From a virus, in IMG/VR virus record IMGVR_UViG_3300044946_000078, positions 1-64,000 of that record: a stretch of 64,000 nucleotides of DNA; one strand, 5' to 3'. The notes beneath the pieces are model-generated. The model ran no database searches, was not told where the DNA came from, and saw only the letters and a program-made list of their open reading frames with translations. The number at the start of each line of letters is the position of its first letter. Within the stretch, counting starts at the first letter, position 1. The position numbers were made by a program, and so were the translations under genes. This document shows positions 1-64,000 of this stretch, piece after piece.

Positions 1-5
1 ACTCA

Positions 6-497
6 TCAATATAATCTATCAACTCGCTCAAGCACACACTTGGGGATGTCTATATCTGGCTCTACATATTGGCGTTCAACGATTTCTATCCAACCAATTG
101 GAAAATCAACCCAATATTTACCGAGTTCTGAGAGATGCCCTATATGTTTATCCTGTATAAGAAGGCCATCCCCAAGAGCCTTTAGAAAATTATCCATGTC
201 GGGAGTAGAGTTATGAACCATCCCGTGCATAGCCTTCCTTTTCTTTTTTGACCAGCTTTTTGGCATTGGAATATAGAACTTAACCGAGGTCCCCTTGGTC
301 GGGAAATTAAATCCTTTAATGGCTGCCTCGGCTTTAATGGCGATCTTATAATTATTATATCGCTCTAATCTGCGTTTCCTTTTTAAACCAGGTGGCCGCA
401 AATCCGCCTCTGGGATACGGAAAAACACCTTATCCCCTTGTGTGGCTCGGACGTTTGTCTGGGGCGTCAGATTCAAAATTATTACCCTTTCTTCCAT
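6..497 (-). CDS. RusA-like Holliday junction resolvase
   Basis: Motifs FYIPMPKSWSKKKR and STPDMDNFLKALGDGL; likely start MEERV at 497 (ORF track starts at 581). Confidence 0.8.
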   Translation of the reverse strand: MEERVIILNLTPQTNVRATQGDKVFFRIPEADLRPPGLKRKRRLERYNNYKIAIKAEAAIKGFNFPTKGTSVKFYIPMPKSWSKKKRKAMHGMVHNSTPDMDNFLKALGDGLLIQDKHIGHLSELGKYWVDFPIGWIEIVERQYVEPDIDIPKCVLERVDRLY

Positions 498-648
498 GCC
501 TATTTCGTTTTTTTTCATTGATTGCAATCTGCAAAAGTAGTCCAACGGCTTCCGAAATTGATCTATTCTCCTTTTCTGCAAATGCAGCTATTTCGGTGTA
601 TATTTCAGGAGAAACAGTCGAGCATACTTGTGGGTTTCTATTCGTCAT
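430..648 (-). CDS. ribbon-helix-helix DNA-binding protein
   Basis: QVCSTVSPEIYTEIAAFAEKENRSISEAVGLLL matches the RHH pattern. Confidence 0.7.
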   Translation of the reverse strand: MTNRNPQVCSTVSPEIYTEIAAFAEKENRSISEAVGLLLQIAINEKKRNRHGRKGNNFESDAPDKRPSHTRG

Positions 649-660
649 AAGTATAGTAAT

Positions 661-1569
661 TTAAGTAATTACTTTAATTCTTTCCATGTGTTCTTGATAG
701 AGGGCGGCCAAATACGTCCTCCCCAATTTTACTTTACTGTAGATCCGACTTATATCCTCATCATTTCGCTCGATAGGAAAGGGAAGCATCCTATGTTCTA
801 TTGGAATATCATCAAATCTGAGATTCTTCTCAAGTTCCTCTAATTTAGCCGAATGTCTATCAATATAAATATCAATCACCCCTAATTTCTTGGCTAACTT
901 GACCTTTTCATCGTTTATAATCTCTTCTGGAACGGAAAGAAGACATTGATCTACTTCCCCTTGCTTGGCCCCTGTTAGGGCAAAATACCCCTGCATTTGC
1001 CAGTAATAGGCTGTCTTCAATTCAGCATCCAGATTGCTAAAAAAAGTCGCTGTGTCATAAGAGTTTTTTATATCTCTGACGAAGTCGGCATTACATGGGT
1101 CGTCTCCCTGGATTATATCCGGCGTTCCGATAATAAATTCGTTTTCTAAGGCGAGTTCATTCTTTTCCAGCCAGATATTTTCAAGGACTGAAACCATATT
1201 AATGGCCTCCTCCTCAACTTCTTTGCCTTTGGCGGTGTATTTATTGAAGCTATCCTTTGAGATAGCCCATTTCCCATACATGATATGGGCATACAGTTCC
1301 TTCAGGTAAGATTTTGCCCCTGAACTGAGGGTATCGAAGTCTTTTTGCGGCTCTAATTCAGCTATTTCGGCCCTAACCTTTTCAATTTTCTCCCTTTTCT
1401 TTGAAATCCGGCCCAAATGAGTAGAGGGTATCGATTCCAATTTGGCTAATTCTTCATCGAGGAGCCGCATGGCGTCTTCATATTTCTCTCGGGGGGACTT
1501 TTCCGAGCCTTCTGACGCCATTACGCGGTATAATTGGCTACAATGTAGTTTTACGTTGCTAAAATCCAT
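661..1569 (-). CDS. YqaJ/lambda-exonuclease-family recombination nuclease
   Basis: KG..VEEEAI, IIGTPD, DIKNS and YYWQMQGY motifs. Confidence 0.85.
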   Translation of the reverse strand: MDFSNVKLHCSQLYRVMASEGSEKSPREKYEDAMRLLDEELAKLESIPSTHLGRISKKREKIEKVRAEIAELEPQKDFDTLSSGAKSYLKELYAHIMYGKWAISKDSFNKYTAKGKEVEEEAINMVSVLENIWLEKNELALENEFIIGTPDIIQGDDPCNADFVRDIKNSYDTATFFSNLDAELKTAYYWQMQGYFALTGAKQGEVDQCLLSVPEEIINDEKVKLAKKLGVIDIYIDRHSAKLEELEKNLRFDDIPIEHRMLPFPIERNDEDISRIYSKVKLGRTYLAALYQEHMERIKVIT

Positions 1570-1570
1570 G

Positions 1571-1900
1571 TTAGTTGCTCTTTTCTAATTGAATAATCTG
1601 TTTTTGCCGCTCAAGATAATAGGATCTTAACTCGGAAGGGACATGATCCCTTAGACGCGCTAGGTCTTTTCTGGTTTTAGCATTTTCGATTCTCCCCCGG
1701 AATCCCTCTGGATCTATTTGAATAATCTGATTTGCGTCAATCTGAGCCTGTTGGATGACCTTTGCGCCTACCCTGGTGACAAGTTCATCATAACAGGCTT
1801 CGGGATCATCGCCGGGCTCTAGTTGGGCTTCCCAGGTTGCTTTTTCCCATTTACCAAGGAGTTCTATAGTTAGAGAGTATGATATGCGGTCAATTTTCAT
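1571..1900 (-). CDS. hypothetical protein next to the exonuclease
   Basis: ORF tightly coupled in the minus-strand operon. Confidence 0.6.
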   Translation of the reverse strand: MKIDRISYSLTIELLGKWEKATWEAQLEPGDDPEACYDELVTRVGAKVIQQAQIDANQIIQIDPEGFRGRIENAKTRKDLARLRDHVPSELRSYYLERQKQIIQLEKSN

Positions 1901-2160
1901 GGCTATTCGGCTTCTATAAGTCCAAAATGTTTTTTTATCTCTTCGAGATCAATCGCATCATAAATTTCTTTCCCGAAATGTTTTAGGACTTCTTCCATCG
2001 TTATTCCAGCAAGGATTGAATCTATATCCGGATCATCAACTGTTACATTTACCCTATAAGTTCCAGATGGCTCTACGGTACAGTTCCTTGCATCAAATTC
2101 TAAGTTCATTAATTTAGTTTTAAGTTAGAGAATAAGATATGCGATCTATTTTCATGGCTA
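1868..2160. repeat. 38-bp imperfect direct repeat (1868-1905 and 2123-2160) flanking ORF 1903-2109
   Basis: 34/38 identical; both copies encode MKIDRISYSLT on the minus strand. Confidence 0.9.
1903..2109 (-). CDS. hypothetical protein (repeat-flanked insertion)
   Basis: 68-aa ORF with AT-rich leader. Confidence 0.65.
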   Translation of the reverse strand: MNLEFDARNCTVEPSGTYRVNVTVDDPDIDSILAGITMEEVLKHFGKEIYDAIDLEEIKKHFGLIEAE

Positions 2161-2511
2161 CTGTCCAGTATTTACAACGCCTTCGGAATATTCAGAGGTA
2201 TCAAATATAGATCCATCCTGGGTTAACCATTGATATATTTTGTTGGCATCAGTAAGCATATCTTCTGTAGATACATTATTGGATCGACTATGCGCCATAC
2301 TAAGCGCCTTTGCTCTATAAGAAACTATATCATTGTTAAATAATTTCTTATAGTGATCTCGATCCTCTTTAAGCTTCTTAACAGCTTCTTCGTTTTGAGA
2401 TAATTCAGTTGGCTTTATTTTATCCCATAAAGCCATAAATTGCTTAATTTCTTCCTTAGAAACATTATCTACATTGAGTGCAAACCCGAATGGTCTAATT
2501 TCTTTTGACAT
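2158..2511 (-). CDS. hypothetical protein
   Basis: ORF in operon; RAKAL..A...A.KIYQWLT helical motif. Confidence 0.65.
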   Translation of the reverse strand: MSKEIRPFGFALNVDNVSKEEIKQFMALWDKIKPTELSQNEEAVKKLKEDRDHYKKLFNNDIVSYRAKALSMAHSRSNNVSTEDMLTDANKIYQWLTQDGSIFDTSEYSEGVVNTGQ

Positions 2512-2523
2512 TATGTTATAGTT

Positions 2524-2793
2524 TTAATTGGTTAAAATTCTGATCTTGGATAGCCATTCATTCGCTTTTTCAAGCTTGTTTTCCTCGTTAAATTCGACCC
2601 AATAGCCGCCATCTAAGTGTAAGACAAGGATTTCATCTACTCCGGCTGAACGAGTACGACCGCCGATATAAAATACTCGTTTAACAAGTGGATGTGAACA
2701 TGCTAACCTCTCTGACATATGATAAGATTCCCCTGTCTTGGCATCTTTAAAATCTAAATCACATTTTTCTATTTTAATGCATGGTTCTGTCAT
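2524..2793 (-). CDS. hypothetical protein
   Basis: ORF with ATGA coupling. Confidence 0.6.
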   Translation of the reverse strand: MTEPCIKIEKCDLDFKDAKTGESYHMSERLACSHPLVKRVFYIGGRTRSAGVDEILVLHLDGGYWVEFNEENKLEKANEWLSKIRILTN

Positions 2794-3014
2794 TGTATTA
2801 TATATCTAATTAGTAATTGAGCGGGCATTTCTCGTAAAAATTCGCCATCCCCTATCTCGAATAAAGGAACCAAGAATACAACAAATTCGTTTTGGGGCCT
2901 AACTGTAGGGTGACGAAGATTAACTGAATAATATAAGCCATCTTTTACAGCATGAGTAAATATTGCTATTGGCTTCTCCTTATATAGGATCTTTTTAATT
3001 TCGTTTAGTTCCAT
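2790..3014 (-). CDS. hypothetical protein
   Basis: ORF in operon. Confidence 0.65.
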   Translation of the reverse strand: MELNEIKKILYKEKPIAIFTHAVKDGLYYSVNLRHPTVRPQNEFVVFLVPLFEIGDGEFLREMPAQLLIRYIIQ

Positions 3015-3020
3015 TGATTA

Positions 3021-3383
3021 TTATGATTTTGTAGAGCCTCGAAGCCCGGTATAAATGGTTTGTTCTGCTGGTTGCTGTTCTTTAGATTGTGATTTTCCAC
3101 CTTCCAGATTTTCTACCAATGTCTTCAATATAGGCCATTGGTCTGAGTTTTGGAACAACTCTTTCAATTGACTTTTGAATCGATTCCACTCGGCAGGACT
3201 TGTTATTAAAAACTGTAGCGTATGAAGTTCGCCAAGTTCATGTGGCTCTATAGAGTGATCCATTAAATCAAAACAATACGCTCCCAGTTCACGAGCAACA
3301 TCTTTTAGCCTATCGTCGAAGTAATAACTTTGTCGCTTAATAAGCTCTGGGTTGAATAATTGGGATTTTTTAACTCGGATCAT
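3021..3383 (-). CDS. hypothetical protein
   Basis: Likely start MIRVKK at 3383; the longer ORF-track start overlaps the next gene. Confidence 0.6.
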   Translation of the reverse strand: MIRVKKSQLFNPELIKRQSYYFDDRLKDVARELGAYCFDLMDHSIEPHELGELHTLQFLITSPAEWNRFKSQLKELFQNSDQWPILKTLVENLEGGKSQSKEQQPAEQTIYTGLRGSTKS

Positions 3384-3780
3384 CTTTAGATTGCTTGTAT
3401 TTAAGGAATAGTTCGCCTGTAGTAAGACGCCCTTCTGGATCATCTCCATATACCCATGAATGCCAATATCCATCCTCCCAATAAGAATAATGACAAGATT
3501 CACTATGAGTCCAATCGGAAAAATCAGTAGCTTCCTCTTGAGACTTGGCATCAATCAACTTATTGAGGGAATCGATATGTGGTTCTAAAATAGAGGGAAC
3601 ATATTCCGGCAATGACTTATTGTAACGTCTTACTACCTCTTCAAAGGATATTTCCTGGTCTCCTATAGCCTCCATGTCTTCTATCCAGGCATTGTTTTTA
3701 TCGGCAGCAATATATAATTCTTCCTTACCTACACATCGGCAGAACCAAGCTAAGAAAGCGGCCATCTTTCTATCTTCCAT
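3370..3780 (-). CDS. hypothetical protein
   Basis: ORF in operon. Confidence 0.6.
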   Translation of the reverse strand: MEDRKMAAFLAWFCRCVGKEELYIAADKNNAWIEDMEAIGDQEISFEEVVRRYNKSLPEYVPSILEPHIDSLNKLIDAKSQEEATDFSDWTHSESCHYSYWEDGYWHSWVYGDDPEGRLTTGELFLKYKQSKDDPS

Positions 3781-4328
3781 TATCTTTTATTTAAATATTT
3801 GAGATAATTCTCGGCATATCTTTGTAAAAAGTCGGGACCAACCCATGTTTCTATTTGACCGGCCTTGTAGGCATAAATAAAACACTTGATCATATCTTCT
3901 TCTGTGTATGGTTTCCCAGCGGCTTTATAGTTGGCAATAATCTGATTTACGACCCCAATATCTGGATCTTTATAAACATGGTACCCTTCACGCTCCAATA
4001 GTTCTTTTGCCGATTTAATCTTGAACTCTTTCGATACTGGCTCAAATTCAACCATGCTGAGAGAGACATAATACCCCATACCACGGAGTAGTTCTTTTGC
4101 TTTAGCTACTTCGTGGTCTTCTTCAGGAAGGAACCAATTGACGTCAAGTACGTCGGCCTCAGTAATACCATATACGATTCTATTCTCCCATATATATTTT
4201 CCATTTTTTTGATGAAAGCACCACTCAGGATAATATCGATTATCATAATCGGGATCTTTTAAAAATTTTGTCCCTGATTTATGCCCCGGGAAGTCCTTTT
4301 GAAGGATATATACCTTACTGTTGCTCAT
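3780..4328 (-). CDS. hypothetical modular protein
   Basis: Internal repeat AKELL..GY.V twice; C-terminal YTEEDM module. Confidence 0.65.
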   Translation of the reverse strand: MSNSKVYILQKDFPGHKSGTKFLKDPDYDNRYYPEWCFHQKNGKYIWENRIVYGITEADVLDVNWFLPEEDHEVAKAKELLRGMGYYVSLSMVEFEPVSKEFKIKSAKELLEREGYHVYKDPDIGVVNQIIANYKAAGKPYTEEDMIKCFIYAYKAGQIETWVGPDFLQRYAENYLKYLNKR

Positions 4329-4566
4329 TGGTATTTGTTTTTAGTTCGCCCATCAATAGATCCTTTAACTCTTGGTATTGGATCTCTGTAAAGTCTTTTT
4401 CGTAAAATGCTTGGATTAATGACTCTTCCTCATATTCACTTGCCGGAATTACAAACACATAATAGTCCGGCATTTTATCTTCCAGATGCTTACGTAATTT
4501 ATCATCTATGACAGACTTACCATTAATCATTGGTATTCTAAATATTACTATTGGCTTACAGTTCAT
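4315..4566 (-). CDS. hypothetical protein
   Basis: ORF in operon. Confidence 0.6.
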   Translation of the reverse strand: MNCKPIVIFRIPMINGKSVIDDKLRKHLEDKMPDYYVFVIPASEYEEESLIQAFYEKDFTEIQYQELKDLLMGELKTNTNEQQ

Positions 4567-4599
4567 TGATAAGTATTTTAAAGGTTTGTGCCGGGGTTG

Positions 4600-4869
4600 T
4601 CATTTCTTTGTTTTTTTGGATTGCGGGACCGGATCAAGAGAGGTAAGCCCATCAGTATGTAATACACTTATTCTATTGATTCCAACATAGTCATGAGGCA
4701 ATGGGATACATTCCGATGCATCAGCTGAGGCTGGCGGCTCTCCCCACCATGTAAGATAGGTTTCAATTACCTCAGAGATCGTCGTGCCAAGTTTTTTTGC
4801 TTTCCTTGCGGCTCTATTATAATATTTATCCGCTATCTTGTAAGAATGGACATTTCTTTTTGCCTTCAT
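4600..4869 (-). CDS. ribbon-helix-helix transcriptional regulator, first gene of the leftward operon
   Basis: VHSYKIADKYYNRAARKAKKLGTTISEVIETYL; directly downstream of a promoter. Confidence 0.65.
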   Translation of the reverse strand: MKAKRNVHSYKIADKYYNRAARKAKKLGTTISEVIETYLTWWGEPPASADASECIPLPHDYVGINRISVLHTDGLTSLDPVPQSKKTKK

Positions 4870-4874
4870 AAAAA

Positions 4875-4922
4875 CAAAAGTAAATTACGTATTGCGTATT
4901 ACCAAATTAATTCTTACCTTTA
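4875..4922. promoter_or_regulatory. overlapping divergent Bacteroidota sigma-A promoters
   Basis: Minus strand: TTTG(4906-4903)-N20-TACTTTTG(4882-4875). Plus strand: TTG(4892-4894)-N20-TACCTTTA(4915-4922). Confidence 0.7.
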
Positions 4923-5010
4923 TTTCACCAACGGTTAGCAGGTTTTATTTAGGGTACAGCAATACAGCCCTGGGCATTTACTCGGGGCTCTCTTTTTTAA
5001 AATCACAACA

Positions 5011-5229
5011 ATGGCTTTTTCTAATAAACAGAGGGACGCACTCATTGCTGAACGAGGACAACCAAAATTACGTTTAGAGTTTGATGTGTTTGAGGATGAA
5101 CGAGTATCTATGTGGACACATTTCGATCATAGTGATGATTTCGGGGCAGTTAAAAACCGCCTTGAAGCAATAAGAGATCATTTAAACGAGTTCTTGCGTG
5201 ATGAAAATATGTGCCCGTTTCACAAATAA
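5011..5229 (+). CDS. hypothetical protein
   Basis: ORF with A-rich leader after the divergent promoter. Confidence 0.65.
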   Translation: MAFSNKQRDALIAERGQPKLRLEFDVFEDERVSMWTHFDHSDDFGAVKNRLEAIRDHLNEFLRDENMCPFHK

Positions 5230-5490
5230 TTGTTGACTATAGATTTTATAATGATGACAAGTAGAGAATATAGATATCGTATGGCCGCAAATTTAACTCG
5301 ATTATTGGATCAACAATGGAGAGAGAGATCGGATTTAATGATTAGAAAAATTTTTGAATCTTTCGCTCAATATAACGCGGCTGCAACAAAAGTGGAAATG
5401 ATCGACGGGCATATCCATGTATCTATCGTTTCGCCACTGGATGTTGATCCACATGATCCGACAATTATTTATCACAGTTGTTCCGAATAA
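5230..5490 (+). CDS. hypothetical protein
   Basis: ORF; start uncertain. Confidence 0.45.
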   Translation: MLTIDFIMMTSREYRYRMAANLTRLLDQQWRERSDLMIRKIFESFAQYNAAATKVEMIDGHIHVSIVSPLDVDPHDPTIIYHSCSE

Positions 5491-5601
5491 ATTCATAAAT
5501 TCGTATCAAGGCCGTGAGCAATTCAGCCCGGCTAAAAACAAAGGCAACTATACCCATTTACACACAGGCATAATTAATTGAAAATGTGGTAGTTGTTGGA
5601 T

Positions 5602-5757
5602 TTAAGGCTTCTTTTCGTCCTTTTTGGTATCCGCGTGCTTTGCGGCGGCTTTCATTACATCAAAAAATGAACCAGTAACCCCTAGTTTGGAATCGTAGTT
5701 TTCCTTTCTGGGCTTCTTTGCTGGTTCTTTTTCTTTGGGGGCTTTAGCCTTCTTCAT
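5602..5757 (-). CDS. small Lys-rich protein (51 aa), tIS passenger
   Basis: Manually translated MKKAKAPKEKEPAKKPRKENYDSKLGVTGSFFDVMKAAAK...; below the ORF-track cutoff. Confidence 0.6.
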   Translation of the reverse strand: MKKAKAPKEKEPAKKPRKENYDSKLGVTGSFFDVMKAAAKHADTKKDEKKP

Positions 5758-5787
5758 GCTATGAAGTTACAATTTTGGAGCGGGATT

Positions 5788-6066
5788 CTATCGCTTTTTC
5801 TTAGCCCTCTTATCAGCTTCGCATTGATTGTAAACAAGGTCAATTACTACCTTGTCATCTACTCCCAATAAGGCCGCGATCCTAAAGGCGTCTTTGAAGG
5901 TGAACCCTTCCGGATTGTCCAGGAGCTTGGATAATGTTTGATGGTGCATACCCAAGTCTTTCGCTAAGACGGTCTTTGGCAAAGTATCGGTAATCTCACG
6001 AAAAGTTTTGATAAACCCGGCTGAGATTAGATTTTTCACCGTTCCGTATCGCTTATCCTTTGACAT
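5788..6066 (-). CDS. Xre/Cro-like HTH regulator, tIS passenger
   Basis: KTVLAKDLGMHHQTLSKLLDNP...DAFRIAALLGV. Confidence 0.8.
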   Translation of the reverse strand: MSKDKRYGTVKNLISAGFIKTFREITDTLPKTVLAKDLGMHHQTLSKLLDNPEGFTFKDAFRIAALLGVDDKVVIDLVYNQCEADKRAKKKR

Positions 6067-6137
6067 TCAGCAAAGAAAAGGGCAAAGTCTTATACAGACG
6101 TATATTAGGTCATACAATTACGGTAATTCCATCTAAT

Positions 6138-6158
6138 TCTGACGTTCATTACGTCAGA
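6138..6158. promoter_or_regulatory. putative operator, TCTGACGT-N5-ACGTCAGA
   Basis: Perfect 8-bp inverted repeat between divergent genes; extra GACGTA half-sites near 6097 and 6163. Confidence 0.55.
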
Positions 6159-6201
6159 TATTGACGTATTCCGGGAAGTATTGCTATATTGGGTGCCATA
6201 A

Positions 6202-6507
6202 ATGGGTGCTATCCCCCGCCGACGCCATATGACACCAATGCTAAGAACCAAAGTCGATATAGTCGATTGCTTTATCGCTGGTGACCCTATCGTTTATGAG
6301 CTTGTTATCTGGGATTACTACGACTATGTTCTATCCTACGTGAATGAATACGTAAAGGACAAGAAAGCGGCCTTTATTATTGTGGGGCTTGTATTCGCCC
6401 AATTGTGGGCACGGCGCAAGACCCTACACCGAGGTACATCTATGCTCGCCCATATCAACCAACAAATAGATAAAACACTAGGACCCAAGACCAACCTTTT
6501 TTATTAG
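6202..6507 (+). CDS. ECF sigma-70 region-2-like protein lacking region 4, tIS passenger
   Basis: AGDPIVYE...YYDYVLSYVNEYVKDKKAAFIIVGLVFAQLWARRKTL resembles the N-terminal half of Bacteroidota ECF sigma factors. Confidence 0.6.
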   Translation: MGAIPRRRHMTPMLRTKVDIVDCFIAGDPIVYELVIWDYYDYVLSYVNEYVKDKKAAFIIVGLVFAQLWARRKTLHRGTSMLAHINQQIDKTLGPKTNLFY

Positions 6508-6531
6508 AAGTCAAGGTTTATTCATTGATTC

Positions 6532-6559
6532 GGGGAGGGTTTCTACCTTCCCCTTTTTT
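6532..6559 (+). terminator. intrinsic terminator
   Basis: GGGGAGG-GTTTCTAC-CTTCCCC followed by a T tract. Confidence 0.75.
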
Positions 6560-6568
6560 ATATGCGAA

Positions 6569-7087
6569 TCAAAAGATATCCTTCACCAATGAAGTCCCCT
6601 CAAGGCTTACTAAATATTCTATTGCTTTTTTAAGCCTTTGTGGTATATTATCACGTAGAACATCCACATCATAGAAATACATTGAATGAAATCCGGTATA
6701 AGAAAAGCCGTGTATTGTAGCTTTAGTAGCCCCATCTAAAACATATTCGCAAGAATCCGAATAATTGAAATAAAGTGTTATGGTCAAACACGGGAATATA
6801 TATCTAGTCTCGGCTGTATTATAATCAATTGAAAGATCAACCTTTTGGACTTTTGCCAGATTAAGGTGATGTTCTTTGTAATTTGTCATGGACTGTGTTG
6901 TTCCGTTATCCGTATGGACAAGATAACCGTCTTGGAAAAAATAGCTATCACTAATGTCTAAATAAGGATGATGGCTAAATTTATCTAAGTAGAATTCTAT
7001 CCATTTTTCGGTATCCGATTTTGTTTGTCCAAAAGAAGTAGAAATAAAGAAGAAAGACATAAGGAATGCCAAATTGAACGCTTTCAT
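6569..7087 (-). CDS. secreted hypothetical protein, tIS passenger
   Basis: Sec signal peptide MKAFNLAFLMSFFFISTSFG followed by Q, typical of Bacteroidota. Confidence 0.75.
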   Translation of the reverse strand: MKAFNLAFLMSFFFISTSFGQTKSDTEKWIEFYLDKFSHHPYLDISDSYFFQDGYLVHTDNGTTQSMTNYKEHHLNLAKVQKVDLSIDYNTAETRYIFPCLTITLYFNYSDSCEYVLDGATKATIHGFSYTGFHSMYFYDVDVLRDNIPQRLKKAIEYLVSLEGTSLVKDIF

Positions 7088-7119
7088 TTTAAAGAGCCTA
7101 AATACCTTAGTCCCCTTAA

Positions 7120-7310
7120 GGTGGTATGCAAAAAAATAGCGTGGGACATTATAGCTCTACCGTAACGAGGTACTGGCATACCCTTCAACCAATAGAACAA
7201 ATAAGCCCACGCCGTAGCGTGAGCGTCCTTTGCCCTCTATCTTGGTTGAATTGAAAAGTGCCAGTTTTCGTTACAAGATCGAAGCTAAAAACGCGCTAAA
7301 TATGTTATGT
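7120..7310 (-). ncRNA. putative structured RNA leader upstream of the secreted-protein gene
   Basis: Nested complementary segments 7162-7169/7267-7274, 7171-7179/7258-7266 and 7184-7192/7242-7250; apical hairpin 7205-7224; U tract at 7130-7136. Confidence 0.65.
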
Positions 7311-7315
7311 CGTGG

Positions 7316-7347
7316 CGAATGTAATTATCCGCTTACGAATCACCAAA
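7316..7347 (-). promoter_or_regulatory. sigma-A promoter driving the structured leader
   Basis: TTTG(7347-7344)-N20-TACATTCG(7323-7316). Confidence 0.7.
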
Positions 7348-7616
7348 GCCTTTTTTATTGTGCAACGCCCCTGGGAAAGAATGTTCTTTCTTTTTTTTGG
7401 ATATTAATTCTACATGCACTTATTTTGTAGCAGTAAAACGGAGGTAAAAAAGAAAGCTGGGTGTCCGCCCAGCTCCTAAATAGAAAAATAAAGTCGGTAA
7501 ACTTAGGGGGTCCACCTAGAAATTCTTTGACCAGCAAGTCATCGAAAAACACCGTAAAATCGGTGGGGGACTCTCTTTTTCCTAACACAAATATAGGGCG
7601 ATGCCCACTAATAACA

Positions 7617-8132
7617 ATGAGTTCCAAGGAAAAAATATTACGAAACATTATCGACCAAATCAGAGAGTGTGAATCTAAGCTCACCCAGCTTAGGAATGCG
7701 CATAGCGCAATGAAGGATCTTCCTGACTATATATTTGAAAGTCAAGGCTCTCAGGGTTCTTTATTTACTAACACGATAATAGATATACCGGTTGAACAAG
7801 AAAGTGTGGAAATTGATCAAAGCCATGGTAGAAATAAGAGGTTGATTTTTAATATTTTAGATGAAAGCAATAAGTCTATAACCCGGAATGAAATTGAAGA
7901 AAGATTCAGAGAAATGATTAAAAGCGATCGAGATGAAAAGAAAACGGTCAATAACGCTCTGTCTGCCTTGGTAAAAGATGGTGACGTAAAAGGCTACAGG
8001 CCCAAAGATATTCCAATTAGGGGCAAATTCTGGAGTCTTTCTCGTTGGTGGTCAGGAGAATATATAAAACAACAGCATAAACCAGACCCAAACGACTACT
8101 TAAATGTAGAAGACGACGAAGAAGACGATTAA
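7617..8132 (+). CDS. coiled-coil plus putative winged-helix protein, tIS passenger
   Basis: Likely start MSSKEK; LIFNILDESNKSITRNEIEERF...TVNNALSALVKDGDV is wHTH-like; acidic tail. Confidence 0.65.
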   Translation: MSSKEKILRNIIDQIRECESKLTQLRNAHSAMKDLPDYIFESQGSQGSLFTNTIIDIPVEQESVEIDQSHGRNKRLIFNILDESNKSITRNEIEERFREMIKSDRDEKKTVNNALSALVKDGDVKGYRPKDIPIRGKFWSLSRWWSGEYIKQQHKPDPNDYLNVEDDEEDD

Positions 8133-8299
8133 AAAAGCTAAAGGGCCAAATGTATGGCCCTTGTTCCCAGCATGCTGATCTCATTAGTCGGCAAAAAAAG
8201 AAAGGATTAGCACTCGTCAATATATGCGGTGTGAGTCCAGGACTCAGGGAAAATCACCAGTCCCATTAGCTGGAAATGATAAAGCCCCTTCTTTCTTTC

Positions 8300-8335
8300 A
8301 AACCCTCGCTATTAACGGTAGCGGGGGTTTGTTTT
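8300..8335. terminator. hairpin terminator between the convergent passenger gene and transposase
   Basis: AAACCCTCGCTA-N7-TAGCGGGGGTTT followed by GTTTT. Confidence 0.7.
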
Positions 8336-8346
8336 ATAAAGATACG

Positions 8347-9306
8347 TCATTTTGTGACGTTTTTTGCGCCTGTCAGTTCCTTGTAAGTAAGGCGGCTATT
8401 AGCGCAACGTTCTACAGCCTTCTGGAATCTTTGGATATTAGAGTAGTCCCGCTTGTTGTACCTATCGGAAAACTCGTCCGCGTACCGTTGTAAATGCTGG
8501 GGCGAAACTGCGTGGTGTGTACCGGATAACCCCCTCTTAAATAGGCTCCAAAAGTTTTCTATCCCGTTGGTACTGAATGCTCCATTTACGTATTGGCCAT
8601 CCAGATGATTTACCGTTATATGGAAATAGTCATTTTTGAGCGAATTATAGGAGGCCCAGGTATCTGTTACCATAATACTGGACTTCTCGATCCACCCTTC
8701 GACAATAGGTATTAAGGTTTCGGCTTTAGCATCAGGGACAATCTTTGTCCTTACCTGTCCTCTCAATCCCTGAGCGCCAAATACCATAGTCTTTCCTTTA
8801 GCAGACCGACCGTGGGCATTTTTTATCCTTTTGTCCGCGTGCTTATTTTTCTCCTTTCCACCTATGATGGTTTCATCCAAAACGGCATAGTCTTTTAGCA
8901 AAGCGGGTTCAGTTTCTTTGAGCATATTCCTAAGACGGTGGTTAATAAACCATGCCGTTTTCTGGCTCGTCCCGATCCTGGATGCCAATTCTACGGAGCT
9001 AATACCGTTCTTACAGATGGATATTTCATACGCAGCCTGTAACCACTTCCGGAACTCTACTTTGCTACCTTCAAATATGCTACCAGTCCGCACTGTAAAG
9101 GGCAAGCCACATTCACGATTAGCGCAACGATAAGACGATATATCGGTGAACTTTCCACGGGCCTTTACCTTGTAGAACTTAGCTGATCCACAATGCGGAC
9201 ATACCGGAACACCGCCCCACCTTACTTGTTCAAAGAACTCATAGCAGGTCTTTTCGTCCTTAAAGTAGTCGTTAAATTCGTGGATAGTTTTGAAGGCAAA
9301 GTCCAT
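8347..9306 (-). CDS. IS1595-family (ISXO2-like) DDE transposase
   Basis: Zn ribbon CPHC..C...C, SQKTAW HTH, catalytic LDET / VTD / IENFW. Confidence 0.95.
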   Translation of the reverse strand: MDFAFKTIHEFNDYFKDEKTCYEFFEQVRWGGVPVCPHCGSAKFYKVKARGKFTDISSYRCANRECGLPFTVRTGSIFEGSKVEFRKWLQAAYEISICKNGISSVELASRIGTSQKTAWFINHRLRNMLKETEPALLKDYAVLDETIIGGKEKNKHADKRIKNAHGRSAKGKTMVFGAQGLRGQVRTKIVPDAKAETLIPIVEGWIEKSSIMVTDTWASYNSLKNDYFHITVNHLDGQYVNGAFSTNGIENFWSLFKRGLSGTHHAVSPQHLQRYADEFSDRYNKRDYSNIQRFQKAVERCANSRLTYKELTGAKNVTK

Positions 9307-9325
9307 TTTGTTGTTATTGATACAT

Positions 9326-9357
9326 CAAAGATAACAACTGCGTGTAACATCTCCTAA
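9326..9357 (-). promoter_or_regulatory. transposase promoter
   Basis: TTAG-N20-TATCTTTG. Confidence 0.6.
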
Positions 9358-9435
9358 TATTTTAGACTCTTTTTTTTACTTTTTACCCGGTTTTAATTTG
9401 CGTGTATTTGGGTATACTCGCCAAAACAAAATATC

Positions 9436-9675
9436 ATGAAAAGTTCAGTAAAAATCGATGTCGATTCCGCCAGTCAGCCAATCTTACACGTTCAGGTTTA
9501 CTACAGTGGAACGGATGATGTTCGCGACAAGCTCCTGCAATTATTTATTTCTGCCTCTGTGGACCATGGCCTCTTTCTTGAGGAGGGATTTAAGTCTGAA
9601 GACGGGCCTCAACAGTATATTATTCGCCCCAAAAACCAGGTGAATTTTGTTGAGCCAGACGCAGAAGCAGCCTAA
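9436..9675 (+). CDS. hypothetical protein (leader interrupted by the tIS)
   Basis: ATG lies 5 bp after the right TSD. Confidence 0.65.
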   Translation: MKSSVKIDVDSASQPILHVQVYYSGTDDVRDKLLQLFISASVDHGLFLEEGFKSEDGPQQYIIRPKNQVNFVEPDAEAA

Positions 9676-9701
9676 TTTTACACTCACGTTTTACCCACAT
9701 C

Positions 9702-9744
9702 AAAGGCCCGGCAGATGATTTCTCCCATCTGAACGGGCTTTTTT
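9702..9744 (+). terminator. intrinsic terminator
   Basis: GGCCCG-CAGATG...CATCTG-CGGGCT followed by a T tract. Confidence 0.6.
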
Positions 9745-9824
9745 CATTATCTTAGCTCCAAGTCTCCCACAGTGAGCATTACTACAAACTGCACCAGTAT
9801 TCGGGCGGATAAATCATTTTTTTT

Positions 9825-10076
9825 ATGACAGTAAGACAACTCAAAGACTTCCTGGATCAATTATCAGACGATGCCCAAGTGCTTATCGAAACTGACAAAG
9901 AAGTCTTTATTACTGCTTGCCAAGCTCAATCCGAAATTATAGATTTATGCCTGGATGATATTCCTGACGACGAAGTAAGCGACAGCGATATTCAACCGGC
10001 CCTCGTTCTACGGCCATGCACTTGTCATACCGAAGGCGAAGTAATCCCGCAAATGGACGCCCTGATCATGAATTAA
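9825..10076 (+). CDS. hypothetical acidic protein
   Basis: MTVRQLKDFLDQLSDDAQV, a common phage N-terminal motif. Confidence 0.7.
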   Translation: MTVRQLKDFLDQLSDDAQVLIETDKEVFITACQAQSEIIDLCLDDIPDDEVSDSDIQPALVLRPCTCHTEGEVIPQMDALIMN

Positions 10077-10084
10077 GCCGGTTC

Positions 10085-10620
10085 GGGGGCCGCAAAGTTG
10101 CGGCCCCCGGTTCCCCACAACGCCCTTTAAATTCTCCATAAAAAGAGGGCACCCTTATTCCCATTGGCTTTCATAACCAAGCACCTTCCCCATAAACACC
10201 CCACCGTTCTTAAAAGAGGACCAATCCCAAACCGGGTATATCCTAAAATAACCCCCCGAAACCTTCACGTCTCGACCTCAGAGGCGCCCCCCCCTAGATA
10301 GCGAGCACCCCCGCCAATGGGGTTTTGGCCTTTAATGACCCCAGTGGCATCGATAAAGGCATTCCAATAGGCCAGTGATGGAATAGGAATGGAATTCAAT
10401 GGATTGGAGGGGCCGAACTGATTTTGAACACTGTTTTAGGCTGTTGGTAGAGACTATTTGGTTAATGGGCTGTTTGCCAGGTCTGTTGTGGGGATTATGG
10501 TGGAAACTATGGCGATAGGTGTTTTAGTTCGCTGCTGGGGCTGTTTGGTGGCTCTGTGTGGATTGAGAGGGCTGTAGTTGGATGAGGAGATTTATTTTGG
10601 TGGATTTATTTGGAGGTTAG
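10085..10620. other. non-coding region, candidate genome terminus, pac site or origin
   Basis: Longest ORF-free stretch; GC hairpin 10085-10108; C-rich to ~10315 then G/T-rich; GGAAT and CTGT repeats. Confidence 0.5.
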
Positions 10621-10640
10621 ATGATAGTAATGTATATTTG
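10609..10640 (+). promoter_or_regulatory. consensus sigma-A promoter
   Basis: TTTG(10609-10612)-N20-TATATTTG(10633-10640). Confidence 0.8.
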
Positions 10641-10644
10641 TTAC

Positions 10645-11094
10645 ATGATGCGAAATAAAGGATATTTTGGAATTGGTTGCTATGCAATGAAAAATGTTAT
10701 TAATTACGGAACACTATTTAGAACTGCTCAGATATTCGGGGCCGATTTTATATTCGTTATTGGATGTAGATTTAAACGCCAACCTTCCGACACTATGAAA
10801 TCATGGAAACATCTTCCATCCTATGATTATACTGATTTTGATGACTTTAATTCTCATAGGCCTATTGATTGTCCTCTTATATGTATTGAATTGGATTCGC
10901 AAGCTGTTGATTTAAATACATTTGTACATCCGAAATCAGCCTGTTACCTATTAGGCGCTGAAGATCACGGTTTGCCAGCGACAATATTAAAAAAAGCTCA
11001 ATCTATTGTAAAGTTGCCAGGCGAACGTAGTTTAAATGTCTCAGTTGCTGGCTCCATTGTTCTTTATGACCGCATAACTAAATGCAACAAATAA
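10645..11094 (+). CDS. TrmH/SpoU-family (SPOUT) RNA methyltransferase
   Basis: NYGTLFRTA, LLGAEDHGL and SLNVSVAGSIVLYDR motifs; start moved downstream of the promoter. Confidence 0.92.
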   Translation: MMRNKGYFGIGCYAMKNVINYGTLFRTAQIFGADFIFVIGCRFKRQPSDTMKSWKHLPSYDYTDFDDFNSHRPIDCPLICIELDSQAVDLNTFVHPKSACYLLGAEDHGLPATILKKAQSIVKLPGERSLNVSVAGSIVLYDRITKCNK

Positions 11095-11236
11095 ATGATC
11101 ATTACTAGATCCGGACATATTATTAATCTAAAAAGGAACAGCCGGCGAAGGCTATTCTATCTTAGACGTAAATATGGTCTCTATTGGTGGACCTGGAATC
11201 ATTGGAAGTTTAAATTACCTTATAAACTGTAATTAT

Positions 11237-11509
11237 ATGTCTAAAAACAACGATTCAACTCAATTTTATTCAATAATGGCCTTGTTACTGATGGCGACAT
11301 TTATAGTTGCTGTCTTCGTTGGGGCCTATAATGATCAACAACCTATTGTTTCCAAGAAAATAGTACATAAAGTAGAAGAGCGACGCGGCGGCGAAGAGTT
11401 TTATTATCTATATGCAGAAGATCACACCTATTTAATAGTGACACTCATTCAATACACATTTGCTAAAGAGGGCGAAGTCTGGCAAGCTCAATCTTTTGAA
11501 TGGCAATAA
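11237..11509 (+). CDS. membrane-anchored hypothetical protein
   Basis: One N-terminal hydrophobic segment. Confidence 0.6.
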   Translation: MSKNNDSTQFYSIMALLLMATFIVAVFVGAYNDQQPIVSKKIVHKVEERRGGEEFYYLYAEDHTYLIVTLIQYTFAKEGEVWQAQSFEWQ

Positions 11510-11521
11510 ATATTATACCTA

Positions 11522-11872
11522 ATGGAACTAAGTAGACAATCAGATCTATCAGCAGCTTCGTTTCTTTATAAAGATGTTAATGTAACCGAAGGGCAGAGGG
11601 CCTTGTTACACCTATTGCATGATAGAATAAGCAATAAGATGCCTATTACTCAAGAAGACATCATTGATCTTTATTTCGATGTATGTAGCAAAAATGGCCG
11701 AACAATTAGAATCAGGAAAGGGATGAATTGGAATCAAGTTACGACAGCTATAGAGGCCGATAAAGATCACCCAGAGGTTCGATATAAGGCCAGGCAATGG
11801 TTTATGAACAATCTCGGCAATTGCATTATCAAAGGCAAATTATTAGTTATTCCAGTTATAGAAATAGATTAA
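11522..11872 (+). CDS. hypothetical protein
   Basis: ORF in early cluster. Confidence 0.65.
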   Translation: MELSRQSDLSAASFLYKDVNVTEGQRALLHLLHDRISNKMPITQEDIIDLYFDVCSKNGRTIRIRKGMNWNQVTTAIEADKDHPEVRYKARQWFMNNLGNCIIKGKLLVIPVIEID

Positions 11873-11880
11873 AATATATT

Positions 11881-12081
11881 ATGAGCAAGAAAAGTAGACA
11901 AAATAATTATCCAATTGTTGATGAATTGCCCGATGGCGCGATTAGAGTCAGTGAATTCGCCGAAGAATGGCCGTGCAACACTTCCTATATATATAAGTTA
12001 GTCAGCGAAGGCAAAAACGAAAGCCATAACTTCTACATTGTGGTATTTAAAGGCATCAATTTCGTCATTAAAATGAATTAA
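11881..12081 (+). CDS. small excisionase-like HTH protein
   Basis: IRVSEFAEEWPCNTSYIYKLVSEGK. Confidence 0.55.
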   Translation: MSKKSRQNNYPIVDELPDGAIRVSEFAEEWPCNTSYIYKLVSEGKNESHNFYIVVFKGINFVIKMN

Positions 12082-12112
12082 CAATTTTTCTTTAAAAATA
12101 GTTGTAGAATTA

Positions 12113-12144
12113 TTTGATAGTTACAAGTTACTATCCTATCTTTG
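12113..12144 (+). promoter_or_regulatory. consensus sigma-A promoter
   Basis: TTTG(12113-12116)-N20-TATCTTTG(12137-12144) with an AT-rich upstream tract. Confidence 0.8.
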
Positions 12145-12175
12145 ATTCATCAAACAAACAATAACACTTTCCTTT

Positions 12176-12358
12176 ATGAAAAAGATTGAACTTATTTGCA
12201 AAGGGACCTCTTGGTACGCAAAGTTTTATGAACCCCGCGTAATTGCGCTTTTCGGAACCGATACCATTATGACCCCCTATATGAGCAATACGCCCGCAAG
12301 CGTTGTTCTCCGGGAAATATCTGCTAAGAATCCGGATTGTATCGTAATCGTTCTTTAA
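12176..12358 (+). CDS. hypothetical protein
   Basis: First ORF after the promoter. Confidence 0.65.
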   Translation: MKKIELICKGTSWYAKFYEPRVIALFGTDTIMTPYMSNTPASVVLREISAKNPDCIVIVL

Positions 12359-12591
12359 CAAGTTATCTAATCTCTTAACCTCTAAATAATAATTAGTTAT
12401 GAAAAAGATGCACACACACAAAGACTTTAAATCGATAATGCTCGTTCTAGTTATCAGCCTCTCTTTTTTTGCACTCTTAACGTACGTGTGGTTCACCCTT
12501 TTACCTATTGATTAAACTAGCTTGTATTCCTATATCCGCCAAACCCGATACCGTAAATGGATCGGGCTTTGGGGGCAAAACCTCTTACTAT

Positions 12592-12933
12592 ATGACTACC
12601 ATTACCTTATCAAGCAAGAAAATAACATTAGCCACTGTCAAATCATTCGTAAAGGCTAATCGTGATCGCCTCTTTATCAATGTCGAATCCTCTTTTGATG
12701 GAATGTATGATATGTGTATGTCCAAAGACGGAGGATTTAACCCTGTCGAGGCTGCTTCCTTTGAAGGCTCTCCTTTTTATATAAAAGATATGCAAGACAC
12801 AACGTTAGGCATTAAAGGCGCATGGTTTGTTCGCCAAAGTAGTGATTATTTCAGGCATTATGATGAAAATGGATTTGAAGGAATCGCCGTATCAAATTCA
12901 TGCGGGGCTTTTATCTTAGCCATTAAAAAATAG
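12592..12933 (+). CDS. hypothetical protein
   Basis: Likely start MTTITL. Confidence 0.65.
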   Translation: MTTITLSSKKITLATVKSFVKANRDRLFINVESSFDGMYDMCMSKDGGFNPVEAASFEGSPFYIKDMQDTTLGIKGAWFVRQSSDYFRHYDENGFEGIAVSNSCGAFILAIKK

Positions 12934-12938
12934 TCTCC

Positions 12939-13163
12939 ATGGAACCGTCTATAATAAAAATAAGCGGATGTCAAAGTATGACCGGCGATGATTGCCCTTT
13001 TTATCGGATTTCTGAAAATCCAGATGAAGGAGTAGGAGATAAATGGTGTGAACATCCACATGCTCCACGTAATTCATTTTTGACTACCCTAAAGACTAAT
13101 CACCCCAAGTGGTGCCCCTTATTAACACAAAATATCCTAATCACTTTAAATACTTCTATATGA
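12939..13163 (+). CDS. small Cys-containing protein, possibly metal-binding
   Basis: C...CPF...WCEHP...PKWCPL. Confidence 0.6.
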   Translation: MEPSIIKISGCQSMTGDDCPFYRISENPDEGVGDKWCEHPHAPRNSFLTTLKTNHPKWCPLLTQNILITLNTSI

Positions 13164-13324
13164 AATACGAACTTATGTACTGGCACGCTTTCTTTGTTAG
13201 ACGTGGCTTATATTCCAGGGCAACCGTAGCAATGTTCCTTATGAAAGAAGGACGTTTTACCACCAATAAATCAGAAAGCTATTCTAAGCTGTGGCGCATG
13301 ACGTACGCAACTCCTATTAACTAA
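13160..13324 (+). CDS. hypothetical protein
   Basis: Coupled start MKYELM. Confidence 0.5.
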   Translation: MKYELMYWHAFFVRRGLYSRATVAMFLMKEGRFTTNKSESYSKLWRMTYATPIN

Positions 13325-13531
13325 TATTAATCACCTTTTAATATGCTCTCATGAAAAAAATATTGGTTCACGGTGTTGAAATGACTCCTCTCCAAGAAAT
13401 GCAGTTATCCAAATGGTTATCAAACAACCAAATAGCTCTCAATACCCTTTATCCGGCGCAAAGAACAGCGCTTATCCAAAAATGGCTCGTCGCTAACTCT
13501 TAATTTATCACCTTTTAAATAGTAAGTAATT

Positions 13532-13723
13532 ATGAAATTAGAAGGAACGTCTAAAAAATCTCTTTTAATTGATTGCTTGGATATTCTAAAAGAAGCTGTT
13601 GAGCTAGAAGAGCGAACCTATCACATAGTCAATAGAAGTAACCAGCAAGAACCATACATGATGCCGCCTTGGTACATAAAAGCTAAAAGCATCCTCAAAA
13701 AAAGTAAATCCTTAAACTTATGA
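13532..13723 (+). CDS. hypothetical protein
   Basis: ORF with AT-rich leader. Confidence 0.6.
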   Translation: MKLEGTSKKSLLIDCLDILKEAVELEERTYHIVNRSNQQEPYMMPPWYIKAKSILKKSKSLNL

Positions 13724-13829
13724 TACTCTACAAGTTATCTTTTAAGCAAACAGTTATAGACTTCTATGGGTCTAGGATTGTATTTGGATTGTCTCATTAC
13801 TCTTTCAGTAAAATTTAAATCAATTATTT

Positions 13830-14009
13830 ATGTTCAAATATGTATTCATCTTTGAAACCGGCAAAATATACAAGGCTAACGAAATAACAGCGGCGGATCT
13901 TATAAAGGTAGGAGAAGGAATATTGGATATTGTACGAATAAGTGATATGAAACTGCTTAAGACAACCCATGTTGATGGGGCATGGATTAATATACCCGAA
14001 TATATATAA
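13830..14009 (+). CDS. hypothetical protein (59 aa)
   Basis: Manually translated MFKYVFIFETGK...; fills a gap on the coding strand. Confidence 0.55.
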   Translation: MFKYVFIFETGKIYKANEITAADLIKVGEGILDIVRISDMKLLKTTHVDGAWINIPEYI

Positions 14010-14045
14010 TTTAAACGTTACCGGATAACGATACCGGATTTTAAA

Positions 14046-14246
14046 ATGGACCCACGAATAGATGAAACCCTCAAAGCCGTATGGGCTGGCATTCTGACTG
14101 ATCAGCAACTAAAAGATGCGATTACTCATTACCAACAATTAGTTGACTTGTTGTCACCTCATGGTGATATATACGCTCTTACATATAGAGATGCATGTCA
14201 AACTCTCGATACTCTTCGTCGAATGAAATATCTTAGAGAAGATTAA
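14046..14246 (+). CDS. hypothetical protein
   Basis: ORF in early cluster. Confidence 0.6.
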   Translation: MDPRIDETLKAVWAGILTDQQLKDAITHYQQLVDLLSPHGDIYALTYRDACQTLDTLRRMKYLRED

Positions 14247-14256
14247 TAATTACCTT

Positions 14257-14616
14257 ATGCGCCACAACATAAACATATCCAAATCTCAAAACGACTTCCT
14301 AGAACTTATTATCCACGAAGATGCCGCAAAAAACATCTCTGGGGCCGTTCAATGGTGTATAGATGCTTGCCAACGTATCGAAAAACTATATGGTACCGAT
14401 GCTTGTGATATTAGCTTCAACGATATAAGAATACCAGATTTACCAAGCGCCGAAGAAGTACTTAAAGCCGGAGAGGAATATGAAAAAGAACACCCAAATC
14501 GGTTCTTTTCTAGGAATGAAGTAATGGGTATCTTAGAACAATATGAAAATAGCGTTGATCATCTTGCCCCACCTTTTCCTACTGACTGGTTTCAAACAAA
14601 CTATCCAACTAAATAA
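14257..14616 (+). CDS. RHH-like protein with C-terminal module
   Basis: MRHNINISKSQNDFLE...NISGAVQWCID. Confidence 0.55.
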   Translation: MRHNINISKSQNDFLELIIHEDAAKNISGAVQWCIDACQRIEKLYGTDACDISFNDIRIPDLPSAEEVLKAGEEYEKEHPNRFFSRNEVMGILEQYENSVDHLAPPFPTDWFQTNYPTK

Positions 14617-14624
14617 CAAAACTT

Positions 14625-14804
14625 ATGACCAAAAATGAATTTCACGCTTTCTTGCGTAGCGAAGGATTAACAGGACACTACAAAGGAAATTTAAACGACG
14701 GTATCATGTATATACGTGGTAAAGTAATAGGCAAAACACTATGGGATTATATCCGTAGTAAAGCCTATAGTTGTCACTTCCAGGTTGAAATAGATAAAGC
14801 CTAA
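14625..14804 (+). CDS. hypothetical protein (59 aa)
   Basis: Manually translated MTKNEFHAFLR... Confidence 0.55.
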   Translation: MTKNEFHAFLRSEGLTGHYKGNLNDGIMYIRGKVIGKTLWDYIRSKAYSCHFQVEIDKA

Positions 14805-14807
14805 TTT

Positions 14808-15029
14808 ATGTACGCAATAGGATCAGCAATATACGATGGGCTTCTTTCTCACGTCAACGGAAACGCTTATGCCTTTCGCGAAAAGACCGAACAAATAGAA
14901 CAAGGTGCTACAGTGTGTTTTTTTGATACAAAAGAAGACACCATTAATTACATAAAAGATATGCAGAGCGAGACATCCTTTTTTATCGGCGATCTCCCTT
15001 ATCCAGTTTATTTAGGAGATAATCCATAA
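14808..15029 (+). CDS. hypothetical protein
   Basis: ORF in early cluster. Confidence 0.6.
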   Translation: MYAIGSAIYDGLLSHVNGNAYAFREKTEQIEQGATVCFFDTKEDTINYIKDMQSETSFFIGDLPYPVYLGDNP

Positions 15030-15073
15030 CCAATACAACAACTTAGCATTTAATTACGTTTAAATAAGAAAAA

Positions 15074-15418
15074 ATGAACTTGCAAGAATTTCCATTCCCC
15101 AAAATGACAGCCATAGATATGGCATTCCCAACGGCCAGTACTGACCCACTTCTTTTAAAAGAAGCTAAAGAAAGGGGATTTTATAATGGCCATGAAAAGG
15201 GAAACGAAATGTTTAATCAACTATTTTATAGCGGTGGGCAAGTAGTATTTAAGAAGGGAATCTCTGAAGAATTTGCTAATGACGCATATAGTTATCTTCG
15301 GGGATTTATAGGATCGTGGGCTCCTAAACATCAAGAAAAGGAGGCTATATGTGCGCTTATTCTTTCAGAAATAGCTGAACGAGTTGATCCTGTAAAAGAA
15401 TCTAAAAAGAAACAATAA
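15074..15418 (+). CDS. hypothetical phage protein
   Basis: ORF; SWAPKHQEKEAICA motif. Confidence 0.7.
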   Translation: MNLQEFPFPKMTAIDMAFPTASTDPLLLKEAKERGFYNGHEKGNEMFNQLFYSGGQVVFKKGISEEFANDAYSYLRGFIGSWAPKHQEKEAICALILSEIAERVDPVKESKKKQ

Positions 15419-15430
15419 ATACTATTAGTT

Positions 15431-15712
15431 ATGCCCCATACTCCTGCCTCCTGGTTTTCCCATACTAGTGACGATGGCTGGAAATCCGTTATAGATAGAA
15501 ACAATCACCTTATATGCTCACTTCCTCGTATAGCCACTAATTCCGATCAAGAAGCTAATTTAAGGCTATTGGAACGCGCCCCGGAATTGTTAGGCGCATT
15601 GGAAGAAATAACAGACTTGATCGCTACCTATCATTTGGATACACAACAAGATGTTTTTGATTCCAGTTACAAAGCCAAAGATCTAATCAAAAGAATAAAA
15701 GATAACCAATAA
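15431..15712 (+). CDS. hypothetical protein of the HTPGPW...ANARLIAAAPELL type
   Basis: MPHTPASW...EANLRLLERAPELL. Confidence 0.7.
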   Translation: MPHTPASWFSHTSDDGWKSVIDRNNHLICSLPRIATNSDQEANLRLLERAPELLGALEEITDLIATYHLDTQQDVFDSSYKAKDLIKRIKDNQ

Positions 15713-16045
15713 ACATTACTTATGCGCCATGAAAAAATATTTATCCGGGAAGATAAAAGCAAAGTGAGTCTTACCGTTTCTATTGACATCTCAACTTATT
15801 CCAGAACTCCCATAGAATGGGATTTTTCAGTAGCCATTTGCGAGCCAAGAAAGCGTACATGGAAATATGTAACAAATAAGGATGATTATAGTTGGCGAAA
15901 ACTATCCATGGAAGATAGAGCTAAATATGATAGATCCATGTATCTTAAACACGTTACAACTGAAGAGGTTCTGGAAGTTCAGATGGAATTGTGGGAAATG
16001 ATCAAACCTAAACTTATTGATAACCAATAAATACATTACTTATGC
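15701..16045. repeat. direct repeat GATAACCAATAAA(TA)CATTACTTATGC flanking ORF 15722-16030
   Basis: Copies at 15701-15725 and 16019-16045, identical apart from a 2-nt indel. Confidence 0.85.
15722..16030 (+). CDS. hypothetical protein (repeat-flanked)
   Basis: ORF in early cluster. Confidence 0.65.
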   Translation: MRHEKIFIREDKSKVSLTVSIDISTYSRTPIEWDFSVAICEPRKRTWKYVTNKDDYSWRKLSMEDRAKYDRSMYLKHVTTEEVLEVQMELWEMIKPKLIDNQ

Positions 16046-16296
16046 CTTTACTTAATATAGAAGTTCTCAAATATGGAGAGGAAAACCACGCTATCGAGCA
16101 AATGGTAGCTAATCATCGCCAAGGAAGAACTCAGCTCGTCTTAGAAACAATTGCTGGATACATGCTCGCTAAAAGGGCTCAATTTCCTATCGTCAATAAA
16201 GGCTATACAATTTGCTATTTGGACGCCTTTCAACGACTAAATATTTCAGAAGACGGAGGAGAGACCAATACACTTAGTATTTATTGGGAAGAATAA
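16042..16296 (+). CDS. hypothetical protein
   Basis: ORF in early cluster. Confidence 0.6.
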   Translation: MPLLNIEVLKYGEENHAIEQMVANHRQGRTQLVLETIAGYMLAKRAQFPIVNKGYTICYLDAFQRLNISEDGGETNTLSIYWEE

Positions 16297-16306
16297 AATA
16301 AAAATC

Positions 16307-16762
16307 ATGAAAAGAAAAATTGAATTTAGGGCCTTTGACACTGAACTTAAAGTAATGATGGACGACGGAGGTATCTGTGTATATTCAGATGGGACTATAG
16401 GCATGGATATTGGCGATTTTGATTCATACTATGGCCACATAGTAGATCATGATAGTCTCCCAGTACACATAGGCGCAGGAGACGACTGGCTGTTTATCCT
16501 AGATAAAATTGAATTAATGCAATTCACTGACCTATTCGACAAAAACAATACACCCATATACGAAGGAGATATTGTAAGAGACAGTGAGGTTATTTATTGG
16601 GTTGAATTTGGTTCTTTCACTCATGATGAATGTACTTTTCAAGGATGGCTCATTAAAAGCAATAGACTTGGATTTGGTGGGGGCCTATCTCCGGATGATA
16701 GTTCAGTTTTAGAAGTAATAGGGAACATCTATCAGCACGCTCATTTGCTAGAACAAAAATAA
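16307..16762 (+). CDS. YopX-family protein
   Basis: KIEFRAFD...LMQFTDLFDKNNTPIYEGDIV...LEVIGNIYQH. Confidence 0.92.
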   Translation: MKRKIEFRAFDTELKVMMDDGGICVYSDGTIGMDIGDFDSYYGHIVDHDSLPVHIGAGDDWLFILDKIELMQFTDLFDKNNTPIYEGDIVRDSEVIYWVEFGSFTHDECTFQGWLIKSNRLGFGGGLSPDDSSVLEVIGNIYQHAHLLEQK

Positions 16763-16773
16763 ATTCATATTAT

Positions 16774-16938
16774 ATGGGACTAAATACTTATGAACTTGTT
16801 GACGATTCCTACTCCTCCATACAGCATGTATTTGATACATGTGAGGCAGAATCAATTGAAAGTGCGAAAGATATTTTCCGTGAACGTGGATGGGGAATAA
16901 CCACCGAAAATGTAAGGCTTCAGCCAGATCAGGAATAA
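16774..16938 (+). CDS. hypothetical protein (54 aa)
   Basis: Manually translated MGLNTYELVDD... Confidence 0.5.
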   Translation: MGLNTYELVDDSYSSIQHVFDTCEAESIESAKDIFRERGWGITTENVRLQPDQE

Positions 16939-16956
16939 CCATTAAACTAACTACTT

Positions 16957-17244
16957 ATGGAACACGATAAAAAACTATTGGATGCCGCCGATCATTTCAT
17001 GGAAAATGATGAAACACTTGATAGATTGGACCAAGAGAATAGATCTTTCAGCGCTGGTAAATACGGTTTTATGAGTGGGGCTGAATGGCAAAAAGAACAA
17101 GATAGTGATCTTCTTAAAGCACTACAAGATTTATACGTGGTAGCTGCTCCTAAATTTACACATATTTTCGATGGTGTAAAAAGCGAACATCCAGTGCTTT
17201 TGCAAACAAGGGAATCCATTATAAAAGCAGGAGGTGCAATATGA
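16957..17244 (+). CDS. hypothetical protein
   Basis: GFMSGAEWQKEQ motif common in Bacteroidota phages. Confidence 0.65.
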   Translation: MEHDKKLLDAADHFMENDETLDRLDQENRSFSAGKYGFMSGAEWQKEQDSDLLKALQDLYVVAAPKFTHIFDGVKSEHPVLLQTRESIIKAGGAI

Positions 17245-17316
17245 TGATCTTATCCATACTCGAATTAACTGGACTAGTTGCTGCTTGTATTCATTACTTA
17301 ATTAAAAATATGAAGC

Positions 17317-18000
17317 ATGGAAAATAAACTTGAATGTAGACCTGTATTGCTTCAATCTTATGATGGAACAAAAGGATTAATCAAGGTAAAAGATGGCATA
17401 TTATCACTTGTTCCTCCATTAATGAGGTTCTATACCTCTGAACATCTATACCTTGTTAGTGATAGAGAGATAGAAGAAGGTGATTATATATATGGGTATG
17501 GGGGGATTAGTAAATTCGGGGGAATGCTTCAAATGTATGAATATCTTCATAGATATAAGAAAGTAGAAGCATCTACAGACCCTTCATTAGGTCGTCCTGG
17601 CGTCCCTAAAGAATGGATCGAAAAAGAGTATATAGCAAAGCAGGGTAAGATTGATAAGGTTTGGCTTAAAATGTCAGAATATACAACAAGGTGGGACATG
17701 GGAGAAATTGGAGTACAGGCAGAAAATACAACCGCCCAAGCTCCTTCAACTAATCAACGAGGTGAAGTAATCATCCTATCTACAGTAGAGGAGAAAAAAG
17801 ATTATCTCATGCCTGGGGACGGCGATGGATTCGGCAACTTCTTAAAAGGCAACTTAAATCTACCTGGCAAAGTTATCGTAAATAAACCACCGACAAAAAC
17901 ATACACAAGAGAAGAAGTAATGAATATTATATTGAATTGGCATGATGACCAATCGACACTTTCTATCAAAGATTGGTTCGACTCAAATTATCCACTCTAA
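17317..18000 (+). CDS. Bacteroidota-phage hypothetical protein
   Basis: HLYLVSDREIEEGDY...KKVEASTD...TYTREEV. Confidence 0.7.
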   Translation: MENKLECRPVLLQSYDGTKGLIKVKDGILSLVPPLMRFYTSEHLYLVSDREIEEGDYIYGYGGISKFGGMLQMYEYLHRYKKVEASTDPSLGRPGVPKEWIEKEYIAKQGKIDKVWLKMSEYTTRWDMGEIGVQAENTTAQAPSTNQRGEVIILSTVEEKKDYLMPGDGDGFGNFLKGNLNLPGKVIVNKPPTKTYTREEVMNIILNWHDDQSTLSIKDWFDSNYPL

Positions 18001-18012
18001 ATAACTTACTTT

Positions 18013-18270
18013 ATGCAAAAGATAACAGGTAATGAAACCGTATTGGGAATGCCATCATGGCAAGGAGAAAATCGCATATTTGAACCAGCTGAAGGAATGC
18101 CCCTACGGCTATATATAGCAACTATGATCCAATCTGGTCTTGTTTCTAACCCCACCTGCAACAAATTTGGCCCTAATTGGTATTCAGAAACGGCACTTAA
18201 ACATGTTGACGTATTAATAGACGCCTACAACAAAACACCTAATCCCAATGATGGCTCTCAAGACTATTAA
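18013..18270 (+). CDS. hypothetical phage protein
   Basis: GMPLRLYIATMIQSGLVSN motif. Confidence 0.65.
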   Translation: MQKITGNETVLGMPSWQGENRIFEPAEGMPLRLYIATMIQSGLVSNPTCNKFGPNWYSETALKHVDVLIDAYNKTPNPNDGSQDY

Positions 18271-18281
18271 ATATAAATTGT

Positions 18282-18464
18282 ATGTCATTCACAATTGTAT
18301 TAAATAATCACCTATTCTTTATCTGCGTAGCTGTACTTTGGGTAGCTGCTATAGTATGGATAGTGATTGAAATAAGGAATGCTCCGCTTGATCCTTCCGA
18401 TCTTAATGAAGAACCTAGGCGATACTACAACGAAGGTATAATGGACGAGATCCACAAAAACTAA
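18282..18464 (+). CDS. small membrane protein
   Basis: One TM segment then EIRNAP. Confidence 0.6.
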   Translation: MSFTIVLNNHLFFICVAVLWVAAIVWIVIEIRNAPLDPSDLNEEPRRYYNEGIMDEIHKN

Positions 18465-18469
18465 TTAAA

Positions 18470-18640
18470 ATGAGCAATAAAACTTTTGGTACTATTGGGA
18501 TTTGCATAATATTCATTGGGTCCGCATCGTTTTTTTTTGGTATAAATGATGTTGGAATTATGTGCGTTCCAACGGGGACTATCATGTCAGTTGGTGGTCT
18601 TATTTTACGTGAAATAGATAACTTAAAAAACAAACCATGA
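18470..18640 (+). CDS. small membrane protein (56 aa)
   Basis: Manually translated MSNKTFGTIGICIIFIG...; two hydrophobic segments; ATGA-coupled to the next gene. Confidence 0.55.
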   Translation: MSNKTFGTIGICIIFIGSASFFFGINDVGIMCVPTGTIMSVGGLILREIDNLKNKP

Positions 18641-18831
18641 ATTGCCACGAATATCAAAACCTAAACATCAAAGAGAAGCGAGAATTCATTGGCAGCTTAG
18701 TTCACGCTGCTACATGCGATTCAATTGGATTTACGGACGCAGAAAAGCTCATCGCCAAAGCTCATATAAGAGGTGTCTTTGAAGATGTAATTATTAATCC
18801 CTCGCAGGAAGAACCAGAAACCGAAAAATAG
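18637..18831 (+). CDS. hypothetical protein
   Basis: ORF in early cluster. Confidence 0.6.
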   Translation: MNCHEYQNLNIKEKREFIGSLVHAATCDSIGFTDAEKLIAKAHIRGVFEDVIINPSQEEPETEK

Positions 18832-18836
18832 ATTAT

Positions 18837-19187
18837 ATGAATATAAAATTATTTCAGTATGGATGTACGCTCGTGTTAGGACTAACATTAGGTTGGATAG
18901 CTGCTTGGAATGATAAGCCAGTTCAGGTAATTACACATACTATAATAGATTCAATTTGTTATATAGGCCCATGTCCTTCCCCGAAATTAGATTCAGGCTA
19001 TACCGCACTTTCTGTTTATAGCATAACGCTAAATCCATACTGGCATAGATATCATCAAGGGAAGTTTTTATATGTGATAAAATATAAAAACATGGGACCT
19101 GGATTTACTTATCTATCAATTAATAGCAACGAAAAATGGCAAGTTGGAGATTACATTTACGTCAGCAATAAAATTCCATTAAAATGA
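18837..19187 (+). CDS. membrane-anchored hypothetical protein
   Basis: N-terminal TM segment. Confidence 0.6.
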   Translation: MNIKLFQYGCTLVLGLTLGWIAAWNDKPVQVITHTIIDSICYIGPCPSPKLDSGYTALSVYSITLNPYWHRYHQGKFLYVIKYKNMGPGFTYLSINSNEKWQVGDYIYVSNKIPLK

Positions 19188-19474
19188 AACCACACACATT
19201 ATTTGAGATAGAAGACTTCCAAAGGGATGATCTTACTATCCAAGTCCAAATCGAAGGAAGAGGAGCTATAGACATCCCTCGCCCAGCGTACGAAAAGTTC
19301 CTTAAAGATTCGGGAAGACTTAATATCTATGACCCCGAAAATCCTATAAAATTTTGGGGACAAATGAATGCCGAACTATATTGGGATTGTAAGTCTGAAT
19401 TTTTCATTGCCAACGATTTGTATGAGTACATCATACGAAATCACGATTTAGTACATGAAATACTGATGGCATGA
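19184..19474 (+). CDS. hypothetical protein
   Basis: ATGA-coupled ORF. Confidence 0.6.
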   Translation: MKPHTLFEIEDFQRDDLTIQVQIEGRGAIDIPRPAYEKFLKDSGRLNIYDPENPIKFWGQMNAELYWDCKSEFFIANDLYEYIIRNHDLVHEILMA

Positions 19475-19625
19475 ACGACAGCCGCGATAACTCAGATTTT
19501 TCAGGATGCTTCGATTACTTAATAATCGGAATCTTAGTCCTGATTATTGTACTCGGTTGCTTTGCTCTTATTACACCTCTTTTGCCAGATCATTTTTTAA
19601 CAACTTTAATTAATAAAATCACACA

Positions 19626-19772
19626 ATGAAACGTTCAATTCTTATTTTAACTCTATTAACAGGTATTCTTGGTGGATTACTTGGAGGATGCGCAAAGTAT
19701 CCGTATGGCGTAAACTACTACCGGAACAATCCCCACTGTGGCTCTATCAATGGTCATTATCATCATCTATGA
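19626..19772 (+). CDS. small lipoprotein (48 aa)
   Basis: Manually translated MKRSILILTLLTGILGGLLGG-CAKYPYG...; lipobox-like LGGC. Confidence 0.55.
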   Translation: MKRSILILTLLTGILGGLLGGCAKYPYGVNYYRNNPHCGSINGHYHHL

Positions 19773-19851
19773 AGGCGATACCATACATAGCTACGGCGGT
19801 TCTTATTGCATTGGCTATTAGAATCATATTCATCATTTAAAATCAAAAAAT

Positions 19852-20274
19852 ATGTCTCTTTTATTTTGGAAAAGAAAAGGAACAAATAAGGTGATCCATC
19901 CTGATTGCTACCAAAAACTTCCTATTAGTAAGAAGGTTCTGTACGAACAGACAAAAAACCAACCTACTCATTACTATAGGGGTGATTCCTATGACGATGG
20001 GCTTGCTCTCATAGAAGGTGCAATCATCGGAGCCGAAGTAGCTAATTTAATGGATGACGGTAGCTCTAATTCTGGCTCATCAGATACTTCTTTTGGCGGT
20101 TTTGGTGGGGGAGATTTCGGGGGCGCAGGGGCTGGCGGAGATTGGGGCAATTCTGGATCTTCTGACCTTGGTAGTTCCTCATCCGATTCCGGATCTTCCT
20201 ATGATTCTGGCAGCAGTTCGGATAGCTCAAGCACCTATGATAGCGGATCCTTGGATTCTGGTGGAGGATGGTAA
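19852..20274 (+). CDS. protein with Gly/Ser/Asp-rich low-complexity tail
   Basis: SFGGFGGGDFGGAGAGGDW plus a Ser-rich extension. Confidence 0.7.
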   Translation: MSLLFWKRKGTNKVIHPDCYQKLPISKKVLYEQTKNQPTHYYRGDSYDDGLALIEGAIIGAEVANLMDDGSSNSGSSDTSFGGFGGGDFGGAGAGGDWGNSGSSDLGSSSSDSGSSYDSGSSSDSSSTYDSGSLDSGGGW

Positions 20275-20319
20275 TTACGCAGCAGGTATTTTTTCATATA
20301 GGATAAGGTTTGAAAAAAC

Positions 20320-20391
20320 GGGGGTTGTATTCTTACATGCCCCCTATTTTTTTATCCAAAGAAAAGGCCCGTGTGTAGATACACCGGGCCT
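20320..20391. terminator. paired terminators at the convergence of early and late transcription
   Basis: GGGGTTGTA-TTCT-TACATGCCCC with T tract (+); AGGCCCGGT-GTATCTAC-ACACGGGCC with T tract (-). Confidence 0.7.
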
Positions 20392-20418
20392 AACGATTGC
20401 TTGCCATATAAAATGTCT

Positions 20419-21072
20419 TTATGCTGGGGCTAACCAGATAACTGAATCTAGTAAGTTGTCATTTTGTGTTGTAGATGGATCATATTCGATCCCATCTAGG
20501 GTCTTTTGATCATGCTGGATTAGCTGATATCCCCTTACAGCCACAGAACCGCCGTTATAGGCTCGCCAGTAGTGCGTAAAGCTTAAATTGGCATATAGCT
20601 GCTCCGGAGATAAGCCAGTCTGAAATCCAACATATAGCCCTGGTAGATAGCCGCCCTCGGTAACGGCAGATGCCCAATTATTACAATACCCAATGATGTC
20701 TTCGGAAGTTGCCTCTTTTGACACCATTTCTAAATCGAGCCACAATACCATCCCGCTAGGCAATCCAACTGTATTTTTAGCATACGATGCCGCAAAACCA
20801 CCATATTGGCTCCCTAGTTCCGGCGTAGGTAACCAGTCGGGCAATGGAACGTGTTGTACTGCGCTAAGACACAGTCCAGATGCCAATATCAAAGTAGCTT
20901 CTTCATAAGTCAGATTCCCCGACATTAAGGCCGACGTACGTGGTAGATATCGAATGGCTCCCACAAATCCAGCCTCCTTAAACTCTTTTGCTTGTAAGGC
21001 TGTAAGAGGAGCGTTGACATCAAATACTTGAAGTCCCTGAGAGGCCTTTTGTACTGTTCCTTGTAGTGGCAT
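20419..21072 (-). CDS. endolysin, DUF1906 / Rv2525c-like (GH25-related) glycoside hydrolase
   Basis: FD.NAPLT, GAIRYL, NLTYEEA, LWLDLE and GYLPGLYVG; position in lysis cassette. Confidence 0.8.
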   Translation of the reverse strand: MPLQGTVQKASQGLQVFDVNAPLTALQAKEFKEAGFVGAIRYLPRTSALMSGNLTYEEATLILASGLCLSAVQHVPLPDWLPTPELGSQYGGFAASYAKNTVGLPSGMVLWLDLEMVSKEATSEDIIGYCNNWASAVTEGGYLPGLYVGFQTGLSPEQLYANLSFTHYWRAYNGGSVAVRGYQLIQHDQKTLDGIEYDPSTTQNDNLLDSVIWLAPA

Positions 21073-21578
21073 TATGATGCGCTTGAATTAGAAACTTTAT
21101 AAGCTACACGGGCCGTATTGGCGGTCGCTACTGTTATATTAGATCCAGCAGGAGCGAGTTTCGACATTACCAAATTACCGTAACTGTTCAGTAATACTTG
21201 CTGCTGTGCGGGACTTGCGGTAGCTACTTTTGTTAAAGCGGCTTTAGCTACGGCATCAGGATTAGCCAAGGTTTCATTTTCTGCGCCGGTAGCGGGTGCG
21301 CCAGTGGCTGTAACTAACCCATCCAAATAGGTAAGACCAGCAAGAATACCCGCCAAAATGGTATTAGCAATGGATGCTGCCGTAGTCCCGATATTATCCG
21401 GGATAAGCGATTCTATTGTAACTGCTTCAGGATTGTTTAATTCACTTTGAAGTTTTTCGATGAAGGCTTCGGCAGTAGGCACCAATTCCTGTTCTTCCTT
21501 GGAAAGAGAAGAGAAAAATGATTTTATGGCATCCCATGCGCCTACTAAAATGGATTCAATGTCTTGTAAAAGATTCAT
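21072..21578 (-). CDS. lysis-region hypothetical protein (amphipathic N-terminus, Ala-rich)
   Basis: Coupled to the endolysin gene. Confidence 0.6.
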   Translation of the reverse strand: MNLLQDIESILVGAWDAIKSFFSSLSKEEQELVPTAEAFIEKLQSELNNPEAVTIESLIPDNIGTTAASIANTILAGILAGLTYLDGLVTATGAPATGAENETLANPDAVAKAALTKVATASPAQQQVLLNSYGNLVMSKLAPAGSNITVATANTARVAYKVSNSSAS

Positions 21579-21595
21579 GATTTTATGATTTATAG

Positions 21596-21856
21596 TTAAA
21601 TTTCGATGTCGATTGAAAGCTCTCGTTTATCCAGCGCCACTTTTTTCTTAAACTCGTACTCCTCTTTTTTTAGAGCAAATTTCCTTTCCTTTCGTTTGTC
21701 ATGCCAGTTTATTAAGCGAGTTACCAAAATAGTAATTAGCGACACCAATGCTATGATCGATTTAACATCGGCTATCCCATTCTCCCATACTATGCCGCCG
21801 GTTAAAGCTATCATAATTATTTCCGCTATTACCCATTTTGATATAACTATTTCCAC
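21596..21856 (-). CDS. holin-like protein (2 TM segments, basic C-terminus)
   Basis: Likely GTG start at 21856; two TM segments then HDKRKERK. Confidence 0.55.
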   Translation of the reverse strand: MEIVISKWVIAEIIMIALTGGIVWENGIADVKSIIALVSLITILVTRLINWHDKRKERKFALKKEEYEFKKKVALDKRELSIDIEI

Positions 21857-22225
21857 TTTTTTAATTTTAGCAATTGCGGAATGGAAATCATCAACATGAT
21901 TACGATATCTATCGAAAAAAACACCAATATTATGTTGGGTTTGCTCGCTTTGACGTAATTGTTTTGTGCGGAAATCTGCCATAAAAGTAAAAAAGTTGCG
22001 AATAATGTAATAAGAAGGGCAATCCTTCTATATTCTTTATTCGTTCTAAGATACAAATATAATACCCAAAATCCTAAGCAGTCTTTTATCTTGTCCCAAA
22101 GATAGAATTTGGCATTCCATGCCGCTAAGACATTCAAATCAAATCTAGCGAACATAAAAAACCCCCATCAATCCGACAAGATAAAAGACCACTAAGAGCC
22201 TGAAGACATACTCCTTATGGAACAT
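21847..22225 (-). CDS. multi-pass membrane protein, apparently frameshifted at a G5T6 run
   Basis: 26-aa hydrophobic ORF 22225-22145 joins ORF 22155-21847 if one base of 22156-22166 is removed. Confidence 0.5.
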
Positions 22226-22388
22226 CTGGCGGAGTAGGAGGTGTGATCCCGCCAGGAGGATCTTGAGCACTTTGTTGTTCGATAGAGATGAGCGCATCTA
22301 AGTGGGCCAACTTTTGCTGTACCTTGGCATCTAAGGTAGATAAAAGATTCGATTTTTCAGTCATTAAAGACTCCAAAAATGTAGACAT
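22215..22388 (-). CDS. small coiled-coil / Pro-rich protein (57 aa)
   Basis: Manually translated MSTFLESLMTEK...QDPPGGITPPTPPDVP. Confidence 0.55.
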   Translation of the reverse strand: MSTFLESLMTEKSNLLSTLDAKVQQKLAHLDALISIEQQSAQDPPGGITPPTPPDVP

Positions 22389-22409
22389 AGTTTTACTTTT
22401 TATTGTTAG

Positions 22410-22673
22410 TCAAACGGGATCTGATTTCGGTGCTGGCTCGGGATCGGGCGTTAAAGAAATTCCGAACATTTCCCCAATCAATACAAACACAGGAGCAAAG
22501 GCGGCAGCAATGACGGCAATCTTGGCTATCATTGGCTGTGGAATACCAAGTGCAGCCAACATCCCTGTTCCAGATGCAGCAAAGAGAATATAAAATTTAG
22601 GTATCCAATGGGCAAAGGCGGGGGTTTGAGCGCCTAATATTTGTCCAAATCCAAATTTCGTCGTAGTTGCCAT
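22410..22673 (-). CDS. holin-like membrane protein
   Basis: 87 aa with two hydrophobic segments, lysis region. Confidence 0.55.
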   Translation of the reverse strand: MATTTKFGFGQILGAQTPAFAHWIPKFYILFAASGTGMLAALGIPQPMIAKIAVIAAAFAPVFVLIGEMFGISLTPDPEPAPKSDPV

Positions 22674-22676
22674 TAT

Positions 22677-23540
22677 TTAAGATTTTTGAAGATTATTTAA
22701 ATAAGCCTGGGCGCTATTAACGCCAGATTGAAATAGAGCTTCTTTTTGCGCATCCGTAATGCCAAAGTCTGTTGCACTGATTCCCAAGTCGTCTATTACA
22801 ATAGTTCTTTTCATGATTTCAGGATTGGTTATAATATATTCATCTTGTGCGGAAAGAACGCAATCCAATACAGCGGCAGTGAATTTTGGTAAATTGCCGG
22901 TTTCTATTGGATAGTCACTTTTACCGTTAACATCATAAAGAAAAAGTCCCAAGGTTTCAGATGGGTCACAAAAGTAGTCAAAAACGGTAATTGGATAATT
23001 ATACATAGTCCCTCCATCTACATCTAATGTTTGCGGTTGGTCATAGGGATAAGATACGGGTTCAAAAAAGAAAGGAATACCCATTGAACTACGAACCCCC
23101 AGCGGAACTGAAACATTCGGGAAATTACCGGCATCTAGTATCCTTGGTGCTCTTTTCCTTAAATTGGTGGAAACTACCGTAAGACCTAAAAATCCTTTAT
23201 TCTGAAGATGCCCAAATGTTATATCGCCCCCTGTTTTATCACTTACCACTTTTTGTAGCCATTCCAAAGCAAATTCACCCTTATAAAGGGAATCTTTTGT
23301 AAGTTCTCGCAAAGGATTAAAACCATCCTCGAAGCTCTTAAAATCCAATGTATTTACAATATCATATATTTCAGCAGCCGTATATTTTAAGGCAACTAAC
23401 ATAGCTACAATTGATCCGGCAGAGGTTCCAGCCGTTCTTTGGAGCCCTTTTACGATACCTGCTTCTTCCAAAACTTTCAAAGCTCCTGCGTATGCTATTC
23501 CGAGGACTCCGCCTCCTTTCATTACTAAATTCTTAATCAC
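22677..23540 (-). CDS. patatin-like phospholipase
   Basis: GGGVLG oxyanion loop, GTSAG nucleophile, DGG. Confidence 0.93.
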   Translation of the reverse strand: MIKNLVMKGGGVLGIAYAGALKVLEEAGIVKGLQRTAGTSAGSIVAMLVALKYTAAEIYDIVNTLDFKSFEDGFNPLRELTKDSLYKGEFALEWLQKVVSDKTGGDITFGHLQNKGFLGLTVVSTNLRKRAPRILDAGNFPNVSVPLGVRSSMGIPFFFEPVSYPYDQPQTLDVDGGTMYNYPITVFDYFCDPSETLGLFLYDVNGKSDYPIETGNLPKFTAAVLDCVLSAQDEYIITNPEIMKRTIVIDDLGISATDFGITDAQKEALFQSGVNSAQAYLNNLQKS

Positions 23541-23541
23541 A

Positions 23542-26500
23542 TTAATTTATTTGAGTAAATCTACAATAACTACCTGCCGAATATACCGTTGTAGTCCCGT
23601 TCCCATTTGCGGCAAATCCAACGGTGGCGCTCCCTGATCCTGTACAGGTAATAGTTCCTTGAATATTAACCATTCCTATTCCCAATAAGGCAATAAAGGA
23701 TGCGCTTGTCGGTGACCCTATAGCTGCTTGAATATTTGTGAAAGTAGAAGAAGTTGTAGTCTCTCCAAAAGCCGTCACCTGCCCCGTAGCTGATCCTGAA
23801 GCTGCTATTACATTGACCGACGCAGCTCCTAATGCAGAAGAATTCCCTACCACTAAACGACAATCTACTGCGTAAGTGTGCCCACTTACCATATTAAAGC
23901 TAAAGATAGGCGACGAAGAAGTTGTTGCATTAGTCGCATTGGATGTTAATGCCTCTAAAGTGTCCAATTGAACCAATTTTGTTTTAACAACACCGGCTTC
24001 CACAACTAGCGCGCTATCTGAAGAAGGAGTGGTGGCTGATGGAAGCCCCCACAAAGTAGCCCCTGTTCTTATTAAAGCTGATCCATTAACATCTAATGTC
24101 TTTGATGGTGAATTAGTGTTTATCCCGATGCGGCCCGTGGTGCTTTGGGTGCTATCCCCTGTTAAATCGATTCCTGTACCATACAATACATTCCCAATTG
24201 TCAATGTATTTGAGCTATTATAAGTAGGCGGTTGAATGCTGTTCCCTATGATGATGTTTCCGTTGCCTGTATTCCAGGTATATCCTGCTCGATAACCTAA
24301 AGCAATATTTGTATTGCCATACATTGAACTTCCTGATTGAGTACCGAACAGAGTTAGATTTGATCCTATCGAATTCAATCCACTTTGTTTCCCAAATTCA
24401 GCATTATTAACGCCACTTACTCCAAGTTCACCGGCCGCCTCACCAAAGTATGAATTTGAATTCCCTCCTACATTATTTAATCCAGTAGCCCACCCAAACA
24501 TACTATTAGCTGTTGCTGAATTATTGGATTGATAACCTGCATCATAACCAAACAAAAGGCTTGTAGATGAATTAGATCCTCGAATGGAAGCGGTAATAGA
24601 TCCTGTCGTATCATATACCGTGAATGCAGGTGTCCACTGATTGTAATTTGGATATGGATAAATGTTAACCATATTTGCCTGGAACTGACCATTTACATTT
24701 TCATCTCCACCATGCCTTACGCCCATAAGCGCTAATGCTCCTTCTGCCCACACACGATGCCCTTGGTCGTTAGGGTGTACATTATATGTTGACGGAGAAA
24801 ATAAATCATTTGCGGCTCCGTTCCAAAGCATATTTTGATAATTGTTGACGAATATGCAATTATTGGCTAAAGCTGTGGCTTGCAAAGCTGCGGCAAATAA
24901 GGGCTGCTCTGTTGTATTATAACTAGACGTATCAACCCAATACCCAACGGACATCAATACAATCCTATTAGTTGGCCATCCGTGCGCTATAGCGGTATCA
25001 ATTCCGGCAACAATTGCGGACTGATACTGCGCTGTGGTAATAGTCTTAGAAACAAGATCATTAGTGCCATATTCCAATATTAACCATTGGGTTGAACTTG
25101 TATGCCCTGGAATTATATAAGTTGAATTATTCAAAAGCCTATCGACTAAAGACGAATCACCGACAGACTGACGATATGCTGTTGTTCCTCCAATTCCCCT
25201 ATTGACAACTGAACAGTTTAGGGCAGCACCCAATCTATTGGCATATCTAAACCACGTTTGTGATGCCCCAGTGCCGGCTGTAATACTATTCCCAACCACA
25301 TAGATGGTATTGCTACCGGCTAATTGAGCGCTTGTGTCGCCCGATTGAATAAATGTATTACTTCTTAATGTTCCCCTTACATCAGCCTTAAATCCAGAAT
25401 CTGCCGATGCAGAAGTAAAGCCATTTCCAAAAACTTCATTTCCTGTTAAACTGAATAATTGATTATAAGGCGTAAAGGTGGTCCCAATAAAAGACCCCTC
25501 GACCAATGAATTGGCAATAGAAGAAATAGAGCCTAAAAATCCACTCCCCGTACCGCCCAAGGAAGAATTAGACGCGCTCAAAACATCGGTAGCTAAATAA
25601 TTGGCACCATTATTTGTAATGGTAATAGAAGACACATCTGTCCCGGAAACTACGATTGTTGCCTGTGCGCCTGTCCCACTTCCTCCTGTCAAAGGAACGC
25701 TTGTATATGTCCCATTTACATATCCAGATCCGGCTGCGGAAATTGCTACCTTATTTATTGATCCGTATACATTATTATAAAGCCCGCTCACTTTTATATT
25801 TCCTGTGCTAATTTGTGCAGCTCCGAAAATGGTACCATTGATAACAGCCCGTGTCGATACTGTCAAAGTATCTGAAGTTATTTGTCCTTTAACTGCCAAT
25901 GGAACAAATCCTGGCAATTTACCTATGCCAATATTGTTACTTGTCGTATCTCCATTTAAAACAACATTCCCTAATGTTAAAGATTTGGCAGAATTCGCTA
26001 GATTATGTAAATAAAGTGTATCATTATTTAAAATAAAAACGCCGCTTTCATTGGGAAAGGTATCTACCTGGGGAGCTGCTGCTGAAATAAGCGCCTTACT
26101 CAATCTAATAATTGATCCGTTGCTTCCTTTAATATTTATTCCTGAGCTATCGTACATTTCATTACCAGAAGCCGGTATTGGTGTTAAAGTAGATTGTGGC
26201 AAGAACATATACGCCCCTCTGGTAAGCACATTACCATTTACGTCTAGTATCTGCTGTGGGTTGTATGTTCCTATGCCATTATTAATTCCGGGTTGCGTTA
26301 TCAATCCAATGGCACTATCTCCTCCAAAAGATCGTAGTAATAAAGATGCATTTACCAATTTACCAGACCCAGACACCCTTGATGCACCTGCCACAAATTG
26401 GGCTTCAGTGACTATAAAATCTTGATTAGTCCCGACATTATAGGTTGCCCCACTGTCGCTGGCGTATATCCCTGCATTATTTGCATTGGTTATGTTTGCA

Positions 26501-29343
26501 TTGGTGTTCCCAATTTGTAAAGGGCCATTGGGAGCAGCGCCAGTACCAATAGCCAAACCATTTCCATTTGTCCCATTTACTGCTGTAAATCTACCAACTT
26601 CAGAAGTAAAATGAACTTGTGTCCCAGCTGATATTTCATGCCCAGCATTTATAATCACACTTCCAGAAGTTCCAGAACCTGTCGCTAATCCAGGATTGAT
26701 GATTAAGTTTGATCCTGAAATATTAGACCCCAGCGCTATACTCGGGCTTACAGTAAAAGAGTGTGGCTGTGTGGCCTCAAATCCAGAACCACCATACAGG
26801 TTGGCAACATAATTTGTACTATCGCCTCCGACAACCATCGCGTGACCCAACGTTATTGTCGCATTATCGGATTGATCTCCACTTTGAGCGCCTAGAAAAA
26901 TATTGTTTGTTGAAGTATTATTTAATCCCGCCAACGGACCTATAGCAATAGATTTTGTAAAATTTGCATTTTCAGCGGCGGTTGATCCTATTATCACATC
27001 ATAATTGCCGGATACAAGTTCATATCCTGCAAAAGCTCCTACAACAGTATTGTTGCCGCCACTGGTTATATTTGCCAAAGAATTTGGACCCAACGTCACA
27101 TCATAATCAGCAGTGGTATTTACAGAACCAGAACCTCCGCCAACAAAAAGATTAAATGAAGGCCCCGATCCTCTAATTTGCAACACGGAAGTTGATGACG
27201 TGTCATTAATATTAAGATAGGACGGATTACCTCCGTATACATTTCGGTTTCCCCATAATGTCAATGTATTTCCTTCCAGGCCGGCTCTAGCTGTCAAAAA
27301 GCCACCATGTTTATCCGGCAGCGTAACTAAAAATGCCTCTGATTGAATCGTTTGCCCCCATGCGTTCTTATGAATATTATCATAAAATAGATCATTGTAC
27401 CCATTGGCCAGTTCCGCCGAATCGATATTTATGTAATAGCACCCTTTGGCTAATGCAATTGTCTGGATAGCAGCTGACCAAATAGGTGGATTTGCCGATG
27501 ATGCGTCCCGTCTTATTGGAACACCAGCGCATATTATTTTATTATACGGATATCCTCTATCTAAATGAAGAGAATCCATATAGGAAGAATAAGTAGCCTG
27601 AAACGTACTTAAACTCACTCCTGCACCCGGATCATTTTGGCCATAAAATATAACGATGTATCTATAATTCGTACTGTAATTGGGGACTTCATAAAACCTA
27701 TTGACGAAAGATGAATCTCCCGCACTGACCATGCAAAAGGTAGTACCAGGAATCCCCCTATTTACCTCGCGGGAATTTATGGCATTGGCTGTTTTAGAAG
27801 AGACGCCATCCGTGCGTGACGTAACGCCTACCCATGCCACCTGACTATCTCCCCACCACCACATTGAGTCGCTACCTAGTTGTGGAATTGTATCTCCCAC
27901 CATTGTCCAATTTAAAGGATAATCACTTTGATCAAATATCGGCAACGAGGAAGTATTTCCCCTAGTGAGAACACCTTGCAAATTACCAGCCGCACTGCTT
28001 GTATCAAATTGATATTGCGTTACATAGTCAATAGGTTTGGACGGAAGGCTATCTCCGTGCAGCATTAATGAATCACCGCCGCCAGGCACTTTTAATTCTG
28101 GTAAATAAATTATTCCATTAGCCAAAGATGTAGCAGCGGGATTTGCTTCTAAATAAAAGTTATATCCTAATTGATTTGATAATTGAATGCTTCCTGAATT
28201 TATGACTGAATATGAAAAATTTGAATTGCCCCCCTCGACAGAAATTCCCGATGGAATAACTTGTACATATGGATTCTGATTTGATTCAGAACCAATTGTT
28301 AGAGTGGGATGTCTTACGCCAGTATGTATTAAGTCAGTAAATATGAAATTGGTATCATTTGCTAAATATTTCCCAGCGCTATCATAAGGAACTCCATTTG
28401 GGTATAGAAGGTCATTGCCAAGGAAATTTGATCTTAGGGTATAGGATGAAGTCCCGTCGTAATTTAATAGTTGTACAAGCGACGCCGTATCGTTCCTATA
28501 CGGATTTCTTATCTGAATGGTATCGAAAATGGATCGCCCACCAGCAACTTGAAATAAAGCCTGTGGAGATGGCGTTCCTATTCCTACGCTATCATTTCCT
28601 CCTGTAACTGGATTGGAAGTTGGGGGGGTATATTGGGGGGAAAGATAGTTTGCATTCGCTCCCGATCCTCTAACAAATGAAACTGCCCCTGTAGAAGCAA
28701 AAGTGATATTAGGGTATGTCCCCGATAATGAAATATTTGCTCCGGCAATAGGATTGAATTGTGCCGGTATTGTTGGTTGATTGGTTAGATTGTTATAGTT
28801 GAGATAATCGGCCGGTGTCAGTCCATTGAATTTATTTACTGTTACGTTATTGATAGGTCCTGAAATATCACCACCTAAAGTAAGCGCCAATGAAAGATTG
28901 GGCGTAGTTGTGGGACTTGTTATTGTCCAAACTTGACCGGCATTATTTGTCGCTGTGATGTTGCTTACTGTACCGGTAGAAGTTACTGGGTCTATATTTA
29001 TTAAAACAAGATTCGAGTCAGCTACACCATTACGGAACATGTATTCAAAGGCTTGGCCGCCTATAAAAAATCCATTTGATTGGAGGGAGCCAGTATTGAC
29101 CCAATACGGAACATTACCAACCCTTGTTTGCGCAACGGGAAAATAGGTTAGAAGTTCAGTAGTAGATTGAAATTGACGGTATACTCCTCGACTTGCATCC
29201 CACATATAAGTCCTCATATCAGAAGGGAATGCTCCTTGGGGGGCCATTGGCTTGTTGAAAGTTTGGCCGATAGTGGGGTTGTATTGGGCCTTAGATTCTC
29301 CAACAATAAAAACAAGAAATATGAATATTATAATTTTCTTCAT
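23542..29343 (-). CDS. tail fibre/spike with two SGNH esterase domains
   Basis: GDS..RGIPG..GQND..DNIH and GNS..RGIGG..GTND..NVH; Gly/Asn-rich beta-roll repeats. Confidence 0.8.
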   Translation of the reverse strand: MKKIIIFIFLVFIVGESKAQYNPTIGQTFNKPMAPQGAFPSDMRTYMWDASRGVYRQFQSTTELLTYFPVAQTRVGNVPYWVNTGSLQSNGFFIGGQAFEYMFRNGVADSNLVLINIDPVTSTGTVSNITATNNAGQVWTITSPTTTPNLSLALTLGGDISGPINNVTVNKFNGLTPADYLNYNNLTNQPTIPAQFNPIAGANISLSGTYPNITFASTGAVSFVRGSGANANYLSPQYTPPTSNPVTGGNDSVGIGTPSPQALFQVAGGRSIFDTIQIRNPYRNDTASLVQLLNYDGTSSYTLRSNFLGNDLLYPNGVPYDSAGKYLANDTNFIFTDLIHTGVRHPTLTIGSESNQNPYVQVIPSGISVEGGNSNFSYSVINSGSIQLSNQLGYNFYLEANPAATSLANGIIYLPELKVPGGGDSLMLHGDSLPSKPIDYVTQYQFDTSSAAGNLQGVLTRGNTSSLPIFDQSDYPLNWTMVGDTIPQLGSDSMWWWGDSQVAWVGVTSRTDGVSSKTANAINSREVNRGIPGTTFCMVSAGDSSFVNRFYEVPNYSTNYRYIVIFYGQNDPGAGVSLSTFQATYSSYMDSLHLDRGYPYNKIICAGVPIRRDASSANPPIWSAAIQTIALAKGCYYINIDSAELANGYNDLFYDNIHKNAWGQTIQSEAFLVTLPDKHGGFLTARAGLEGNTLTLWGNRNVYGGNPSYLNINDTSSTSVLQIRGSGPSFNLFVGGGSGSVNTTADYDVTLGPNSLANITSGGNNTVVGAFAGYELVSGNYDVIIGSTAAENANFTKSIAIGPLAGLNNTSTNNIFLGAQSGDQSDNATITLGHAMVVGGDSTNYVANLYGGSGFEATQPHSFTVSPSIALGSNISGSNLIINPGLATGSGTSGSVIINAGHEISAGTQVHFTSEVGRFTAVNGTNGNGLAIGTGAAPNGPLQIGNTNANITNANNAGIYASDSGATYNVGTNQDFIVTEAQFVAGASRVSGSGKLVNASLLLRSFGGDSAIGLITQPGINNGIGTYNPQQILDVNGNVLTRGAYMFLPQSTLTPIPASGNEMYDSSGINIKGSNGSIIRLSKALISAAAPQVDTFPNESGVFILNNDTLYLHNLANSAKSLTLGNVVLNGDTTSNNIGIGKLPGFVPLAVKGQITSDTLTVSTRAVINGTIFGAAQISTGNIKVSGLYNNVYGSINKVAISAAGSGYVNGTYTSVPLTGGSGTGAQATIVVSGTDVSSITITNNGANYLATDVLSASNSSLGGTGSGFLGSISSIANSLVEGSFIGTTFTPYNQLFSLTGNEVFGNGFTSASADSGFKADVRGTLRSNTFIQSGDTSAQLAGSNTIYVVGNSITAGTGASQTWFRYANRLGAALNCSVVNRGIGGTTAYRQSVGDSSLVDRLLNNSTYIIPGHTSSTQWLILEYGTNDLVSKTITTAQYQSAIVAGIDTAIAHGWPTNRIVLMSVGYWVDTSSYNTTEQPLFAAALQATALANNCIFVNNYQNMLWNGAANDLFSPSTYNVHPNDQGHRVWAEGALALMGVRHGGDENVNGQFQANMVNIYPYPNYNQWTPAFTVYDTTGSITASIRGSNSSTSLLFGYDAGYQSNNSATANSMFGWATGLNNVGGNSNSYFGEAAGELGVSGVNNAEFGKQSGLNSIGSNLTLFGTQSGSSMYGNTNIALGYRAGYTWNTGNGNIIIGNSIQPPTYNSSNTLTIGNVLYGTGIDLTGDSTQSTTGRIGINTNSPSKTLDVNGSALIRTGATLWGLPSATTPSSDSALVVEAGVVKTKLVQLDTLEALTSNATNATTSSSPIFSFNMVSGHTYAVDCRLVVGNSSALGAASVNVIAASGSATGQVTAFGETTTSSTFTNIQAAIGSPTSASFIALLGIGMVNIQGTITCTGSGSATVGFAANGNGTTTVYSAGSYCRFTQIN

Positions 29344-30210
29344 CTATGATAGAGTTAAATCTGAAGAGGTATCAAAGGATTGTAAATTTCTGGTATAATA
29401 GTAGGTATTGCCCCCAAACTGCACATAAGGAGCAAATACGGTGTCACCAATCGTACCTGAATTGAACTGATCATTTACCCATGTTGTCTTTATTGATTCC
29501 GTTGATGGTACCCTTATAATGGAATATTGGAATGGACTAGATCCTGACGGAAGGGGGACTACAAGTGGCTGATTATGGGTTATATTGAATTCTTCTTCGT
29601 AGGTAAACGTATCTTGGTTAGTCGTTAATAACGGCCCCGGATTGGTAGTTGTATAACAATAATTCCCGGTTATTGTTTGGGTAACCGTCAATGTAGCCGA
29701 AGAAGACCCTACCGAACCAGCCGAATTATTAGCAGTTACAGAGAAAACCGATCCGCTGTCTGTTAATTGAGCATTTGAAAGCGTATATGAAATCCCGGTC
29801 GCTCCTGGTATAGCTACTCCATTTCTATACCACTGATAAGTTATGGGAGTTGTCCCTCCTGTTATTGAAATCGAGAATGTAGCAGCACTTCCTACCGTAA
29901 CTGACTGATTATTGGGTCCAGTAAATACTGGTAAGGTTGCGGATAAGCTATTCTGTATATTTTGTGCCTTTAATTGAAAAAATCCAATTAGCGACAAAAG
30001 AAATTGTCCAGTAGTTATCAAATTAGGATCATTGGGGTTCACCGAATATTGATATGCAACCGAATTGGTTACGATATATAGTCGCCTAGCGTATTTTGCG
30101 TTTAAAGAACCATTGATAAATGCCCCGTCCAATTCCTGCTGATCTTGCCGAAGGAATTGGGCTATTTGACCCCATTGGATCCAAAGTGGTATAGGAAGAA
30201 ATATACTCAC
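29344..30210 (-). CDS. virion protein with Ig-like domain
   Basis: PNNQSVTVGSAATFS...YQWYRNG...DSGSVFSVTANN. Confidence 0.75.
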   Translation of the reverse strand: MSIFLPIPLWIQWGQIAQFLRQDQQELDGAFINGSLNAKYARRLYIVTNSVAYQYSVNPNDPNLITTGQFLLSLIGFFQLKAQNIQNSLSATLPVFTGPNNQSVTVGSAATFSISITGGTTPITYQWYRNGVAIPGATGISYTLSNAQLTDSGSVFSVTANNSAGSVGSSSATLTVTQTITGNYCYTTTNPGPLLTTNQDTFTYEEEFNITHNQPLVVPLPSGSSPFQYSIIRVPSTESIKTTWVNDQFNSGTIGDTVFAPYVQFGGNTYYYTRNLQSFDTSSDLTLS

Positions 30211-30743
30211 GCAAAGAAAAGTTGCTGATTAATTATGTAAAATTGAATCCTATTAAGGGCATTTTGAGCCGACGTCTGTTGATTGAATGTTTGGGCATTT
30301 TCGGCGCTATCTAAATTCGTTTGTACATTTCCAAGGCTTCCCATAAAATTATAACTATCCAAATATGCTGGATTGGCAGCAAGTTCTTGCACCATTTGAT
30401 TGATGAAAGAATTTGAATTGCCCGTGAAAGTATACAATTGATATTTAGTATATGTGCTCCCGCTAATGGGGTCACTAGAAATCCAAGAAACTAAAATATC
30501 GAGGCTGTAATCTTGCGTGAGAAGTCCTGTAATTTGCAGGACATCACCTATTCCTTCTGAGATAGGCCAATTTATGTAAGGCGTCGTAGCATCGGGATAA
30601 TTGAGTGTCGCAGATGTAGAGGTATACAGAAATACTTGACGTCCCGTCAAATTAGTGTCTGCTCCAACACTAGTATCGGTTATGCTAAAAGAGGTTGGAT
30701 CGGTGAGATCCGGCGTCACTGAGAAATTTCCAGAAAAAGACAT
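30207..30743 (-). CDS. putative tail / fibre-attachment protein
   Basis: Position and beta-rich composition. Confidence 0.5.
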   Translation of the reverse strand: MSFSGNFSVTPDLTDPTSFSITDTSVGADTNLTGRQVFLYTSTSATLNYPDATTPYINWPISEGIGDVLQITGLLTQDYSLDILVSWISSDPISGSTYTKYQLYTFTGNSNSFINQMVQELAANPAYLDSYNFMGSLGNVQTNLDSAENAQTFNQQTSAQNALNRIQFYIINQQLFFA

Positions 30744-30803
30744 AATTTAATGGGTTACACTAAAGTACACAAATTTTGTTAATCGGTAGTTATTTCTATT
30801 GAT

Positions 30804-32015
30804 TTAAGCTAAATTTTGATCAGTGTTATTTTCTCGATAGGCTATTTTATTCATTATATCCAAAAGGCCCTTATCATCGAAGTTTGAAAAAACACGCTTG
30901 CCAGTAAAAGAATTCTTTATATCCGGGTCAGCTTTTATCTTTTGCAATAATTCTGGCGTTAAATCTTGGGTTCTTGCATCGTAGATCCCCTTTTTATGAG
31001 CCATATATCTTAACGCTTGTATGTCGCTCATGTTTTCGCTAGGGGCTATGTCATGCGTCGCGGCATTATGAGCTAGTTCGTCAGAAATAGATTGTCCTTG
31101 TTTTTCTGCGTATTGGGGCCAATATTTTTTGTCATCGCTCGTTGGCTGCGTTTCGCGTTGGAAAATATAGTCTTGCTCTACTGGGTTAAGCTGTGTTGAT
31201 TTGTATTCACCTGAATTTTGACCATGGGCTAGTTCGTGAACATCCGACTCCCCTCGTCCAGCCTTCAGCTCTTTGAGTTGATCTGGATTGACATTCATGC
31301 TATTGTCGGCGGAATCATAAACCGTTGCGCCATTTCTGACCACTTGGCCGTCTACGAGTTTCGTCCCCGATGTTTCGGAGAACTTGACATCTTTCAGTTG
31401 ATTATCCCTAGTTTGTTGTACATACGCTGGATCTTTCCAGAAGTTATTGAGTCTTTCCTTATATTTTGGCGATTCTATGTACGACTGTAGCCATTCTTGG
31501 GCATCTTTGTCCGTTGGATTAATTGCCGCTCCCGGTTTCTCTACCGGTTCTGCTGTGGGCTTATCGGGAGGGGTCAGATAATTTTTGGCATAGCTTTCAA
31601 TATCTGTTCCATGGTCTTGTATTTGTCTTCCTTTTGAATCTATTATCTTAGCTGTAGGGTAGAACAGGCTTGCCGTTTTTGAGTCAATCACCCCATTAAC
31701 TTCAGGTAATGGCTGCTTCATGAAAGCCGGATTCAATTTATTTCTAAGCGCCGACAATTGATCAGATGATAGGTCGCCAATTAAATCCCCATTTCTTATA
31801 TTATCATGGTCTTGTTGAACGGACGCAACATGATCAGGCGTTAGTTTAAAATCTGGATTTTGATTGGCATAATGAGCCATATAAGCATGGCCTAGTTCTG
31901 GATCAGCATCCAGATTGGCCTTTTGACTCCCCAAATAGGAAAGAAACCCATTCCATTGGCCTCTCTCATCTGGCGTAAGTGGCTTATAGTATCCTATTTT
32001 ATTATCAGTCGGCAT
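30804..32015 (-). CDS. putative ejection protein with zincin-like metallopeptidase motif
   Basis: DVHELAHG (HExxH) with a downstream E (SENMSD). Confidence 0.6.
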   Translation of the reverse strand: MPTDNKIGYYKPLTPDERGQWNGFLSYLGSQKANLDADPELGHAYMAHYANQNPDFKLTPDHVASVQQDHDNIRNGDLIGDLSSDQLSALRNKLNPAFMKQPLPEVNGVIDSKTASLFYPTAKIIDSKGRQIQDHGTDIESYAKNYLTPPDKPTAEPVEKPGAAINPTDKDAQEWLQSYIESPKYKERLNNFWKDPAYVQQTRDNQLKDVKFSETSGTKLVDGQVVRNGATVYDSADNSMNVNPDQLKELKAGRGESDVHELAHGQNSGEYKSTQLNPVEQDYIFQRETQPTSDDKKYWPQYAEKQGQSISDELAHNAATHDIAPSENMSDIQALRYMAHKKGIYDARTQDLTPELLQKIKADPDIKNSFTGKRVFSNFDDKGLLDIMNKIAYRENNTDQNLA

Positions 32016-35000
32016 TACCTTTCTTCTTTTTCAGGAACGTTTTTATTGAGCCATGGCAAGCCAGATTCTATTGGCTGACCCATGTTTTCAGGAGCATATT
32101 TTGTACCACCACTTTGCCATTGTGATATTTGTTGGAGCAACACAGGGTCAACTGTATTTTTAGCCAAATCGTTGAAATATTGGCCACGTCCTTTTTCGGT
32201 AGAAAGATTGCCAATGTTTGACGGGAATAGCGGCGCTTCTTCAGCGAGTCCCATCATAGAGGCTATGATGGCATTCGTCATATGTGGATCATCGTCTGTA
32301 TCCACCGATTTATCCATTAACTTCCTCGCAGTAGCGCCCAATTGCATAGTCTGAAATACCGGCGATTCTAAAAGCCAGCGAGGCACATTTACGCCCATTA
32401 CATTGGCCTCTCCCCAATTTGGTTCACCATCTTCCTTCTTTTCGCCCTTTTGATAAAAGCCACCGAAATGTTCGGGATTTAACGCTCCAATAGTCAATAA
32501 TGCTGCCCCAAATGACCCTTTCTTTAAGTTTCTCATTATCCTATTGGCCATTTCGGGCTCCATATTGTCAAACGATTTTTTCATTAATTGGCTAGTAATA
32601 TCCCATCCAGCCCTAAGAAGACCGCCGCCGGCCAATGTCCCCGTTTCTCCAATAATATTAGTAGGCACTTTAACAAAAGGAATAAACCATTTCAAGCCAG
32701 TTGCTACGGCCTTGCCTCCGGGCTTATCACTTTTTTCTAGGCTCCTGATAGTTGCCTTATAGGCATCTGTTACTAAGTTATCGCTCATGAATATAGCCCT
32801 ATCTGCATCTTTAACTGCTTGAATAGCCATTTTTTCTATTAGAACAGGATCTTTTACATTGACCCCATTTTTCATGTTATTAAATGTCTGATTCATAAAA
32901 GACTTCTCAAATATTGCTCTTCTAATGGGCGTTTTTATTGTTTTATGAATCCGACCAAAAAAGTTAATTCCTTCATCAGGCATAGGTGATTTGCCTCCTA
33001 AAACATCTATTTCTGTTTGATGGCCCGTCTTTTTATCCCAAACATCACCAATATCTTTTATACCCTTTATAATGCCGTCAGTAAATATTTTAGCTTCAGC
33101 AGCAATATGTAAATTACCTTCGGAGGTTGCTTGCTTTGCTATTTTTGAAATGCCGGGGATTTTAGAGAGAAGCCCTCCAATAGCATCTTCCACTGGCGTC
33201 TGGACAAGTCTAGTCACGCCAGCCGCTCCCAACTTAGCCAATGTAGTTATTCCAGATAATTTTGCCTCTCTTTCATAATTCAAGAAAATGTCTCCTGCTT
33301 TTTCGGCCCATGCTTTATTGACTGGCGCGGCAATCTGTGACACCTTTTGATTAAAATTATTTTGAGCCTTCCTTAAATTGGTTAAGGCCGTTCTGATTGC
33401 CCCAGCTTGATTTGATTTTTGAGAAGTAAATCCAGCCGTAGCCATTTTTTGCAATTTATCTTCCTGGTCATTTATTTCATTAAATGAATTTTTTACATCA
33501 TTCATTTCTTCTATAGTCAATTTAGCCCCATCTCCTTTAGCTGCTCTCATTCTATTGACCATGTTTTCCAAAGAATATTGATTTCTGGCGATTATTTGTC
33601 GAGTAGCTAACCCACGGGCATTTTCTGTACCAGCTTTTTTACCAGCATCATATACATCTTGAAGCTGTGCTAAAAGCGCTTGCTGACGCACATGGAGATC
33701 ATCAATAGAATTTTGATCTTTAGCTTCTTGTGCCTTAATTAGTCCTTCTTGGGTTTGCCCTAGTTGAGATTCAAGGCCAATTTGATGTTTAAGGACCACT
33801 GCATTTTCAACATCTGACCAAGGACGCGGTTTCTTTAAAGTAGATGATATGATGGTTGTGGCACTCATTTTATTATTATCAATAGCATCTTGGGCTTCTT
33901 GCCATATTTCTCCAAATTCTTTTCTGGCTGTTTTTTCTGCCTCCGGTAATCCAAATTGGGCCCGCTTAACTCCTGTTACCTTATTCATCAAGGATGTTAA
34001 TTGAGGATCTATTTTTTCTCCTGATCCTTCTTTTTTTTCATTGCTACTGTTTTCGGTAAATTCTTGGGGTCCTTCGTTTTGTCCGCCCACTCCTGGGCGA
34101 AGGGCTTCTTCGTTGCGAACGCCCATTTCATTTGTTGTTTGCTCTGGAATGGCATTGGGATTTTGTTTTAAGAGTTTTGGTTCATTATCCTCGATAAATA
34201 ACTTTGCTCCATCCTCATCATTAATCGCATGAGCCTTATTTTTTAACTCTTCGATAGTCTGTTTCATTCGTACCATATCGGGATCATTCGGATCTGCTCC
34301 GCCTTCGATAAGACGGTCGTAGCTCCCCTGTACCGCGTCGGCAGCCCAATTAGGATGCTCGTTGTCATTTATTTCTATTGCGCTAGGGGGCGCTTTTTCA
34401 CCAGATACTACCTCGTGAATTAAATTAGAGGTGTGAATTGTTCGAGGCAAGTCAGATGAGATTATTTTTGGTATTTGCCTGCCATTCAATTTATTTAAAA
34501 GTTCCTCACCGGCGGCTTTTGCTTCGTTGATCCCATTTTCGGTAAGTTGGGCATCGTTGCTTCTGAAGAATCCTGCGGCGTTGTCGTCCGTTTCCCCGTG
34601 CCTGACGACATGAATTTGTTCATCAGGGCTAGTTGATTGTTCTTGGGCAGCTTTAGAAAGTCCGCCATTTTGAACTGCGTCCGAATTTTCGGGATCATTG
34701 AGGAACTCTTCAAAAAGGGATTTAGTCTCATTGTTGGCTGTTATATGTTGTAAAGTAAGTTGATACGCTAGGTCATCAGCGGCATCCCCTTTAAATGTTC
34801 TTTTTTGTCCATCCGGGGTTTCCAGATTAACCGAAACGATATTGCCGTCTTTGTCTCTATTGATAGCCTGTATGGGATCATCAAAAGTGTTTACATATTT
34901 TTGACCCCTCACTATTATATTGCCATCATTATCAATTTTAGCCGTAGGCTCTTGTGTTTGTATATTAAAGCTGGTTACCGGTTGATCGGATAGCTTGTCT

Positions 35001-37762
35001 ACATTGCCTAATTCATATTCCCTATTTGTTCCGTCAATTTTAGCAATAATCGTTTGACCATCTTGTTCAATGGTTGCTTTCTGCCCCTTGTACATTACCG
35101 GTTTGCCAATTACATCGCTCATTTTAGCAATATCTGAAGATGATGCCTTTTTATTAAAGGACTCAACAGCTCCCGGTTCGATTGATTGATCGTTATATTT
35201 ATCTGCAAATTCTTTTTCCTGCTCTGGCGTTAAATTATCTATATCAGGTCGCCCCATATCGTCCCATACTTTATAGGCCTTTAGGACGCTGCTATGGGTA
35301 ACTACCGTTGTGTTGTTGGGGTCTTCATCCAATGACTTTTTGAATGCCGGGATAACCCTTCCTAAAAAATCTCTAAACGTTTCACCAGTTTCACCAATCG
35401 GCTTATCCCAAGATGATATATCCTTTGCTATTTGATCTTTTGCTATTGGTGTTTCTGGGGTCTTCCCATCTGCATAATCTCCGTAATCAATAGTTCTAAG
35501 GGATTTATCCGGCTGGATAGTATTAGAAATAGGTTCGTGGGTATTTGATTCATTTTCATCTCCTGGTTCAATATGATTAATTCTTGCTGTATATTCTGGC
35601 ATCGATTCGATAGGATGCATCTCTTGAGCAATATCAATAAGTCCTTTCCCAAAGATATTTTCAGCCCCTTTCGAACGATTTGGATCGTAGGACTGTTCCG
35701 CAACCTCTCTTAACAATTGGGGCAGTTGTTCGGGTGTTGCATTTTCAAATATTGACTTACTATATCCTTTTATTTCTCCTTTGGCTATTTCGGCTTGCGC
35801 TTTCCCTACAAGATCATCGGACGATGGTTTTGAACTGAGCGATTTGATCTGCTCGTTAAGACCACTTAAATGTTCTTCCATTTGTGGCCTATAAGCATCA
35901 TCTGCATTTTCCAACGCGGCCTTTATATCATTTCTTTGTTTAAGGAGGTCTAATACTTTGGGTACATTTTGTGACGGTATATCGGTAGGCAACTTTCCCA
36001 ATGTTTCTTTTAAGTCTAAAAAGTCTTTAGCGTGTGCTTCGGCTTCATTGGGCAATAAGATACCATCCTTAACTAGGGTTGCCAGTGATTTATTTATTTC
36101 ATCTTGTGGGGCGGTAGCTATCAGGGCTTTTATATTGTTTGCCGATTTTTTACTGAACATTTCGGGAGACTTCAACAATGTTCCCAATATTCCAGTGAAA
36201 GCGGCTGCCCCCTCTCCGGCTTCTGGAACATCTTCAAATATTGGCCTGTTATTGGATAAGTTCGTTAGAACTTGAGTCCCTGATCCAATAAGCCCTTGCA
36301 TTCCTGCCTCTTTACCTATCTTACCAAGGCTTTGAACTACTGAATTTTTAGCAGCGGGAGTTAATTGAAGACCGCCCTTAATCAGGGGGTTTTCAAATGA
36401 GGGCGCACCTTCTGCACCAAATTTAGCTCCGGCATAGGTCATTAGCGCACCCTGCGCACCCTGAAGGGCACTTTCCCTTGTTCCCCTATTCTGAGCTATT
36501 TCCAAAGCTTCCTGCGGATCTTTCCCTTCATCTCTTAATTGACGATAATTATTTGTTACAGATTGGGCATATGCTCTTTGCATTATTTCTGGTGTAGTAA
36601 CTGCCGTTGCTGCGACTGGTCCTAACTCAGGACTACCGAAGAGTGAGCCACCAATACCACCAACAATACCAGTCGTTAATCCTTCAGCGGTTAATATGCC
36701 TTGCCCCCCCACAAAAGCGCCAGGAACACCACCAAAGCCTTTTGGAACCGGGATAGGTTCATCTGGATCATGCCTATGATAATCAGTTTCGAGCTTATTT
36801 ATGATGTCATTATCATTAGAATTAGCCAGAAAGTCGTAGTCATCAAGGTCCTTATTTCTTTTAGCGAAGGCCGTTCCCATTGCTTCAAAGAAGTTGGTTT
36901 GCGGCCGCGTTACTTGTCCGGTGGACGCATCGTATCCAAGATCACCAGTCCCTATCTTTTCGGCGTTTGAAAGTATTTTTGATGCGTTATATGACCGATT
37001 CCCAGAGGATGCTAAATAGGCGCTTCTGTTTACCTGATTTGCTATCTCTGGGTGATCATTAGCTATCTGTTTAATGAATTGTCCTGTAGTATTCCCCGTT
37101 GCGTCATTAGCTAAGTTTATTTTAGCCGCCGCCGCGTATCCGGTTTCTGGATCTAGCGCTTGATCATGGATATTTTTTATTTGCTCCTTTAGTTTCTGGA
37201 ACTTTTCGCTATTAGATGAAATATCAATGGGGTTAAGATTTGCACCTTTAATGGCGGCTTCTACTTGTTTTTGAACAAAATCAGATGCCATTTTTGTGGC
37301 TGCCGATTTAGAATACTTATCAATATTAGCCGCCGTATTCTTTTGTTCTTGATCGACTATTGCGGCATGTGCCTCGGGAGCAGATCTACCTATATTTGGT
37401 GATGGTATTGGAGCCCCGGGTATTTGTGGTTGCTGGGGTTCTGGTTGATACTGTAACGATTGTCCCGTTGCTGGCTGAAAGTTTGCGGGATTTACTTGGT
37501 TGGTAGCCTGTTTACTTGCTGCTTTTTGATAAAAATCGTCAAATCCTATTGTAAAATTCCCCTTTATGTATTTGCCATTTTCTCCATATGCTTGATCCAT
37601 TCCATTATAGACCTTTTGGGCATAGGAACTATCACTCATTTTTTGAGCGAATTGATCATACGGCAAATTAAAATTGCCTTTAGCATAAGCCCCATTATCT
37701 CCGTATGCTTGTTGCATACCTTGATAAACCTTTTGCAAATATGGATTATCTCCCTGCGGCAT
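32015..37762 (-). CDS. large ejection/cargo protein with circularly permuted histidine phosphatase domain
   Basis: 1915 aa downstream of the tail genes; VVTH at aa ~823 precedes RHGET at aa ~1054. Confidence 0.75.
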   Translation of the reverse strand: MPQGDNPYLQKVYQGMQQAYGDNGAYAKGNFNLPYDQFAQKMSDSSYAQKVYNGMDQAYGENGKYIKGNFTIGFDDFYQKAASKQATNQVNPANFQPATGQSLQYQPEPQQPQIPGAPIPSPNIGRSAPEAHAAIVDQEQKNTAANIDKYSKSAATKMASDFVQKQVEAAIKGANLNPIDISSNSEKFQKLKEQIKNIHDQALDPETGYAAAAKINLANDATGNTTGQFIKQIANDHPEIANQVNRSAYLASSGNRSYNASKILSNAEKIGTGDLGYDASTGQVTRPQTNFFEAMGTAFAKRNKDLDDYDFLANSNDNDIINKLETDYHRHDPDEPIPVPKGFGGVPGAFVGGQGILTAEGLTTGIVGGIGGSLFGSPELGPVAATAVTTPEIMQRAYAQSVTNNYRQLRDEGKDPQEALEIAQNRGTRESALQGAQGALMTYAGAKFGAEGAPSFENPLIKGGLQLTPAAKNSVVQSLGKIGKEAGMQGLIGSGTQVLTNLSNNRPIFEDVPEAGEGAAAFTGILGTLLKSPEMFSKKSANNIKALIATAPQDEINKSLATLVKDGILLPNEAEAHAKDFLDLKETLGKLPTDIPSQNVPKVLDLLKQRNDIKAALENADDAYRPQMEEHLSGLNEQIKSLSSKPSSDDLVGKAQAEIAKGEIKGYSKSIFENATPEQLPQLLREVAEQSYDPNRSKGAENIFGKGLIDIAQEMHPIESMPEYTARINHIEPGDENESNTHEPISNTIQPDKSLRTIDYGDYADGKTPETPIAKDQIAKDISSWDKPIGETGETFRDFLGRVIPAFKKSLDEDPNNTTVVTHSSVLKAYKVWDDMGRPDIDNLTPEQEKEFADKYNDQSIEPGAVESFNKKASSSDIAKMSDVIGKPVMYKGQKATIEQDGQTIIAKIDGTNREYELGNVDKLSDQPVTSFNIQTQEPTAKIDNDGNIIVRGQKYVNTFDDPIQAINRDKDGNIVSVNLETPDGQKRTFKGDAADDLAYQLTLQHITANNETKSLFEEFLNDPENSDAVQNGGLSKAAQEQSTSPDEQIHVVRHGETDDNAAGFFRSNDAQLTENGINEAKAAGEELLNKLNGRQIPKIISSDLPRTIHTSNLIHEVVSGEKAPPSAIEINDNEHPNWAADAVQGSYDRLIEGGADPNDPDMVRMKQTIEELKNKAHAINDEDGAKLFIEDNEPKLLKQNPNAIPEQTTNEMGVRNEEALRPGVGGQNEGPQEFTENSSNEKKEGSGEKIDPQLTSLMNKVTGVKRAQFGLPEAEKTARKEFGEIWQEAQDAIDNNKMSATTIISSTLKKPRPWSDVENAVVLKHQIGLESQLGQTQEGLIKAQEAKDQNSIDDLHVRQQALLAQLQDVYDAGKKAGTENARGLATRQIIARNQYSLENMVNRMRAAKGDGAKLTIEEMNDVKNSFNEINDQEDKLQKMATAGFTSQKSNQAGAIRTALTNLRKAQNNFNQKVSQIAAPVNKAWAEKAGDIFLNYEREAKLSGITTLAKLGAAGVTRLVQTPVEDAIGGLLSKIPGISKIAKQATSEGNLHIAAEAKIFTDGIIKGIKDIGDVWDKKTGHQTEIDVLGGKSPMPDEGINFFGRIHKTIKTPIRRAIFEKSFMNQTFNNMKNGVNVKDPVLIEKMAIQAVKDADRAIFMSDNLVTDAYKATIRSLEKSDKPGGKAVATGLKWFIPFVKVPTNIIGETGTLAGGGLLRAGWDITSQLMKKSFDNMEPEMANRIMRNLKKGSFGAALLTIGALNPEHFGGFYQKGEKKEDGEPNWGEANVMGVNVPRWLLESPVFQTMQLGATARKLMDKSVDTDDDPHMTNAIIASMMGLAEEAPLFPSNIGNLSTEKGRGQYFNDLAKNTVDPVLLQQISQWQSGGTKYAPENMGQPIESGLPWLNKNVPEKEER

Positions 37763-37765
37763 ATA

Positions 37766-39196
37766 TTAATTGAATGCTCCTGCGTTTTCTTTTACGTTAG
37801 CTGTTTTTGTTGTTGGTGGCGTTACTTGTGGATTAACTCCGGTACCCGCCAACGATGCTGGTAACCCCTTTATGGTTTTACCTATTTCTGTTTTCAATGA
37901 ATTGGCATCGTACCATTCATTGTTATTGTAGTATGGATCAAGCATTGGCGTTCCGTCATCATTCATTATTGGCTGTCCGGTATGCTTATTCTTTTTATAG
38001 AATATCCCCCTTACTGCTGAGCCATCTGAATTGAATGTGTAGGTGTCTGGGAGCACTTTATGCGAATATGTCCCTTGACCTAGGGATCGAAGGATTATAT
38101 AATCTTTATTTTTAGGTTCAAATTCTTGCGTTCCATCTGGATGAACAATGGGATTGGCTTGAGCATCTTTCCATGAATTATCTACGTGGCTACTATTGGC
38201 TGCTGCTTGGGTCGATGCGTCCTGCATCTTATACCAATGATTATAATCAACTAATTCTTTTCTGTCCCCTTGTCTAACTCCTTCCATTTGTAGCCTATTT
38301 CTTTGCAATATATTTTGATGAGCAGCAAAATTGGGCTTAATCAAGGGCGCTCCTTCCGTATTTAATGCAGCGTTCGATGCTATATGAAATCCAGCAAATA
38401 GTTCTGCCGAATTTTGAGGAGGTCTTCCATATGCGTCCACGAATGCCTTATAAGATTGCGTATACAGAGCCGGATCATTTACTATTCGATCCGCCTGTGC
38501 TTGGATGCGTCTATCTGTGCCGTATAATGTCATAGCCGCATTTCCATAGGCCTGTTTTTGGGTTTTATCATACCCCATAGGAATGTATAGATTCCCATCC
38601 GATTTTGTTTGTGCAGGTCCTATTGGAACCATTTTAATATTCTTCATGAGTCCTGCCTGTTGCGCTTGTAATGTTTTGGCGTCCAGTGGCTGCGTATTCA
38701 TATGAAGCTCATTAATATCTAGGGGCTTACTTCCTGGCGAATTTATTGGCAAATTATTGGCATGGAGGGAGGGGATAATTTGATCATTATCGAATAAGTA
38801 GCTCCTAGTTGGATCTGACCTTAATTTTAATACCTGATCACTTATATTCTGACGATCTTTACTGCTTTGAATAAAGGCCATAGCATCATTGTAGCGAGCA
38901 TTATTTTCATTAAGCGCAACTCCTTTATCATTACCTGGATGTAAAATATTTTCTTTATTTTCGGCATAATGATCCTGCCACGCGTTGACTTTACTTAAAT
39001 AATCTGGCATATCCGCCGGTCGTACCCCGTCTGGATTTAATTCCTTGTGCTGGTTCTGATAGTATTCATTTAAAGAATCATCCCTAGCTTGTTTCCTTGC
39101 TAGAAGATTGGCAGCAAAAGAAACTGCTGGTGATGTATCTATTGGTACCGCACCTGCCGTATATAATCCCCCTGGTAAATTAATTCCGTCAGCCAT
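37766..39196 (-). CDS. putative ejection (internal virion) protein
   Basis: Position; helical, Asn/Gln/Ala-rich. Confidence 0.55.
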   Translation of the reverse strand: MADGINLPGGLYTAGAVPIDTSPAVSFAANLLARKQARDDSLNEYYQNQHKELNPDGVRPADMPDYLSKVNAWQDHYAENKENILHPGNDKGVALNENNARYNDAMAFIQSSKDRQNISDQVLKLRSDPTRSYLFDNDQIIPSLHANNLPINSPGSKPLDINELHMNTQPLDAKTLQAQQAGLMKNIKMVPIGPAQTKSDGNLYIPMGYDKTQKQAYGNAAMTLYGTDRRIQAQADRIVNDPALYTQSYKAFVDAYGRPPQNSAELFAGFHIASNAALNTEGAPLIKPNFAAHQNILQRNRLQMEGVRQGDRKELVDYNHWYKMQDASTQAAANSSHVDNSWKDAQANPIVHPDGTQEFEPKNKDYIILRSLGQGTYSHKVLPDTYTFNSDGSAVRGIFYKKNKHTGQPIMNDDGTPMLDPYYNNNEWYDANSLKTEIGKTIKGLPASLAGTGVNPQVTPPTTKTANVKENAGAFN

Positions 39197-39205
39197 TCTT
39201 AAAGT

Positions 39206-39880
39206 TTAATAAGGTAACCCCATTGGAATATCGGTATTAGGTTGTCGTGAGTAAACAGAAGATGCTGTCCCAGATAAATTATATGGTGCCGGAGAGGAGC
39301 TACCATTATTTGTCCCGTACATTTTATTAAGCATCATTTGATTGCTCAAACTATTTAATCCGCTATTAAATGTCTGTAGCCCGGCATTAGCCACCTGATT
39401 TTGCCCCGCCGCCTTCATCGCCAATAGATTATAATTTCTCGTAAATGGTTGAACCTGATTTATATCAAAAGCTTGTTCCTGTTGTTGGGTTTGCGCACCA
39501 GCAGCTTGCCCCAATTGCGCTAGGGCCGAAGACTGTTGTTGTTGAACTGCTGCCGTATTTGCTAACTGAGCGCCTTGCGAGCCAGCTACAACTGCCCCAA
39601 CACCACCTATTGCCGACCGGCGATCTTGTAGCCCCTGTATCCCGGCAGCTTGAGCACTTTGTATATTTTGTAACTGCTGCTGATATGCTGCATTTTGGTA
39701 TGGGTTAAGGCTATATCTGGCTAATGCCTTTTGATAGTAATCGGCAATAGATTGACTAGGGGTATAGACCAGACTTTGCTTGCGCTCTAATTCCTCTTGC
39801 GTTTTATGTGCCTGAATGCCTTTATATATTGTTTCTCCGGCCCCTATGGCTAATGATGCTATTGGTATTGCTACTGGCAT
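39206..39880 (-). CDS. putative pilot / DNA-transfer protein
   Basis: Hydrophobic N-terminus; Gln/Ala-rich; first gene of the ejection cluster. Confidence 0.6.
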   Translation of the reverse strand: MPVAIPIASLAIGAGETIYKGIQAHKTQEELERKQSLVYTPSQSIADYYQKALARYSLNPYQNAAYQQQLQNIQSAQAAGIQGLQDRRSAIGGVGAVVAGSQGAQLANTAAVQQQQSSALAQLGQAAGAQTQQQEQAFDINQVQPFTRNYNLLAMKAAGQNQVANAGLQTFNSGLNSLSNQMMLNKMYGTNNGSSSPAPYNLSGTASSVYSRQPNTDIPMGLPY

Positions 39881-39881
39881 A

Positions 39882-40322
39882 TCAAAGATTTGCTAATATT
39901 ACACAATTATTTTCCTTATCCTCCTTAATGATACTCATTCCGCATTTCAAGAGCCAATTTATACCTCGCGTATTATTCATATATAATGAGGCAACAAAAT
40001 CAGCCCCCATAATGTGTTTAATTTTACTCCACCATTCTTTAAGTACCTTCTTTTCCCTCCATTTTATCCCTATGCAAAAGCTAAACAGTAGAATATCTGC
40101 CGTAACAACATATCCTATTGCCTTTTTATCAAGAAGTACTTTATAATATTTCAATTCATACTGATCTGCCATTTCTAATATTAATTTCATCGTATGATCC
40201 ACACAAGATTCAAAATCCTGTTTAATTATATGGTATTTGTCAAAAAGATCCTGATCTCCCTGGTATGATATTGCTATCAATTCAGGAAGTTCATTAATGG
40301 ATGTTTTTTTCAATGAAACCAT
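39882..40322 (-). CDS. GNAT-fold-like protein
   Basis: AIGYVV...FCIG...NTRGINWLLKCGM; usual podovirus position after the nozzle gene. Confidence 0.55.
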   Translation of the reverse strand: MVSLKKTSINELPELIAISYQGDQDLFDKYHIIKQDFESCVDHTMKLILEMADQYELKYYKVLLDKKAIGYVVTADILLFSFCIGIKWREKKVLKEWWSKIKHIMGADFVASLYMNNTRGINWLLKCGMSIIKEDKENNCVILANL

Positions 40323-43300
40323 TTATGAAGCATTTAATGGCGAAGTGATGTATTTAAGCTTTACCTCCGAAATCCACACAAGGCCTGTCGGATTGGTCAC
40401 TTGTAATTGAATTCCCAAATAAGATCCTTTCATAGTATATCCATTTATCCACCCTCCCGGAGAATTAATATCCCTCATAAAACTGGTTTCAAATAGCCCT
40501 TCTAAGGTAGCAAAATTAGCTGGTATTAGCTTACTTTGTTGCCGAGTAGTTCCGTATGTATATTGATTCGTATAAATGAGCGGCGCTTCCCAAATCTGAG
40601 ACGCCAATTCGGCAATAGAAATGAAAGTTTTCTTTTCTATTAAATTCTGGTTGAATACTGTTTTTACATAACAGGGATATTGCACGCCAAAATAATTACA
40701 ATAAGGTGCTGTATTAGTATTCGGATTATTATCGTGAAAGTATAATTGCCCATTGAGGAATGTATAAAAATCTTCTTCAGCCGAAATTATCCATTCGGCT
40801 TCATTAAAGCTATATTTTGATCCATAAGCGTTGTTCTTTTCATTAAAGGCAATAGCGTAGTTTTGTATCGTTTGTGCCCCATTGGTACCAGCCTGTAAAA
40901 TTCCTATCCATTCTTCCTCAAAGAAATTATAGCATCCAATAATCCTAGCATTAGATCCGTCAGCTTTTGTCCAATTGCTAAGATATGGCGTAATGAGAGA
41001 CCGGATATAATATTGTCCTTTATACAATTCACTGACCGGAATTAGTCCATCTTGACTAAGACGAACCATATAGCCTCTAACCGGATCAAAAAAGTAATCC
41101 TGAATTTTGCCGGATACAAGGCTTTCGGGATGGTTACCTAGTCCAAATTCGCCTTCATAATATGGGGTATTCCCTATGGTAATGATGGCATTCGTCGTGG
41201 TAAGGACATTTTCTCCTGATGCTTGATTTATGAAGCTATTATAAACGCCTTTCTCAAAGCATCCTCTTGCTTGGAATCCACGTAATATCCTATCTCTTGA
41301 TTTTAAGCGTAATAGTGGCCCCTTTGCTCGATCTACTTCATCTTGGTTCTGATCATAGAACCTATTTAATTGGTTTATTTCAGTCCCAAATTGATCCGAC
41401 AGGCTCCATCTTAAAAGTGTTTCAAATGTATTTTGTTGAGCATTATCATCATAGGGCAATGGACGTAGATTGGCATTGTAGACTATGTTATAGGCGTCGT
41501 CAAAACTAGAATCCATAACGGGAATAGTTATGTAATTAAGGACATCCAGCCTTAAAGTAAAACCGCCTACTTGGCCAGTAAAGTTAGTGTCAATCCCTGG
41601 CAAAAATCCATAGAATAACCAAGCTTGCGTATTAGCAGGAATAGTTATAATTACATCTACCACTACTTCATATCCCTGAACGGTTGCCTCTTCTGTAAGA
41701 TTGAAATTTTGGAATAAATATTGGAATTGAGTAGGCGGTATATTAGCAGCATTCATAAAATATAGTGCCCCAAAAACAGTACAGCTTGTTGTGGCATTTA
41801 GGGGAATAGTTCCTCTAAGACGTATATTTTGCGGGCTACTTGTTTCATTCCAGTAAAGTGCCCTATCTGCATTTGTAGGAGAATATTGGGGATAATTGCC
41901 AGGCCCAAACCCTACTCCATTTTGTAATTGCTGATTTATTTGGTATGGTGCTGATCCAGCAGTAGGATTAACGACTCCTTGTGGATTCTCTGTTGCCTGA
42001 GTCGTAAATGTTTGAGAATGCTGGGAAAAGGCACATTGTTGTGCATTTATATAATAGCTTAACCCTGTAGGCACTTGTCTTTCTCTATAGAAAAAATCCC
42101 CATCCGACATTCTTATTATTGCCGGTGTTGTATAATCGATTGATTGAGATTGATCTGATCCTATATGAAATGCCGTATTGGTTCCTGGATTGCCTATCGC
42201 ATATTGTCTCCCAAAATCATAAAAAACTTCCTGATCTTCTGTGACTCGCTTTGCGTAATTATATATTAATATTTTATATCGCTGAAAATTGTCCGATTGA
42301 AGAGGCGTCAATCCACTTGCAAATCCAAAATTGAATGATGCACTAATATCAGTAGTTGGGTATATTATCTTGATAAAAGACCCCTCTTGAATAATCCCAT
42401 TTAATACCGGATCTGTTTCAACTGAAACTATTTGATAATCATTCGCAGGACTCATCTGAACAGAGCTGCCATTCAAGGGATAGTTTATTAAAAATCTGAT
42501 TCTATCGCCTTGTGAAAATGTATATCCGACAACTGGTGTGCCTCCTGGATTTGCAGTCGTTACATTTTCATTGTATAATTCCATATTTGAATATCCAATG
42601 TAAGCATATTGGTAACCAGTTGCTAGGTCAGTATTGACAAAAGTCTGGTTACATATCCACATTAAATATTTATCATAGGTTAGATTTAACGATCTTACAA
42701 TTGAATAGTAATAGGCATAAAGAGGTGGCTGATTATTGATAGTAGCTATTATCTGTGGTGTAAGATTACCAGATAAATCATTTAAAGTGGTGATCCCATT
42801 ATTGGAAGGGAATTGAGCCCCTATTGTTCTACCTTTTTGATCATAATAGCATACAGCCAATTGATATGCGCATCTGTCTACAAAAGAATATACGGATTCG
42901 GTATATGGAGAACTTCCTCCCGTTGTTGAGTTAGTTGTTTGGGCATAGTACAATGATACATTAGTCAATGATACGGTGAATGAATTTGCCCCAACTGAAC
43001 CAACTAATGTAAATCCTTTAACCTCGGCGGCCGCTAAAATACCATCAAGAATTGTGGCAATCGAGGTATTTGATCCGCTTGAATATTGGAATGAATTATT
43101 TGTTCCAGCAACACCATAGGTCACTGTATAGTTTAGCCCGTTGCCGGGGATATTTCCCGCTCCGTCATTTGTCCCAAATAAATATATTGTTATGTTATCG
43201 CCAACATTACCATAGGAATCAAGTCCAGATTGAGACGCAAAAAACAAAAGGCCATTTATATCATTAACAGGAGGTATATAATTAAGATTGGATGTTAAGG

Positions 43301-44342
43301 TCATATTTATCGGAGTCTGATTGTATCCCTCCGTAATATTCCCCATTATAATGGTATTACCATTTAACAATTCTAGGCATTGGGCCGCAATGGGACAGAA
43401 ATCAAAAAGTTGAACGATTTGGGCCGGATCGGCAGATACATATACGCCATCATTATAAAAGTCAAATTGATAAATGCTATTATCTGGTATAGCCAACATT
43501 GCTTTATCGAACGACTCAACCAAAAGCCAATTGCTATTCTCAACATTATCTGTTGCTTGCTGCACCCATAATTCAATTTTTATTACATCTTCATCTCCTG
43601 TTGAAAAAAAAGTGTAAATAAAATTATTGCTTGTCTGATCGCTATATATATCTTGGTTGAATGTTTCATTTGGTAGTGACACTCTACTACCGACACTATA
43701 TACAGGTTTCATGTAATCTCTGTATACGTATCTGGTCCTAAACTTGAACAAGGCATTTTGCAGATTATTCAAATTAGTAGATGGATCGTTGCCATAACAA
43801 CATCTGACGGGACACCTGGGCGGCGCTTTTGCCAAATCGATGAATGACCGCTTAGTTACTGCATAAGGAGTATTTAAGAAGAAAAGTATATTGATGCAAG
43901 TTGGTCTCCCTTGACTATCCAGGTAAACGAGTAAATCCCCTTGAATATCTTCTTGGTATACGATAACTATAGAAAGAATTGGATTATTAAGTGTAAACCC
44001 AAGTATATCCCCTTGGGTAGCCGAACCATTTATTAAAAGGGTTTGAATTGTTTTAGGAACGGTATTGTATATGAATATGGCATGATTGCCGTTACTATTC
44101 CAGTTGAACCAAATTATCCTTTGGCTTACTTGGTCATAAAATGCACCTATACATTCATTATTCCCAGCCGGAAGTGCAGAATTGGATATTAATGAATTCC
44201 CTATTATATTTTGAACTCGCCTATTATTAGCTTCACCCCTATACACTACATTTAAAGCGTCCAATACTGAAAAAAAGTCTACTTCCGTCTCGGATAAGTC
44301 GGTATCTAAAATAGCATTGAATCTTTTTATCTGTACTGGCAT
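40323..44342 (-). CDS. tail muzzle/nozzle (stabilisation) protein
   Basis: 1339 aa; DALN, YQLAVCYYDQKGR, GEFGLGNHPES and LSQDGLIPVS motifs typical of crAss-like / P22 gp10-type nozzles. Confidence 0.8.
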   Translation of the reverse strand: MPVQIKRFNAILDTDLSETEVDFFSVLDALNVVYRGEANNRRVQNIIGNSLISNSALPAGNNECIGAFYDQVSQRIIWFNWNSNGNHAIFIYNTVPKTIQTLLINGSATQGDILGFTLNNPILSIVIVYQEDIQGDLLVYLDSQGRPTCINILFFLNTPYAVTKRSFIDLAKAPPRCPVRCCYGNDPSTNLNNLQNALFKFRTRYVYRDYMKPVYSVGSRVSLPNETFNQDIYSDQTSNNFIYTFFSTGDEDVIKIELWVQQATDNVENSNWLLVESFDKAMLAIPDNSIYQFDFYNDGVYVSADPAQIVQLFDFCPIAAQCLELLNGNTIIMGNITEGYNQTPINMTLTSNLNYIPPVNDINGLLFFASQSGLDSYGNVGDNITIYLFGTNDGAGNIPGNGLNYTVTYGVAGTNNSFQYSSGSNTSIATILDGILAAAEVKGFTLVGSVGANSFTVSLTNVSLYYAQTTNSTTGGSSPYTESVYSFVDRCAYQLAVCYYDQKGRTIGAQFPSNNGITTLNDLSGNLTPQIIATINNQPPLYAYYYSIVRSLNLTYDKYLMWICNQTFVNTDLATGYQYAYIGYSNMELYNENVTTANPGGTPVVGYTFSQGDRIRFLINYPLNGSSVQMSPANDYQIVSVETDPVLNGIIQEGSFIKIIYPTTDISASFNFGFASGLTPLQSDNFQRYKILIYNYAKRVTEDQEVFYDFGRQYAIGNPGTNTAFHIGSDQSQSIDYTTPAIIRMSDGDFFYRERQVPTGLSYYINAQQCAFSQHSQTFTTQATENPQGVVNPTAGSAPYQINQQLQNGVGFGPGNYPQYSPTNADRALYWNETSSPQNIRLRGTIPLNATTSCTVFGALYFMNAANIPPTQFQYLFQNFNLTEEATVQGYEVVVDVIITIPANTQAWLFYGFLPGIDTNFTGQVGGFTLRLDVLNYITIPVMDSSFDDAYNIVYNANLRPLPYDDNAQQNTFETLLRWSLSDQFGTEINQLNRFYDQNQDEVDRAKGPLLRLKSRDRILRGFQARGCFEKGVYNSFINQASGENVLTTTNAIITIGNTPYYEGEFGLGNHPESLVSGKIQDYFFDPVRGYMVRLSQDGLIPVSELYKGQYYIRSLITPYLSNWTKADGSNARIIGCYNFFEEEWIGILQAGTNGAQTIQNYAIAFNEKNNAYGSKYSFNEAEWIISAEEDFYTFLNGQLYFHDNNPNTNTAPYCNYFGVQYPCYVKTVFNQNLIEKKTFISIAELASQIWEAPLIYTNQYTYGTTRQQSKLIPANFATLEGLFETSFMRDINSPGGWINGYTMKGSYLGIQLQVTNPTGLVWISEVKLKYITSPLNAS

Positions 44343-44345
44343 AAG

Positions 44346-45113
44346 TTATACCTTAACTGTAAATCTTTGATTGCGCAAATTCCATTCGTATGCGTCTTCA
44401 AATTCAAATGGTTCATATTTGCTCCATGCGAGACGACGATCATTGTAATATTTTTTAGATCGCATCATTATCATATTATTATTTACATGGGTAGAACTAG
44501 GCATAGATACAATGTCCATCCAACGAAGGAAGGAAATCATAGCCTCCCTAAATTGAATTGGTATTCGATAAGTGACCGACGGATCTGGGATAGACGTGTA
44601 TTCTACAATTAAATAATTATAATAAAAATGTTCATTGAGAATTATTATCCCAGCTTGATTATCTACTTTGTAATCCCCTACAAAGGGCCCTCCACTTGGA
44701 ACGCCAAATAGATTAAAAAAGGAGTCCCCATTCCAATAATTGAAAAACATGAACGAGTTATTCTGATAATAGTTAACTAAGGTATTATCTGTTACTTTTT
44801 GTTCTCGTTCGGGGCTTAATTCGGCGTAGAAAGTAAGTTTATCATTATACATTAATGGTATCACTTCTCCTTTCTGATTTAATACACCGATTTTAGACCA
44901 TTGCATACATCGGGATGGTAGGTACGCGGTAAAGTTTGAATTTATTGGGATTTTTTCAGATTGTATTCGGTAAAAAAAATCAAGCCCCATATCGTCCATG
45001 CCACGTACTGCTATATCCCACATCTTTACATATTTGTAGTCTCCTTGTTCGGATTCACTCAAATAGCTATTGACACAAGAATCAAGTGTTATATATTGGG
45101 CTGTTCCTGGCAT
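44346..45113 (-). CDS. tail ring / tubular protein
   Basis: Size and position; IP.QFREAM..F..W. Confidence 0.6.
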   Translation of the reverse strand: MPGTAQYITLDSCVNSYLSESEQGDYKYVKMWDIAVRGMDDMGLDFFYRIQSEKIPINSNFTAYLPSRCMQWSKIGVLNQKGEVIPLMYNDKLTFYAELSPEREQKVTDNTLVNYYQNNSFMFFNYWNGDSFFNLFGVPSGGPFVGDYKVDNQAGIIILNEHFYYNYLIVEYTSIPDPSVTYRIPIQFREAMISFLRWMDIVSMPSSTHVNNNMIMMRSKKYYNDRRLAWSKYEPFEFEDAYEWNLRNQRFTVKV

Positions 45114-45122
45114 TTTTTATAT

Positions 45123-45392
45123 TTAATAAGCGGCTAAAATATCTATCGATTCCATCAAATATAGGGTTTCGCCATTTTCAATAAATGGCTGCCCGGCATC
45201 TAACACATGATGCACTTTCATTCCTGGCTTAACATTCATTGGCCTTTTTTTAAGACCATTACCGCACGCAACTACTGTCCCCTTCATTGGTCTTTTTTTG
45301 ACCGAATCGGGCACATAGATACCTCCTAAGCTGATCTCATCAGGAGGATCGGGCCTTACTAATACTTTTGTTCTAATGGGTTGTATTGACAT
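45123..45392 (-). CDS. groES: GroES (Cpn10) co-chaperonin
   Basis: IQPIRTKVLV, GGIYVPD, GTVVACGNG, VKPG and DILA; likely start MSIQP. Confidence 0.9.
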   Translation of the reverse strand: MSIQPIRTKVLVRPDPPDEISLGGIYVPDSVKKRPMKGTVVACGNGLKKRPMNVKPGMKVHHVLDAGQPFIENGETLYLMESIDILAAY

Positions 45393-45399
45393 AATTTTA

Positions 45400-46047
45400 T
45401 TATTGTTCTGGTTGTGTTGGAATATCCTCTCCATCATTACCTGTATTACGTGGCTGGGAACGCTCCCAGGCTAATTCTTTAACGCAATAATCAATCACTA
45501 TAGGCATGTAATCATCGGGGATATTTAAGATACTATTCAAGTCTGTAGAGTCCCCTGCACTTACCATTGTAACAGTCGAAGTCCATAATGATAGGGGGAA
45601 TGTAGCTTTACACCTTACATATACCCCTTCTGGTAGGTACACTACTTTATTTTGAATAGGCGGCATTCTGTCAAAATAGGACGCTTGATTTTGACTTATA
45701 GGTACTCCATCAAAAGACGTAAATCCATTTCTGTAAAATCTTAACCTGGAAATACCTTGTGTTTTATCAAATGCCAAAGGAATTTGGGGTAGTTGAAACA
45801 TCCAACCTAAATTATTGGTTGGATCTTGAACTATGGGTATCCCAGAATAAGTACAATAAAATGAGTTATTGATATATCCAGTTCCTTCAATAGCTATATT
45901 ATCAGTATAATTTTTTTGAGCGGCAATGGCACACCCGTCATTTAAAAACCTATTTACAAGTTCGTAGGTAATACTTGAATCTTCTGTTGGTTGACCAGCA
46001 TATACCATTCTTAAAATACGTTCTATTATGGAATTTCTAATTTCCAT
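45400..46047 (-). CDS. tail ring / adaptor protein
   Basis: Position; C-terminal IPDDYMPIVIDY. Confidence 0.6.
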   Translation of the reverse strand: MEIRNSIIERILRMVYAGQPTEDSSITYELVNRFLNDGCAIAAQKNYTDNIAIEGTGYINNSFYCTYSGIPIVQDPTNNLGWMFQLPQIPLAFDKTQGISRLRFYRNGFTSFDGVPISQNQASYFDRMPPIQNKVVYLPEGVYVRCKATFPLSLWTSTVTMVSAGDSTDLNSILNIPDDYMPIVIDYCVKELAWERSQPRNTGNDGEDIPTQPEQ

Positions 46048-46048
46048 A

Positions 46049-46750
46049 TTATTGGCCCCCCTTTGTTATCATTCCAGCATATTGAGATACTTCTTGAGAT
46101 TGTAGATTTATTCCGATCATTGCAAGAGCCCTTGAAATAACTTCCATCATATCTACGTCATACCACTTTGGATCTACGCTAGTCGAAGGATTATAAACTG
46201 GTAATCCGGTTATTGAATCTGGGGTGTATCTCCATACAATAGCTGGTGGTGTGCTTACATAGCTTAATTGAAATTGAGAATTTGGAATAGATGTACCAGT
46301 ATCAGTAGGATTAGGATAGACTCTGAATCCTTTATCTTCAATTGTTACAACCGGATTAGTGGCTATAGGATCGATAAAACTTTTTATGAAAGAATATAGT
46401 TTATTTTGTTGTACAGGTCTAAGGCGATGAATGAGATTAATTTGGAAAAAGGCATCCCATTGTTGATAATCTGCTGGATATGAAACAAATCCAGTATCAT
46501 CAACGGTCAATAAGACTCGGGGGCCTATAAAAGGAGCAAGCCGTTGCCTGACAACCATATTAACTCCAAATTCCACCCTTGCTCCTGGACGTCCTACGCT
46601 ATAATCTTGAAATTGGCCTAACAAATAATTAAATAACCCAAGTTGTGCTTGCGTGATGACTGCATTGAACTCATCGGGGGATATATTGCCTCCATTCTGA
46701 TTTTTATTGCAGATAAACTGAGTGATACTATACGCAAAATCGACCGTCAA
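46049..46750 (-). CDS. tail ring / adaptor protein
   Basis: NKNQNGGNISPDEFN...AQ; TTG start. Confidence 0.65.
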   Translation of the reverse strand: MTVDFAYSITQFICNKNQNGGNISPDEFNAVITQAQLGLFNYLLGQFQDYSVGRPGARVEFGVNMVVRQRLAPFIGPRVLLTVDDTGFVSYPADYQQWDAFFQINLIHRLRPVQQNKLYSFIKSFIDPIATNPVVTIEDKGFRVYPNPTDTGTSIPNSQFQLSYVSTPPAIVWRYTPDSITGLPVYNPSTSVDPKWYDVDMMEVISRALAMIGINLQSQEVSQYAGMITKGGQ

Positions 46751-46768
46751 CTTGGGTTATTTTTTTTA

Positions 46769-47695
46769 TTAGTGAACTCTTTCTTCTAGGTTTTCACAGA
46801 AATTACGCCCTTCTGGACTATTGGTCAAGACAAGTTCAAACAGATACTTGAAAGAATTATGCTTTGCTACTGCCGGAAGGGTACAAATCTTACCTCCATT
46901 TGACCAATGCGCTTCGCCTCTATTCCTTTGCAAATCGATCATCCCTTCCGTAAGGGCCTTTCTGAGTAAGCAGAATATTTCGACATCTTTACTGTCCATA
47001 ATCTTTTTAAAGCGCTCTGGATTTTCTTCTACTTTGGCCAAAAATTCAGTCCTAACGCCATTATCTGTTCTAGGCTGGCCCATCACATCCACGAATTTAA
47101 CGCCTAGAAAAAGAGCATGTTTACGAACCTTATCGATTGGCATTTGCATCGCCAATTCGAGTTGTTCCATTTTAAAGATTCTCTTTTCGTATGCCTCACG
47201 CTCCATCCGTTCCGGGTCCCATTTGTAGTACCCATATTTACCACCACCATACGGCGACTTATCATTGTTATCGAAGTAATCATTTCCTAGTTCAAGGAAC
47301 TGAATAGCGGTTTTGTCTTGAACCGGGATACGGCATACTCTATTTTTAAAAACTATCGATCGGCGATGGCTTTTGATATAATCTGCACTAATGTCTTTTT
47401 GCTCCTTAGCCCATATAGTCCCTACTCCACTTAGTAGCCGGGCCAGTTCAATTTCTCCCGTTGATGGGTTAATGATATTAGCTTCTCCATGTATATTAAC
47501 TGCTCCGTGTTTTTTGTTGTCTCTAAGCCTAAAGATCACAAATTGTTGGCCTTGTGGCTTTTTGTCTTCAAACTCAAAGGAAGTATCATATAATACTTCG
47601 CTCGGGGCAGTTACCGATCCATTTTCTAATTCTTGGCGTATATCTACACCAGTTGAGTGAGCCATTGTAGAGGCTCCTGTACGCTGTTTTGCCAT
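46769..47695 (-). CDS. conserved capsid-adjacent protein
   Basis: Directly downstream of MCP, as in crAss-like capsid modules. Confidence 0.55.
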   Translation of the reverse strand: MAKQRTGASTMAHSTGVDIRQELENGSVTAPSEVLYDTSFEFEDKKPQGQQFVIFRLRDNKKHGAVNIHGEANIINPSTGEIELARLLSGVGTIWAKEQKDISADYIKSHRRSIVFKNRVCRIPVQDKTAIQFLELGNDYFDNNDKSPYGGGKYGYYKWDPERMEREAYEKRIFKMEQLELAMQMPIDKVRKHALFLGVKFVDVMGQPRTDNGVRTEFLAKVEENPERFKKIMDSKDVEIFCLLRKALTEGMIDLQRNRGEAHWSNGGKICTLPAVAKHNSFKYLFELVLTNSPEGRNFCENLEERVH

Positions 47696-47763
47696 AAAAT
47701 TTATTTAATTTTTGAAATATTAAGGCCTGTTTCCGGCCCCCTCCGATCCGGAGGGTTAATTAT

Positions 47764-47791
47764 AAAAAGGAGAGCGGCATTACCGCCCTCC
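47764..47791 (-). terminator. terminator after the major capsid gene
   Basis: GGAGGGCGG-TAATG-CCGCTCTCC-TTTT on the minus strand. Confidence 0.7.
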
Positions 47792-47800
47792 TATATTTGA

Positions 47801-49228
47801 TTAGTTGCCTGTTACCTCTACGAACTGGTTGGCTGCGGCCAAACGCATACCTCTGTACGTCACCATTTCGATCAGATCGGTCAATTGACCATCGGTCGGG
47901 TTCCTGGAACCACCACCATGTTGCCATACACGGATACCATTACCCACTGTGCCGCCACCTACTGGCTGCTGATACATAACGGTCATGTTTTTGTAGGTCT
48001 TGGTAGAGTCGCGGGAATCACGACTTGTCCCCATCGGGCAGATATAACCAGTATAACGGTATTTATCTACCAACGGAGTATGGCCCGTGATTATTTCCGT
48101 ATTAAAGTTGATATAGACCTTCTTACGGAAATTAAAGCCATCGATAGCCAACGTGTCAAACCCATAAGACATTGCAGCCTCTTGGGACTTTTCGCCATTA
48201 CCCCATACGAACGCTCCGGCAGGAAGTTCATTGAAGATGCCATCGGAGAATGCCTGAGCTTGGAAGGTATCCTGAAGCCAGATATTATCCTTTGCGCATC
48301 CGTTTGCCCTCATGATGCGCGTAATTTCGTGCATCTTGGCAAAATCAATGCTATTGGGATCAGTCCCTACAGTTTCACCAAATTGGCCGATGAAAGGGAA
48401 CATACCTTGTGTACCAAGAGAGTTATTGATGGCGGTATTGTTTTGGGCATTACCAAACATCAATTTGCTTTCTACTTGGTTCTTGAAGCGCATATTGGTT
48501 TTAACCATTCCCTTATAGGTGAAGAAGGAAGTACCGGCTTGCTCTACCGGCATATCACCAGTAACGCCATTTTCATAGAAAACCTGGCTCATTTCAGCCC
48601 AATCCGTTGCCTGCCAAGTATCACGCATTGTCGTGATAGTGTTGGTCAGCTTATTATCCAAATGGATCAGCGCCTCGATAGAGTTAGAGGCTTCAGCCGC
48701 ATCCACATACCCCCCAAAGATCAGAACTTCGCCAGCATTCAGGTTGGCGGAGTTTGCTGAGGTAAAGGGAACGCTGATATTCTTTGGCGCTACAGTAAAT
48801 TCAAAAGCAAACGGCGTATCATCGTTGATGTCGATAATTACACCTTCCAGGAAGGAAGACGCGATACGGACAGTTTCGTTAATACGAAGGGGGCTTTCGG
48901 TACCATTGTTAAAGTGGTCTCCTGCGTCGAGCGTAAGGACAACATTTGCCCCGGCTGCAACGTTATTAACTGCATTGACACTGATGATGGATGGCATCAA
49001 TTTGCCGTAGTTCTCGAACCAAAAGAATTCTTGGTTAAAGACCTGTTCCATGCCTCCATAAGTGGCTAACCACCATGTAAAATCCTCATTCCCGTACTTT
49101 TCTACATAGGTACGGTAGTACTGAGGGGTAAGCAATTGCAGCATCGAGATAAGCGCCTCATTAGCGCCGCCTTGGATACTTATGGCACCTGGCTGCAATA
49201 TATTTGATGTAGGAATACCTGCGGGCAT
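47801..49228 (-). CDS. major capsid protein
   Basis: 475 aa after the scaffold gene; F.WFE, NTITTMRDTWQ and ESKLMFG; strong codon bias; followed by a terminator. Confidence 0.85.
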   Translation of the reverse strand: MPAGIPTSNILQPGAISIQGGANEALISMLQLLTPQYYRTYVEKYGNEDFTWWLATYGGMEQVFNQEFFWFENYGKLMPSIISVNAVNNVAAGANVVLTLDAGDHFNNGTESPLRINETVRIASSFLEGVIIDINDDTPFAFEFTVAPKNISVPFTSANSANLNAGEVLIFGGYVDAAEASNSIEALIHLDNKLTNTITTMRDTWQATDWAEMSQVFYENGVTGDMPVEQAGTSFFTYKGMVKTNMRFKNQVESKLMFGNAQNNTAINNSLGTQGMFPFIGQFGETVGTDPNSIDFAKMHEITRIMRANGCAKDNIWLQDTFQAQAFSDGIFNELPAGAFVWGNGEKSQEAAMSYGFDTLAIDGFNFRKKVYINFNTEIITGHTPLVDKYRYTGYICPMGTSRDSRDSTKTYKNMTVMYQQPVGGGTVGNGIRVWQHGGGSRNPTDGQLTDLIEMVTYRGMRLAAANQFVEVTGN

Positions 49229-49260
49229 CTTAAATCATTTTTGATGTTAAAAAATAGGCA

Positions 49261-50415
49261 TTATGCCTCGTCCCACATTTTCTGGATTGCCTTTTGACGG
49301 GCAGCGTCCTTTGCGTCGGCAGTAAAAGCATCGCCTGGATTACTTCCTGGTTGTTCTACCTGGATATTGCCCCTTATTTTCAAATGATTATCAACGGCTT
49401 TTGATGCCGCTTCATTAGCGATTTTTTGATGGATTTTATCCCTATTTTCAAGCTCATAAAGATCTTGCTTCATGAGGGGAATATTGGGTTTCCCATCTTT
49501 GAACCACCGTTTGTCGAAATAATCAGTTAAATCAAAGTCAAACATTTTTGATTTTAGGGCCGTATCTTCTTCCGGAGATATTCCATAGCTGATAGGCAAT
49601 TTCGCTTCCCCGCTAATTGCTTCAACATTGAATCCGTTGAATGCCCCAAAGTCTTTATTAAATGCTTCTTCATAGGAAGATCTCATTGCCGCCTGCTGTT
49701 GCGCGATCCCTTGCGCCCTAGCTGCTGCATCTGAATCTCCCTTTTGTATATCAGGTAGAACTAACTCAGTTTTTAATTTAGCAAGTGCCTCTTTAGCGGA
49801 GAATGAATCCCGACCAATACTACGATTGATCTTGTCTACTTGCTTTTGCCATTTATCCAAATTAGCTAGATAAACGGGGTCGGTTTCATCACCACCAGAA
49901 TCTGGCTTTTCCGGCAAAGAATATTTATCCTCAAACACATCCTGGATATCCTCTGGTGTATAATGCGGATTAGCCTCTTGAATATGCATTTTTATGATCT
50001 CGTCCGGCTTGAGTGCATCCAAAGAGGATAGTCGCTCTTCTCGATCTAGGTATTTTTTTATTTCTGCCTTATTGCCGCTTTTTATGTGGTTATATATGCG
50101 TTCGCTCTCTTCATTATCAAATTTGAGCGGCTTATTACGAAGTTCTCTTAGTTCGGCCAGCTCACTCTTGCCAATATCCGGATCATCCCAACCATAAGTT
50201 TCTTTTACGAAAGCCTTAACATCGAATGGCTTATTTTCTTCGTTTTTAGTCGCATCTGGTTGTACAACAACACTTTCCTTAACTGTTCCACGTGGAACAT
50301 CTGCTTGTTTTTGGGGCCTTGTTTCGGTCCAACTATCATCAGCAAAAGGATCTTTCCTTGTAGGTGCCACCTCGGTTGCGACTGCTGGCTGTTCAATTAC
50401 ATCTGTATCGGGCAT
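49261..50415 (-). CDS. putative capsid scaffolding protein
   Basis: Acidic and helical; lies between portal and MCP. Confidence 0.6.
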   Translation of the reverse strand: MPDTDVIEQPAVATEVAPTRKDPFADDSWTETRPQKQADVPRGTVKESVVVQPDATKNEENKPFDVKAFVKETYGWDDPDIGKSELAELRELRNKPLKFDNEESERIYNHIKSGNKAEIKKYLDREERLSSLDALKPDEIIKMHIQEANPHYTPEDIQDVFEDKYSLPEKPDSGGDETDPVYLANLDKWQKQVDKINRSIGRDSFSAKEALAKLKTELVLPDIQKGDSDAAARAQGIAQQQAAMRSSYEEAFNKDFGAFNGFNVEAISGEAKLPISYGISPEEDTALKSKMFDFDLTDYFDKRWFKDGKPNIPLMKQDLYELENRDKIHQKIANEAASKAVDNHLKIRGNIQVEQPGSNPGDAFTADAKDAARQKAIQKMWDEA

Positions 50416-50418
50416 ATA

Positions 50419-50781
50419 CTAACAAATTTTTGATAACGTTACTAATAGTTTGGTTACAGTATTAGGGGTACCGGCATTGTTGGTTATCTGCAAGTATTGC
50501 CCTATGTATTGAAACCGATAAAGTCCTATGGTTGCTGTTGACACGGATTGGGATCCTGTCGCCAAATTAGTCCCTTGGACGGGCTCAAAATTTATTGCGG
50601 TTTGTGGTGAATTATCCGGCAACTCCCCCTGAATGGCTCCCCCATCATTGGAATGATTGAAATAAAATGTACCGGTCATCCCTATAATATGGACAATTAT
50701 AGTTTCATACCCAGCCGTATCTAGGTTGACATATCCCTTTTCGTTGAATTGGACGGTATAGTCAAATGGACGCGTTATCAT
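50419..50781 (-). CDS. small beta-rich virion protein
   Basis: Position and composition. Confidence 0.5.
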   Translation of the reverse strand: MITRPFDYTVQFNEKGYVNLDTAGYETIIVHIIGMTGTFYFNHSNDGGAIQGELPDNSPQTAINFEPVQGTNLATGSQSVSTATIGLYRFQYIGQYLQITNNAGTPNTVTKLLVTLSKIC

Positions 50782-53252
50782 GCTGCTTGGGGTTGAGGGG
50801 TGTTTATACCCGGCGACGGCGCAGGTGATTGCGCGGGCGATTGACCCTGATCCGGCGTCGGTTGATTATTATTTTGAGGTTGAAGTCCACTTTGTTGATC
50901 TTGTCCTTGCATGTTTTGTAGCGCACCCGAAAGGGCAATCTTATTCCCTATATTTTGACCAAAAACCGGGATAGCTACATTTGCTATCATCTCTTTTTCA
51001 ATGGCTTTTAATTCTTCTGGCAATGGAAGCCCTTTCGCATAAATCCCGGCGAACATTGCCAAAATTTCCTTTTCCTTTTCCTGTTGCCACTCAAGTTGTT
51101 TGAGCGCCATTTGGTTGCTATGCTTCAGATTTTCCAAGTCCATTTCGCTTTGGCTCTTAGCCTGGGCGCTTTGTATTTGAACTTGGGCCGTCATTTGGCT
51201 ATTTTGCTGGGCCTGTTGCTGCTTCTCTAAGACATACTTCTTTTGGGCTAATTGAAACATTGTTTCGGCCAACTTAACATCTTCTTTGGCTATTCGTTCT
51301 AATTTCCATGGATCACAATAAGTAAAGAGGTCGGGAGAGGCAGCAATCAATTGATTCATATAGGCCGAGAATTGAGCCACCTCAGCATCGGTTGGGACCA
51401 TTTTTATTTTCGTATCGAAGATGCGCCCCTTAACGTCTTCTTCTCCTAATAATTCTCGGTAAGCCTTCCCGGCGTATAAAACAGATGGTTTAAGAAGACA
51501 GGCCACTTTTCTGGATACGTCTTCCAATATATGTATATAGGCGTTATACATATGGTCTGTAGCTGCGTCTCCTGTATTTTGCGATGTTTCAACGTTCTCG
51601 GCAGCAACTCTGGGTTTTGTGGCGGCCGTAATTAGGTTTGGATCTTCTCCGAGATTATCCTTCAGTCGTTGATAATGGAAGTTATACCCTTCAACAAGGG
51701 CATTATATTGGGCAATAAATCCAGAGTTTTGAAGTTCTGTGATAGGGACTGGAATTATATTCCCTTCGGCATCACGCCCCCTATAATAGAGATCGCCAGT
51801 TTGATCATAGTATTGGCGCGGCTTTATCTTAGTCCCACCAGCCGTTCCTAGTGTTATGGCCTCCAATGCGTCCATATTAATTGCCGCTCCGGCTGGGCGC
51901 ATCTTCATCATTAGTTGCTGAATCCGAAGCGTGCATAATACCATTCCCTGGACAGGTTCTTCGATCTTTTCCGGAACGGCAATGTTCCTCATGTTTATAT
52001 TATGGTACATGAAGAACGAGTAGGAAAAGTCGCAATCCCCATATTTAGAGGGATCATTAGGGCGGATCATATTGGGCTTTAGTTCCCACTCTAATAGCAC
52101 TCCGGCTGTACGGCAATAAACACCACGATATATATTCCATACATCCTCTTCTCTCAAAGATGTATCGCCAGATAATTTAAAACTGGAATCTGCCTTTTTG
52201 ATTAGGGTGCTTTTTGTACTCCCCGTTTCCTTTACTACGTATGTATATTTATCAAGAGATTTAATCTCGCACTCGATCACATCAAAGTTCCAGTCATCGT
52301 ACGGCCGCATCAAGGATACATTCCATTCCCCTACCCATCTAAGTTTATCTGAAAGTTGATAATCTTTGCAGGTAGCGACAATATCCATGATTTGCTCGGG
52401 GGTAAGATTGCGTTTTGTCCCCGGTCCGTATTTGGATACTAGTTCGCATATTTTCATTCCCCATACTTCGCCGCGCCAAGAGGTATCTTTTAGATCTGGA
52501 AGTTTTGAATAGGAATAAATGGAGTTTTCTGGTTCAACCCATTTCAATATAATGTTTCCCTTCGCATCCATGGTTACCTTCATTCCCAATAGACCAACTT
52601 CGGCACTATCGTAGAGAAGGTGTTCCTTCATTACATCAAAGAATCCTTCTTTATCTAAAATATCATTGATGGCTTTTTCGTAAGAAATTTCTTCGGGAAT
52701 ATGTTGGCCGTCTTGCACCCATAAGTCCAAATCCGACTGAGTTTCCGGAACGAAGTCATTCGGGCCATTAAGCTTTACTTTAGATGCCTGTTCCAGTTTG
52801 GCTAGACGCTCCTTTTGATGAAGGGCAAATTCAGCAGCTTGGTATTGTTTTTGTTTTTCTTTTATAGAAAGGGGGTCAATGGCGCTTACAGTTATTCGCT
52901 CATCTCGTCCCATCCATCGCCCAACAAGGCCAGAAACGATCCTATTAACGATCATGATGCAAGACCACTTCAGATTTAGGAAGTTGATCTTCCCATTCAT
53001 TTGCATCCGGTCGGCGAACATGGCTTGCATATCTTGCTTGCCAGCGCTCCAATCCCGGTTTAACCTAAATCGGTTGTTTCTGGGCCAATAATAGCCGTTC
53101 CCTATACCAGCATTAATTGTGGTTTCGATATAAGCCATGAGGCCCCGGCCAACTTCAGGGGTTAGCTTCTTGGAAGAATCCCGCTCAAGTTGAAAGTTGC
53201 GCAAGGCTGCGCCCGTCCCCGATTGGGGATTAGATGATACATCTTGGACCAA
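50778..53252 (-). CDS. portal protein
   Basis: 824 aa after TerL; YYDQTGDLYYR, PITEL; Gln-rich coiled-coil C-terminus; TTG start. Confidence 0.85.
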   Translation of the reverse strand: MVQDVSSNPQSGTGAALRNFQLERDSSKKLTPEVGRGLMAYIETTINAGIGNGYYWPRNNRFRLNRDWSAGKQDMQAMFADRMQMNGKINFLNLKWSCIMIVNRIVSGLVGRWMGRDERITVSAIDPLSIKEKQKQYQAAEFALHQKERLAKLEQASKVKLNGPNDFVPETQSDLDLWVQDGQHIPEEISYEKAINDILDKEGFFDVMKEHLLYDSAEVGLLGMKVTMDAKGNIILKWVEPENSIYSYSKLPDLKDTSWRGEVWGMKICELVSKYGPGTKRNLTPEQIMDIVATCKDYQLSDKLRWVGEWNVSLMRPYDDWNFDVIECEIKSLDKYTYVVKETGSTKSTLIKKADSSFKLSGDTSLREEDVWNIYRGVYCRTAGVLLEWELKPNMIRPNDPSKYGDCDFSYSFFMYHNINMRNIAVPEKIEEPVQGMVLCTLRIQQLMMKMRPAGAAINMDALEAITLGTAGGTKIKPRQYYDQTGDLYYRGRDAEGNIIPVPITELQNSGFIAQYNALVEGYNFHYQRLKDNLGEDPNLITAATKPRVAAENVETSQNTGDAATDHMYNAYIHILEDVSRKVACLLKPSVLYAGKAYRELLGEEDVKGRIFDTKIKMVPTDAEVAQFSAYMNQLIAASPDLFTYCDPWKLERIAKEDVKLAETMFQLAQKKYVLEKQQQAQQNSQMTAQVQIQSAQAKSQSEMDLENLKHSNQMALKQLEWQQEKEKEILAMFAGIYAKGLPLPEELKAIEKEMIANVAIPVFGQNIGNKIALSGALQNMQGQDQQSGLQPQNNNQPTPDQGQSPAQSPAPSPGINTPQPQAA

Positions 53253-53259
53253 AAAACAA

Positions 53260-53311
53260 TGGGTTAATAAGTACTATTAACCCAAATGTACAAAAAAACA
53301 GGAACAACAAA
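53260..53311 (-). promoter_or_regulatory. promoter upstream of portal, overlapped by a 10-bp inverted repeat
   Basis: TTTG-N17-TACATTTG(53290-53283); TGGGTTAATA-N5-TATTAACCCA. Confidence 0.55.
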
Positions 53312-53331
53312 TATTTTTTGTTATTCACCGG

Positions 53332-55410
53332 TTAAAAGTCTAATTGATCCTTTGCTCCTTGATAATTCTCATTAACGTAAAAATTGACAAATGGCTCATC
53401 CAATTCTATTTCAATGGGTACTGGCTCGATTAAGCATACCAGCAGCATAAGGAAGGAAACAGTCATATCAAAGGCAGTACGTTTAGCTGGATCAAACTTT
53501 TTGGCATCTGCAAGTAGCTCTTCAAAGTCGATAAGATGGCAGAAATGATTGAAAAAGGCTATTCCCACATCAAGTTGGCGCGTAAGGCTTACGGGAGTAG
53601 TTGGAAAGCCCCTATGCCGTTCCGCTTTTTGGCGCTTATTGGGATCAATTGTGCTTAATGGGTATACCCCAAGGTAGCCCTGTTTACCTCGTTCTCGGTA
53701 ATAACTATCATAGTCGTCTGCATTGTGTTCATACCACACCTTATATCCAAAATATTCGGCAGCAAGCATTACTTGCTCATGAAGTTTCCCTTTTTCAGTA
53801 GGTCTCCCATAAAGAAGCGCGACTGGTTTTCCGGTATTTTGTGGGTCAAGGATGCTATATCGCCTCCCTATCCATGCCGATGCCTTAGACCCATATTTTT
53901 TACCCCCTTGGCTATTGCTGTACCCATCCACTGTAATGGCTCCGTCATGAATTCGGCCAGGAACACGAATACCATATTTATACTCAAACTTGTTTGACTC
54001 TTTGGGATCTAATAAATATGTGGTCTTCCAATGAAATTCTTCTTCACCTTTCCTAATATTGCGCCACCCAACTAGGCCGTCTTCACCCCTCTCAAAAATA
54101 ACCTTCCTTTTATATATAGGCCCCTTTTTTAGCTCGGCCTCACGATCAACTATCTTTTCAAGATTGAAAACACAGTCATCGTTAGAATAATTAAAAGCCT
54201 CTTCTATTGTCAGCGGTTCCTTTCTCTTACGCGCTGATAGAGATTTCTGATTATGTTCTACGGTTGCTCTATCTGCTAATATTTCCCTTAGCGTCTTTTC
54301 TTCATCTGGGAAACCATATTTATCAAAATTACGCGCCCTCTTGGCCGACATGAAAAAACGGTATAGTCCACTTGCTGTTCTTCCATTTTCTCCACGGCTT
54401 GCCTGATCGCTATCGTCCCATAGTTTTTTAGCGCCTTCTTGAACTCCGTCCTTATCAGTATCTAACTTTTCAACTGTACTAGAATACAGGGCCTTTCCTA
54501 TGACATTGTTTTCATCGTCTACAAGGCAATACCGTATAACTTCATGGCGATCATATATATCACATTCAATCGTTTTGGCCCATTCGTCCTCAAATACACG
54601 GTGCAACTTTTGCCCGTCATAGGCTAGTGGATCAGCGCTTTGATGATCTATCCTGGATTCAAGTTCATCTTTATCTAAAAGATCTTCAGCTTTTCTTCCC
54701 TTAACATTTGTTTGCTGAAAAAGTATTTCTGTTTTTGGAGTAACGCCACCTGCTGTATCATACTCGGGCCTGAAAAATGGGGGCAATTTTTTAAACGGCG
54801 ATATGATAGCCTTCGCAAATACTTTTTTAGCATCCAATCCTGTCTTAGATTGGATACCACCGTTTGCCATTTTTGTTCTAGTAACATAATCAGTAACGAA
54901 AAGCCCACCACGGAATGTTTTACCGAATCGGCGCTTTGTGATTTCGAGCATCCCAAGACACAATGGGTCTTCGATGCAATATTCAAGGAAGTAAAAGTAT
55001 TCTTGATCAGGGACACGAAATTTAGGATAACCTATATCTATATGCCACCATTGAAGGTACATATAATGGGCTCCGGTAATATAGGTGGCAACTCCATTGT
55101 TCATGAACCAAAAGCCATTCAGCCTTCGATCCCATTCCTGAGCCTTAAATATTTCATAAAGAGCATCGTAAAAAGGCGGATCTTCATCCTTCTTTTTCTT
55201 ATTATAAGCCTTTTCCTCCTTGATTCTTTGATTATACCAAGAAGGGAGCCATAGACGCTCCCAATATTGTTCGCTCTCAATTTCAGAGCGTTTGTATATG
55301 TCAACTTGCTTTAGCTGTCCATTTCTGTCAACTACCCATCCGGGTTCTGCTATCCAGCAATCAAGGTCCTGAATATTATGTACGCTGCCCCGCTGTATTT
55401 CCGTAATCAT
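53332..55410 (-). CDS. terminase large subunit
   Basis: Walker A KRRFGKT, Walker B VFEDE, SST coupling motif, nuclease VDGY and FD. Confidence 0.92.
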   Translation of the reverse strand: MITEIQRGSVHNIQDLDCWIAEPGWVVDRNGQLKQVDIYKRSEIESEQYWERLWLPSWYNQRIKEEKAYNKKKKDEDPPFYDALYEIFKAQEWDRRLNGFWFMNNGVATYITGAHYMYLQWWHIDIGYPKFRVPDQEYFYFLEYCIEDPLCLGMLEITKRRFGKTFRGGLFVTDYVTRTKMANGGIQSKTGLDAKKVFAKAIISPFKKLPPFFRPEYDTAGGVTPKTEILFQQTNVKGRKAEDLLDKDELESRIDHQSADPLAYDGQKLHRVFEDEWAKTIECDIYDRHEVIRYCLVDDENNVIGKALYSSTVEKLDTDKDGVQEGAKKLWDDSDQASRGENGRTASGLYRFFMSAKRARNFDKYGFPDEEKTLREILADRATVEHNQKSLSARKRKEPLTIEEAFNYSNDDCVFNLEKIVDREAELKKGPIYKRKVIFERGEDGLVGWRNIRKGEEEFHWKTTYLLDPKESNKFEYKYGIRVPGRIHDGAITVDGYSNSQGGKKYGSKASAWIGRRYSILDPQNTGKPVALLYGRPTEKGKLHEQVMLAAEYFGYKVWYEHNADDYDSYYRERGKQGYLGVYPLSTIDPNKRQKAERHRGFPTTPVSLTRQLDVGIAFFNHFCHLIDFEELLADAKKFDPAKRTAFDMTVSFLMLLVCLIEPVPIEIELDEPFVNFYVNENYQGAKDQLDF

Positions 55411-55786
55411 TGGCCATTGTTTCAGGGGTTATTGCGCGCCTTACGCCTTTCGTGTCTCGCTCCTCGTCACCTGTTATTCCAGCAACGGCACCCAAGGATT
55501 GAACCGAGGCGGCTACATCAGTGCTATTTTTTATTATAACCATGATCCTTTCAAATCCCTTCGACTTTCCGTCGTCAATGTCTATATCTGTTAGTTTTTG
55601 AGAATTTAAAAGATCGGCCATTTCTATGCTTTTCCTAGAAAGCGCATAGTATAATTTTGCTGGGCCGCCTTGTTCATAGAACGCAACCAGCCCAGTTAGT
55701 TTTTTATTTTCAGCCGTCAACGACTTTACTTGTCGCTCCAACTCTTCAATTTTTTCTATTTCTGAGTCCATTATTAATTTTTTCAT
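55376..55786 (-). CDS. putative terminase small subunit
   Basis: Helical 136-aa ORF overlapping the TerL start. Confidence 0.55.
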   Translation of the reverse strand: MKKLIMDSEIEKIEELERQVKSLTAENKKLTGLVAFYEQGGPAKLYYALSRKSIEMADLLNSQKLTDIDIDDGKSKGFERIMVIIKNSTDVAASVQSLGAVAGITGDEERDTKGVRRAITPETMANDYGNTAGQRT

Positions 55787-56496
55787 CCAATAACATAATC
55801 AATTAATGGTTTAGCCTCCCATGATTCATGCCCAACTAATAATTCTCCTGAATTTACTTTTTCTGTATATTCATGATGAACAGCAATTATTTCATCGAGC
55901 CATCTTGAGTATGGCTTATCATCTTCCTCCCCGTTTTCAAAGTGTTTGATTCTGATAATTCGCCTTTCTCTACCATCGCTTCCTTGGTATATAACTTCGT
56001 AGTCAGAAGCCTTTTTTGTCATAACTACTTGGCCCGAATATTCGCCACAAGTTACATATACAAAATTGGTAATTTTCTTTGGTTCTATGTTTTTTAACGG
56101 GCCTACATATGGCTTGAATATACGTAGACAGGTAACCCAACCAAGGATAGGTTTATAATTTTCAACCTCTGGATCTGTCCATAAATAACAATCTTCCTCG
56201 CGTAGAGAAAAGTACCTGAAATTAGAGGCTATATCTTTACCAGAAAGAGGATTATAGTTGAATATTTCATTTTGTGGATGTGTACCATTGTGTTCAAATA
56301 AAATAATGGAACCAGGAGAAACAATAGTTGAGTCTATTACTTCGCCTTGCACAGGCCACGTGTATCGCTTGTCCAAATTTTCCACGTCTCTTTCCAATAT
56401 GATCTTAGTTCCATCACCGAAAGTATGGAAATTTTTACCCTCTCTATCAACACGGACGACAACTCTACCTGAAACACACTTTAAATCGCTATTCAT
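55783..56496 (-). CDS. divergent tandem GroES-like protein
   Basis: LKCVSGRVVVRVD...QGEVI..VSPGSIILF, then YKPILGWV...DYEV...DEIIAV. Confidence 0.5.
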   Translation of the reverse strand: MNSDLKCVSGRVVVRVDREGKNFHTFGDGTKIILERDVENLDKRYTWPVQGEVIDSTIVSPGSIILFEHNGTHPQNEIFNYNPLSGKDIASNFRYFSLREEDCYLWTDPEVENYKPILGWVTCLRIFKPYVGPLKNIEPKKITNFVYVTCGEYSGQVVMTKKASDYEVIYQGSDGRERRIIRIKHFENGEEDDKPYSRWLDEIIAVHHEYTEKVNSGELLVGHESWEAKPLIDYVIG

Positions 56497-56516
56497 ATAA
56501 CTAAATTTATACACTT

Positions 56517-57275
56517 TTAGGGACGCGTCAAAATCCAATCTTTCATGATCTTGGGATGATCTTCTGGTATTGGCTTTAGGTCATTAGGTCCAAACCATCG
56601 TTGTGGGATGAATATATCAGAGCCATCCAACTTCTTATCATGATCAACCAGAAACACCTTTTCCTGCATGTGAATGACCTTATCTTTCATTATTCGCCTG
56701 TCTCGTATGAATCCATAATGCCAGATATTTATTTTGTCTATGTACTCTACATTTGCGGCAGGAACGGCGAGGCTTTCACCATCTCCATAGGATATATATT
56801 CGCTTTTTGCTAGTCGAACAATGATCCTAGAGCATGGATTTCGCTCTCCTTCAACATCAATATACAGGTATGGAGATTCCCAAAGATTCAATCGGGTGCA
56901 AAAGAAGGCTTCATTATCAGTCTCAATAGCTTTGCGCACCCATTTTATTGAATTATCATGTAAAATTTCATCCCCCTGAACAAGTAGATTCCAATCTGTA
57001 TCTAATGCTTCAATAGCTATATTTTGAAAGTACGCAAGTTTTTGCCATCCTGATTGGGCTTCCCAATCCGAATAGGGAAGATAGATTACCTTTAAATTAT
57101 GATGAATTGATTCCAGCCACTTTAATACGCTTGTAGTTGTATCAGTAGACCCAGCATCTACTACCGAGACTTTATCGCAGAATTGACATAAAGATTCTAT
57201 CGTTTCTTTATAGCAATAATCAAACGTCTCTCCATTATGGACAAATAATGTCCCTCCAAGTGATTTCGCCATCAA
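56517..57275 (-). CDS. glycosyltransferase family 2
   Basis: VVDAGSTDTT, LLVQGDE and IWHYG. Confidence 0.85.
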   Translation of the reverse strand: MMAKSLGGTLFVHNGETFDYCYKETIESLCQFCDKVSVVDAGSTDTTTSVLKWLESIHHNLKVIYLPYSDWEAQSGWQKLAYFQNIAIEALDTDWNLLVQGDEILHDNSIKWVRKAIETDNEAFFCTRLNLWESPYLYIDVEGERNPCSRIIVRLAKSEYISYGDGESLAVPAANVEYIDKINIWHYGFIRDRRIMKDKVIHMQEKVFLVDHDKKLDGSDIFIPQRWFGPNDLKPIPEDHPKIMKDWILTRP

Positions 57276-57901
57276 TTACGTTTTAAAAGTAAAACACGGA
57301 ATCCATTCCACCATTCATTTGAATCACTTTCCTTGCCATTCCACAGCAGGTTATCGTATAGCACTTCTAGTCCGGCGTCTTTAATACCGTCGTCTGTTCC
57401 TATTTTAACTGAATCCCAAGAGGCATCATCTACTAGCATTACAAATTCCTCATACATCATGGGGGCAAAATGAGTTACGGCTTTTTTCTGACTTTCATAA
57501 TCATGTCCTCCGTCATATAGGTAAAGATCAACCGTAGGAATATCGTGGATCTTCTGTATATCCCAACAATTCTTTTCCCATAATTGATGCCGGCCCAAAT
57601 ATCGTTCACAGTTTTCAATGAATTGATCTTTTGTACGGCCGTTGTTATTGAATTCACAAAAAGAATCACAAGCGAACGCCCCTCCGACTAATCCAAGTTC
57701 ATTTTTATAGCAGGTGCTTATATATGTAGATCCTATGTGAGACCCTACTTCAAAATAGGCCGTCGCTAAGAAGCCAAGATTATTGAGTAAATGACGGATT
57801 TTAATGCTCGTAAACCCACCAACTGATAATGGTCCATCATCTAATTGAGATATATGGTTATTAGCGTTTTCTATTGCTTGTTCTATTAATTGAATTTCCA
57901 T
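57272..57901 (-). CDS. class I SAM-dependent methyltransferase (Methyltransf_24-like)
   Basis: YFEVGSHIGST, YLYDGGHDY and VDD. Confidence 0.85.
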   Translation of the reverse strand: MEIQLIEQAIENANNHISQLDDGPLSVGGFTSIKIRHLLNNLGFLATAYFEVGSHIGSTYISTCYKNELGLVGGAFACDSFCEFNNNGRTKDQFIENCERYLGRHQLWEKNCWDIQKIHDIPTVDLYLYDGGHDYESQKKAVTHFAPMMYEEFVMLVDDASWDSVKIGTDDGIKDAGLEVLYDNLLWNGKESDSNEWWNGFRVLLLKRN

Positions 57902-58494
57902 ATTTCGGTTTTTATTTTTTCAAAAATATCTTCTATTTCATGCTTATGTTCTTTCCCACTAAATCGCTTGTCCTTCCAAGCAAAGAAGGCCCCTATATTT
58001 AATTTTTCGTGAAAATTTGGGAATACAATAGTTGAATATCCTTTTTTATGAAAGTCTTCTGGTAGCCATCCTGAATGATGATGATCTGGATTAGCATCAT
58101 CTTCTAACAGGTATTCGCCTAAAGGAGTAAAGAATATTTGCGTTACAGACAAATCCTCCATTTCTTTCATTAATCGGAATCCATTCTCTTTTGTTAGATG
58201 TTCTATGCCGTCTAAGCACACCATTACATCGGCTCCCCATCTACCAAAATTAATGGCTGATAAAAAATCAAACACATCTGATTTTATGAATAGATCATTT
58301 TTTCCAATGTTTACTATTGGCCGCTCTTGAATATCAACATATATTTTACTCCTAAAATCCAATCTGCTTGTTTGACTCCCTTCACAACACATTAAATCAA
58401 TAAAAGTATCCGTTGGTTCGCTCCAAGAAAGCAACATCTTCATGACGCATAAATGTATTTCTGAATTCCCAGGACTACCTATAATTATTTGCAT
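57886..58494 (-). CDS. putative SAM-dependent methyltransferase
   Basis: IDLMCCEG, YVDI, CLDGIEHL, FFTP and HHSGW. Confidence 0.7.
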   Translation of the reverse strand: MQIIIGSPGNSEIHLCVMKMLLSWSEPTDTFIDLMCCEGSQTSRLDFRSKIYVDIQERPIVNIGKNDLFIKSDVFDFLSAINFGRWGADVMVCLDGIEHLTKENGFRLMKEMEDLSVTQIFFTPLGEYLLEDDANPDHHHSGWLPEDFHKKGYSTIVFPNFHEKLNIGAFFAWKDKRFSGKEHKHEIEDIFEKIKTEIWKFN

Positions 58495-58733
58495 TTAGAA
58501 AAAGTTACATTAACATTAAGATGAGGAACATATAATACTTTCCCTGTGTCTACAGCCGACAATATTCGTTCATTAAATAGTAATACTGCTTTTTCATGGA
58601 TCATCATAGATACGTCACTTTCTGAAGTAAGCCAATCAAAATAATCATTAGCCCGTTCAATGACATTTTGGTCGCTTATTTTTACAGCACATTCAAGTGC
58701 GATACCTCTAAGATTTTTTAATTCGTTTGTCAT
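58485..58733 (-). CDS. hypothetical protein
   Basis: Coupled ORF. Confidence 0.55.
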   Translation of the reverse strand: MTNELKNLRGIALECAVKISDQNVIERANDYFDWLTSESDVSMMIHEKAVLLFNERILSAVDTGKVLYVPHLNVNVTFSKCK

Positions 58734-58939
58734 TTTCTGGCATTTATAAAAGCGGTTACTAATTCTTTTCTAGCGGGAGGCATATTTTCAAATTCTGGAC
58801 TATTGTACATGCATTCCATCATGTCAACAAATGGCTTAGGGGCATGTTTGGCATTTTTTAGAAATTGCTTTTTTTGTTTCTTCCAATGAGATAGGAATAT
58901 ATTAGCCTGTTCAGCCGTTAAGGTATACTCTTTTTTCAT
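58730..58939 (-). CDS. hypothetical protein
   Basis: ATGA-coupled ORF. Confidence 0.55.
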   Translation of the reverse strand: MKKEYTLTAEQANIFLSHWKKQKKQFLKNAKHAPKPFVDMMECMYNSPEFENMPPARKELVTAFINARK

Positions 58940-60387
58940 GGCAGTTTTGTTTGAGGCGAAGAGACCATTTTATAAAGAACCTTTATCACATCCCCGGTTG
59001 TAAATTGAACACAAGGAGGATTTTTTTTATCTATATAACAATCTAATCCTTCGGTCCCTCCTGCTATTCTGTGCCAACATTTTGGAGTATCACACTTATC
59101 TTGTAGTTCTATTGGGTAAACATTCTCCAATGTTGGATATACTTTACGCGGATCTACTGAACCAAAGAAAATTGCGCAAGGAACACCAAAGGCGTTTGCT
59201 ATGTGTGCTGGCCCACTATCTATCCCAATGAAGTAATCAGCCCCACCTACAACCCATTTCATTAGTGCCTCATTTGGGGTTTTCATTGAAATTGCTCCCT
59301 CAATGGATTTATGCTCATTTAACCCTATCTGAATGACCGTGTATCCTGATACACTTATCCAATGGACTATTTTCTGCCAATCAATATTCCCCTGAATATT
59401 TCGCCCCTCTTGAGGTCTATCTGCTAGATGAAGGACTATATATCGATCAAACATCTTTTGAGCGCCAGCAGGGTCAAAGGTAAGGCTTAATTTAGGGGCT
59501 TTCAATTCCATTTCATCTTCGGGGACTTCGCAGTATTGAAAATAAGATTTTAGGTAGTTTTGATGCGGACTCGTTTCATAGGAAAGATCAAGATTATATA
59601 TTTTTGCAGTCTCTAAAACGCGCCCATCCATTTCTTCTAATCGATGTACTTTAAAATAATGTGGGACGAATAAGTTATAGAATTGTGGGAGGGTATCTAA
59701 GACAACCTGATAACCATTTTTATGAAAGTAGTTTAAGACTGGCTCTGTCAGAATAACATCCCCCATCGCTGCTGTTCTTTTGATAATTACGACTGGCTTG
59801 TATCGTTCATGGAAATATCCGTGATGTCCAAATGTCGGCTTTGTGGGGGCCCGCAATTCAAAAGAAAATCCCTCGGCAAGTTCAACCGAAGCCCATTTTA
59901 AACCATATTCTTCTTGTAAATAGGGCCTGTAGACTGTACAAATGGCCCGATCTTCCGGATGCGTGATCTTTATATTGTCATCAGTTCCTATTGCTTTACA
60001 CAATTTATGGGATCGCCAAGATAGTCCGCCATTCCCCACCTCCATTCCGTCGGATTCTAGCCAAGGAGCCCCGCAATAGTCCACATCAAAAAGCCGATCA
60101 TCGAACGCATCCCCATCAATAATAAGCCCATCATGTTGAACCGTAATGCAAAAGTCTGTATCAAAGTATTTCCATAATTCTTTGACCATGAACCTACTAT
60201 ATTCTTGGATACTCTTTATGGAAGGGATTTGAACTACTTCAACATCTGGATGCGAAATGGCTATATCTGTAAGTAAAATGGCCCTTTGTGGTTTTATATG
60301 TTTTAATCCCAATAACAATGCCCCTAACCCTCTCCCAGGCGAATAACAGTCAACAGCGATAAGCGTTACATTTTTTAACTCCCGCAT
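58936..60387 (-). CDS. DUF5672 - GT9 (heptosyltransferase-like) fusion glycosyltransferase
   Basis: N half: VQHDG, DYCGAPW, VGNGGLSWRS, PED, FGHH. C half: AAMGDVIL, FIGIDSGPAHIA. Confidence 0.85.
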   Translation of the reverse strand: MRELKNVTLIAVDCYSPGRGLGALLLGLKHIKPQRAILLTDIAISHPDVEVVQIPSIKSIQEYSRFMVKELWKYFDTDFCITVQHDGLIIDGDAFDDRLFDVDYCGAPWLESDGMEVGNGGLSWRSHKLCKAIGTDDNIKITHPEDRAICTVYRPYLQEEYGLKWASVELAEGFSFELRAPTKPTFGHHGYFHERYKPVVIIKRTAAMGDVILTEPVLNYFHKNGYQVVLDTLPQFYNLFVPHYFKVHRLEEMDGRVLETAKIYNLDLSYETSPHQNYLKSYFQYCEVPEDEMELKAPKLSLTFDPAGAQKMFDRYIVLHLADRPQEGRNIQGNIDWQKIVHWISVSGYTVIQIGLNEHKSIEGAISMKTPNEALMKWVVGGADYFIGIDSGPAHIANAFGVPCAIFFGSVDPRKVYPTLENVYPIELQDKCDTPKCWHRIAGGTEGLDCYIDKKNPPCVQFTTGDVIKVLYKMVSSPQTKLP

Positions 60388-60456
60388 TCAGAATTATTTT
60401 GTTATTTTGATGTTAATGGCGTTAGCCTATTTTATTAACACAATAAATTTTTTATT

Positions 60457-60741
60457 ATGGCATCCGGTTTTCACTTTTTCGCGTACGGAACAGTCCAAAC
60501 GTATGATTCTTATAATGGGGGTTACCAAATGACCCTGTATAGGAATGCCCCCGTCTACAAAGTAGAGCCAACGGGATCGGTTGTCGGAGTTACCGATGTT
60601 AGCCCAGCAGAGCCACTTGGCAACTGGATGATTAATTCGATCGTTGAGATTCAACCGACAGGTCTCAATGTCAAGTCACAAAAATTTGCATGTGATGCGC
60701 TTGCTTCTGCACTATTGGCAGAAATCAATGGTGGCGGCTAG
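60457..60741 (+). CDS. stand-alone hypothetical protein on the opposite strand
   Basis: AT-rich leader and its own terminator. Confidence 0.7.
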   Translation: MASGFHFFAYGTVQTYDSYNGGYQMTLYRNAPVYKVEPTGSVVGVTDVSPAEPLGNWMINSIVEIQPTGLNVKSQKFACDALASALLAEINGGG

Positions 60742-60758
60742 TATTTAAATGGTTAGTT

Positions 60759-60795
60759 AAAAAGCGCCTTGTATCTACGGGGCGCTTTTCTTTTT
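60759..60795. terminator. bidirectional terminator
   Basis: AAAAAGCGCCTT-GTATCTAC-GGGGCGCTTTTCTTTTT. Confidence 0.8.
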
Positions 60796-60898
60796 ACTTT
60801 TTGGGCTTTCCCCCTGGCTTAGGCTTAGGAAAACTTGGTGCCGGTGGCATACCTTTGGGTTTGGTCATCGGCGGCTGTTTAGATCCACATTCTTTCAT
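60794..60898 (-). CDS. Pro/Lys-rich basic peptide (34 aa)
   Basis: Manually translated MKECGSKQPPMTKPKGMPPAPSFPKPKPGGKPKK. Confidence 0.5.
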   Translation of the reverse strand: MKECGSKQPPMTKPKGMPPAPSFPKPKPGGKPKK

Positions 60899-60931
60899 GA
60901 TTACATAGTTTTATGCTAGTAAATATAGCTA

Positions 60932-61174
60932 TTATTCAGCAGATTCAAAAGCTACCGCTATCCAAGATTTAGTTATACCATCAGCTTGGTAAAGGTAGGT
61001 TATTGTTGTTTTGTATTCCTCTCCGGTAGGATGTTCGTCTTCTCCGGCTACTTCCTGGAAGATCAAAGGATCTCCTATTTTAAGGGGCTTATTGGCCTTA
61101 ATTAGCTTAAAGGGGACTTTACCTTCTTTGATGGAATTAAATTCGCTTTTAGATACTTCGATTAAATGAGTCAT
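60932..61174 (-). CDS. ASCH/PUA-like (DUF3850-type) protein
   Basis: EFNSIKEGK..F...LKIGDPLIFQE...TG...ITY. Confidence 0.75.
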   Translation of the reverse strand: MTHLIEVSKSEFNSIKEGKVPFKLIKANKPLKIGDPLIFQEVAGEDEHPTGEEYKTTITYLYQADGITKSWIAVAFESAE

Positions 61175-61530
61175 TGTATTTTATTGTTTTTAATTGATGG
61201 ATATTCGTCTATTTGCTTTACATAGAAATTATAGCAACTGTAAGGGAACCTAAATCCTCTTGGCCTTACTATTCTATTATCATATTCAAATTTGTCGAAC
61301 TCTTGCACTCCTTCAAAATCCAAAGTTTTTACATGGGCTAAAAGTTCATCGTAATCTTCTTTTATCAAATGCAATTGAGACATAAAAGAGGATGGGCAAC
61401 CATAATAATCCATAAGTTTAGAGTAGTCAAAAAGAATCGTATATACATTGGCTTCGCTATCTGGCCTAAATGATTCTCCTAAGAAATAACAAAGTCGATC
61501 TATGTTATATTCATATCCTTCTTTAGTCAT
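61171..61530 (-). CDS. hypothetical protein
   Basis: ATGA-coupled ORF. Confidence 0.6.
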   Translation of the reverse strand: MTKEGYEYNIDRLCYFLGESFRPDSEANVYTILFDYSKLMDYYGCPSSFMSQLHLIKEDYDELLAHVKTLDFEGVQEFDKFEYDNRIVRPRGFRFPYSCYNFYVKQIDEYPSIKNNKIQ

Positions 61531-61534
61531 TGGA

Positions 61535-61852
61535 TTAGGGTATTAAATGGTTATTATTAAGAAACGCACTACAATCTTCTATAGCATGTAAAAGACTTTC
61601 TTCGTCAGATATGTTTTCGGCCAAGTAAAGAAAACTACAGCTATACGACTCATTTTCTTTTATAAACGGATTATCCCAGCAGTTGAAGTTATCGTGACGA
61701 TTCCTATGTGGTGAATCTAATTCTACTGAATCAATATCATATACAAGCCTAATTTCATAGGAATGATTCTTGAATAGCAGTAACCTAAAACTTATCCCTT
61801 CAAAATCTATATATTCAGGAAGAGACAAAAGTTCCTTTACCAAGTCCGTCAT
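61535..61852 (-). CDS. hypothetical protein
   Basis: ATGA-coupled ORF. Confidence 0.6.
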   Translation of the reverse strand: MTDLVKELLSLPEYIDFEGISFRLLLFKNHSYEIRLVYDIDSVELDSPHRNRHDNFNCWDNPFIKENESYSCSFLYLAENISDEESLLHAIEDCSAFLNNNHLIP

Positions 61853-62145
61853 GGCTTCTTTGTTTTAACGGTATCCGCAATAATCTGTGGCCTTAGCTTA
61901 GCAATTAACCTTTGTTGCCATACTTGTAGACTGTCTTCTGTAGCTTTTACCTGAAGGTGAGGCGCATTACTTTGTTCGACTAGTTGCTGGGCGGCTGCTA
62001 ATATTCCAATTAGGTTTTGCCAATCCTGAACAGTTCCTTTGAAGGAGTATGTATGTTGAGGTAATACCGGATCAGCGGTCTTTTGGGCAATAGTCACATT
62101 AAAACTCAAGATACTTACGACTAGTAGGCCGCATAATACTTTCAT
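61849..62145 (-). CDS. secreted small helical protein
   Basis: Signal peptide MKVLCGLLVVSILSFNVTIA followed by Q. Confidence 0.6.
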   Translation of the reverse strand: MKVLCGLLVVSILSFNVTIAQKTADPVLPQHTYSFKGTVQDWQNLIGILAAAQQLVEQSNAPHLQVKATEDSLQVWQQRLIAKLRPQIIADTVKTKKP

Positions 62146-62398
62146 ACTTTTTCTTTTTTGCTCTTTCATATTTTAAACGTTTTTCTAGTTTAATTCTTTT
62201 TTGTTCTTCTCGATGTTTCATGAATGCAAAAGCCTTGGCATAATCTTCTTGAGTCATTCTTTTGGCTTTTACATTTAGCATACTTTCCCATACTTGATAT
62301 ATCCTATAAGGGAAGACCATCTTTTCAGCAAACTCCTTTAGATCGTTGTAGTTTTTACTTTTGAATACCTGTCCCTCTATGTGTAGTTCAAATCTCAC
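62099..62398 (-). CDS. hypothetical basic protein
   Basis: ORF in operon. Confidence 0.55.
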   Translation of the reverse strand: MRFELHIEGQVFKSKNYNDLKEFAEKMVFPYRIYQVWESMLNVKAKRMTQEDYAKAFAFMKHREEQKRIKLEKRLKYERAKKKKYESIMRPTSRKYLEF

Positions 62399-62694
62399 AG
62401 GCTAAGGAGATATTCCATTAAGTAAAGAACATGGGCCATTTGTATCATGCCTTCGTTATTTAATCTATCTTTTGAAAAATCCTTTGCTGTAAGCCATAAT
62501 TCCTTTTTTTGATCAATGGGCAGATCCTCGATGGCAGTAAACCGGTTGGCCCTTACAAATGATCCGTATATGTTATTCATTAATACCCGAACAGAATCAC
62601 AACCTACGAGCCCATTTAAGTAGCCTATTTGATCTTTTTGGAAAGTCTCCAACTGCTTAATGGCCAATTTATATTCAATCGACTGAGGGATCAT
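62395..62694 (-). CDS. hypothetical protein
   Basis: Likely start MIPQS. Confidence 0.55.
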   Translation of the reverse strand: MIPQSIEYKLAIKQLETFQKDQIGYLNGLVGCDSVRVLMNNIYGSFVRANRFTAIEDLPIDQKKELWLTAKDFSKDRLNNEGMIQMAHVLYLMEYLLSL

Positions 62695-63298
62695 CTTCTG
62701 CACCACGGAAATCTTTATAAAGTTCCATAAAAGTTTGAGCATCTACATCATGCGTCATGCGCGGACCGTCACCCCTACCCATAATTTTATTTTGGGCATG
62801 TTGTTCATATCGAATGTTTTGAAGTGATTCCCATCGCTCTTGCCTATAGGTTTCAAAGAGTTTAAAGAACGTTGACATATCCATCTTATAGCCTATCTCT
62901 CCTATTTTCCCCCGTACCAAATCCCTTAAAAAAAGTAAAATGTCCTCTAAGGCTAATCGGTCTTCATGGGAGGTGTCTATAATCGCTTCTGCAAGTTCAA
63001 AGGTCTGATCATCGTCCATTCCGTACTTTACATTCATATTGTTGAATGCGCTTACTAAAGAGGCTGATATGGCTGCTGAAACCCGCATACGCCCGTCTTT
63101 TTGTAAAAGCAATTCAGGGATACGATCAAATGGGGCTATTGCAAGCGTTTTGGAATGATCAATAGCTCCGAACTGGTTTCTAAACTCAGACAGCCTTGAG
63201 GAAATCGCCTTGTTGTCCTTCGCCTCCATAATGCTTAGCATGGGCGCTTTGCGTTCCGGTAACTGTTGGTCCGGTTGTCCTGTGTTGTTGTTGTCCAT
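62675..63298 (-). CDS. putative replication accessory protein (helicase-loader position)
   Basis: LALEDILLFLRDLVRGKIG motif; follows the initiator-like gene. Confidence 0.5.
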   Translation of the reverse strand: MDNNNTGQPDQQLPERKAPMLSIMEAKDNKAISSRLSEFRNQFGAIDHSKTLAIAPFDRIPELLLQKDGRMRVSAAISASLVSAFNNMNVKYGMDDDQTFELAEAIIDTSHEDRLALEDILLFLRDLVRGKIGEIGYKMDMSTFFKLFETYRQERWESLQNIRYEQHAQNKIMGRGDGPRMTHDVDAQTFMELYKDFRGAEDDPSVD

Positions 63299-63548
63299 AT
63301 CCTATTCCATTGTCTGTTTTAAGCTCAAACAAGCCTTTCCAGCCGTTTGCAATACTTTGATCTATTATTTTCATGGCAACTTCCTCGCGCCCTTGGCTAA
63401 TGTCTACCAAGGCCTTTAATGCTCCCTGTTCGCCTATTGTCTTATATTTAAAACCAAACTGCTCTACCTTGAAATCTTTCCACAGTTCCCATTTGTCTTT
63501 GAATGCTTCCCCAAAGGGTAAGACAACTATTCTTTCTTTCCGTTCCAT
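63186..63548 (-). CDS. replication-initiator C-terminal-like domain protein
   Basis: FKDKWELWKDFK...IIDQSIANGWKGLFELK; likely start MERKE. Confidence 0.6.
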   Translation of the reverse strand: MERKERIVVLPFGEAFKDKWELWKDFKVEQFGFKYKTIGEQGALKALVDISQGREEVAMKIIDQSIANGWKGLFELKTDNGIGYGQQQHRTTGPTVTGTQSAHAKHYGGEGQQGDFLKAV

Positions 63549-63726
63549 TATTAACTTTTTAAAAAATAAATAATAAAAAAAATAAACGTCGCCCCCCCCT
63601 CCGACACCCCCCAAAGGGGCTCAAACATAGTGTCAGAGAGGGTTCCATCGATTTTTTCGAGGAAAAGCACCTTTTTCTCGGTTCCGTGAGAGGCCAATTT
63701 CAATCAGCTTCATCTTGTGGTGTATT

Positions 63727-64000
63727 TTAAACTGGGAAATGCTTATCAAAAAAATCACAAACTTTATTTCCTACTTTATCAATATCAGTATACTTGATTC
63801 TAAGTAGTTTGATGCCTTTTTTTAAACAAAATGCAGTCTTTAAAAAATCACTTCTTTCGCAATCTATTTTCATTCCCTTCCATTTCCTGGTATAATGCTG
63901 TTTCCCATCAAATTCAATACAGACATTATATTTGGGAATATAAAAGTCATAGAAAAACAAAGCCGGACGACCCCTGATTGAAAATTCTTTGAAATAAAAC
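63727..64000 (-). CDS. DUF559 / Vsr-like endonuclease, 5' end outside the window
   Basis: YDFYIPKYNVCIEFDGKQH...D..K...LLRI; frame open to the window edge. Confidence 0.8.
   Translation of the reverse strand, partial: FYFKEFSIRGRPALFFYDFYIPKYNVCIEFDGKQHYTRKWKGMKIDCERSDFLKTAFCLKKGIKLLRIKYTDIDKVGNKVCDFFDKHFPV

Follow-up and report, generated by a model that had tools for sequence, protein, structure and literature searches.

Positions 5543–9422 of the window, the 64,000-nt stretch of phage record IMGVR_UViG_3300044946_000078 analysed here, very probably represent a single intact IS1595-family passenger transposon ("transporter IS", tIS) of 3,880 bp inserted in phage DNA. The element is a new member of an already known class, the cargo-carrying IS1595 transposons, and offers a clean, well-bounded case of a multi-gene payload moved by a bacterial transposon into a phage without visible lysogeny genes. 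The record encoded a large terminase, a portal, virion proteins and an exonuclease, and the large terminase resembled only those of phages of Flavobacteriia (~28% identity). The insertion site was located in an A-rich intergenic stretch, among small early-type genes that follow one another on the plus strand.

The element was bounded by 24-nt terminal inverted repeats (TIRs; 19/24 complementary), the longest and first-ranked inverted repeat within 5300–9700, and by a perfect 8-bp target-site duplication (TSD) found by direct reading and by script. Both features agreed with the initial annotation, as did the placement 5 bp before the ATG at 9436, where only ATATC separates the right TSD copy from the start codon. 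A 21-nt terminus pattern matched the 64 kb only twice, at the two element ends (0.00 matches expected from shuffles). The two termini were unlike at 5/24 positions. The transposase-side terminus reads GGCGAG, and the majority of relatives read GGCAAC or GGTAAC. The "TTT-type" distal end was also found in two Sediminibacterium elements (L007 and L008) and 17 others; L007 and L008 also had the "AAA-type" transposase-side end upstream of their transposase.

Table 1 Features of the IS1595-family element and its insertion site.
Feature	Position	Strand	Sequence or basis
Left TSD copy	5535–5542		AAAACAAA
TIR, transposase-distal end	5543–5566	+	GGCAACTATACCCATTTACACACA
Core gene, 51-aa lysine-rich micro-protein, reads outward	5602–5757	-	Stop codon 59 nt from terminus
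Cargo, 92-aa Xre/HigA-like HTH protein (weak matches)	5788–6066	-	HTH_3, phrog_4441, TIGR02607
Perfect palindrome ACGTCA-N5-TGACGT, operator-like	6151–6167		Between divergent cargo genes
Cargo, 101-aa ORF, sigma-region-2-like stub	6202–6507	+	TIGR02985
Cargo, 172-aa putative secreted protein	6569–7087	-	Hydrophobic signal-peptide-like N-terminus MKAFNLAFLMSFFFISTSFGQ, by eye
Structured non-coding leader, upstream of 172-aa gene	7088–7350	-	Folding energy
Cargo, 171-aa orphan protein	7617–8132	+	Hairpin terminator at 8141–8162
Palindrome ACGTCA-N5-TGACGT, second copy	8344–8360		Overlaps transposase stop codon, at terminator-hairpin position
IS1595-family DDE transposase, intact, 319 aa	8347–9306	-	PF12762, PF12760, NF033547, alignment
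TIR, transposase side	9399–9422	-	GGCGAGTATACCCAAATACACGCA, read inward
Right TSD copy	9423–9430		AAAACAAA; 5 nt ahead of ATG at 9436

The transposase matched the IS1595/ISXO2-like catalytic domain PF12762 (E 2.3e-39, 135 bits, cut-off 27), the N-terminal zinc ribbon PF12760 (E 4.2e-13, 49.5 bits, cut-off 25.4) and NF033547 (181.9 bits, cut-off 75). An N-terminal zinc-ribbon DNA-binding domain is common to the IS1595 family and IS1. In an alignment with 16 relatives (identity down to 37%), all family-invariant columns were kept, including D144, D215 and E250; downstream of this acidic triad, R258 was invariant and K257 nearly so. By their positions, the triad and the basic residues are predicted to be catalytic. 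Among the zinc-ribbon cysteines, all of which were kept, C61 was invariant and C36, C39 and C66 were nearly invariant. These results bear out the earlier description of the transposase as intact. The nearest transposases were encoded on metagenomic contigs, with 86, 84, 81 and 78% identity. The element thus combines the traits of the IS1595 family: the catalytic domain, the zinc ribbon, the acidic triad, short TIRs and an 8-bp TSD.

The same termini delimited 19 other complete elements of 3.0–5.7 kb, which came from MAGs of Bacteroidota, from metagenomes and from one further phage. The terminus motif retrieves the entire element family. A perfect 8-bp TSD flanked 17 of the 19 sister elements, and the duplications were 86% A + T, which establishes that the ends are genuine and that the whole unit moves. 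Homologous copies with different ends, which the initial annotation had named as evidence against a transposon, were not encountered; homologous copies ended alike. The cargo was almost wholly different between elements with common ends. Sister cargo included the defense genes SoFic (E 2e-58) and PD-Lambda-2_C (E 2.3e-45) as well as toxin–antitoxin and phage-type regulator domains; because sister elements carry known defense genes, the unannotated cargo is a reasonable place to seek new phage–host conflict functions.

Unit mobility of the family was further established by L007:535–5007 and L008:5068–8605, two insertions in one Sediminibacterium MAG at separate sites, each with its own TSD. Their transposases were 98% identical to each other and 70–71% identical to that of the phage element, and their cargo differed in part. 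Like the phage element, both had AT-rich 8-bp TSDs, and their termini were 19–22/24 identical to those described above, the AAA/TTT asymmetry included. They differed from it in being chromosomal, in carrying other cargo (e.g., a DUF433 protein) placed on both sides of the transposase, and in showing the micro-protein as a partial match only, near the far end. Another sister element was that of G004 (L194:7437–12794, TSD AAAATAAA), a CheckV-complete phage distantly related to the present one (large terminases 33% identical). It was likewise phage-borne and encoded a 61% identical transposase, a micro-protein and an Xre-type HTH protein, but was 5.36 kb in length, with other cargo and a non-homologous insertion site. 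Together with this second insertion, the element shows that such phages can acquire host-type cargo via transposition. A solo element end was found in a further related phage (G005), whose large terminase was 38% identical.

The term tIS denotes members of the IS1595 family that carry passenger genes (Siguier, Gagnevin and Chandler 2009, cited in PMC3129680). The present group shares with tIS the zinc-ribbon and DDE_Tnp_IS1595 transposase, short TIRs, an 8-bp TSD and unrelated passengers. The Bacteroidota group differed in its characteristic terminus, GG(C/T)AAnTATACCCAnnTACACG, in that all complete copies seen were 3.0–5.7 kb with cargo, and in that nearly all members had a ~50-aa lysine-rich gene beside one terminus. 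Among tIS, "+" subgroup names include ISPna2+ and ISNwi1+.

The five non-transposase ORFs described as passengers in the initial annotation all exist as described, and four of them are cargo; the fifth, the micro-protein gene, instead belongs to the conserved core of the element family. Its homologues adjoined a terminus in 16 of the 19 elements first compared. Codon differences were concentrated at position 3 (3256, versus 1837 at position 1 and 1389 at position 2), and 217 representative clusters matched the micro-protein, nearly all of 40–60 aa. No match was obtained in Pfam, NCBIfam, PHROG or PADLOC models. This widespread unannotated micro-protein travels with the transposase and is predicted to assist or regulate transposition. 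We tentatively suggest, as a rather speculative possibility, that the group, which occurs mainly in Chitinophagaceae-type Bacteroidota, may be a dedicated shuttle by which conflict genes pass between chromosomes of bacteria and phages without recognisable integrases, and that the conserved ~50-aa lysine-rich terminus gene might encode a novel accessory factor of transposition that defines the group. The conflict genes would include defense systems (SoFic, PD-Lambda-2), toxin–antitoxin parts, phage-type regulators and the unrecognised module of the present element.

The 92-aa HTH protein gave weak matches to HTH_3 (E 1.5e-3), phrog_4441 (E 1.5e-4) and, under the cut-off, TIGR02607 HigA (E 3.6e-4). 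The window contained the palindrome ACGTCA-N5-TGACGT twice without mismatch, each time within the element (0.06 per window expected at ≤1 mismatch); sister elements also had a hairpin at the transposase-stop position, but of a sequence unrelated to the palindrome. The 101-aa ORF, followed at its 3′ side by a terminator (6532–6553), was similar to a Bacteroidota ECF sigma factor in region 2 only (TIGR02985, E 2.2e-6 over profile positions 9–56 of 162, far under the cut-off). The Atlas look-alike clusters of the 172-aa protein were Bacteroidota hypothetical proteins (score 0.94); a CNP1-like or bacterial-PH-like fold is a lead only, and an AF2 model was unusable (pLDDT 39). The leader upstream of this gene had a minimum free energy of -85.3 kcal/mol (z = -4.75), and 0/200 shuffles folded as well; it matched no Rfam family and nothing in the sister loci. 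A search of 5.8 billion proteins with the 171-aa orphan returned only itself. Its low-confidence model had weak structural look-alikes among the FUR, PadR and MarR winged helices, and a winged-helix domain is possible at approximately residues 62–145. PADLOC models had no match to the five non-transposase ORFs at E ≤ 0.1. Relatives of the four cargo proteins were absent from all loci retrieved and, in two related phages, from the first 20 kb and 16 kb, respectively; the sequences compared thus contained no passenger genes separated from the transposase and TIRs, a finding that had been named as contrary to the passenger interpretation.

By analogy with the family, the zinc-ribbon/DDE transposase would recognise both ~24-nt termini and insert all of the intervening DNA at an AT-rich 8-bp target, here duplicated as AAAACAAA. 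The unit comprises three kinds of content: the transposase, the outward-reading lysine-rich gene at the opposite terminus, and a swappable cargo slot, which here contains two small putative DNA-binding proteins, the sigma-region-2-like stub and the putative secreted protein behind its structured leader. The element landed 5 nt upstream of the 9436 ATG. Plus-strand terminator-like hairpins in the element probably stop upstream transcripts before they extend to 9436. The insertion is tolerated, since the phage still assembles at ~14x depth and occurs in a second soil study. When, and in which intracellular state, the element was acquired cannot be told from sequence.

Two other explanations are very improbable. 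Short-read metagenome assemblies are often misjoined at repeats of the IS type, and a host IS copy might have been misjoined into a phage contig; this is extremely improbable here, given that phage DNA lies on both flanks with the exact 8-bp duplication of a true insertion, that an independent Logan contig from the probable source run covered 3500–10627 and both junctions with zero differences and no break at the element ends, and that the element was in no other contig of the source run. It is also highly improbable that only a minimal IS (transposase and nearby ends) is mobile and the 2.8 kb to the left are native phage DNA with a look-alike repeat. Compact layouts do exist in the family, with one relative (L088) having a terminus just 73 nt past the transposase stop. 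However, no third terminus-like site was present in the window at ≤3 mismatches, the TSD brackets the entire 3,880 bp, the conserved micro-protein module lies at the far end, and all 19 complete sister elements were at least 3.0 kb with cargo inside the TSD. The record contained one copy of the element, the only one known of this exact sequence. Because no donor copy, empty site or excision product was seen, and contigs of two runs, which can miss rare variants, showed no joint, the mobility of this particular copy is predicted from its relatives.

The initial annotation had further proposed that the insertion was recent and that the phage DNA persists in the host. We consider it rather unlikely that the insertion occurred while the phage genome was resident (as prophage, plasmid-prophage or carrier) and that the phage is temperate or pseudolysogenic. 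Among phage isolates, temperate phages commonly encode transposases and virulent phages very rarely do (PMC8136500), and a lysogeny module could sit in the missing part of this record. In a profile search, the 75.6-kb record had no tyrosine integrase, serine recombinase or ParB (PF00589, PF00239 and PF02195), in line with the earlier remark that no integrase was visible, although this absence is unproven for a record that CheckV rates 67% complete. Neither recombinase type was found in G004 (CheckV 100%), which carries a sister element, or in four other viral records holding family ends. The contig had no host flank, and the same structure results when an element jumps into phage DNA that is being replicated during infection of a cell. 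A temperate lifestyle does not follow from the presence of the element, and persistence in the host is a weak inference. An old and fixed insertion, by which the element would be a domesticated part of the phage lineage with cargo now serving the phage, is a real possibility but not the expected case. The second soil study contained identical 151-nt stretches from the element interior as well as from either flank, at a matching low depth (2–3x), which fits a fixed insertion better than a recent one; a search for the empty site gave no match, no contig of the source run showed one, and the G + C content of the element was indistinguishable from that of its flanks. Against this, the perfect TSD and the intact transposase with all invariant residues kept give no indication of decay, a minority empty site would go unseen because rare variants are dropped from Logan contigs, and both studies may be one campaign. 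No related phage has the same locus, so the age is not measurable, and the insertion cannot be dated as recent either.

The most likely source of the element is the Bacteroidota host of the phage, and this host is probably a member of the Chitinophagaceae. The suggestion that the element may identify the host was supported as a moderate hint, giving a host lead for an uncultivated soil phage. The closest named transposases belonged to Sediminibacterium, Ferruginibacter and Chitinophagaceae (~70% identity). The terminus motif was detected in 3 of 100 other Chitinophagaceae species and in 1 of 400 species sampled across the phylum, and that one genome also belonged to the Chitinophagaceae.

The 3,880-bp element at 5543–9422 is bounded by 24-nt arms (5543–5566 and 9399–9422) that are 79% complementary and were the first-listed, longest inverted-repeat pair in a search of 5300–9700. 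The 8-bp sequence AAAACAAA directly flanks both arms, at 5535–5542 and 9423–9430. Only the bases ATATC separate its right copy from the ATG at 9436, so that the insertion 5 bp upstream of this start codon, described in the initial annotation, can be read in the sequence. A 21-nt terminus pattern matched only the two arms in the 64-kb window, with shuffled sequences averaging 0.00 matches. The transposase scored 181.9 bits against NF033547 (cut-off 75). Aligned with 15 relatives, the most distant of them 37% identical, it retains all invariant columns, including D144, D215, E250, and R258, as well as its zinc-ribbon cysteines (C61 invariant; C36, C39, and C66 nearly invariant). The repeat search, direct reading, and Pfam and NCBIfam matches thus confirmed the inverted repeats, target duplication (TSD), and intact IS1595 transposase proposed previously. 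Five ORFs besides the transposase lie between the ends. The element is not distinguishable from the surrounding phage DNA by G + C content or composition; it yielded no tRNAs, and Rfam searches of it gave nothing below E = 0.6.

Features of the window element and of defence genes in its sister loci
Feature	Position	Strand	Description
IS1595 transposase	8347..9306	-	319 aa; PF12762 E 2.3e-39, PF12760 E 4.2e-13
Micro-protein gene	5602..5757	-	51 aa, lysine-rich
Cargo, HTH protein	5788..6066	-	92 aa; weak Xre/HigA-like profile matches
Cargo, sigma-like ORF	6202..6507	+	101 aa, divergent from HTH gene; matches only region 2 of Bacteroidota ECF sigma factor
Cargo, putative secreted protein	6569..7087	-	172 aa; hydrophobic, signal-peptide-like N-terminus (read by eye)
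Cargo, orphan	7617..8132	+	171 aa; possible winged helix
Terminator-like hairpins	6532-6553 and 8299-8331	+	
Known anti-phage defence genes SoFic, PD-Lambda-2_C	L009:4712-5878 and L010:4125-5189		Sister loci in bacterial MAGs

The transposases of two sister elements in one Sediminibacterium MAG (L007 and L008) were 70–71% identical to that of the window. The boundaries of these elements were located by comparing both copies with each other; a naive scan of the 400 nt preceding related transposases had missed the terminus because the transposase sits deep inside most elements. The termini of L007 and L008 read GGCAACTATACCCAAATACACGCAAC at the transposase end and GGCAACTATACCCATTTACACG at the opposite end, the same sequences as the ends of the window element. 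All three share an AAA/TTT difference between the two ends, and L007 and L008 each have their own 8-bp duplication. A motif scan of the fetched loci recovered 19 complete elements, 18 of them in loci of bacterial or metagenomic origin and one in a further phage record. These 19 sister elements were 2,981 to 5,741 bp long, and 17 had a perfect 8-bp duplication, the duplicated sequences being 86% A + T. As ends and duplications are common to the sister elements, all 3,880 bp form a single transposable unit, a member of a well-defined family. Judged from its sequence, this unit is an IS1595-family element of the type that carries passenger genes, also called a “transporter” IS (Siguier et al. 2009, as cited in PMC3129680). 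Such cargo-carrying elements are an already known kind; the present case adds a Bacteroidota IS1595 group defined by its terminus, a conserved micro-protein gene at that terminus, defence-gene cargo in sister copies, and another insertion, independent of this one, in a complete related phage without recombinases. In many family members (e.g., L015, L017, L037, L094, L096, and L098), the transposase stop codon falls within a hairpin, in either its stem or its loop, and a T-run follows; sister elements keep this structure with differing sequences. The Bacteroidia MAG holding L010 (G008) contained nine terminus matches on seven contigs (three forward and six reverse), the highest count of family ends in any one genome seen, which suggests active spread there.

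The virus record, a linear contig of 75,624 bp that CheckV rates as 67% complete, encodes a large terminase, portal, virion proteins, and an exonuclease. The element interrupts a series of small plus-strand ORFs, its neighbours being 5230..5490 on the left and 9436..9675 on the right. Its plus-strand terminator-like hairpins probably halt transcription that arrives from upstream. A mobile unit limited to the transposase and nearby ends was rejected, as the window has no third terminus at up to 3 mismatches and the TSD bounds all 3,880 bp. An assembly chimera was likewise rejected, given the exact TSD in the phage flanks and the agreement of two assemblies across the element ends: in the probable source run, a 10,584-bp Logan contig spans 3500–10627, both junctions included, without differences. 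A run from a second soil study contained 151-nt pieces that exactly match both phage flanks and three positions in the element interior, all at a depth of 2–3. The insertion is therefore real in the population. No empty-site joint or variant was found in the Logan contigs of the two soil runs, contigs being unable to reveal rare forms, and no other contig of the source run contained the element. The empty-site 24-mer CCCGGCTAAAAACAAAATATCATG and each flank alone had no match in IMG/VR, the two flanking phage proteins had no relatives there, and blastn of 5000–10000 against INPHARED gave no match. Both source-run Logan contigs break at 10598–10627, where a loose end reads as a G-rich homopolymer-like run; this is apparently a local fault of assembly, and it lies outside the element.

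The initial annotation had taken the insertion to imply persistence in the host. An insertion during host residence, with the phage lysogenic or in a carrier state, appears rather unlikely. Profile searches for a tyrosine integrase, a serine recombinase, and ParB were all negative in this 67%-complete record, in line with the earlier remark that no integrase is visible. The distantly related phage record G004 (71,639 bp, CheckV 100%, inverted terminal repeats; large terminase 33% identical to that of the window phage) is complete and likewise has no tyrosine or serine recombinase, so that persistence is not backed by either phage. The sister element of G004 (5.36 kb; L194:7437–12794) is flanked by the TSD AAAATAAA and encodes the micro-protein and an Xre-type HTH protein. 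Its TSD-to-ATG spacing of 5 nt is the same as in the window, which we took as coincidence because the G004 ATG opens a frame of only 29 codons. A second relative, G005 (large terminase 38% identical), has a single family terminus with ~130 nt of interior (L195:7687–7815), which matches the end of L008 from Sediminibacterium at 94% identity. With no partner end within the first 16 kb and no transposase in the record, this solo end is either a truncated element or part of an element larger than the 16-kb stretch. The G004 element and the G005 end show that this phage clade meets the family repeatedly, at non-homologous sites.

The closest transposases shared 78–86% identity with that of the window, and the named relatives came from Chitinophagaceae, Ferruginibacter, Sediminibacterium, and Flavipsychrobacter. 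The strict terminus pattern was present in one of 400 other species evenly sampled across the phylum (G091, a genome of the same family as the Sediminibacterium MAG) and in three of 100 other species within that family. Together, these distributions point with moderate strength to Chitinophagaceae as the host; the suggestion that the element may reveal the host thus held as a pointer, short of identification. The large terminase matched only phages of Flavobacterium, Cellulophaga, Tenacibaculum, and Maribacter (about 28% identity), which supports a Bacteroidota host independently of the element.

An all-against-all ORF comparison of 19 elements revealed only two common protein families, the transposase and the micro-protein. 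All five ORFs counted earlier as passengers are present, but the micro-protein ORF is a conserved family gene and not cargo. Homologues of 45–57 aa occurred in 16 of the 19 elements, and in most of these the gene reads outward with its stop codon 60–66 nt from one terminus; L007 and L008 had partial matches at the equivalent place. The alignment is highly variable, with a conserved core of Y-(D/E)-E-K-L-x-V-x-G-(S/T)-F-(L/M)-D-(I/V)-(M/I)-K-A. Differences numbered 3256 at third codon positions versus 1837 and 1389 at the others, and only this frame stays open; the ORF is therefore a protein-coding gene, and merely conserved subterminal DNA is ruled out. Among 1.84 billion representative proteins, the profile retrieved 217 clusters at E ≤ 1e-3, nearly all of 40–60 aa and standalone, with no consistent fused form among the longer proteins. 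There was no match in Pfam, NCBIfam, PHROG, PADLOC, or PDB. Since its position next to the terminus is fixed, the micro-protein may take part in transposition or regulate it.

Among some 190 fetched loci there was no relative of the four cargo proteins, and PADLOC gave no match to them. The 101-aa ORF matched TIGR02985 below cut-off (E 2.2e-6). Look-alikes of the 172-aa protein were Bacteroidota hypothetical proteins, and its single-sequence AF2 model had a pLDDT of 39. Upstream of its gene, a ~260-nt leader (7088–7350, minus strand) folds into a long rod-like RNA structure (MFE −85.3 kcal/mol, z = −4.75) that matches no Rfam family and was not seen in sister loci. The 64-kb window contains two copies of the perfect palindrome ACGTCA-N5-TGACGT (expected 0.06 per window with up to one mismatch), and both lie within the element. 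One is located between the diverging genes of the HTH and sigma-like proteins (6151–6167), and the other overlaps the transposase stop codon (8344–8360). The palindrome could serve as a common operator or mark the edge of a cassette.

The cargo of sister elements in bacterial MAGs is different and includes SoFic (E 2e-58), PD-Lambda-2_C/Beta protein (E 2.3e-45), whose gene adjoins a DUF3800 gene, DUF433, ImmA/IrrE, Bro-N, P63C, and DUF1036. The accessory genes moved by this family are therefore of conflict and phage types.

Follow-up and report, generated by a model that had tools for sequence, protein, structure and literature searches.

Background

The c4 RNA of phage P1 and the CI RNA of P4 each use two short segments to pair with targets further downstream in the leader, and this pairing causes premature termination of transcription. 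Outside the gut genus Bacteroides, little is known about the regulatory RNAs of Bacteroidota. An earlier note, made from the sequence alone, drew attention to a structured leader in a stretch of viral DNA, here called the window (64,000 nucleotides, i.e. positions 1 to 64,000 of IMG/VR virus record IMGVR_UViG_3300044946_000078, a linear virus record of 75.6 kb), and read it as an attenuator or antisense switch analogous to these phage RNAs. The attenuator half of that reading agrees with our analysis, in which four segments (S1 to S4) show the 1:2, 2:3 and 3:4 pairing layout of an attenuator; the antisense half does not, as there is no conserved antisense promoter. Likewise, there is no indication of a processed, trans-acting RNA of the c4/CI type; the second of the two proposed box pairs is not conserved, and the architecture is nearer to that of a four-segment attenuator. 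We consider it reasonably probable that the stretch is the 5' leader of a gene for a small secreted protein, that it belongs to a conserved two-state family of Bacteroidota leaders, and that it works as an attenuator by refolding of S1 to S4.

Results and discussion

The leader and its genomic setting

The leader is encoded on the minus strand, within the 530-nt gap that separates two divergent genes (7087-6569 and, on the plus strand, 7617-8132). The features to which we refer below are the following.

5543-9422: IS1595-type passenger transposon, carrying the leader and its gene
7344-7347, minus strand: -33-like element TTTG, read from the sequence, 20 nt upstream of the -7-like box
7316-7323, minus strand: -7-like box TACATTCG, one mismatch to TAnnTTTG
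7128-7298, minus strand: family RNA, spanning P1 through the U tract; match to covariance model R1 with 136 bits and E about 6e-29
7267-7298, minus strand: segment S1, with the 5' strands of helices P1 (UAGCG, 7298-7294), P1b (7287-7282) and P2 (7274-7268)
7259-7265, minus strand: 5' strand of helix P3, ACUGGCA, which in the folded two-hairpin state is the loop of hairpin H1
7217-7250, minus strand: segment S2, with the 5' strands of P4 (7250-7229) and P5 (GCUCACGC, 7224-7217)
7184-7213, minus strand: segment S3, with the 3' strands of P5 (GGCGUGGGC, 7213-7205) and P4 (7201-7184); also the 5' arm of hairpin H2
7168-7183, minus strand: tip of H2, GGGUAU-GCCA-GUACCU, in the rod the 3' strand of P3 (7178-7172) and two internal loops
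7138-7167, minus strand: segment S4, made up of the 3' strands of P2 and P1b plus box D (GUCCCACGCU, 7147-7138); it doubles as the 3' arm of H2
7130-7136, minus strand: U7 tract directly 3' of H2 and P1, an intrinsic-terminator tail
7104-7122, minus strand: downstream hairpin H3 (ACCUUA/UAAGGU), the loop of which (GGGAC, 7114-7110) complements GUCCC of box D
6569-7087, minus strand: downstream gene for a 172-aa protein (ORF172) of no known family, with a signal-peptide-like N-terminus

The stretch 5543-9422 is recognized as an IS1595-type transposon by the combination of its terminal inverted repeats (19 of 24 positions agree), an 8-bp target duplication without mismatch, AAAACAAA, that bounds it at 5535-5542 and 9423-9430, and an intact transposase (9306-8347) that matches DDE_Tnp_IS1595 with E = 2e-39. 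The copy in the window thus lies within mobile DNA, as had been proposed, and the transposases closest to that of the window come from Sediminibacterium and other Bacteroidia. At the DNA level, the similarity to the closest IS1595 relatives is limited to the transposase and the terminal repeat, and a comparison of the leader region with a phage collection gave no DNA match. The ATG of ORF172 lies 40 nt past the end of the covariance-model match. For this protein and for the product of the divergent plus-strand gene a word-index protein search returned zero relatives, and in a protein atlas ORF172 fell in unnamed Bacteroidota clusters only.

Within the phage genome, the cargo of the transposon consists of the leader and its gene, a gene for an Xre-like HTH protein and two unknown ORFs. 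Three further terminator-like structures are found nearby. A strong hairpin followed by a U tract (7453-7476, minus strand) lies in the same intergenic gap, upstream of the leader promoter, and is accompanied by a promoter-like site (7617-7590); it could belong to a separate small RNA of about 130 nt or be the point where antisense transcription across the plus-strand gene stops. A strong two-way terminator hairpin (8299-8331) separates the transposase from that same gene, and another strong terminator hairpin (6532-6553) follows a 101-aa ORF, where the match to the FopS sRNA model is weak and at chance level (E = 9.6).

The rod

The long rod with a UACG-capped hairpin that the earlier note had described reappeared at the same place in an independent fold, with helices 7287-7282/7157-7152, 7274-7268/7168-7162, 7265-7259/7178-7172 and 7250-7243/7191-7184, and a cap helix 7224-7217/7212-7205 around the loop UACG (7216-7213). 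The minimum free energy of the stretch 7320-7088 is -72.8 kcal/mol, against a mean of -54.1 for shuffled sequences (z = -3.99; none of 200 shuffles did equally well). This value compares with -62.4 kcal/mol for the two-hairpin state that is described below. A scan of the window with R1 found a single copy.

A widespread family without an Rfam entry

A DNA search of 401 genomes, taken from the order of the closest transposases, yielded a cluster of matches of 70-83% that fall exactly on the rod. Ten sequences adopt the same rod, and in nine of the ten the given (sense) strand is more stable than the opposite one. The covariance model R1 was built in this analysis and then run on three genome samples. 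It matched 23 of the 151 genomes sampled from the order, 54 of the 151 from the family to which the closest host-like genome belongs (up to 17 copies in one genome) and 26 of the 151 in a phylum-wide sample. Among the named genomes with a match are a Salibacteraceae MAG, a Flagellimonas sp., a Flavipsychrobacter MAG and a Cytophagales MAG; Spirosoma luteum has no R1 match. R1 also matched three further viral contigs, reached by a gapped-pattern scan of such contigs (three of the 80 fetched loci were true members, the rest being mostly chance matches), and an exact 20-nt pattern for the cap hairpin gave one match, by chance, in an unrelated phage of high G+C content.

The anticipated absence from Rfam was borne out by the scan that had been proposed: cmscan with Rfam 15 returned nothing on the element (window 5000-10000, E up to 10), and 22 other members had no family match in Rfam 15 either (E up to 1). 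Literature searches by sequence string and by keyword found no description of the leader motif. The leader therefore represents a widespread, uncatalogued family of Bacteroidota leader RNAs. Two catalogued or otherwise familiar types of structured RNA were tried and rejected, namely 6S RNA, because the Rfam 6S models do not match and the element is patchy, with 0 to 17 copies rather than a single housekeeping copy, and retron msd RNA, because no reverse transcriptase is found nearby.

Several variants deserve separate mention. In three IMG/VR viral contigs (L138:217-430, L190:4245-4459 and L204:1946-2159) the leader is 214 nt long and has an extra hairpin of about 50 nt in the P5 cap. A divergent subfamily (L123, L124 and L132) has neither box D nor the usual U tract; its members end in GAUUGAUUAC, with CCCUUUUU further on, and may use a different terminator. 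One genome, G484 (loci L280-L296), contains seventeen diverged copies in 4.5 Mb, among which at least four distinct matched variants of the GCGUGGG/CCCACGC helix occur; several of its leaders precede ~270-aa HEPN-domain paralogues and several others ~400-aa paralogues of no known family. Finally, leaders lie within 5 kb of IS1595 transposases in a Salibacteraceae, a Sangeribacter and a Cytophagales MAG (L009:2698-6057, L017:4943-8990 and L012:5001-7607, respectively); a terminal-repeat-like pair surrounds leader and transposase in L009, and in L119 an IS1595 transposase is found at 100 nt from the leader. The module of leader plus gene thus seems to be a recurrent passenger of IS1595 transposons.

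Compensatory changes preserve the rod

Covariation among homologs had been named as a check, and it proved strong, both for the rod pairs and for the first of the two alternative pairings. In an alignment of 40 members, the rod is paired in 89.5% of its cells; shuffles reach 63.4%, and sliding the partners gives 36-44%. Changes on both sides occur at all 43 rod pairs. Since the rod model guided the alignments, these counts lean in favour of the rod. Helix P2 is paired in 93.7% of the cells, with changes on both sides at 10 of 10 pairs. P3 (ACUGGCA/UGCCAGU) is the most conserved helix of the rod (99.6% paired) and still shows changes on both sides at each of its seven pairs, while the sequences of P2 and P4 are essentially free.

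A second fold that excludes the first

The alternative pairings that the earlier note had seen in the leader are present in the window; what it had missed is the refolding of the entire 3' half into a second hairpin. Two 7-mers within the rod had been pointed out, each with a perfect complement downstream. The first (GCGUGGG 7212-7206, with CCCACGC 7145-7139) is conserved, covaries in the family and forms the base of the terminator hairpin. The second (GGUAUGC 7182-7176, with GCAUACC 7129-7123) is present in the window as described, but it is not conserved: such a complement occurs in 5 of 79 members (controls, 3.7%), so that the pairing is peculiar to the window and a few relatives. The U7 tract at 7136-7130 is indeed flanked by the downstream complements of both.

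Box D and the 3' strand of P5 are paired in 96.1% of the cells over 79 distinct members. Both sides change at all seven pairs, giving 19 both-side-changed cells against 3.2 +/- 1.6 in shuffles, with matched variants such as GUGAG/CUCAC, GCGGG/CCGC, GUAGG/CCUAC, GCAGG/CCUGC and ACGGGAG/CUCCCGU. When the 3' half is folded alone, nearly every member forms a complete hairpin, H2, in which the GCGUGGG:CCCACGC base stands directly before the U tract, the 3' strand of P4 pairs with those of P2 and P1b in the middle stem, and the tip is GGGUAU-GCCA-GUACCU. H2 has a median energy of -30 kcal/mol and a median z of -4.1 (94% of the members lie below z = -2). Its counterpart H1, formed by the 5' half alone, has a median energy of -19 kcal/mol and a median z of -1.96, i.e. 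marginally above shuffled stability, and the median for the full rod across members is -61 kcal/mol.

Over the whole of H2, 80.2% of the cells are paired against 72.3% in shuffles, and 226 cells are changed on both sides against 126. The pairs of its tip covary too (columns 219:232 are UA in 37 and CG in 25 members; columns 221:231 are AU in 37 and CG in 8, plus others), and as the tip bases are unpaired in the rod, this covariation is evidence that belongs to the second fold only. The counts for H1 are weaker (73.7% paired against 69.0% in shuffles). A test with chimeras, in which segments of different members were combined, revealed member-specific complementarity for S1:S4, S2:S3, S1:S2 and S3:S4, and none for S1:S3 and S2:S4; native S2:S3 duplexes, for example, average -15.7 kcal/mol against -7.8 for the chimeras. 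All the conserved bases that lie in 'loops' of the rod lie in stems of the alternative fold, and P3 amounts to a pairing between the two hairpin loops. The family exists, and both of its folds are retained by compensatory changes; the rod, the terminator hairpin and their mutual exclusion are well supported.

Pairings beyond the U tract

Sixteen of the 79 members, which form the clade of the window, carry, in the loop of a third hairpin past the U tract, an exact complement of the GUCCC stretch of box D at 4-63 nt (mostly 12-23) past the end of the RNA, against 2.2 +/- 1.5 in controls. In the window this complement lies in the loop of H3, and elsewhere the H3 loop and box D vary together (GGAAC with GUUCC, GGUAC with GUACC). 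In the fold of the window, the same GGGAC (7114-7110) alternatively closes a hairpin that covers the 8 nt before the ATG, so that pairing of box D with the H3 loop may couple the switch to translation in this clade. In another subfamily, GGCGU past the U tract complements ACGCC of box D, as noted by eye only.

Position of the element with respect to promoter and genes

Bacteroidota promoters consist of a -33 element and a -7 box with the consensus TAnnTTTG, spaced as they are in the window. The promoter claimed at 7347-7316 conforms to this, with TTTG, 20 nt and TACATTCG, one mismatch away from the -7 box, and some relatives have perfect boxes equally far from the RNA. Of the 41 perfect TAnnTTTG boxes that the family has in the 150 nt upstream, 25 have their end 14-30 nt ahead of the first paired base; the -7-like box of the window ends at -18, and the opposite strand has no matching enrichment of TAnnTTTG. 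The transcription start would then lie at about 7312-7308, i.e. some 10-15 nt before 7298. At the other end, 72 of the 79 members have at least five U in the 8 nt after box D, compared with 13% of background windows. A co-oriented ORF starts within 70 nt downstream in 52 of the 79 (median distance 39 nt), six of the 79 loci have no co-oriented ORF nearby, and the upstream neighbour is divergent in 48 of 68 loci. Promoter box, U tract, co-oriented ORF and divergent upstream neighbour together identify the element as a promoter-proximal leader.

The associated genes and the search for a trigger

The 73 proteins encoded downstream fall into 39 Pfam families, of which HEPN (six proteins) and ECF sigma factors (four) are the commonest; the other products include DNA methylases (two), RadC, a TonB-dependent receptor, T9SS-type secreted proteins and many unknowns. 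No pathway or transport function is shared among these 73. In the genome with 17 copies, the leader moves with paralogous downstream genes. The upstream neighbours are equally mixed and comprise HTH proteins, ArdC, HigB, a resolvase, IS1595 transposase and a phage capsid protein.

Three ways in which the leader could be controlled were considered and rejected. A conserved partner protein is at odds with the heterogeneity of the upstream neighbours, with an HTH protein in only 6 of 68 loci. Attenuation through a leader peptide is at odds with leader ORFs that are shorter than those in shuffles, and in 26 of the 79 members there is no ATG at all within the 110 nt that were scanned, which comprise 25 nt ahead of the RNA and its first 85 nt. 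A cis-encoded antisense RNA, finally, would require a promoter on the other strand, and antisense -7 boxes are not enriched across the family. As the two folds between them pair all the conserved bases, no ligand pocket stands out.

A model for the switch and its alternatives

Most likely the leader is a transcription attenuator that turns accessory genes of mobile DNA on and off. Pairing of S1 with S4 and of S2 with S3 would produce the long rod and thereby sequester both arms of the terminator, while pairing of S3 with S4 would produce a strong hairpin (7213-7138) with a G+C-rich base (GGCGUGGG:CCCACGCU) right next to the U7 tract, so that transcription would be halted before the gene; S1 and S2 would then form the weaker hairpin alongside. 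In such a scheme the ACUGGCA/UGCCAGU helix of the rod would be the two hairpin loops paired to each other. We infer that the rod is the antiterminator, or read-through, form and the 3' hairpin the terminating one, and the balance between them would be set by a signal, be it a protein, an RNA or the speed of the polymerase. It should be added that the end helix of the rod itself (UAGCG/CGCUA) adjoins the U tract; termination could occur there as well, which would leave no 'on' state.

In one alternative reading the element is not a leader at all, but a free-standing, trans-acting small RNA of about 180 nt, the 3' hairpin of which merely ends transcription before the RNA relaxes into the rod. 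It would explain why the element has its own promoter and a strong terminator, why the rod exceeds the other fold in stability by about 10 kcal/mol, why the downstream genes are so heterogeneous and why six of the 79 loci have no co-oriented ORF nearby. We nevertheless hold it to be unlikely: with an ORF start at a median of 39 nt there is no space for a promoter of that gene's own, the duplicated copies in G484 accompany paralogous downstream genes, and the elements past the U tract that covary with box D imply that read-through transcripts are under selection. A terminated leader might also act on its own kind, as P4 CI and P1 c4 do, by pairing with nascent leaders and forcing their premature termination. 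The short complementary boxes, the first of which covaries, the variation of P3 among the copies of one genome (which makes copy-specific addressing possible) and the occurrence of members on phages and other mobile DNA would all fit, but intramolecular pairing explains the same covariation, the second box pair is not conserved, the c4 family of Rfam gives no match, no processing signal or stable product is known and most members have non-phage contexts, which together make this self-addressed RNA improbable. A related idea, on which we would place slightly more weight though it stays distinctly doubtful, combines the toggle with such feedback: the leader would be a portable, ligand-free cargo switch, the terminated product of which acts back on nascent copies by kissing of the loops, with P3 as the address of each copy.

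An aptamer for a metabolite or ion could be sought in the conserved internal loops (AA/ACC and AUUUU/GGGUA) on either side of the conserved helix, next to what looks like a terminator-type expression platform; these same 'loop' bases, however, form the covarying tip-hairpin stems of the other fold, and genes as diverse as those for HEPN proteins, ECF sigma factors, DNA methylases, RadC and secreted proteins have no common pathway, so that a riboswitch appears very unlikely. An imperfect palindrome that is patchily distributed, reaches 17 copies per genome and recurs near IS1595 transposases is also what one would expect of a mobile MITE- or ERIC-like repeat with no regulatory role of its own. 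Such a repeat would hardly show a strong orientation bias relative to the next gene, hypervariable but compensated stems with conserved loops, a conserved promoter and U tract, or same-genome copies that are diverged rather than near-identical, and we give this reading next to no credence. The chance that the hairpin acts as DNA, i.e. as the single-strand promoter of a conjugative leading region, an integron attC site or a cruciform origin, seems just as slim. The element is indeed a long hairpin located in mobile DNA, and some of the genes beside it (ArdC, RadC, orphan methylases) are of a sort typically carried in plasmid leading regions. Its G-U pairs, however, belong to the sense strand, and in single-strand promoters and attC sites it is the template or bottom strand that folds; a conserved sense promoter and U tract would have no role in any of these elements, and arrays or a nearby integrase are absent.

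Conclusions

About one in six of the genomes sampled across the phylum, and over a third of those from one family, contain this leader RNA, which is found on phages as well as on IS1595 transposons and yet has no matching Rfam model. As the leader precedes defence-type and other accessory genes, it may be a common control point for the cargo of mobile elements. Clear covariation in both competing folds makes it a good natural model for the evolution of RNA switches, and the family offers a defined target in the search for its signal.

Several known systems share parts of this design. The competition between a rod and local hairpins built from the same strands recalls that between the rod and the metastable multi-hairpin folds of viroids; the leader RNA, in contrast, is linear, chromosomally encoded, about 170 nt long and not a replicon. 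With the expression platforms of riboswitches it has in common mutually exclusive terminator and antiterminator folds past a promoter, both with covariation, which is rarely so clear, but there is no separate aptamer domain and no coherent set of genes. P1 c4 and P4 CI resemble it in their short segments complementary to downstream sites on the same transcript, in the link to premature termination and in their residence on phages or mobile DNA; they differ in that the leader has no match to the c4 family of Rfam, that only one of its two box pairs is conserved and that its pairing is explained within one molecule. The kissing-loop feedback considered above would be akin to P4 CI as well, and would differ by the toggle between rod and two hairpins and by an autoregulation that is made of RNA only and addressed by sequence. 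The trp operon leader and the repC leader of pT181 share with our leader the promoter-proximal position, the 1:2, 2:3 and 3:4 pairings and a 3:4 terminator with a U tract that is excluded by 2:3. The present leader has neither a leader peptide nor a countertranscript promoter and would regulate unrelated cargo genes; its hairpin loops, moreover, are complementary to each other and it has a 1:4 pairing in addition, which makes its presumed antiterminated form one continuous rod of about 60 bp.

Follow-up and report, generated by a model that had tools for sequence, protein, structure and literature searches.

Within the window, a 64,000-nucleotide stretch of an IMG/VR virus record (IMGVR_UViG_3300044946_000078), an uncultivated soil phage encodes P0001, a giant open reading frame of 1915 amino acids whose reading frame is uninterrupted. 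A single enzymatic domain can be recognised in P0001, along with one mobile module and conserved regions towards both termini; residues ~200-870 and ~1500-1900 are common to 20-35 giant homologs, and the middle of the protein is variable. The preliminary description of this DNA had located in that protein a histidine phosphatase with its two halves in reversed order. The features that bear on this reading are as follows.

32015..37762, minus strand: P0001, a modular, polyvalent-type protein within the phage structural module
35147..35530, minus strand: phosphatase C-half, aa 745-872 (PF00300 profile positions 69-154; pLDDT >90)
34634..35146, minus strand: nested insert, aa 873-1043, an autonomous module, beta-rich with a helical tail, flanked by flexible linkers
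34397..34633, minus strand: phosphatase N-half, aa 1044-1122 (PF00300 profile positions 1-66; aligned to dPGM residues 6-70; pLDDT >90)
35492..35497, minus strand: Arg756-Thr757, with Thr757 (35492-35494) at the canonical proton-donor Glu position
35294..35296, minus strand: His823, the second active-site His, in T-H-S-S-V
34595..34603, minus strand: Arg1054-His1055-Gly1056, with His1055 as the predicted phospho-accepting nucleophile, at the end of strand 1
34442..34444, minus strand: Arg1107, the second phosphate-pocket Arg, equivalent by alignment to dPGM Arg62 (codon verified)
34420-34679 (X2 record 3) and 34341-34677 (X3 record 8): contigs bridging the insert/N-half junction
40323..44342, minus strand: a 1339-aa virion protein upstream of P0001, candidate crAss-type muzzle

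The Pfam family PF00300 (His_Phos_1) matched P0001 in two stretches, with a combined E-value of 3.8e-21 and 76.1 bits against a gathering cutoff of 21.7. When the stretches were scanned separately, aa 747-830 corresponded to profile positions 69-154 (E 6.6e-9) and aa 1050-1118 to positions 1-66 (E 1.4e-13), which is the pair of partial, reversed matches that the preliminary description had expected from such a scan. No Pfam family matched the 179 aa between them. The two matches are complementary, so that the profile is cut cleanly between its positions 66 and 69. The C-half runs from the strand before an R-T motif (canonically L-R-E) through GET and Arg802 to T-H-S-S-V-L-K, which contains His823, and then through helices to a last strand, V-E-S-F. 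The N-half contains beta1 with R-H-G, Asn1061, Arg1067, helix 1, beta2, S-D-L-P-R (Arg1107), and helix 2. The canonical element order, with RHG first and the second His last, is thus absent from P0001, which is homologous to these enzymes but topologically permuted. The residue numbers given earlier for RHG (1054-1056) and His823 agree with the verified codons, and the full Arg/His/Arg/His set reported there is present as Arg1054, His1055, Arg1107, and His823.

A 396-aa AlphaFold2 model gave a mean pLDDT of 82.4 and a pTM of 0.70, with both halves above 90. When the halves were modeled as two chains, the ipSAE was 0.92, against 0.01 for the best of three controls; 58 of 80 solved complexes and 2 of 110 mismatched pairs attain the mark for this score, counts that are rough given our own alignment. 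At least 95% of the contacts agreed among the two-chain runs, with a partner pLDDT of at least 84. The predicted interface includes Arg756/Thr757, His823, Arg1054/His1055, Asn1061, and Arg1067, and strand 1 (model residues 316-319) is paired with the strand at model residues 132-135. The halves are therefore predicted to form one sheet with the catalytic residues at their interface, which answers the question on a single active site that the proposed model check had posed, and the successful docking of the two chains may reflect their likeness to solved histidine phosphatases. A VIA-align search of 48,161 PDB chains returned histidine phosphatases at all of the top 15 positions, the best being 2qni (Z 6.7, rmsd 3.7, 124 aligned), 4ij5 (Z 6.6, rmsd 4.2, 127 aligned), 9mmh (Z 6.5, rmsd 4.1, 127 aligned), and 1h2e (Z 6.3, rmsd 4.0, 124 aligned). 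Each of these four chains was aligned at residues ~65-205 with the first half of the model, and the C-half was matched to the C-terminal two thirds of PhoE, iPSP1, HFP, and CobC. Since only one half can be superposed by a sequential aligner, the Z-scores are middling, reaching 6.7 at most. Likewise, a Foldseek search of the model against PDB and BFVD found no match at E<=0.001, as expected for a permuted, two-domain query.

The reversed order is shared widely. A phmmer search with a compact member against 1.84 billion representatives found 179 proteins at E<=1e-10; among the matches listed, almost every one was a single collinear stretch. Among 252 related proteins gathered, 163 carry the C-half followed by the N-half and 6 the canonical order. 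The linker between the halves is 15-48 aa long in 161 of these 163 proteins, and extends to 190 aa in P0001 and 204 aa in P0002. The permuted-domain sequences are only 31-40% identical across members. Most members form part of proteins 1300-5600 aa long that are encoded in structural modules; about 25 shorter proteins (450 aa or less) also carry the domain, some of them essentially stand-alone (190-220 aa). In the compact and stand-alone members, the best NCBIfam match, CobC TIGR03162, is likewise a reversed pair, and for two members of 4000 aa (P0157 and P0196) the sole PHROGs match was a phosphatase family, phrog_12933. An alignment-based scan of viral contigs identified 25 loci, and a search of the same kind of contigs with a single window fragment found no related locus. 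By tblastn with P0001 and the compact domain, the permuted domain was absent from 50,697 GenBank phage records, which gave one weak match to the N-half only. A scan of GTDB genome contigs with narrow patterns gave no confirmed relative. By sequence, the permuted histidine phosphatases make up a large module family that occurs in giant proteins of phages. The preliminary description had not recognized the topology from described proteins, and the searchable literature indeed yielded no description of this family.

The active-site residues are retained throughout the family. His1055 is present in all 163 permuted members, Arg1054 in 162, Gly1056 in 161, and Arg1107 in 159, where the remaining members have gaps at the Arg1107 position; Arg1054, Asn1061, Arg1067, and Arg1107 are each kept in at least 157. 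The position of His823 is occupied by His in 150 members, by Ser in 6, and by Asn in 6. This residue is lost in five of the seven closest relatives of P0001 (P0002-P0006), and retained in P0001 itself. The refuting condition named earlier, a lack of conservation of the catalytic residues in homologs, is thus not borne out, and by these alignments the active site of the permuted family is under selection. The replacement of Glu by Thr at the canonical proton-donor position, which had been described for this protein, is supported by the alignment of Thr757 with the Glu of L-N-E-R in S. pombe PGM. Its scope had to be corrected, as the replacement is a family-wide trait: the position is Thr in 139 of the 163 members, Ala in 15, and Glu in none. 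Two viral relatives with the canonical order (L021 and L023) also have Thr there.

The segment between the halves of P0001 is about 170 aa long and is located in the hairpin connecting the former C-terminus with the former N-terminus. An alignment that mixed phosphatase-bearing and insert-only homologs (A2) misaligned the insert and was dropped; with alignment A3, AlphaFold2 modeled it at a pLDDT of 84.6 as a beta-rich module with a helical tail, in line with the beta-rich insert noted earlier. The VIA-align matches of this model, to Tudor/SH3-like and PH-like barrels, were all weak (Z of 4.6 or less), with no fold assigned. As modeled, the insert consists of two small beta-barrel-like subdomains and helices. 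It had no match in Pfam or NCBIfam, including the LPD families from PMC5512222, and no usable match in ESM Atlas. The module recurs, 31-57% identical, in about 80 giant proteins of phages in which the phosphatase is missing, and was found at the junction hairpin in P0001 and P0002 only (2 of 163). The sister of P0002 is P0006, which has no insert, and a clade of P0001 and P0002 was rejected (AU p 5.8e-9); a single origin of both inserts was not rejected by the insert tree (p 0.75). The history of the insert may thus comprise one gain with precise losses, recombination, or two independent gains. The "permuted, split" topology originally proposed needs to be divided accordingly. The permutation of a branch-1 fold stood, and the split is a separate event, later than the permutation, in which a different mobile module was nested in the junction hairpin of a domain that is compact in 161 of 163 proteins.

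P0001 was compared with solved branch-1 phosphatases, namely PhoE (1H2E), iPSP1 (4IJ5), Aquifex HFP (9MMH), Atu0299 (2QNI), and dPGM (1E58), and further with CobC alpha-ribazole phosphatase (3HJG, 6E4B). In common with these enzymes, it has RHG, two pocket Arg, the Asn, the second His, GE(S/T), and Arg802, as well as a predicted alpha/beta/alpha fold and its PF00300 score of 76 bits. In contrast to them, its chain is cut between helix 2 and strand 3 and a hairpin joins the old termini, a 170-aa domain is nested in that hairpin, Thr replaces Glu at the proton-donor position, and the permuted family adds conserved Arg1067, Arg756, Ser824/Ser825, and Lys828. P0001 scored far under all cutoffs of the NCBIfam equivalogs; CobC TIGR03162 reached 69-79 bits, in two reversed stretches, against a cutoff of 162.9. 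The minimal phosphohistidine phosphatase SixA belongs to the same superfamily, has a small core fold, and weakly matches the N-half by its NCBIfam model, but its order is canonical and the match amounts to 25-35 bits against a cutoff of 74.5. SixA, too, is not known to have an obvious Glu proton donor.

The genomic context of P0001 is that of virion genes. PHROGs matches nearby include terminase, portal, and virion proteins, and the region is syntenic with another locus, L002. The 1339-aa protein encoded upstream matched phrog_14478, "virion structural protein" (E 3.2e-44), and gave a match to Pfam crAss_MUZ_C just below the cutoff (E 2.1e-5, 25.3 bits, cutoff 27). In PhicrAss001, cargo genes come after the muzzle gene; the large cargo proteins gp45-gp50, encoded downstream of it, are found in capsid and tail and are ejected with partial unfolding (Bayfield et al., 2023, PMC10172136). 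P0001 may resemble this crassvirus cargo, in that it follows a protein with a near-threshold muzzle match. It differs in that P0001, the portal, and the 1339-aa protein have no sequence match to solved crassvirus proteins; phmmer searches of the three against PDB showed no similarity except to phosphoglycerate mutases. A second likeness is to the polyvalent proteins, for which injection is predicted (Iyer, Burroughs, Anand, de Souza, and Aravind, 2017, PMC5512222). P0001 shares with them a giant, multidomain architecture and a structural-gene context, and its homologs and module-sharing relatives (among them P0094, P0096, P0098, and P0072) carry LPD38, Kinase-PolyVal, ddrB-ParB, and ART-PolyVal domains. 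Relatives join the modules of P0001 with kinase, ART, and ParB domains, and the modules are shuffled between proteins. Unlike the polyvalent proteins, P0001 itself has no Pfam polyvalent-specific (LPD or -PolyVal) domain at E<=10. The words phosphatase, phosphoglycerate, and permut- are absent from PMC5512222, so the module is not described there under those names. From gene position and relatives, we infer that P0001 is a virion protein of the modular, polyvalent type, encoded where a crAss-like structural module has its cargo. Given this placement, the phosphatase domain probably enters the host by ejection along with the DNA.

We consider it probable that aa 745-872 and 1044-1122 constitute one permuted branch-1 histidine phosphatase, with a different module nested in it, on a carrier of the polyvalent cargo type. 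Its chain runs from canonical strand 3 to the last strand, through the hairpin into strand 1 with RHG, and on to the end of helix 2, and the second mobile module, of ~170 aa, has been inserted into the junction hairpin in P0001 and one known relative. As RHG sits at the opposite end of strand 1, the insertion should spare the active site and leave it intact. The central sheet with one antiparallel strand and the mechanism are known for canonical histidine phosphatases (PMC12051542). By analogy, His1055 would attack a phosphoryl group held by Arg1054, Arg1107, His823, and Asn1061 together with the family-specific Arg1067 and Arg756, and the resulting phospho-histidine intermediate would then be hydrolysed. 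Across the family, Thr or Ala stands in place of the general-acid Glu. This suggests either that the substrate offers a good leaving group, as a phosphoramidate, an acyl phosphate, or a bond of the pyrophosphate type would, or that turnover is slow or altered.

That the two stretches are instead decayed remnants of separate phosphatase domains, or were brought together in a misassembled or chimeric contig, and form no single domain, is a reading close to refuted. The halves do lie 171 aa apart in the window, and sequential structure searches match one half. Against this, the two profile matches are exactly complementary, the predicted interface is confident, the frame is open throughout, and the same order occurs in 163 independent proteins, nearly all with a short linker. 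P0002, at 49% identity, is nested in the same way, and contigs of ~90-95% identity from two other studies, a soil run of 2017 and a mine run of 2024, span the junction between insert and N-half; no contig in X2 or X3 bridged the C-half/insert junction (35146/35147) by 31 letters. An assembly artefact, which had been named as a possible cause of the order, is thereby countered. A different view, which we regard as rather unlikely, accepts the single domain as a pseudoenzyme, a phosphate- or anion-binding or docking module for a phosphorylated ligand or a nucleic-acid end, with no turnover. The general-acid Glu is missing in every member, and the second His is replaced in 12 of the 163, including most of the nearest relatives of P0001, so that some members may be weak enzymes or non-enzymes. 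However, the retention of the nucleophile and of the four pocket residues at 31-40% identity is typical of catalysis rather than of mere binding. Moreover, proton donors differ among histidine phosphatase families (PMC12051542), and the canonical-order viral relatives carry Thr as well.

If the domain is active, it could serve the phage itself, in assembly or on phage nucleic acid or nucleotides after ordinary expression. The proteins of 450 aa or less are in keeping with this, as they need not be virion proteins; most members, however, are parts of very large structural-module proteins and co-occur with polyvalent-protein domains predicted to be injected, and we judge this alternative quite improbable. 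The permuted branch-1 phosphatase that we favor might also be given a more specific role, which we put forward only tentatively, as a widespread phage-injected effector, with the loss of Glu fitting a good leaving group and the nested module acting as a targeting or regulatory switch. Its candidate substrates would be a host phospho-His/phospho-Asp relay, an acyl phosphate, or a pyrophosphate-type defence or stress nucleotide signal.

Few enzyme folds have been studied as thoroughly as the histidine phosphatase (PGM-like) fold, and a large natural family in which the chain order is rewired and the canonical proton donor is missing makes a useful case for enzyme evolution and for annotation, the latter because Pfam and NCBIfam models see two partial matches in the wrong order. 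The nested domain, located exactly at the permutation junction, is a rare natural experiment that marks the hairpin as a permissive site, and the effect of insertion can be addressed in matched pairs, P0001 with the clade of P0003-P0008 and P0002 with P0006. If the effector reading is true, P0001 would be a natural domain-insertion switch. The family occurs in probably ejected giant phage proteins, sometimes adjoining polyvalent-type kinase domains, and this probable ejection and neighborhood make the phosphatase a candidate early takeover or counter-defence activity.

The giant protein of the window, P0001, is encoded by one uninterrupted reading frame and matches the His_Phos_1 family of Pfam (PF00300) in two stretches, with an E-value of 3.8e-21 and 76.1 bits against a cutoff of 21.7. 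When the stretches were scanned separately, the normally C-terminal part of the phosphatase (C-half) preceded the normally N-terminal part (N-half), and the 179 aa between the two matches of P0001 had no Pfam match.

32015-37762, minus strand: P0001, uninterrupted ORF of 1915 aa (ORF call)
aa 747-830 of P0001, minus strand: C-half, His_Phos_1 profile positions 69-154, E 6.6e-9
aa 1050-1118 of P0001, minus strand: N-half, His_Phos_1 profile positions 1-66, E 1.4e-13

The two stretches cover complementary parts of the profile, which meet at positions 66 and 69; judged from sequence, the phosphatase core in P0001 is complete and only reordered. The preliminary description had correctly numbered the RHG motif (aa 1054-1056) and the second histidine (His823); Thr757 stands at the canonical Glu position. 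In a phmmer comparison with PDB sequences, the N-half aligned to residues 6-70 of dPGM, with Arg1054/His1055 equivalent to Arg10/His11, Asn1061 to Asn17 and Arg1107 to Arg62. In this comparison Thr757 falls on the Glu within L-N-E-R of S. pombe PGM.

With aa 740-1125 as the query, a word-indexed search retrieved 120 giant proteins of 1200-3300 aa, which fell into two populations by BLAST of three segments: about 40 in which the C-half is directly followed by the N-half, and about 80 with the middle segment alone. A compact member from IMG/VR locus L002 (P0121, 222 aa) was used as a phmmer query against 1.84 billion cluster representatives, yielding 731 matches at E<=1e-3, 179 at E<=1e-10 and 63 at E<=1e-30. 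Almost every one of the 150 matches listed is a single collinear stretch spanning the whole permuted domain. The 252 gathered proteins were sorted by order using HMMs of the two halves, which placed the C-half before the N-half in 163 and found the canonical order in six. The halves of the permuted proteins lie 15-48 aa apart, with the exceptions of P0001 (190 aa) and its relative P0002 (204 aa), and the family ranges from stand-alone proteins of about 190-220 aa up to 5655 aa. The split, reversed-order histidine phosphatase proposed for this giant protein, together with the two partial matches expected of a Pfam scan, was thus recovered. The order is not an assembly artefact: it is shared by 163 proteins, and two other sequencing runs, one of soil (2017) and one of a mine (2024), contain short contigs with about 90-95% identity to the window that span the junction between the intervening segment and the N-half.

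34420-34679: junction-bridging contig, sequencing run X2, record 3
34341-34677: junction-bridging contig, sequencing run X3, record 8

Two further sequences have peculiarities of their own. In P0205 (1161 aa) the N-half HMM matched four times consecutively and the C-half HMM not once; half-domains with the RHG motif may be arrayed in tandem in this protein, or it may represent an intermediate of duplication that bears on the origin of the permutation. The permuted phosphatase at 9941-10600 of a 46-kb viral contig (L013, IMGVR_UViG_2651869516_000092) has two in-frame TGA codons that coincide exactly with conserved Trp sites, one corresponding to Trp833; the domain is intact under table 4, and this phage probably reads TGA as Trp.

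The Arg/His/Arg/His set of the preliminary description (Arg1054, His1055, Arg1107 and His823) is conserved in the homologs.

Residue conservation among the 163 permuted domains
His1055: 163
Arg1054: 162
Gly1056: 161
Arg802: 160
Arg1107: 159
Arg1067: 158
Asn1061: 157
His823: 150 (Ser in 6, Asn in 6)

The proton-donor position is Thr in 139 of these 163 domains, Ala in 15 and Glu in none. The closest canonical-order relatives of the family (L021-L026, on viral contigs) carry Thr in L021 and L023, Pro in L022, and Glu in L025/L026, there within a 1140-aa protein. Since L021 and L023 also have Thr, the loss of the Glu may predate the permutation. Within the eight-member clade of P0001, there were two losses of the second His (replaced by Asn in P0002 and P0006 and by Ser in P0003-P0005), and P0001 retains it. 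The conservation pattern would fit a site active in phosphoryl transfer whose general acid is unusual or missing; a substrate with a good leaving group would suit such a site.

The AlphaFold2 model of aa 735-1130, built from a 40-row alignment, had a mean pLDDT of 82.4 and a pTM of 0.70, with both halves above 90 and the segment between them low. Foldseek returned no match for this model at E<=0.001 in the PDB or BFVD, as expected because the order is permuted. In an exhaustive VIA-align search, the top 15 of 48,161 chains were all histidine phosphatases, each pairing the first part of the model with chain residues of about 65-205; the tool itself warns that Z values of this size are middling, but the list is uniform and consistent with what the sequence shows.

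2qni: Z 6.7, rmsd 3.7, 124 aligned
4ij5: Z 6.6, rmsd 4.2, 127 aligned
9mmh: Z 6.5, rmsd 4.1, 127 aligned
1h2e: Z 6.3, rmsd 4.0, 124 aligned

The packing of the halves was assessed by folding them as two chains (residues 6-140 and 306-392 of the alignment for this model). They docked with an ipSAE of 0.92, compared with 0.01 for the best of three controls; among solved complexes 58 of 80 attain this ipSAE mark, as do 2 of 110 mismatched pairs, counts that apply approximately here because our own alignment was used. At least 95% of contacts are shared between the runs, and the partner pLDDT is at least 84. The docking may reflect the model's recall of likeness, because the halves belong to a fold with many solved relatives. 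In the two-chain model the T-V-V-T-H strand packs on strands 1 and 2, the last C-half strand (V-E-S-F) pairs with strand 1, and the predicted interface includes Arg756/Thr757, His823, Arg1054/His1055, Asn1061 and Arg1067, so that the halves form one unit in prediction with catalytic residues at the interface. One strand of the canonical sheet is antiparallel (PMC12051542). Members of the permuted family have a short hairpin between the last C-half strand and strand 1, which may explain the tolerance of rewiring if this last strand corresponds to the antiparallel one.

Between Lys872 and Thr1044 lies a separate module of 171 aa, 23-53% identical to the same module in 43 aligned proteins, all but one without the phosphatase. 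Modeled alone by AlphaFold2 (pLDDT 84.6), it has strands at model residues 19-122 followed by helices at 123-162; it had no match in Pfam, NCBIfam or the ESM Atlas, and its VIA-align matches were weak (Z <=4.6). It is placed in the turn that joins V-E-S-F to strand 1, flanked by linkers modeled with low confidence, and should leave the pocket untouched because RHG lies at the far end of strand 1. Among the 163 permuted proteins, P0001 and P0002 alone have it nested at this place. The phosphatase tree pairs P0002 with P0006, which has no insert, as its sister (support 100/99) and rejects a clade of P0001 with P0002 (AU p 5.8e-9); a common origin of both inserts is compatible with the insert tree (p 0.75). 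One gain followed by precise losses, exchange by recombination, and two independent gains are all possible histories, and each implies a junction that tolerates the presence or absence of a whole domain.

The IMG/VR virus contig of the source record measures 75.6 kb and is estimated to be 67% complete, and related sequence was found in soil and mine metagenomes. The P0001 gene lies within a structural module, the gene order of which is the same in L002.

53332-55410, minus strand: terminase
50778-53252, minus strand: portal
structural module, minus strand: several genes matching 'virion structural protein' PHROGs
40323-44342, minus strand: 1339-aa virion protein, crAss_MUZ_C (PF25729) near threshold, 25.3 bits against a cutoff of 27
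upstream of the 1915-aa gene, minus strand: three small genes
after the 1915-aa gene, minus strand: tail-like genes

The sub-cutoff crAss_MUZ_C match hints at a crAss-type tail in this soil phage. Downstream, a 1933-aa protein (23542-29343, minus strand) contains a GDSL/SGNH lipase-acylhydrolase at aa 1349-1531 (PF13472, E 5e-30) and weakly matches a baseplate-wedge PHROG; this protein is a probable tail fibre or spike whose esterase would act on a host surface polysaccharide. P0001 itself begins with two copies of a Q/N/Y/G-rich repeat of about 40 aa (aa 1-60; 37580-37762, minus strand; consensus K-V-Y-x-G-M-x-Q-A-Y-G-x-N-G-x-Y-x-K-G-N-F) and has a Gly-rich, weakly hydrophobic stretch at aa 349-375. 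Its regions of aa ~200-870 and ~1500-1900 are common to 20-35 homologs, and the middle is variable. The phosphatase or the insert module is combined in relatives with LPD38, Kinase-PolyVal, ddrB-ParB and ART-PolyVal. In seven proteins (P0098, P0166, P0168, P0171, P0192, P0201 and P0211) an N-terminal permuted phosphatase at aa ~50-235 is followed 60-600 aa later by one or two Kinase-PolyVal-like domains, a recurrent architecture that could represent a phosphatase-kinase pairing.

The relatives thus have the architecture of polyvalent proteins, for which injection together with the DNA is predicted (PMC5512222). The position of the P0001 gene also resembles that of crassvirus cargo genes; the crassvirus cargo proteins are stored in capsid and tail and ejected partly unfolded (PMC10172136). 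By these analogies P0001 is a probable virion cargo or polyvalent protein. The permuted domain is homologous to branch-1 histidine phosphatases but lacks two features that define them, the canonical order of elements and the Glu donor; we class it as a new topological variant and not as an ordinary branch-1 member. The permuted form has no model in Pfam or NCBIfam, and the family was not found in GenBank phage records at tblastn sensitivity. The polyvalent-protein paper (PMC5512222) lacks the words phosphatase, phosphoglycerate and permut-, and full-text searches found no relevant literature combining circular permutation with histidine phosphatase or phosphoglycerate mutase, or histidine phosphatase with polyvalent proteins or with phage and virion. 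Within the literature that could be searched, we provisionally regard the family as undescribed.

These results confirm a real, conserved, circularly permuted histidine phosphatase module; the preliminary interpretation is supported in part, and delivery with the virion is probable. The P0001 copy is interrupted by a nested mobile domain, and the nested insertion, seen in this copy and in P0002 (2 of 163), is a rare addition within the permuted family.
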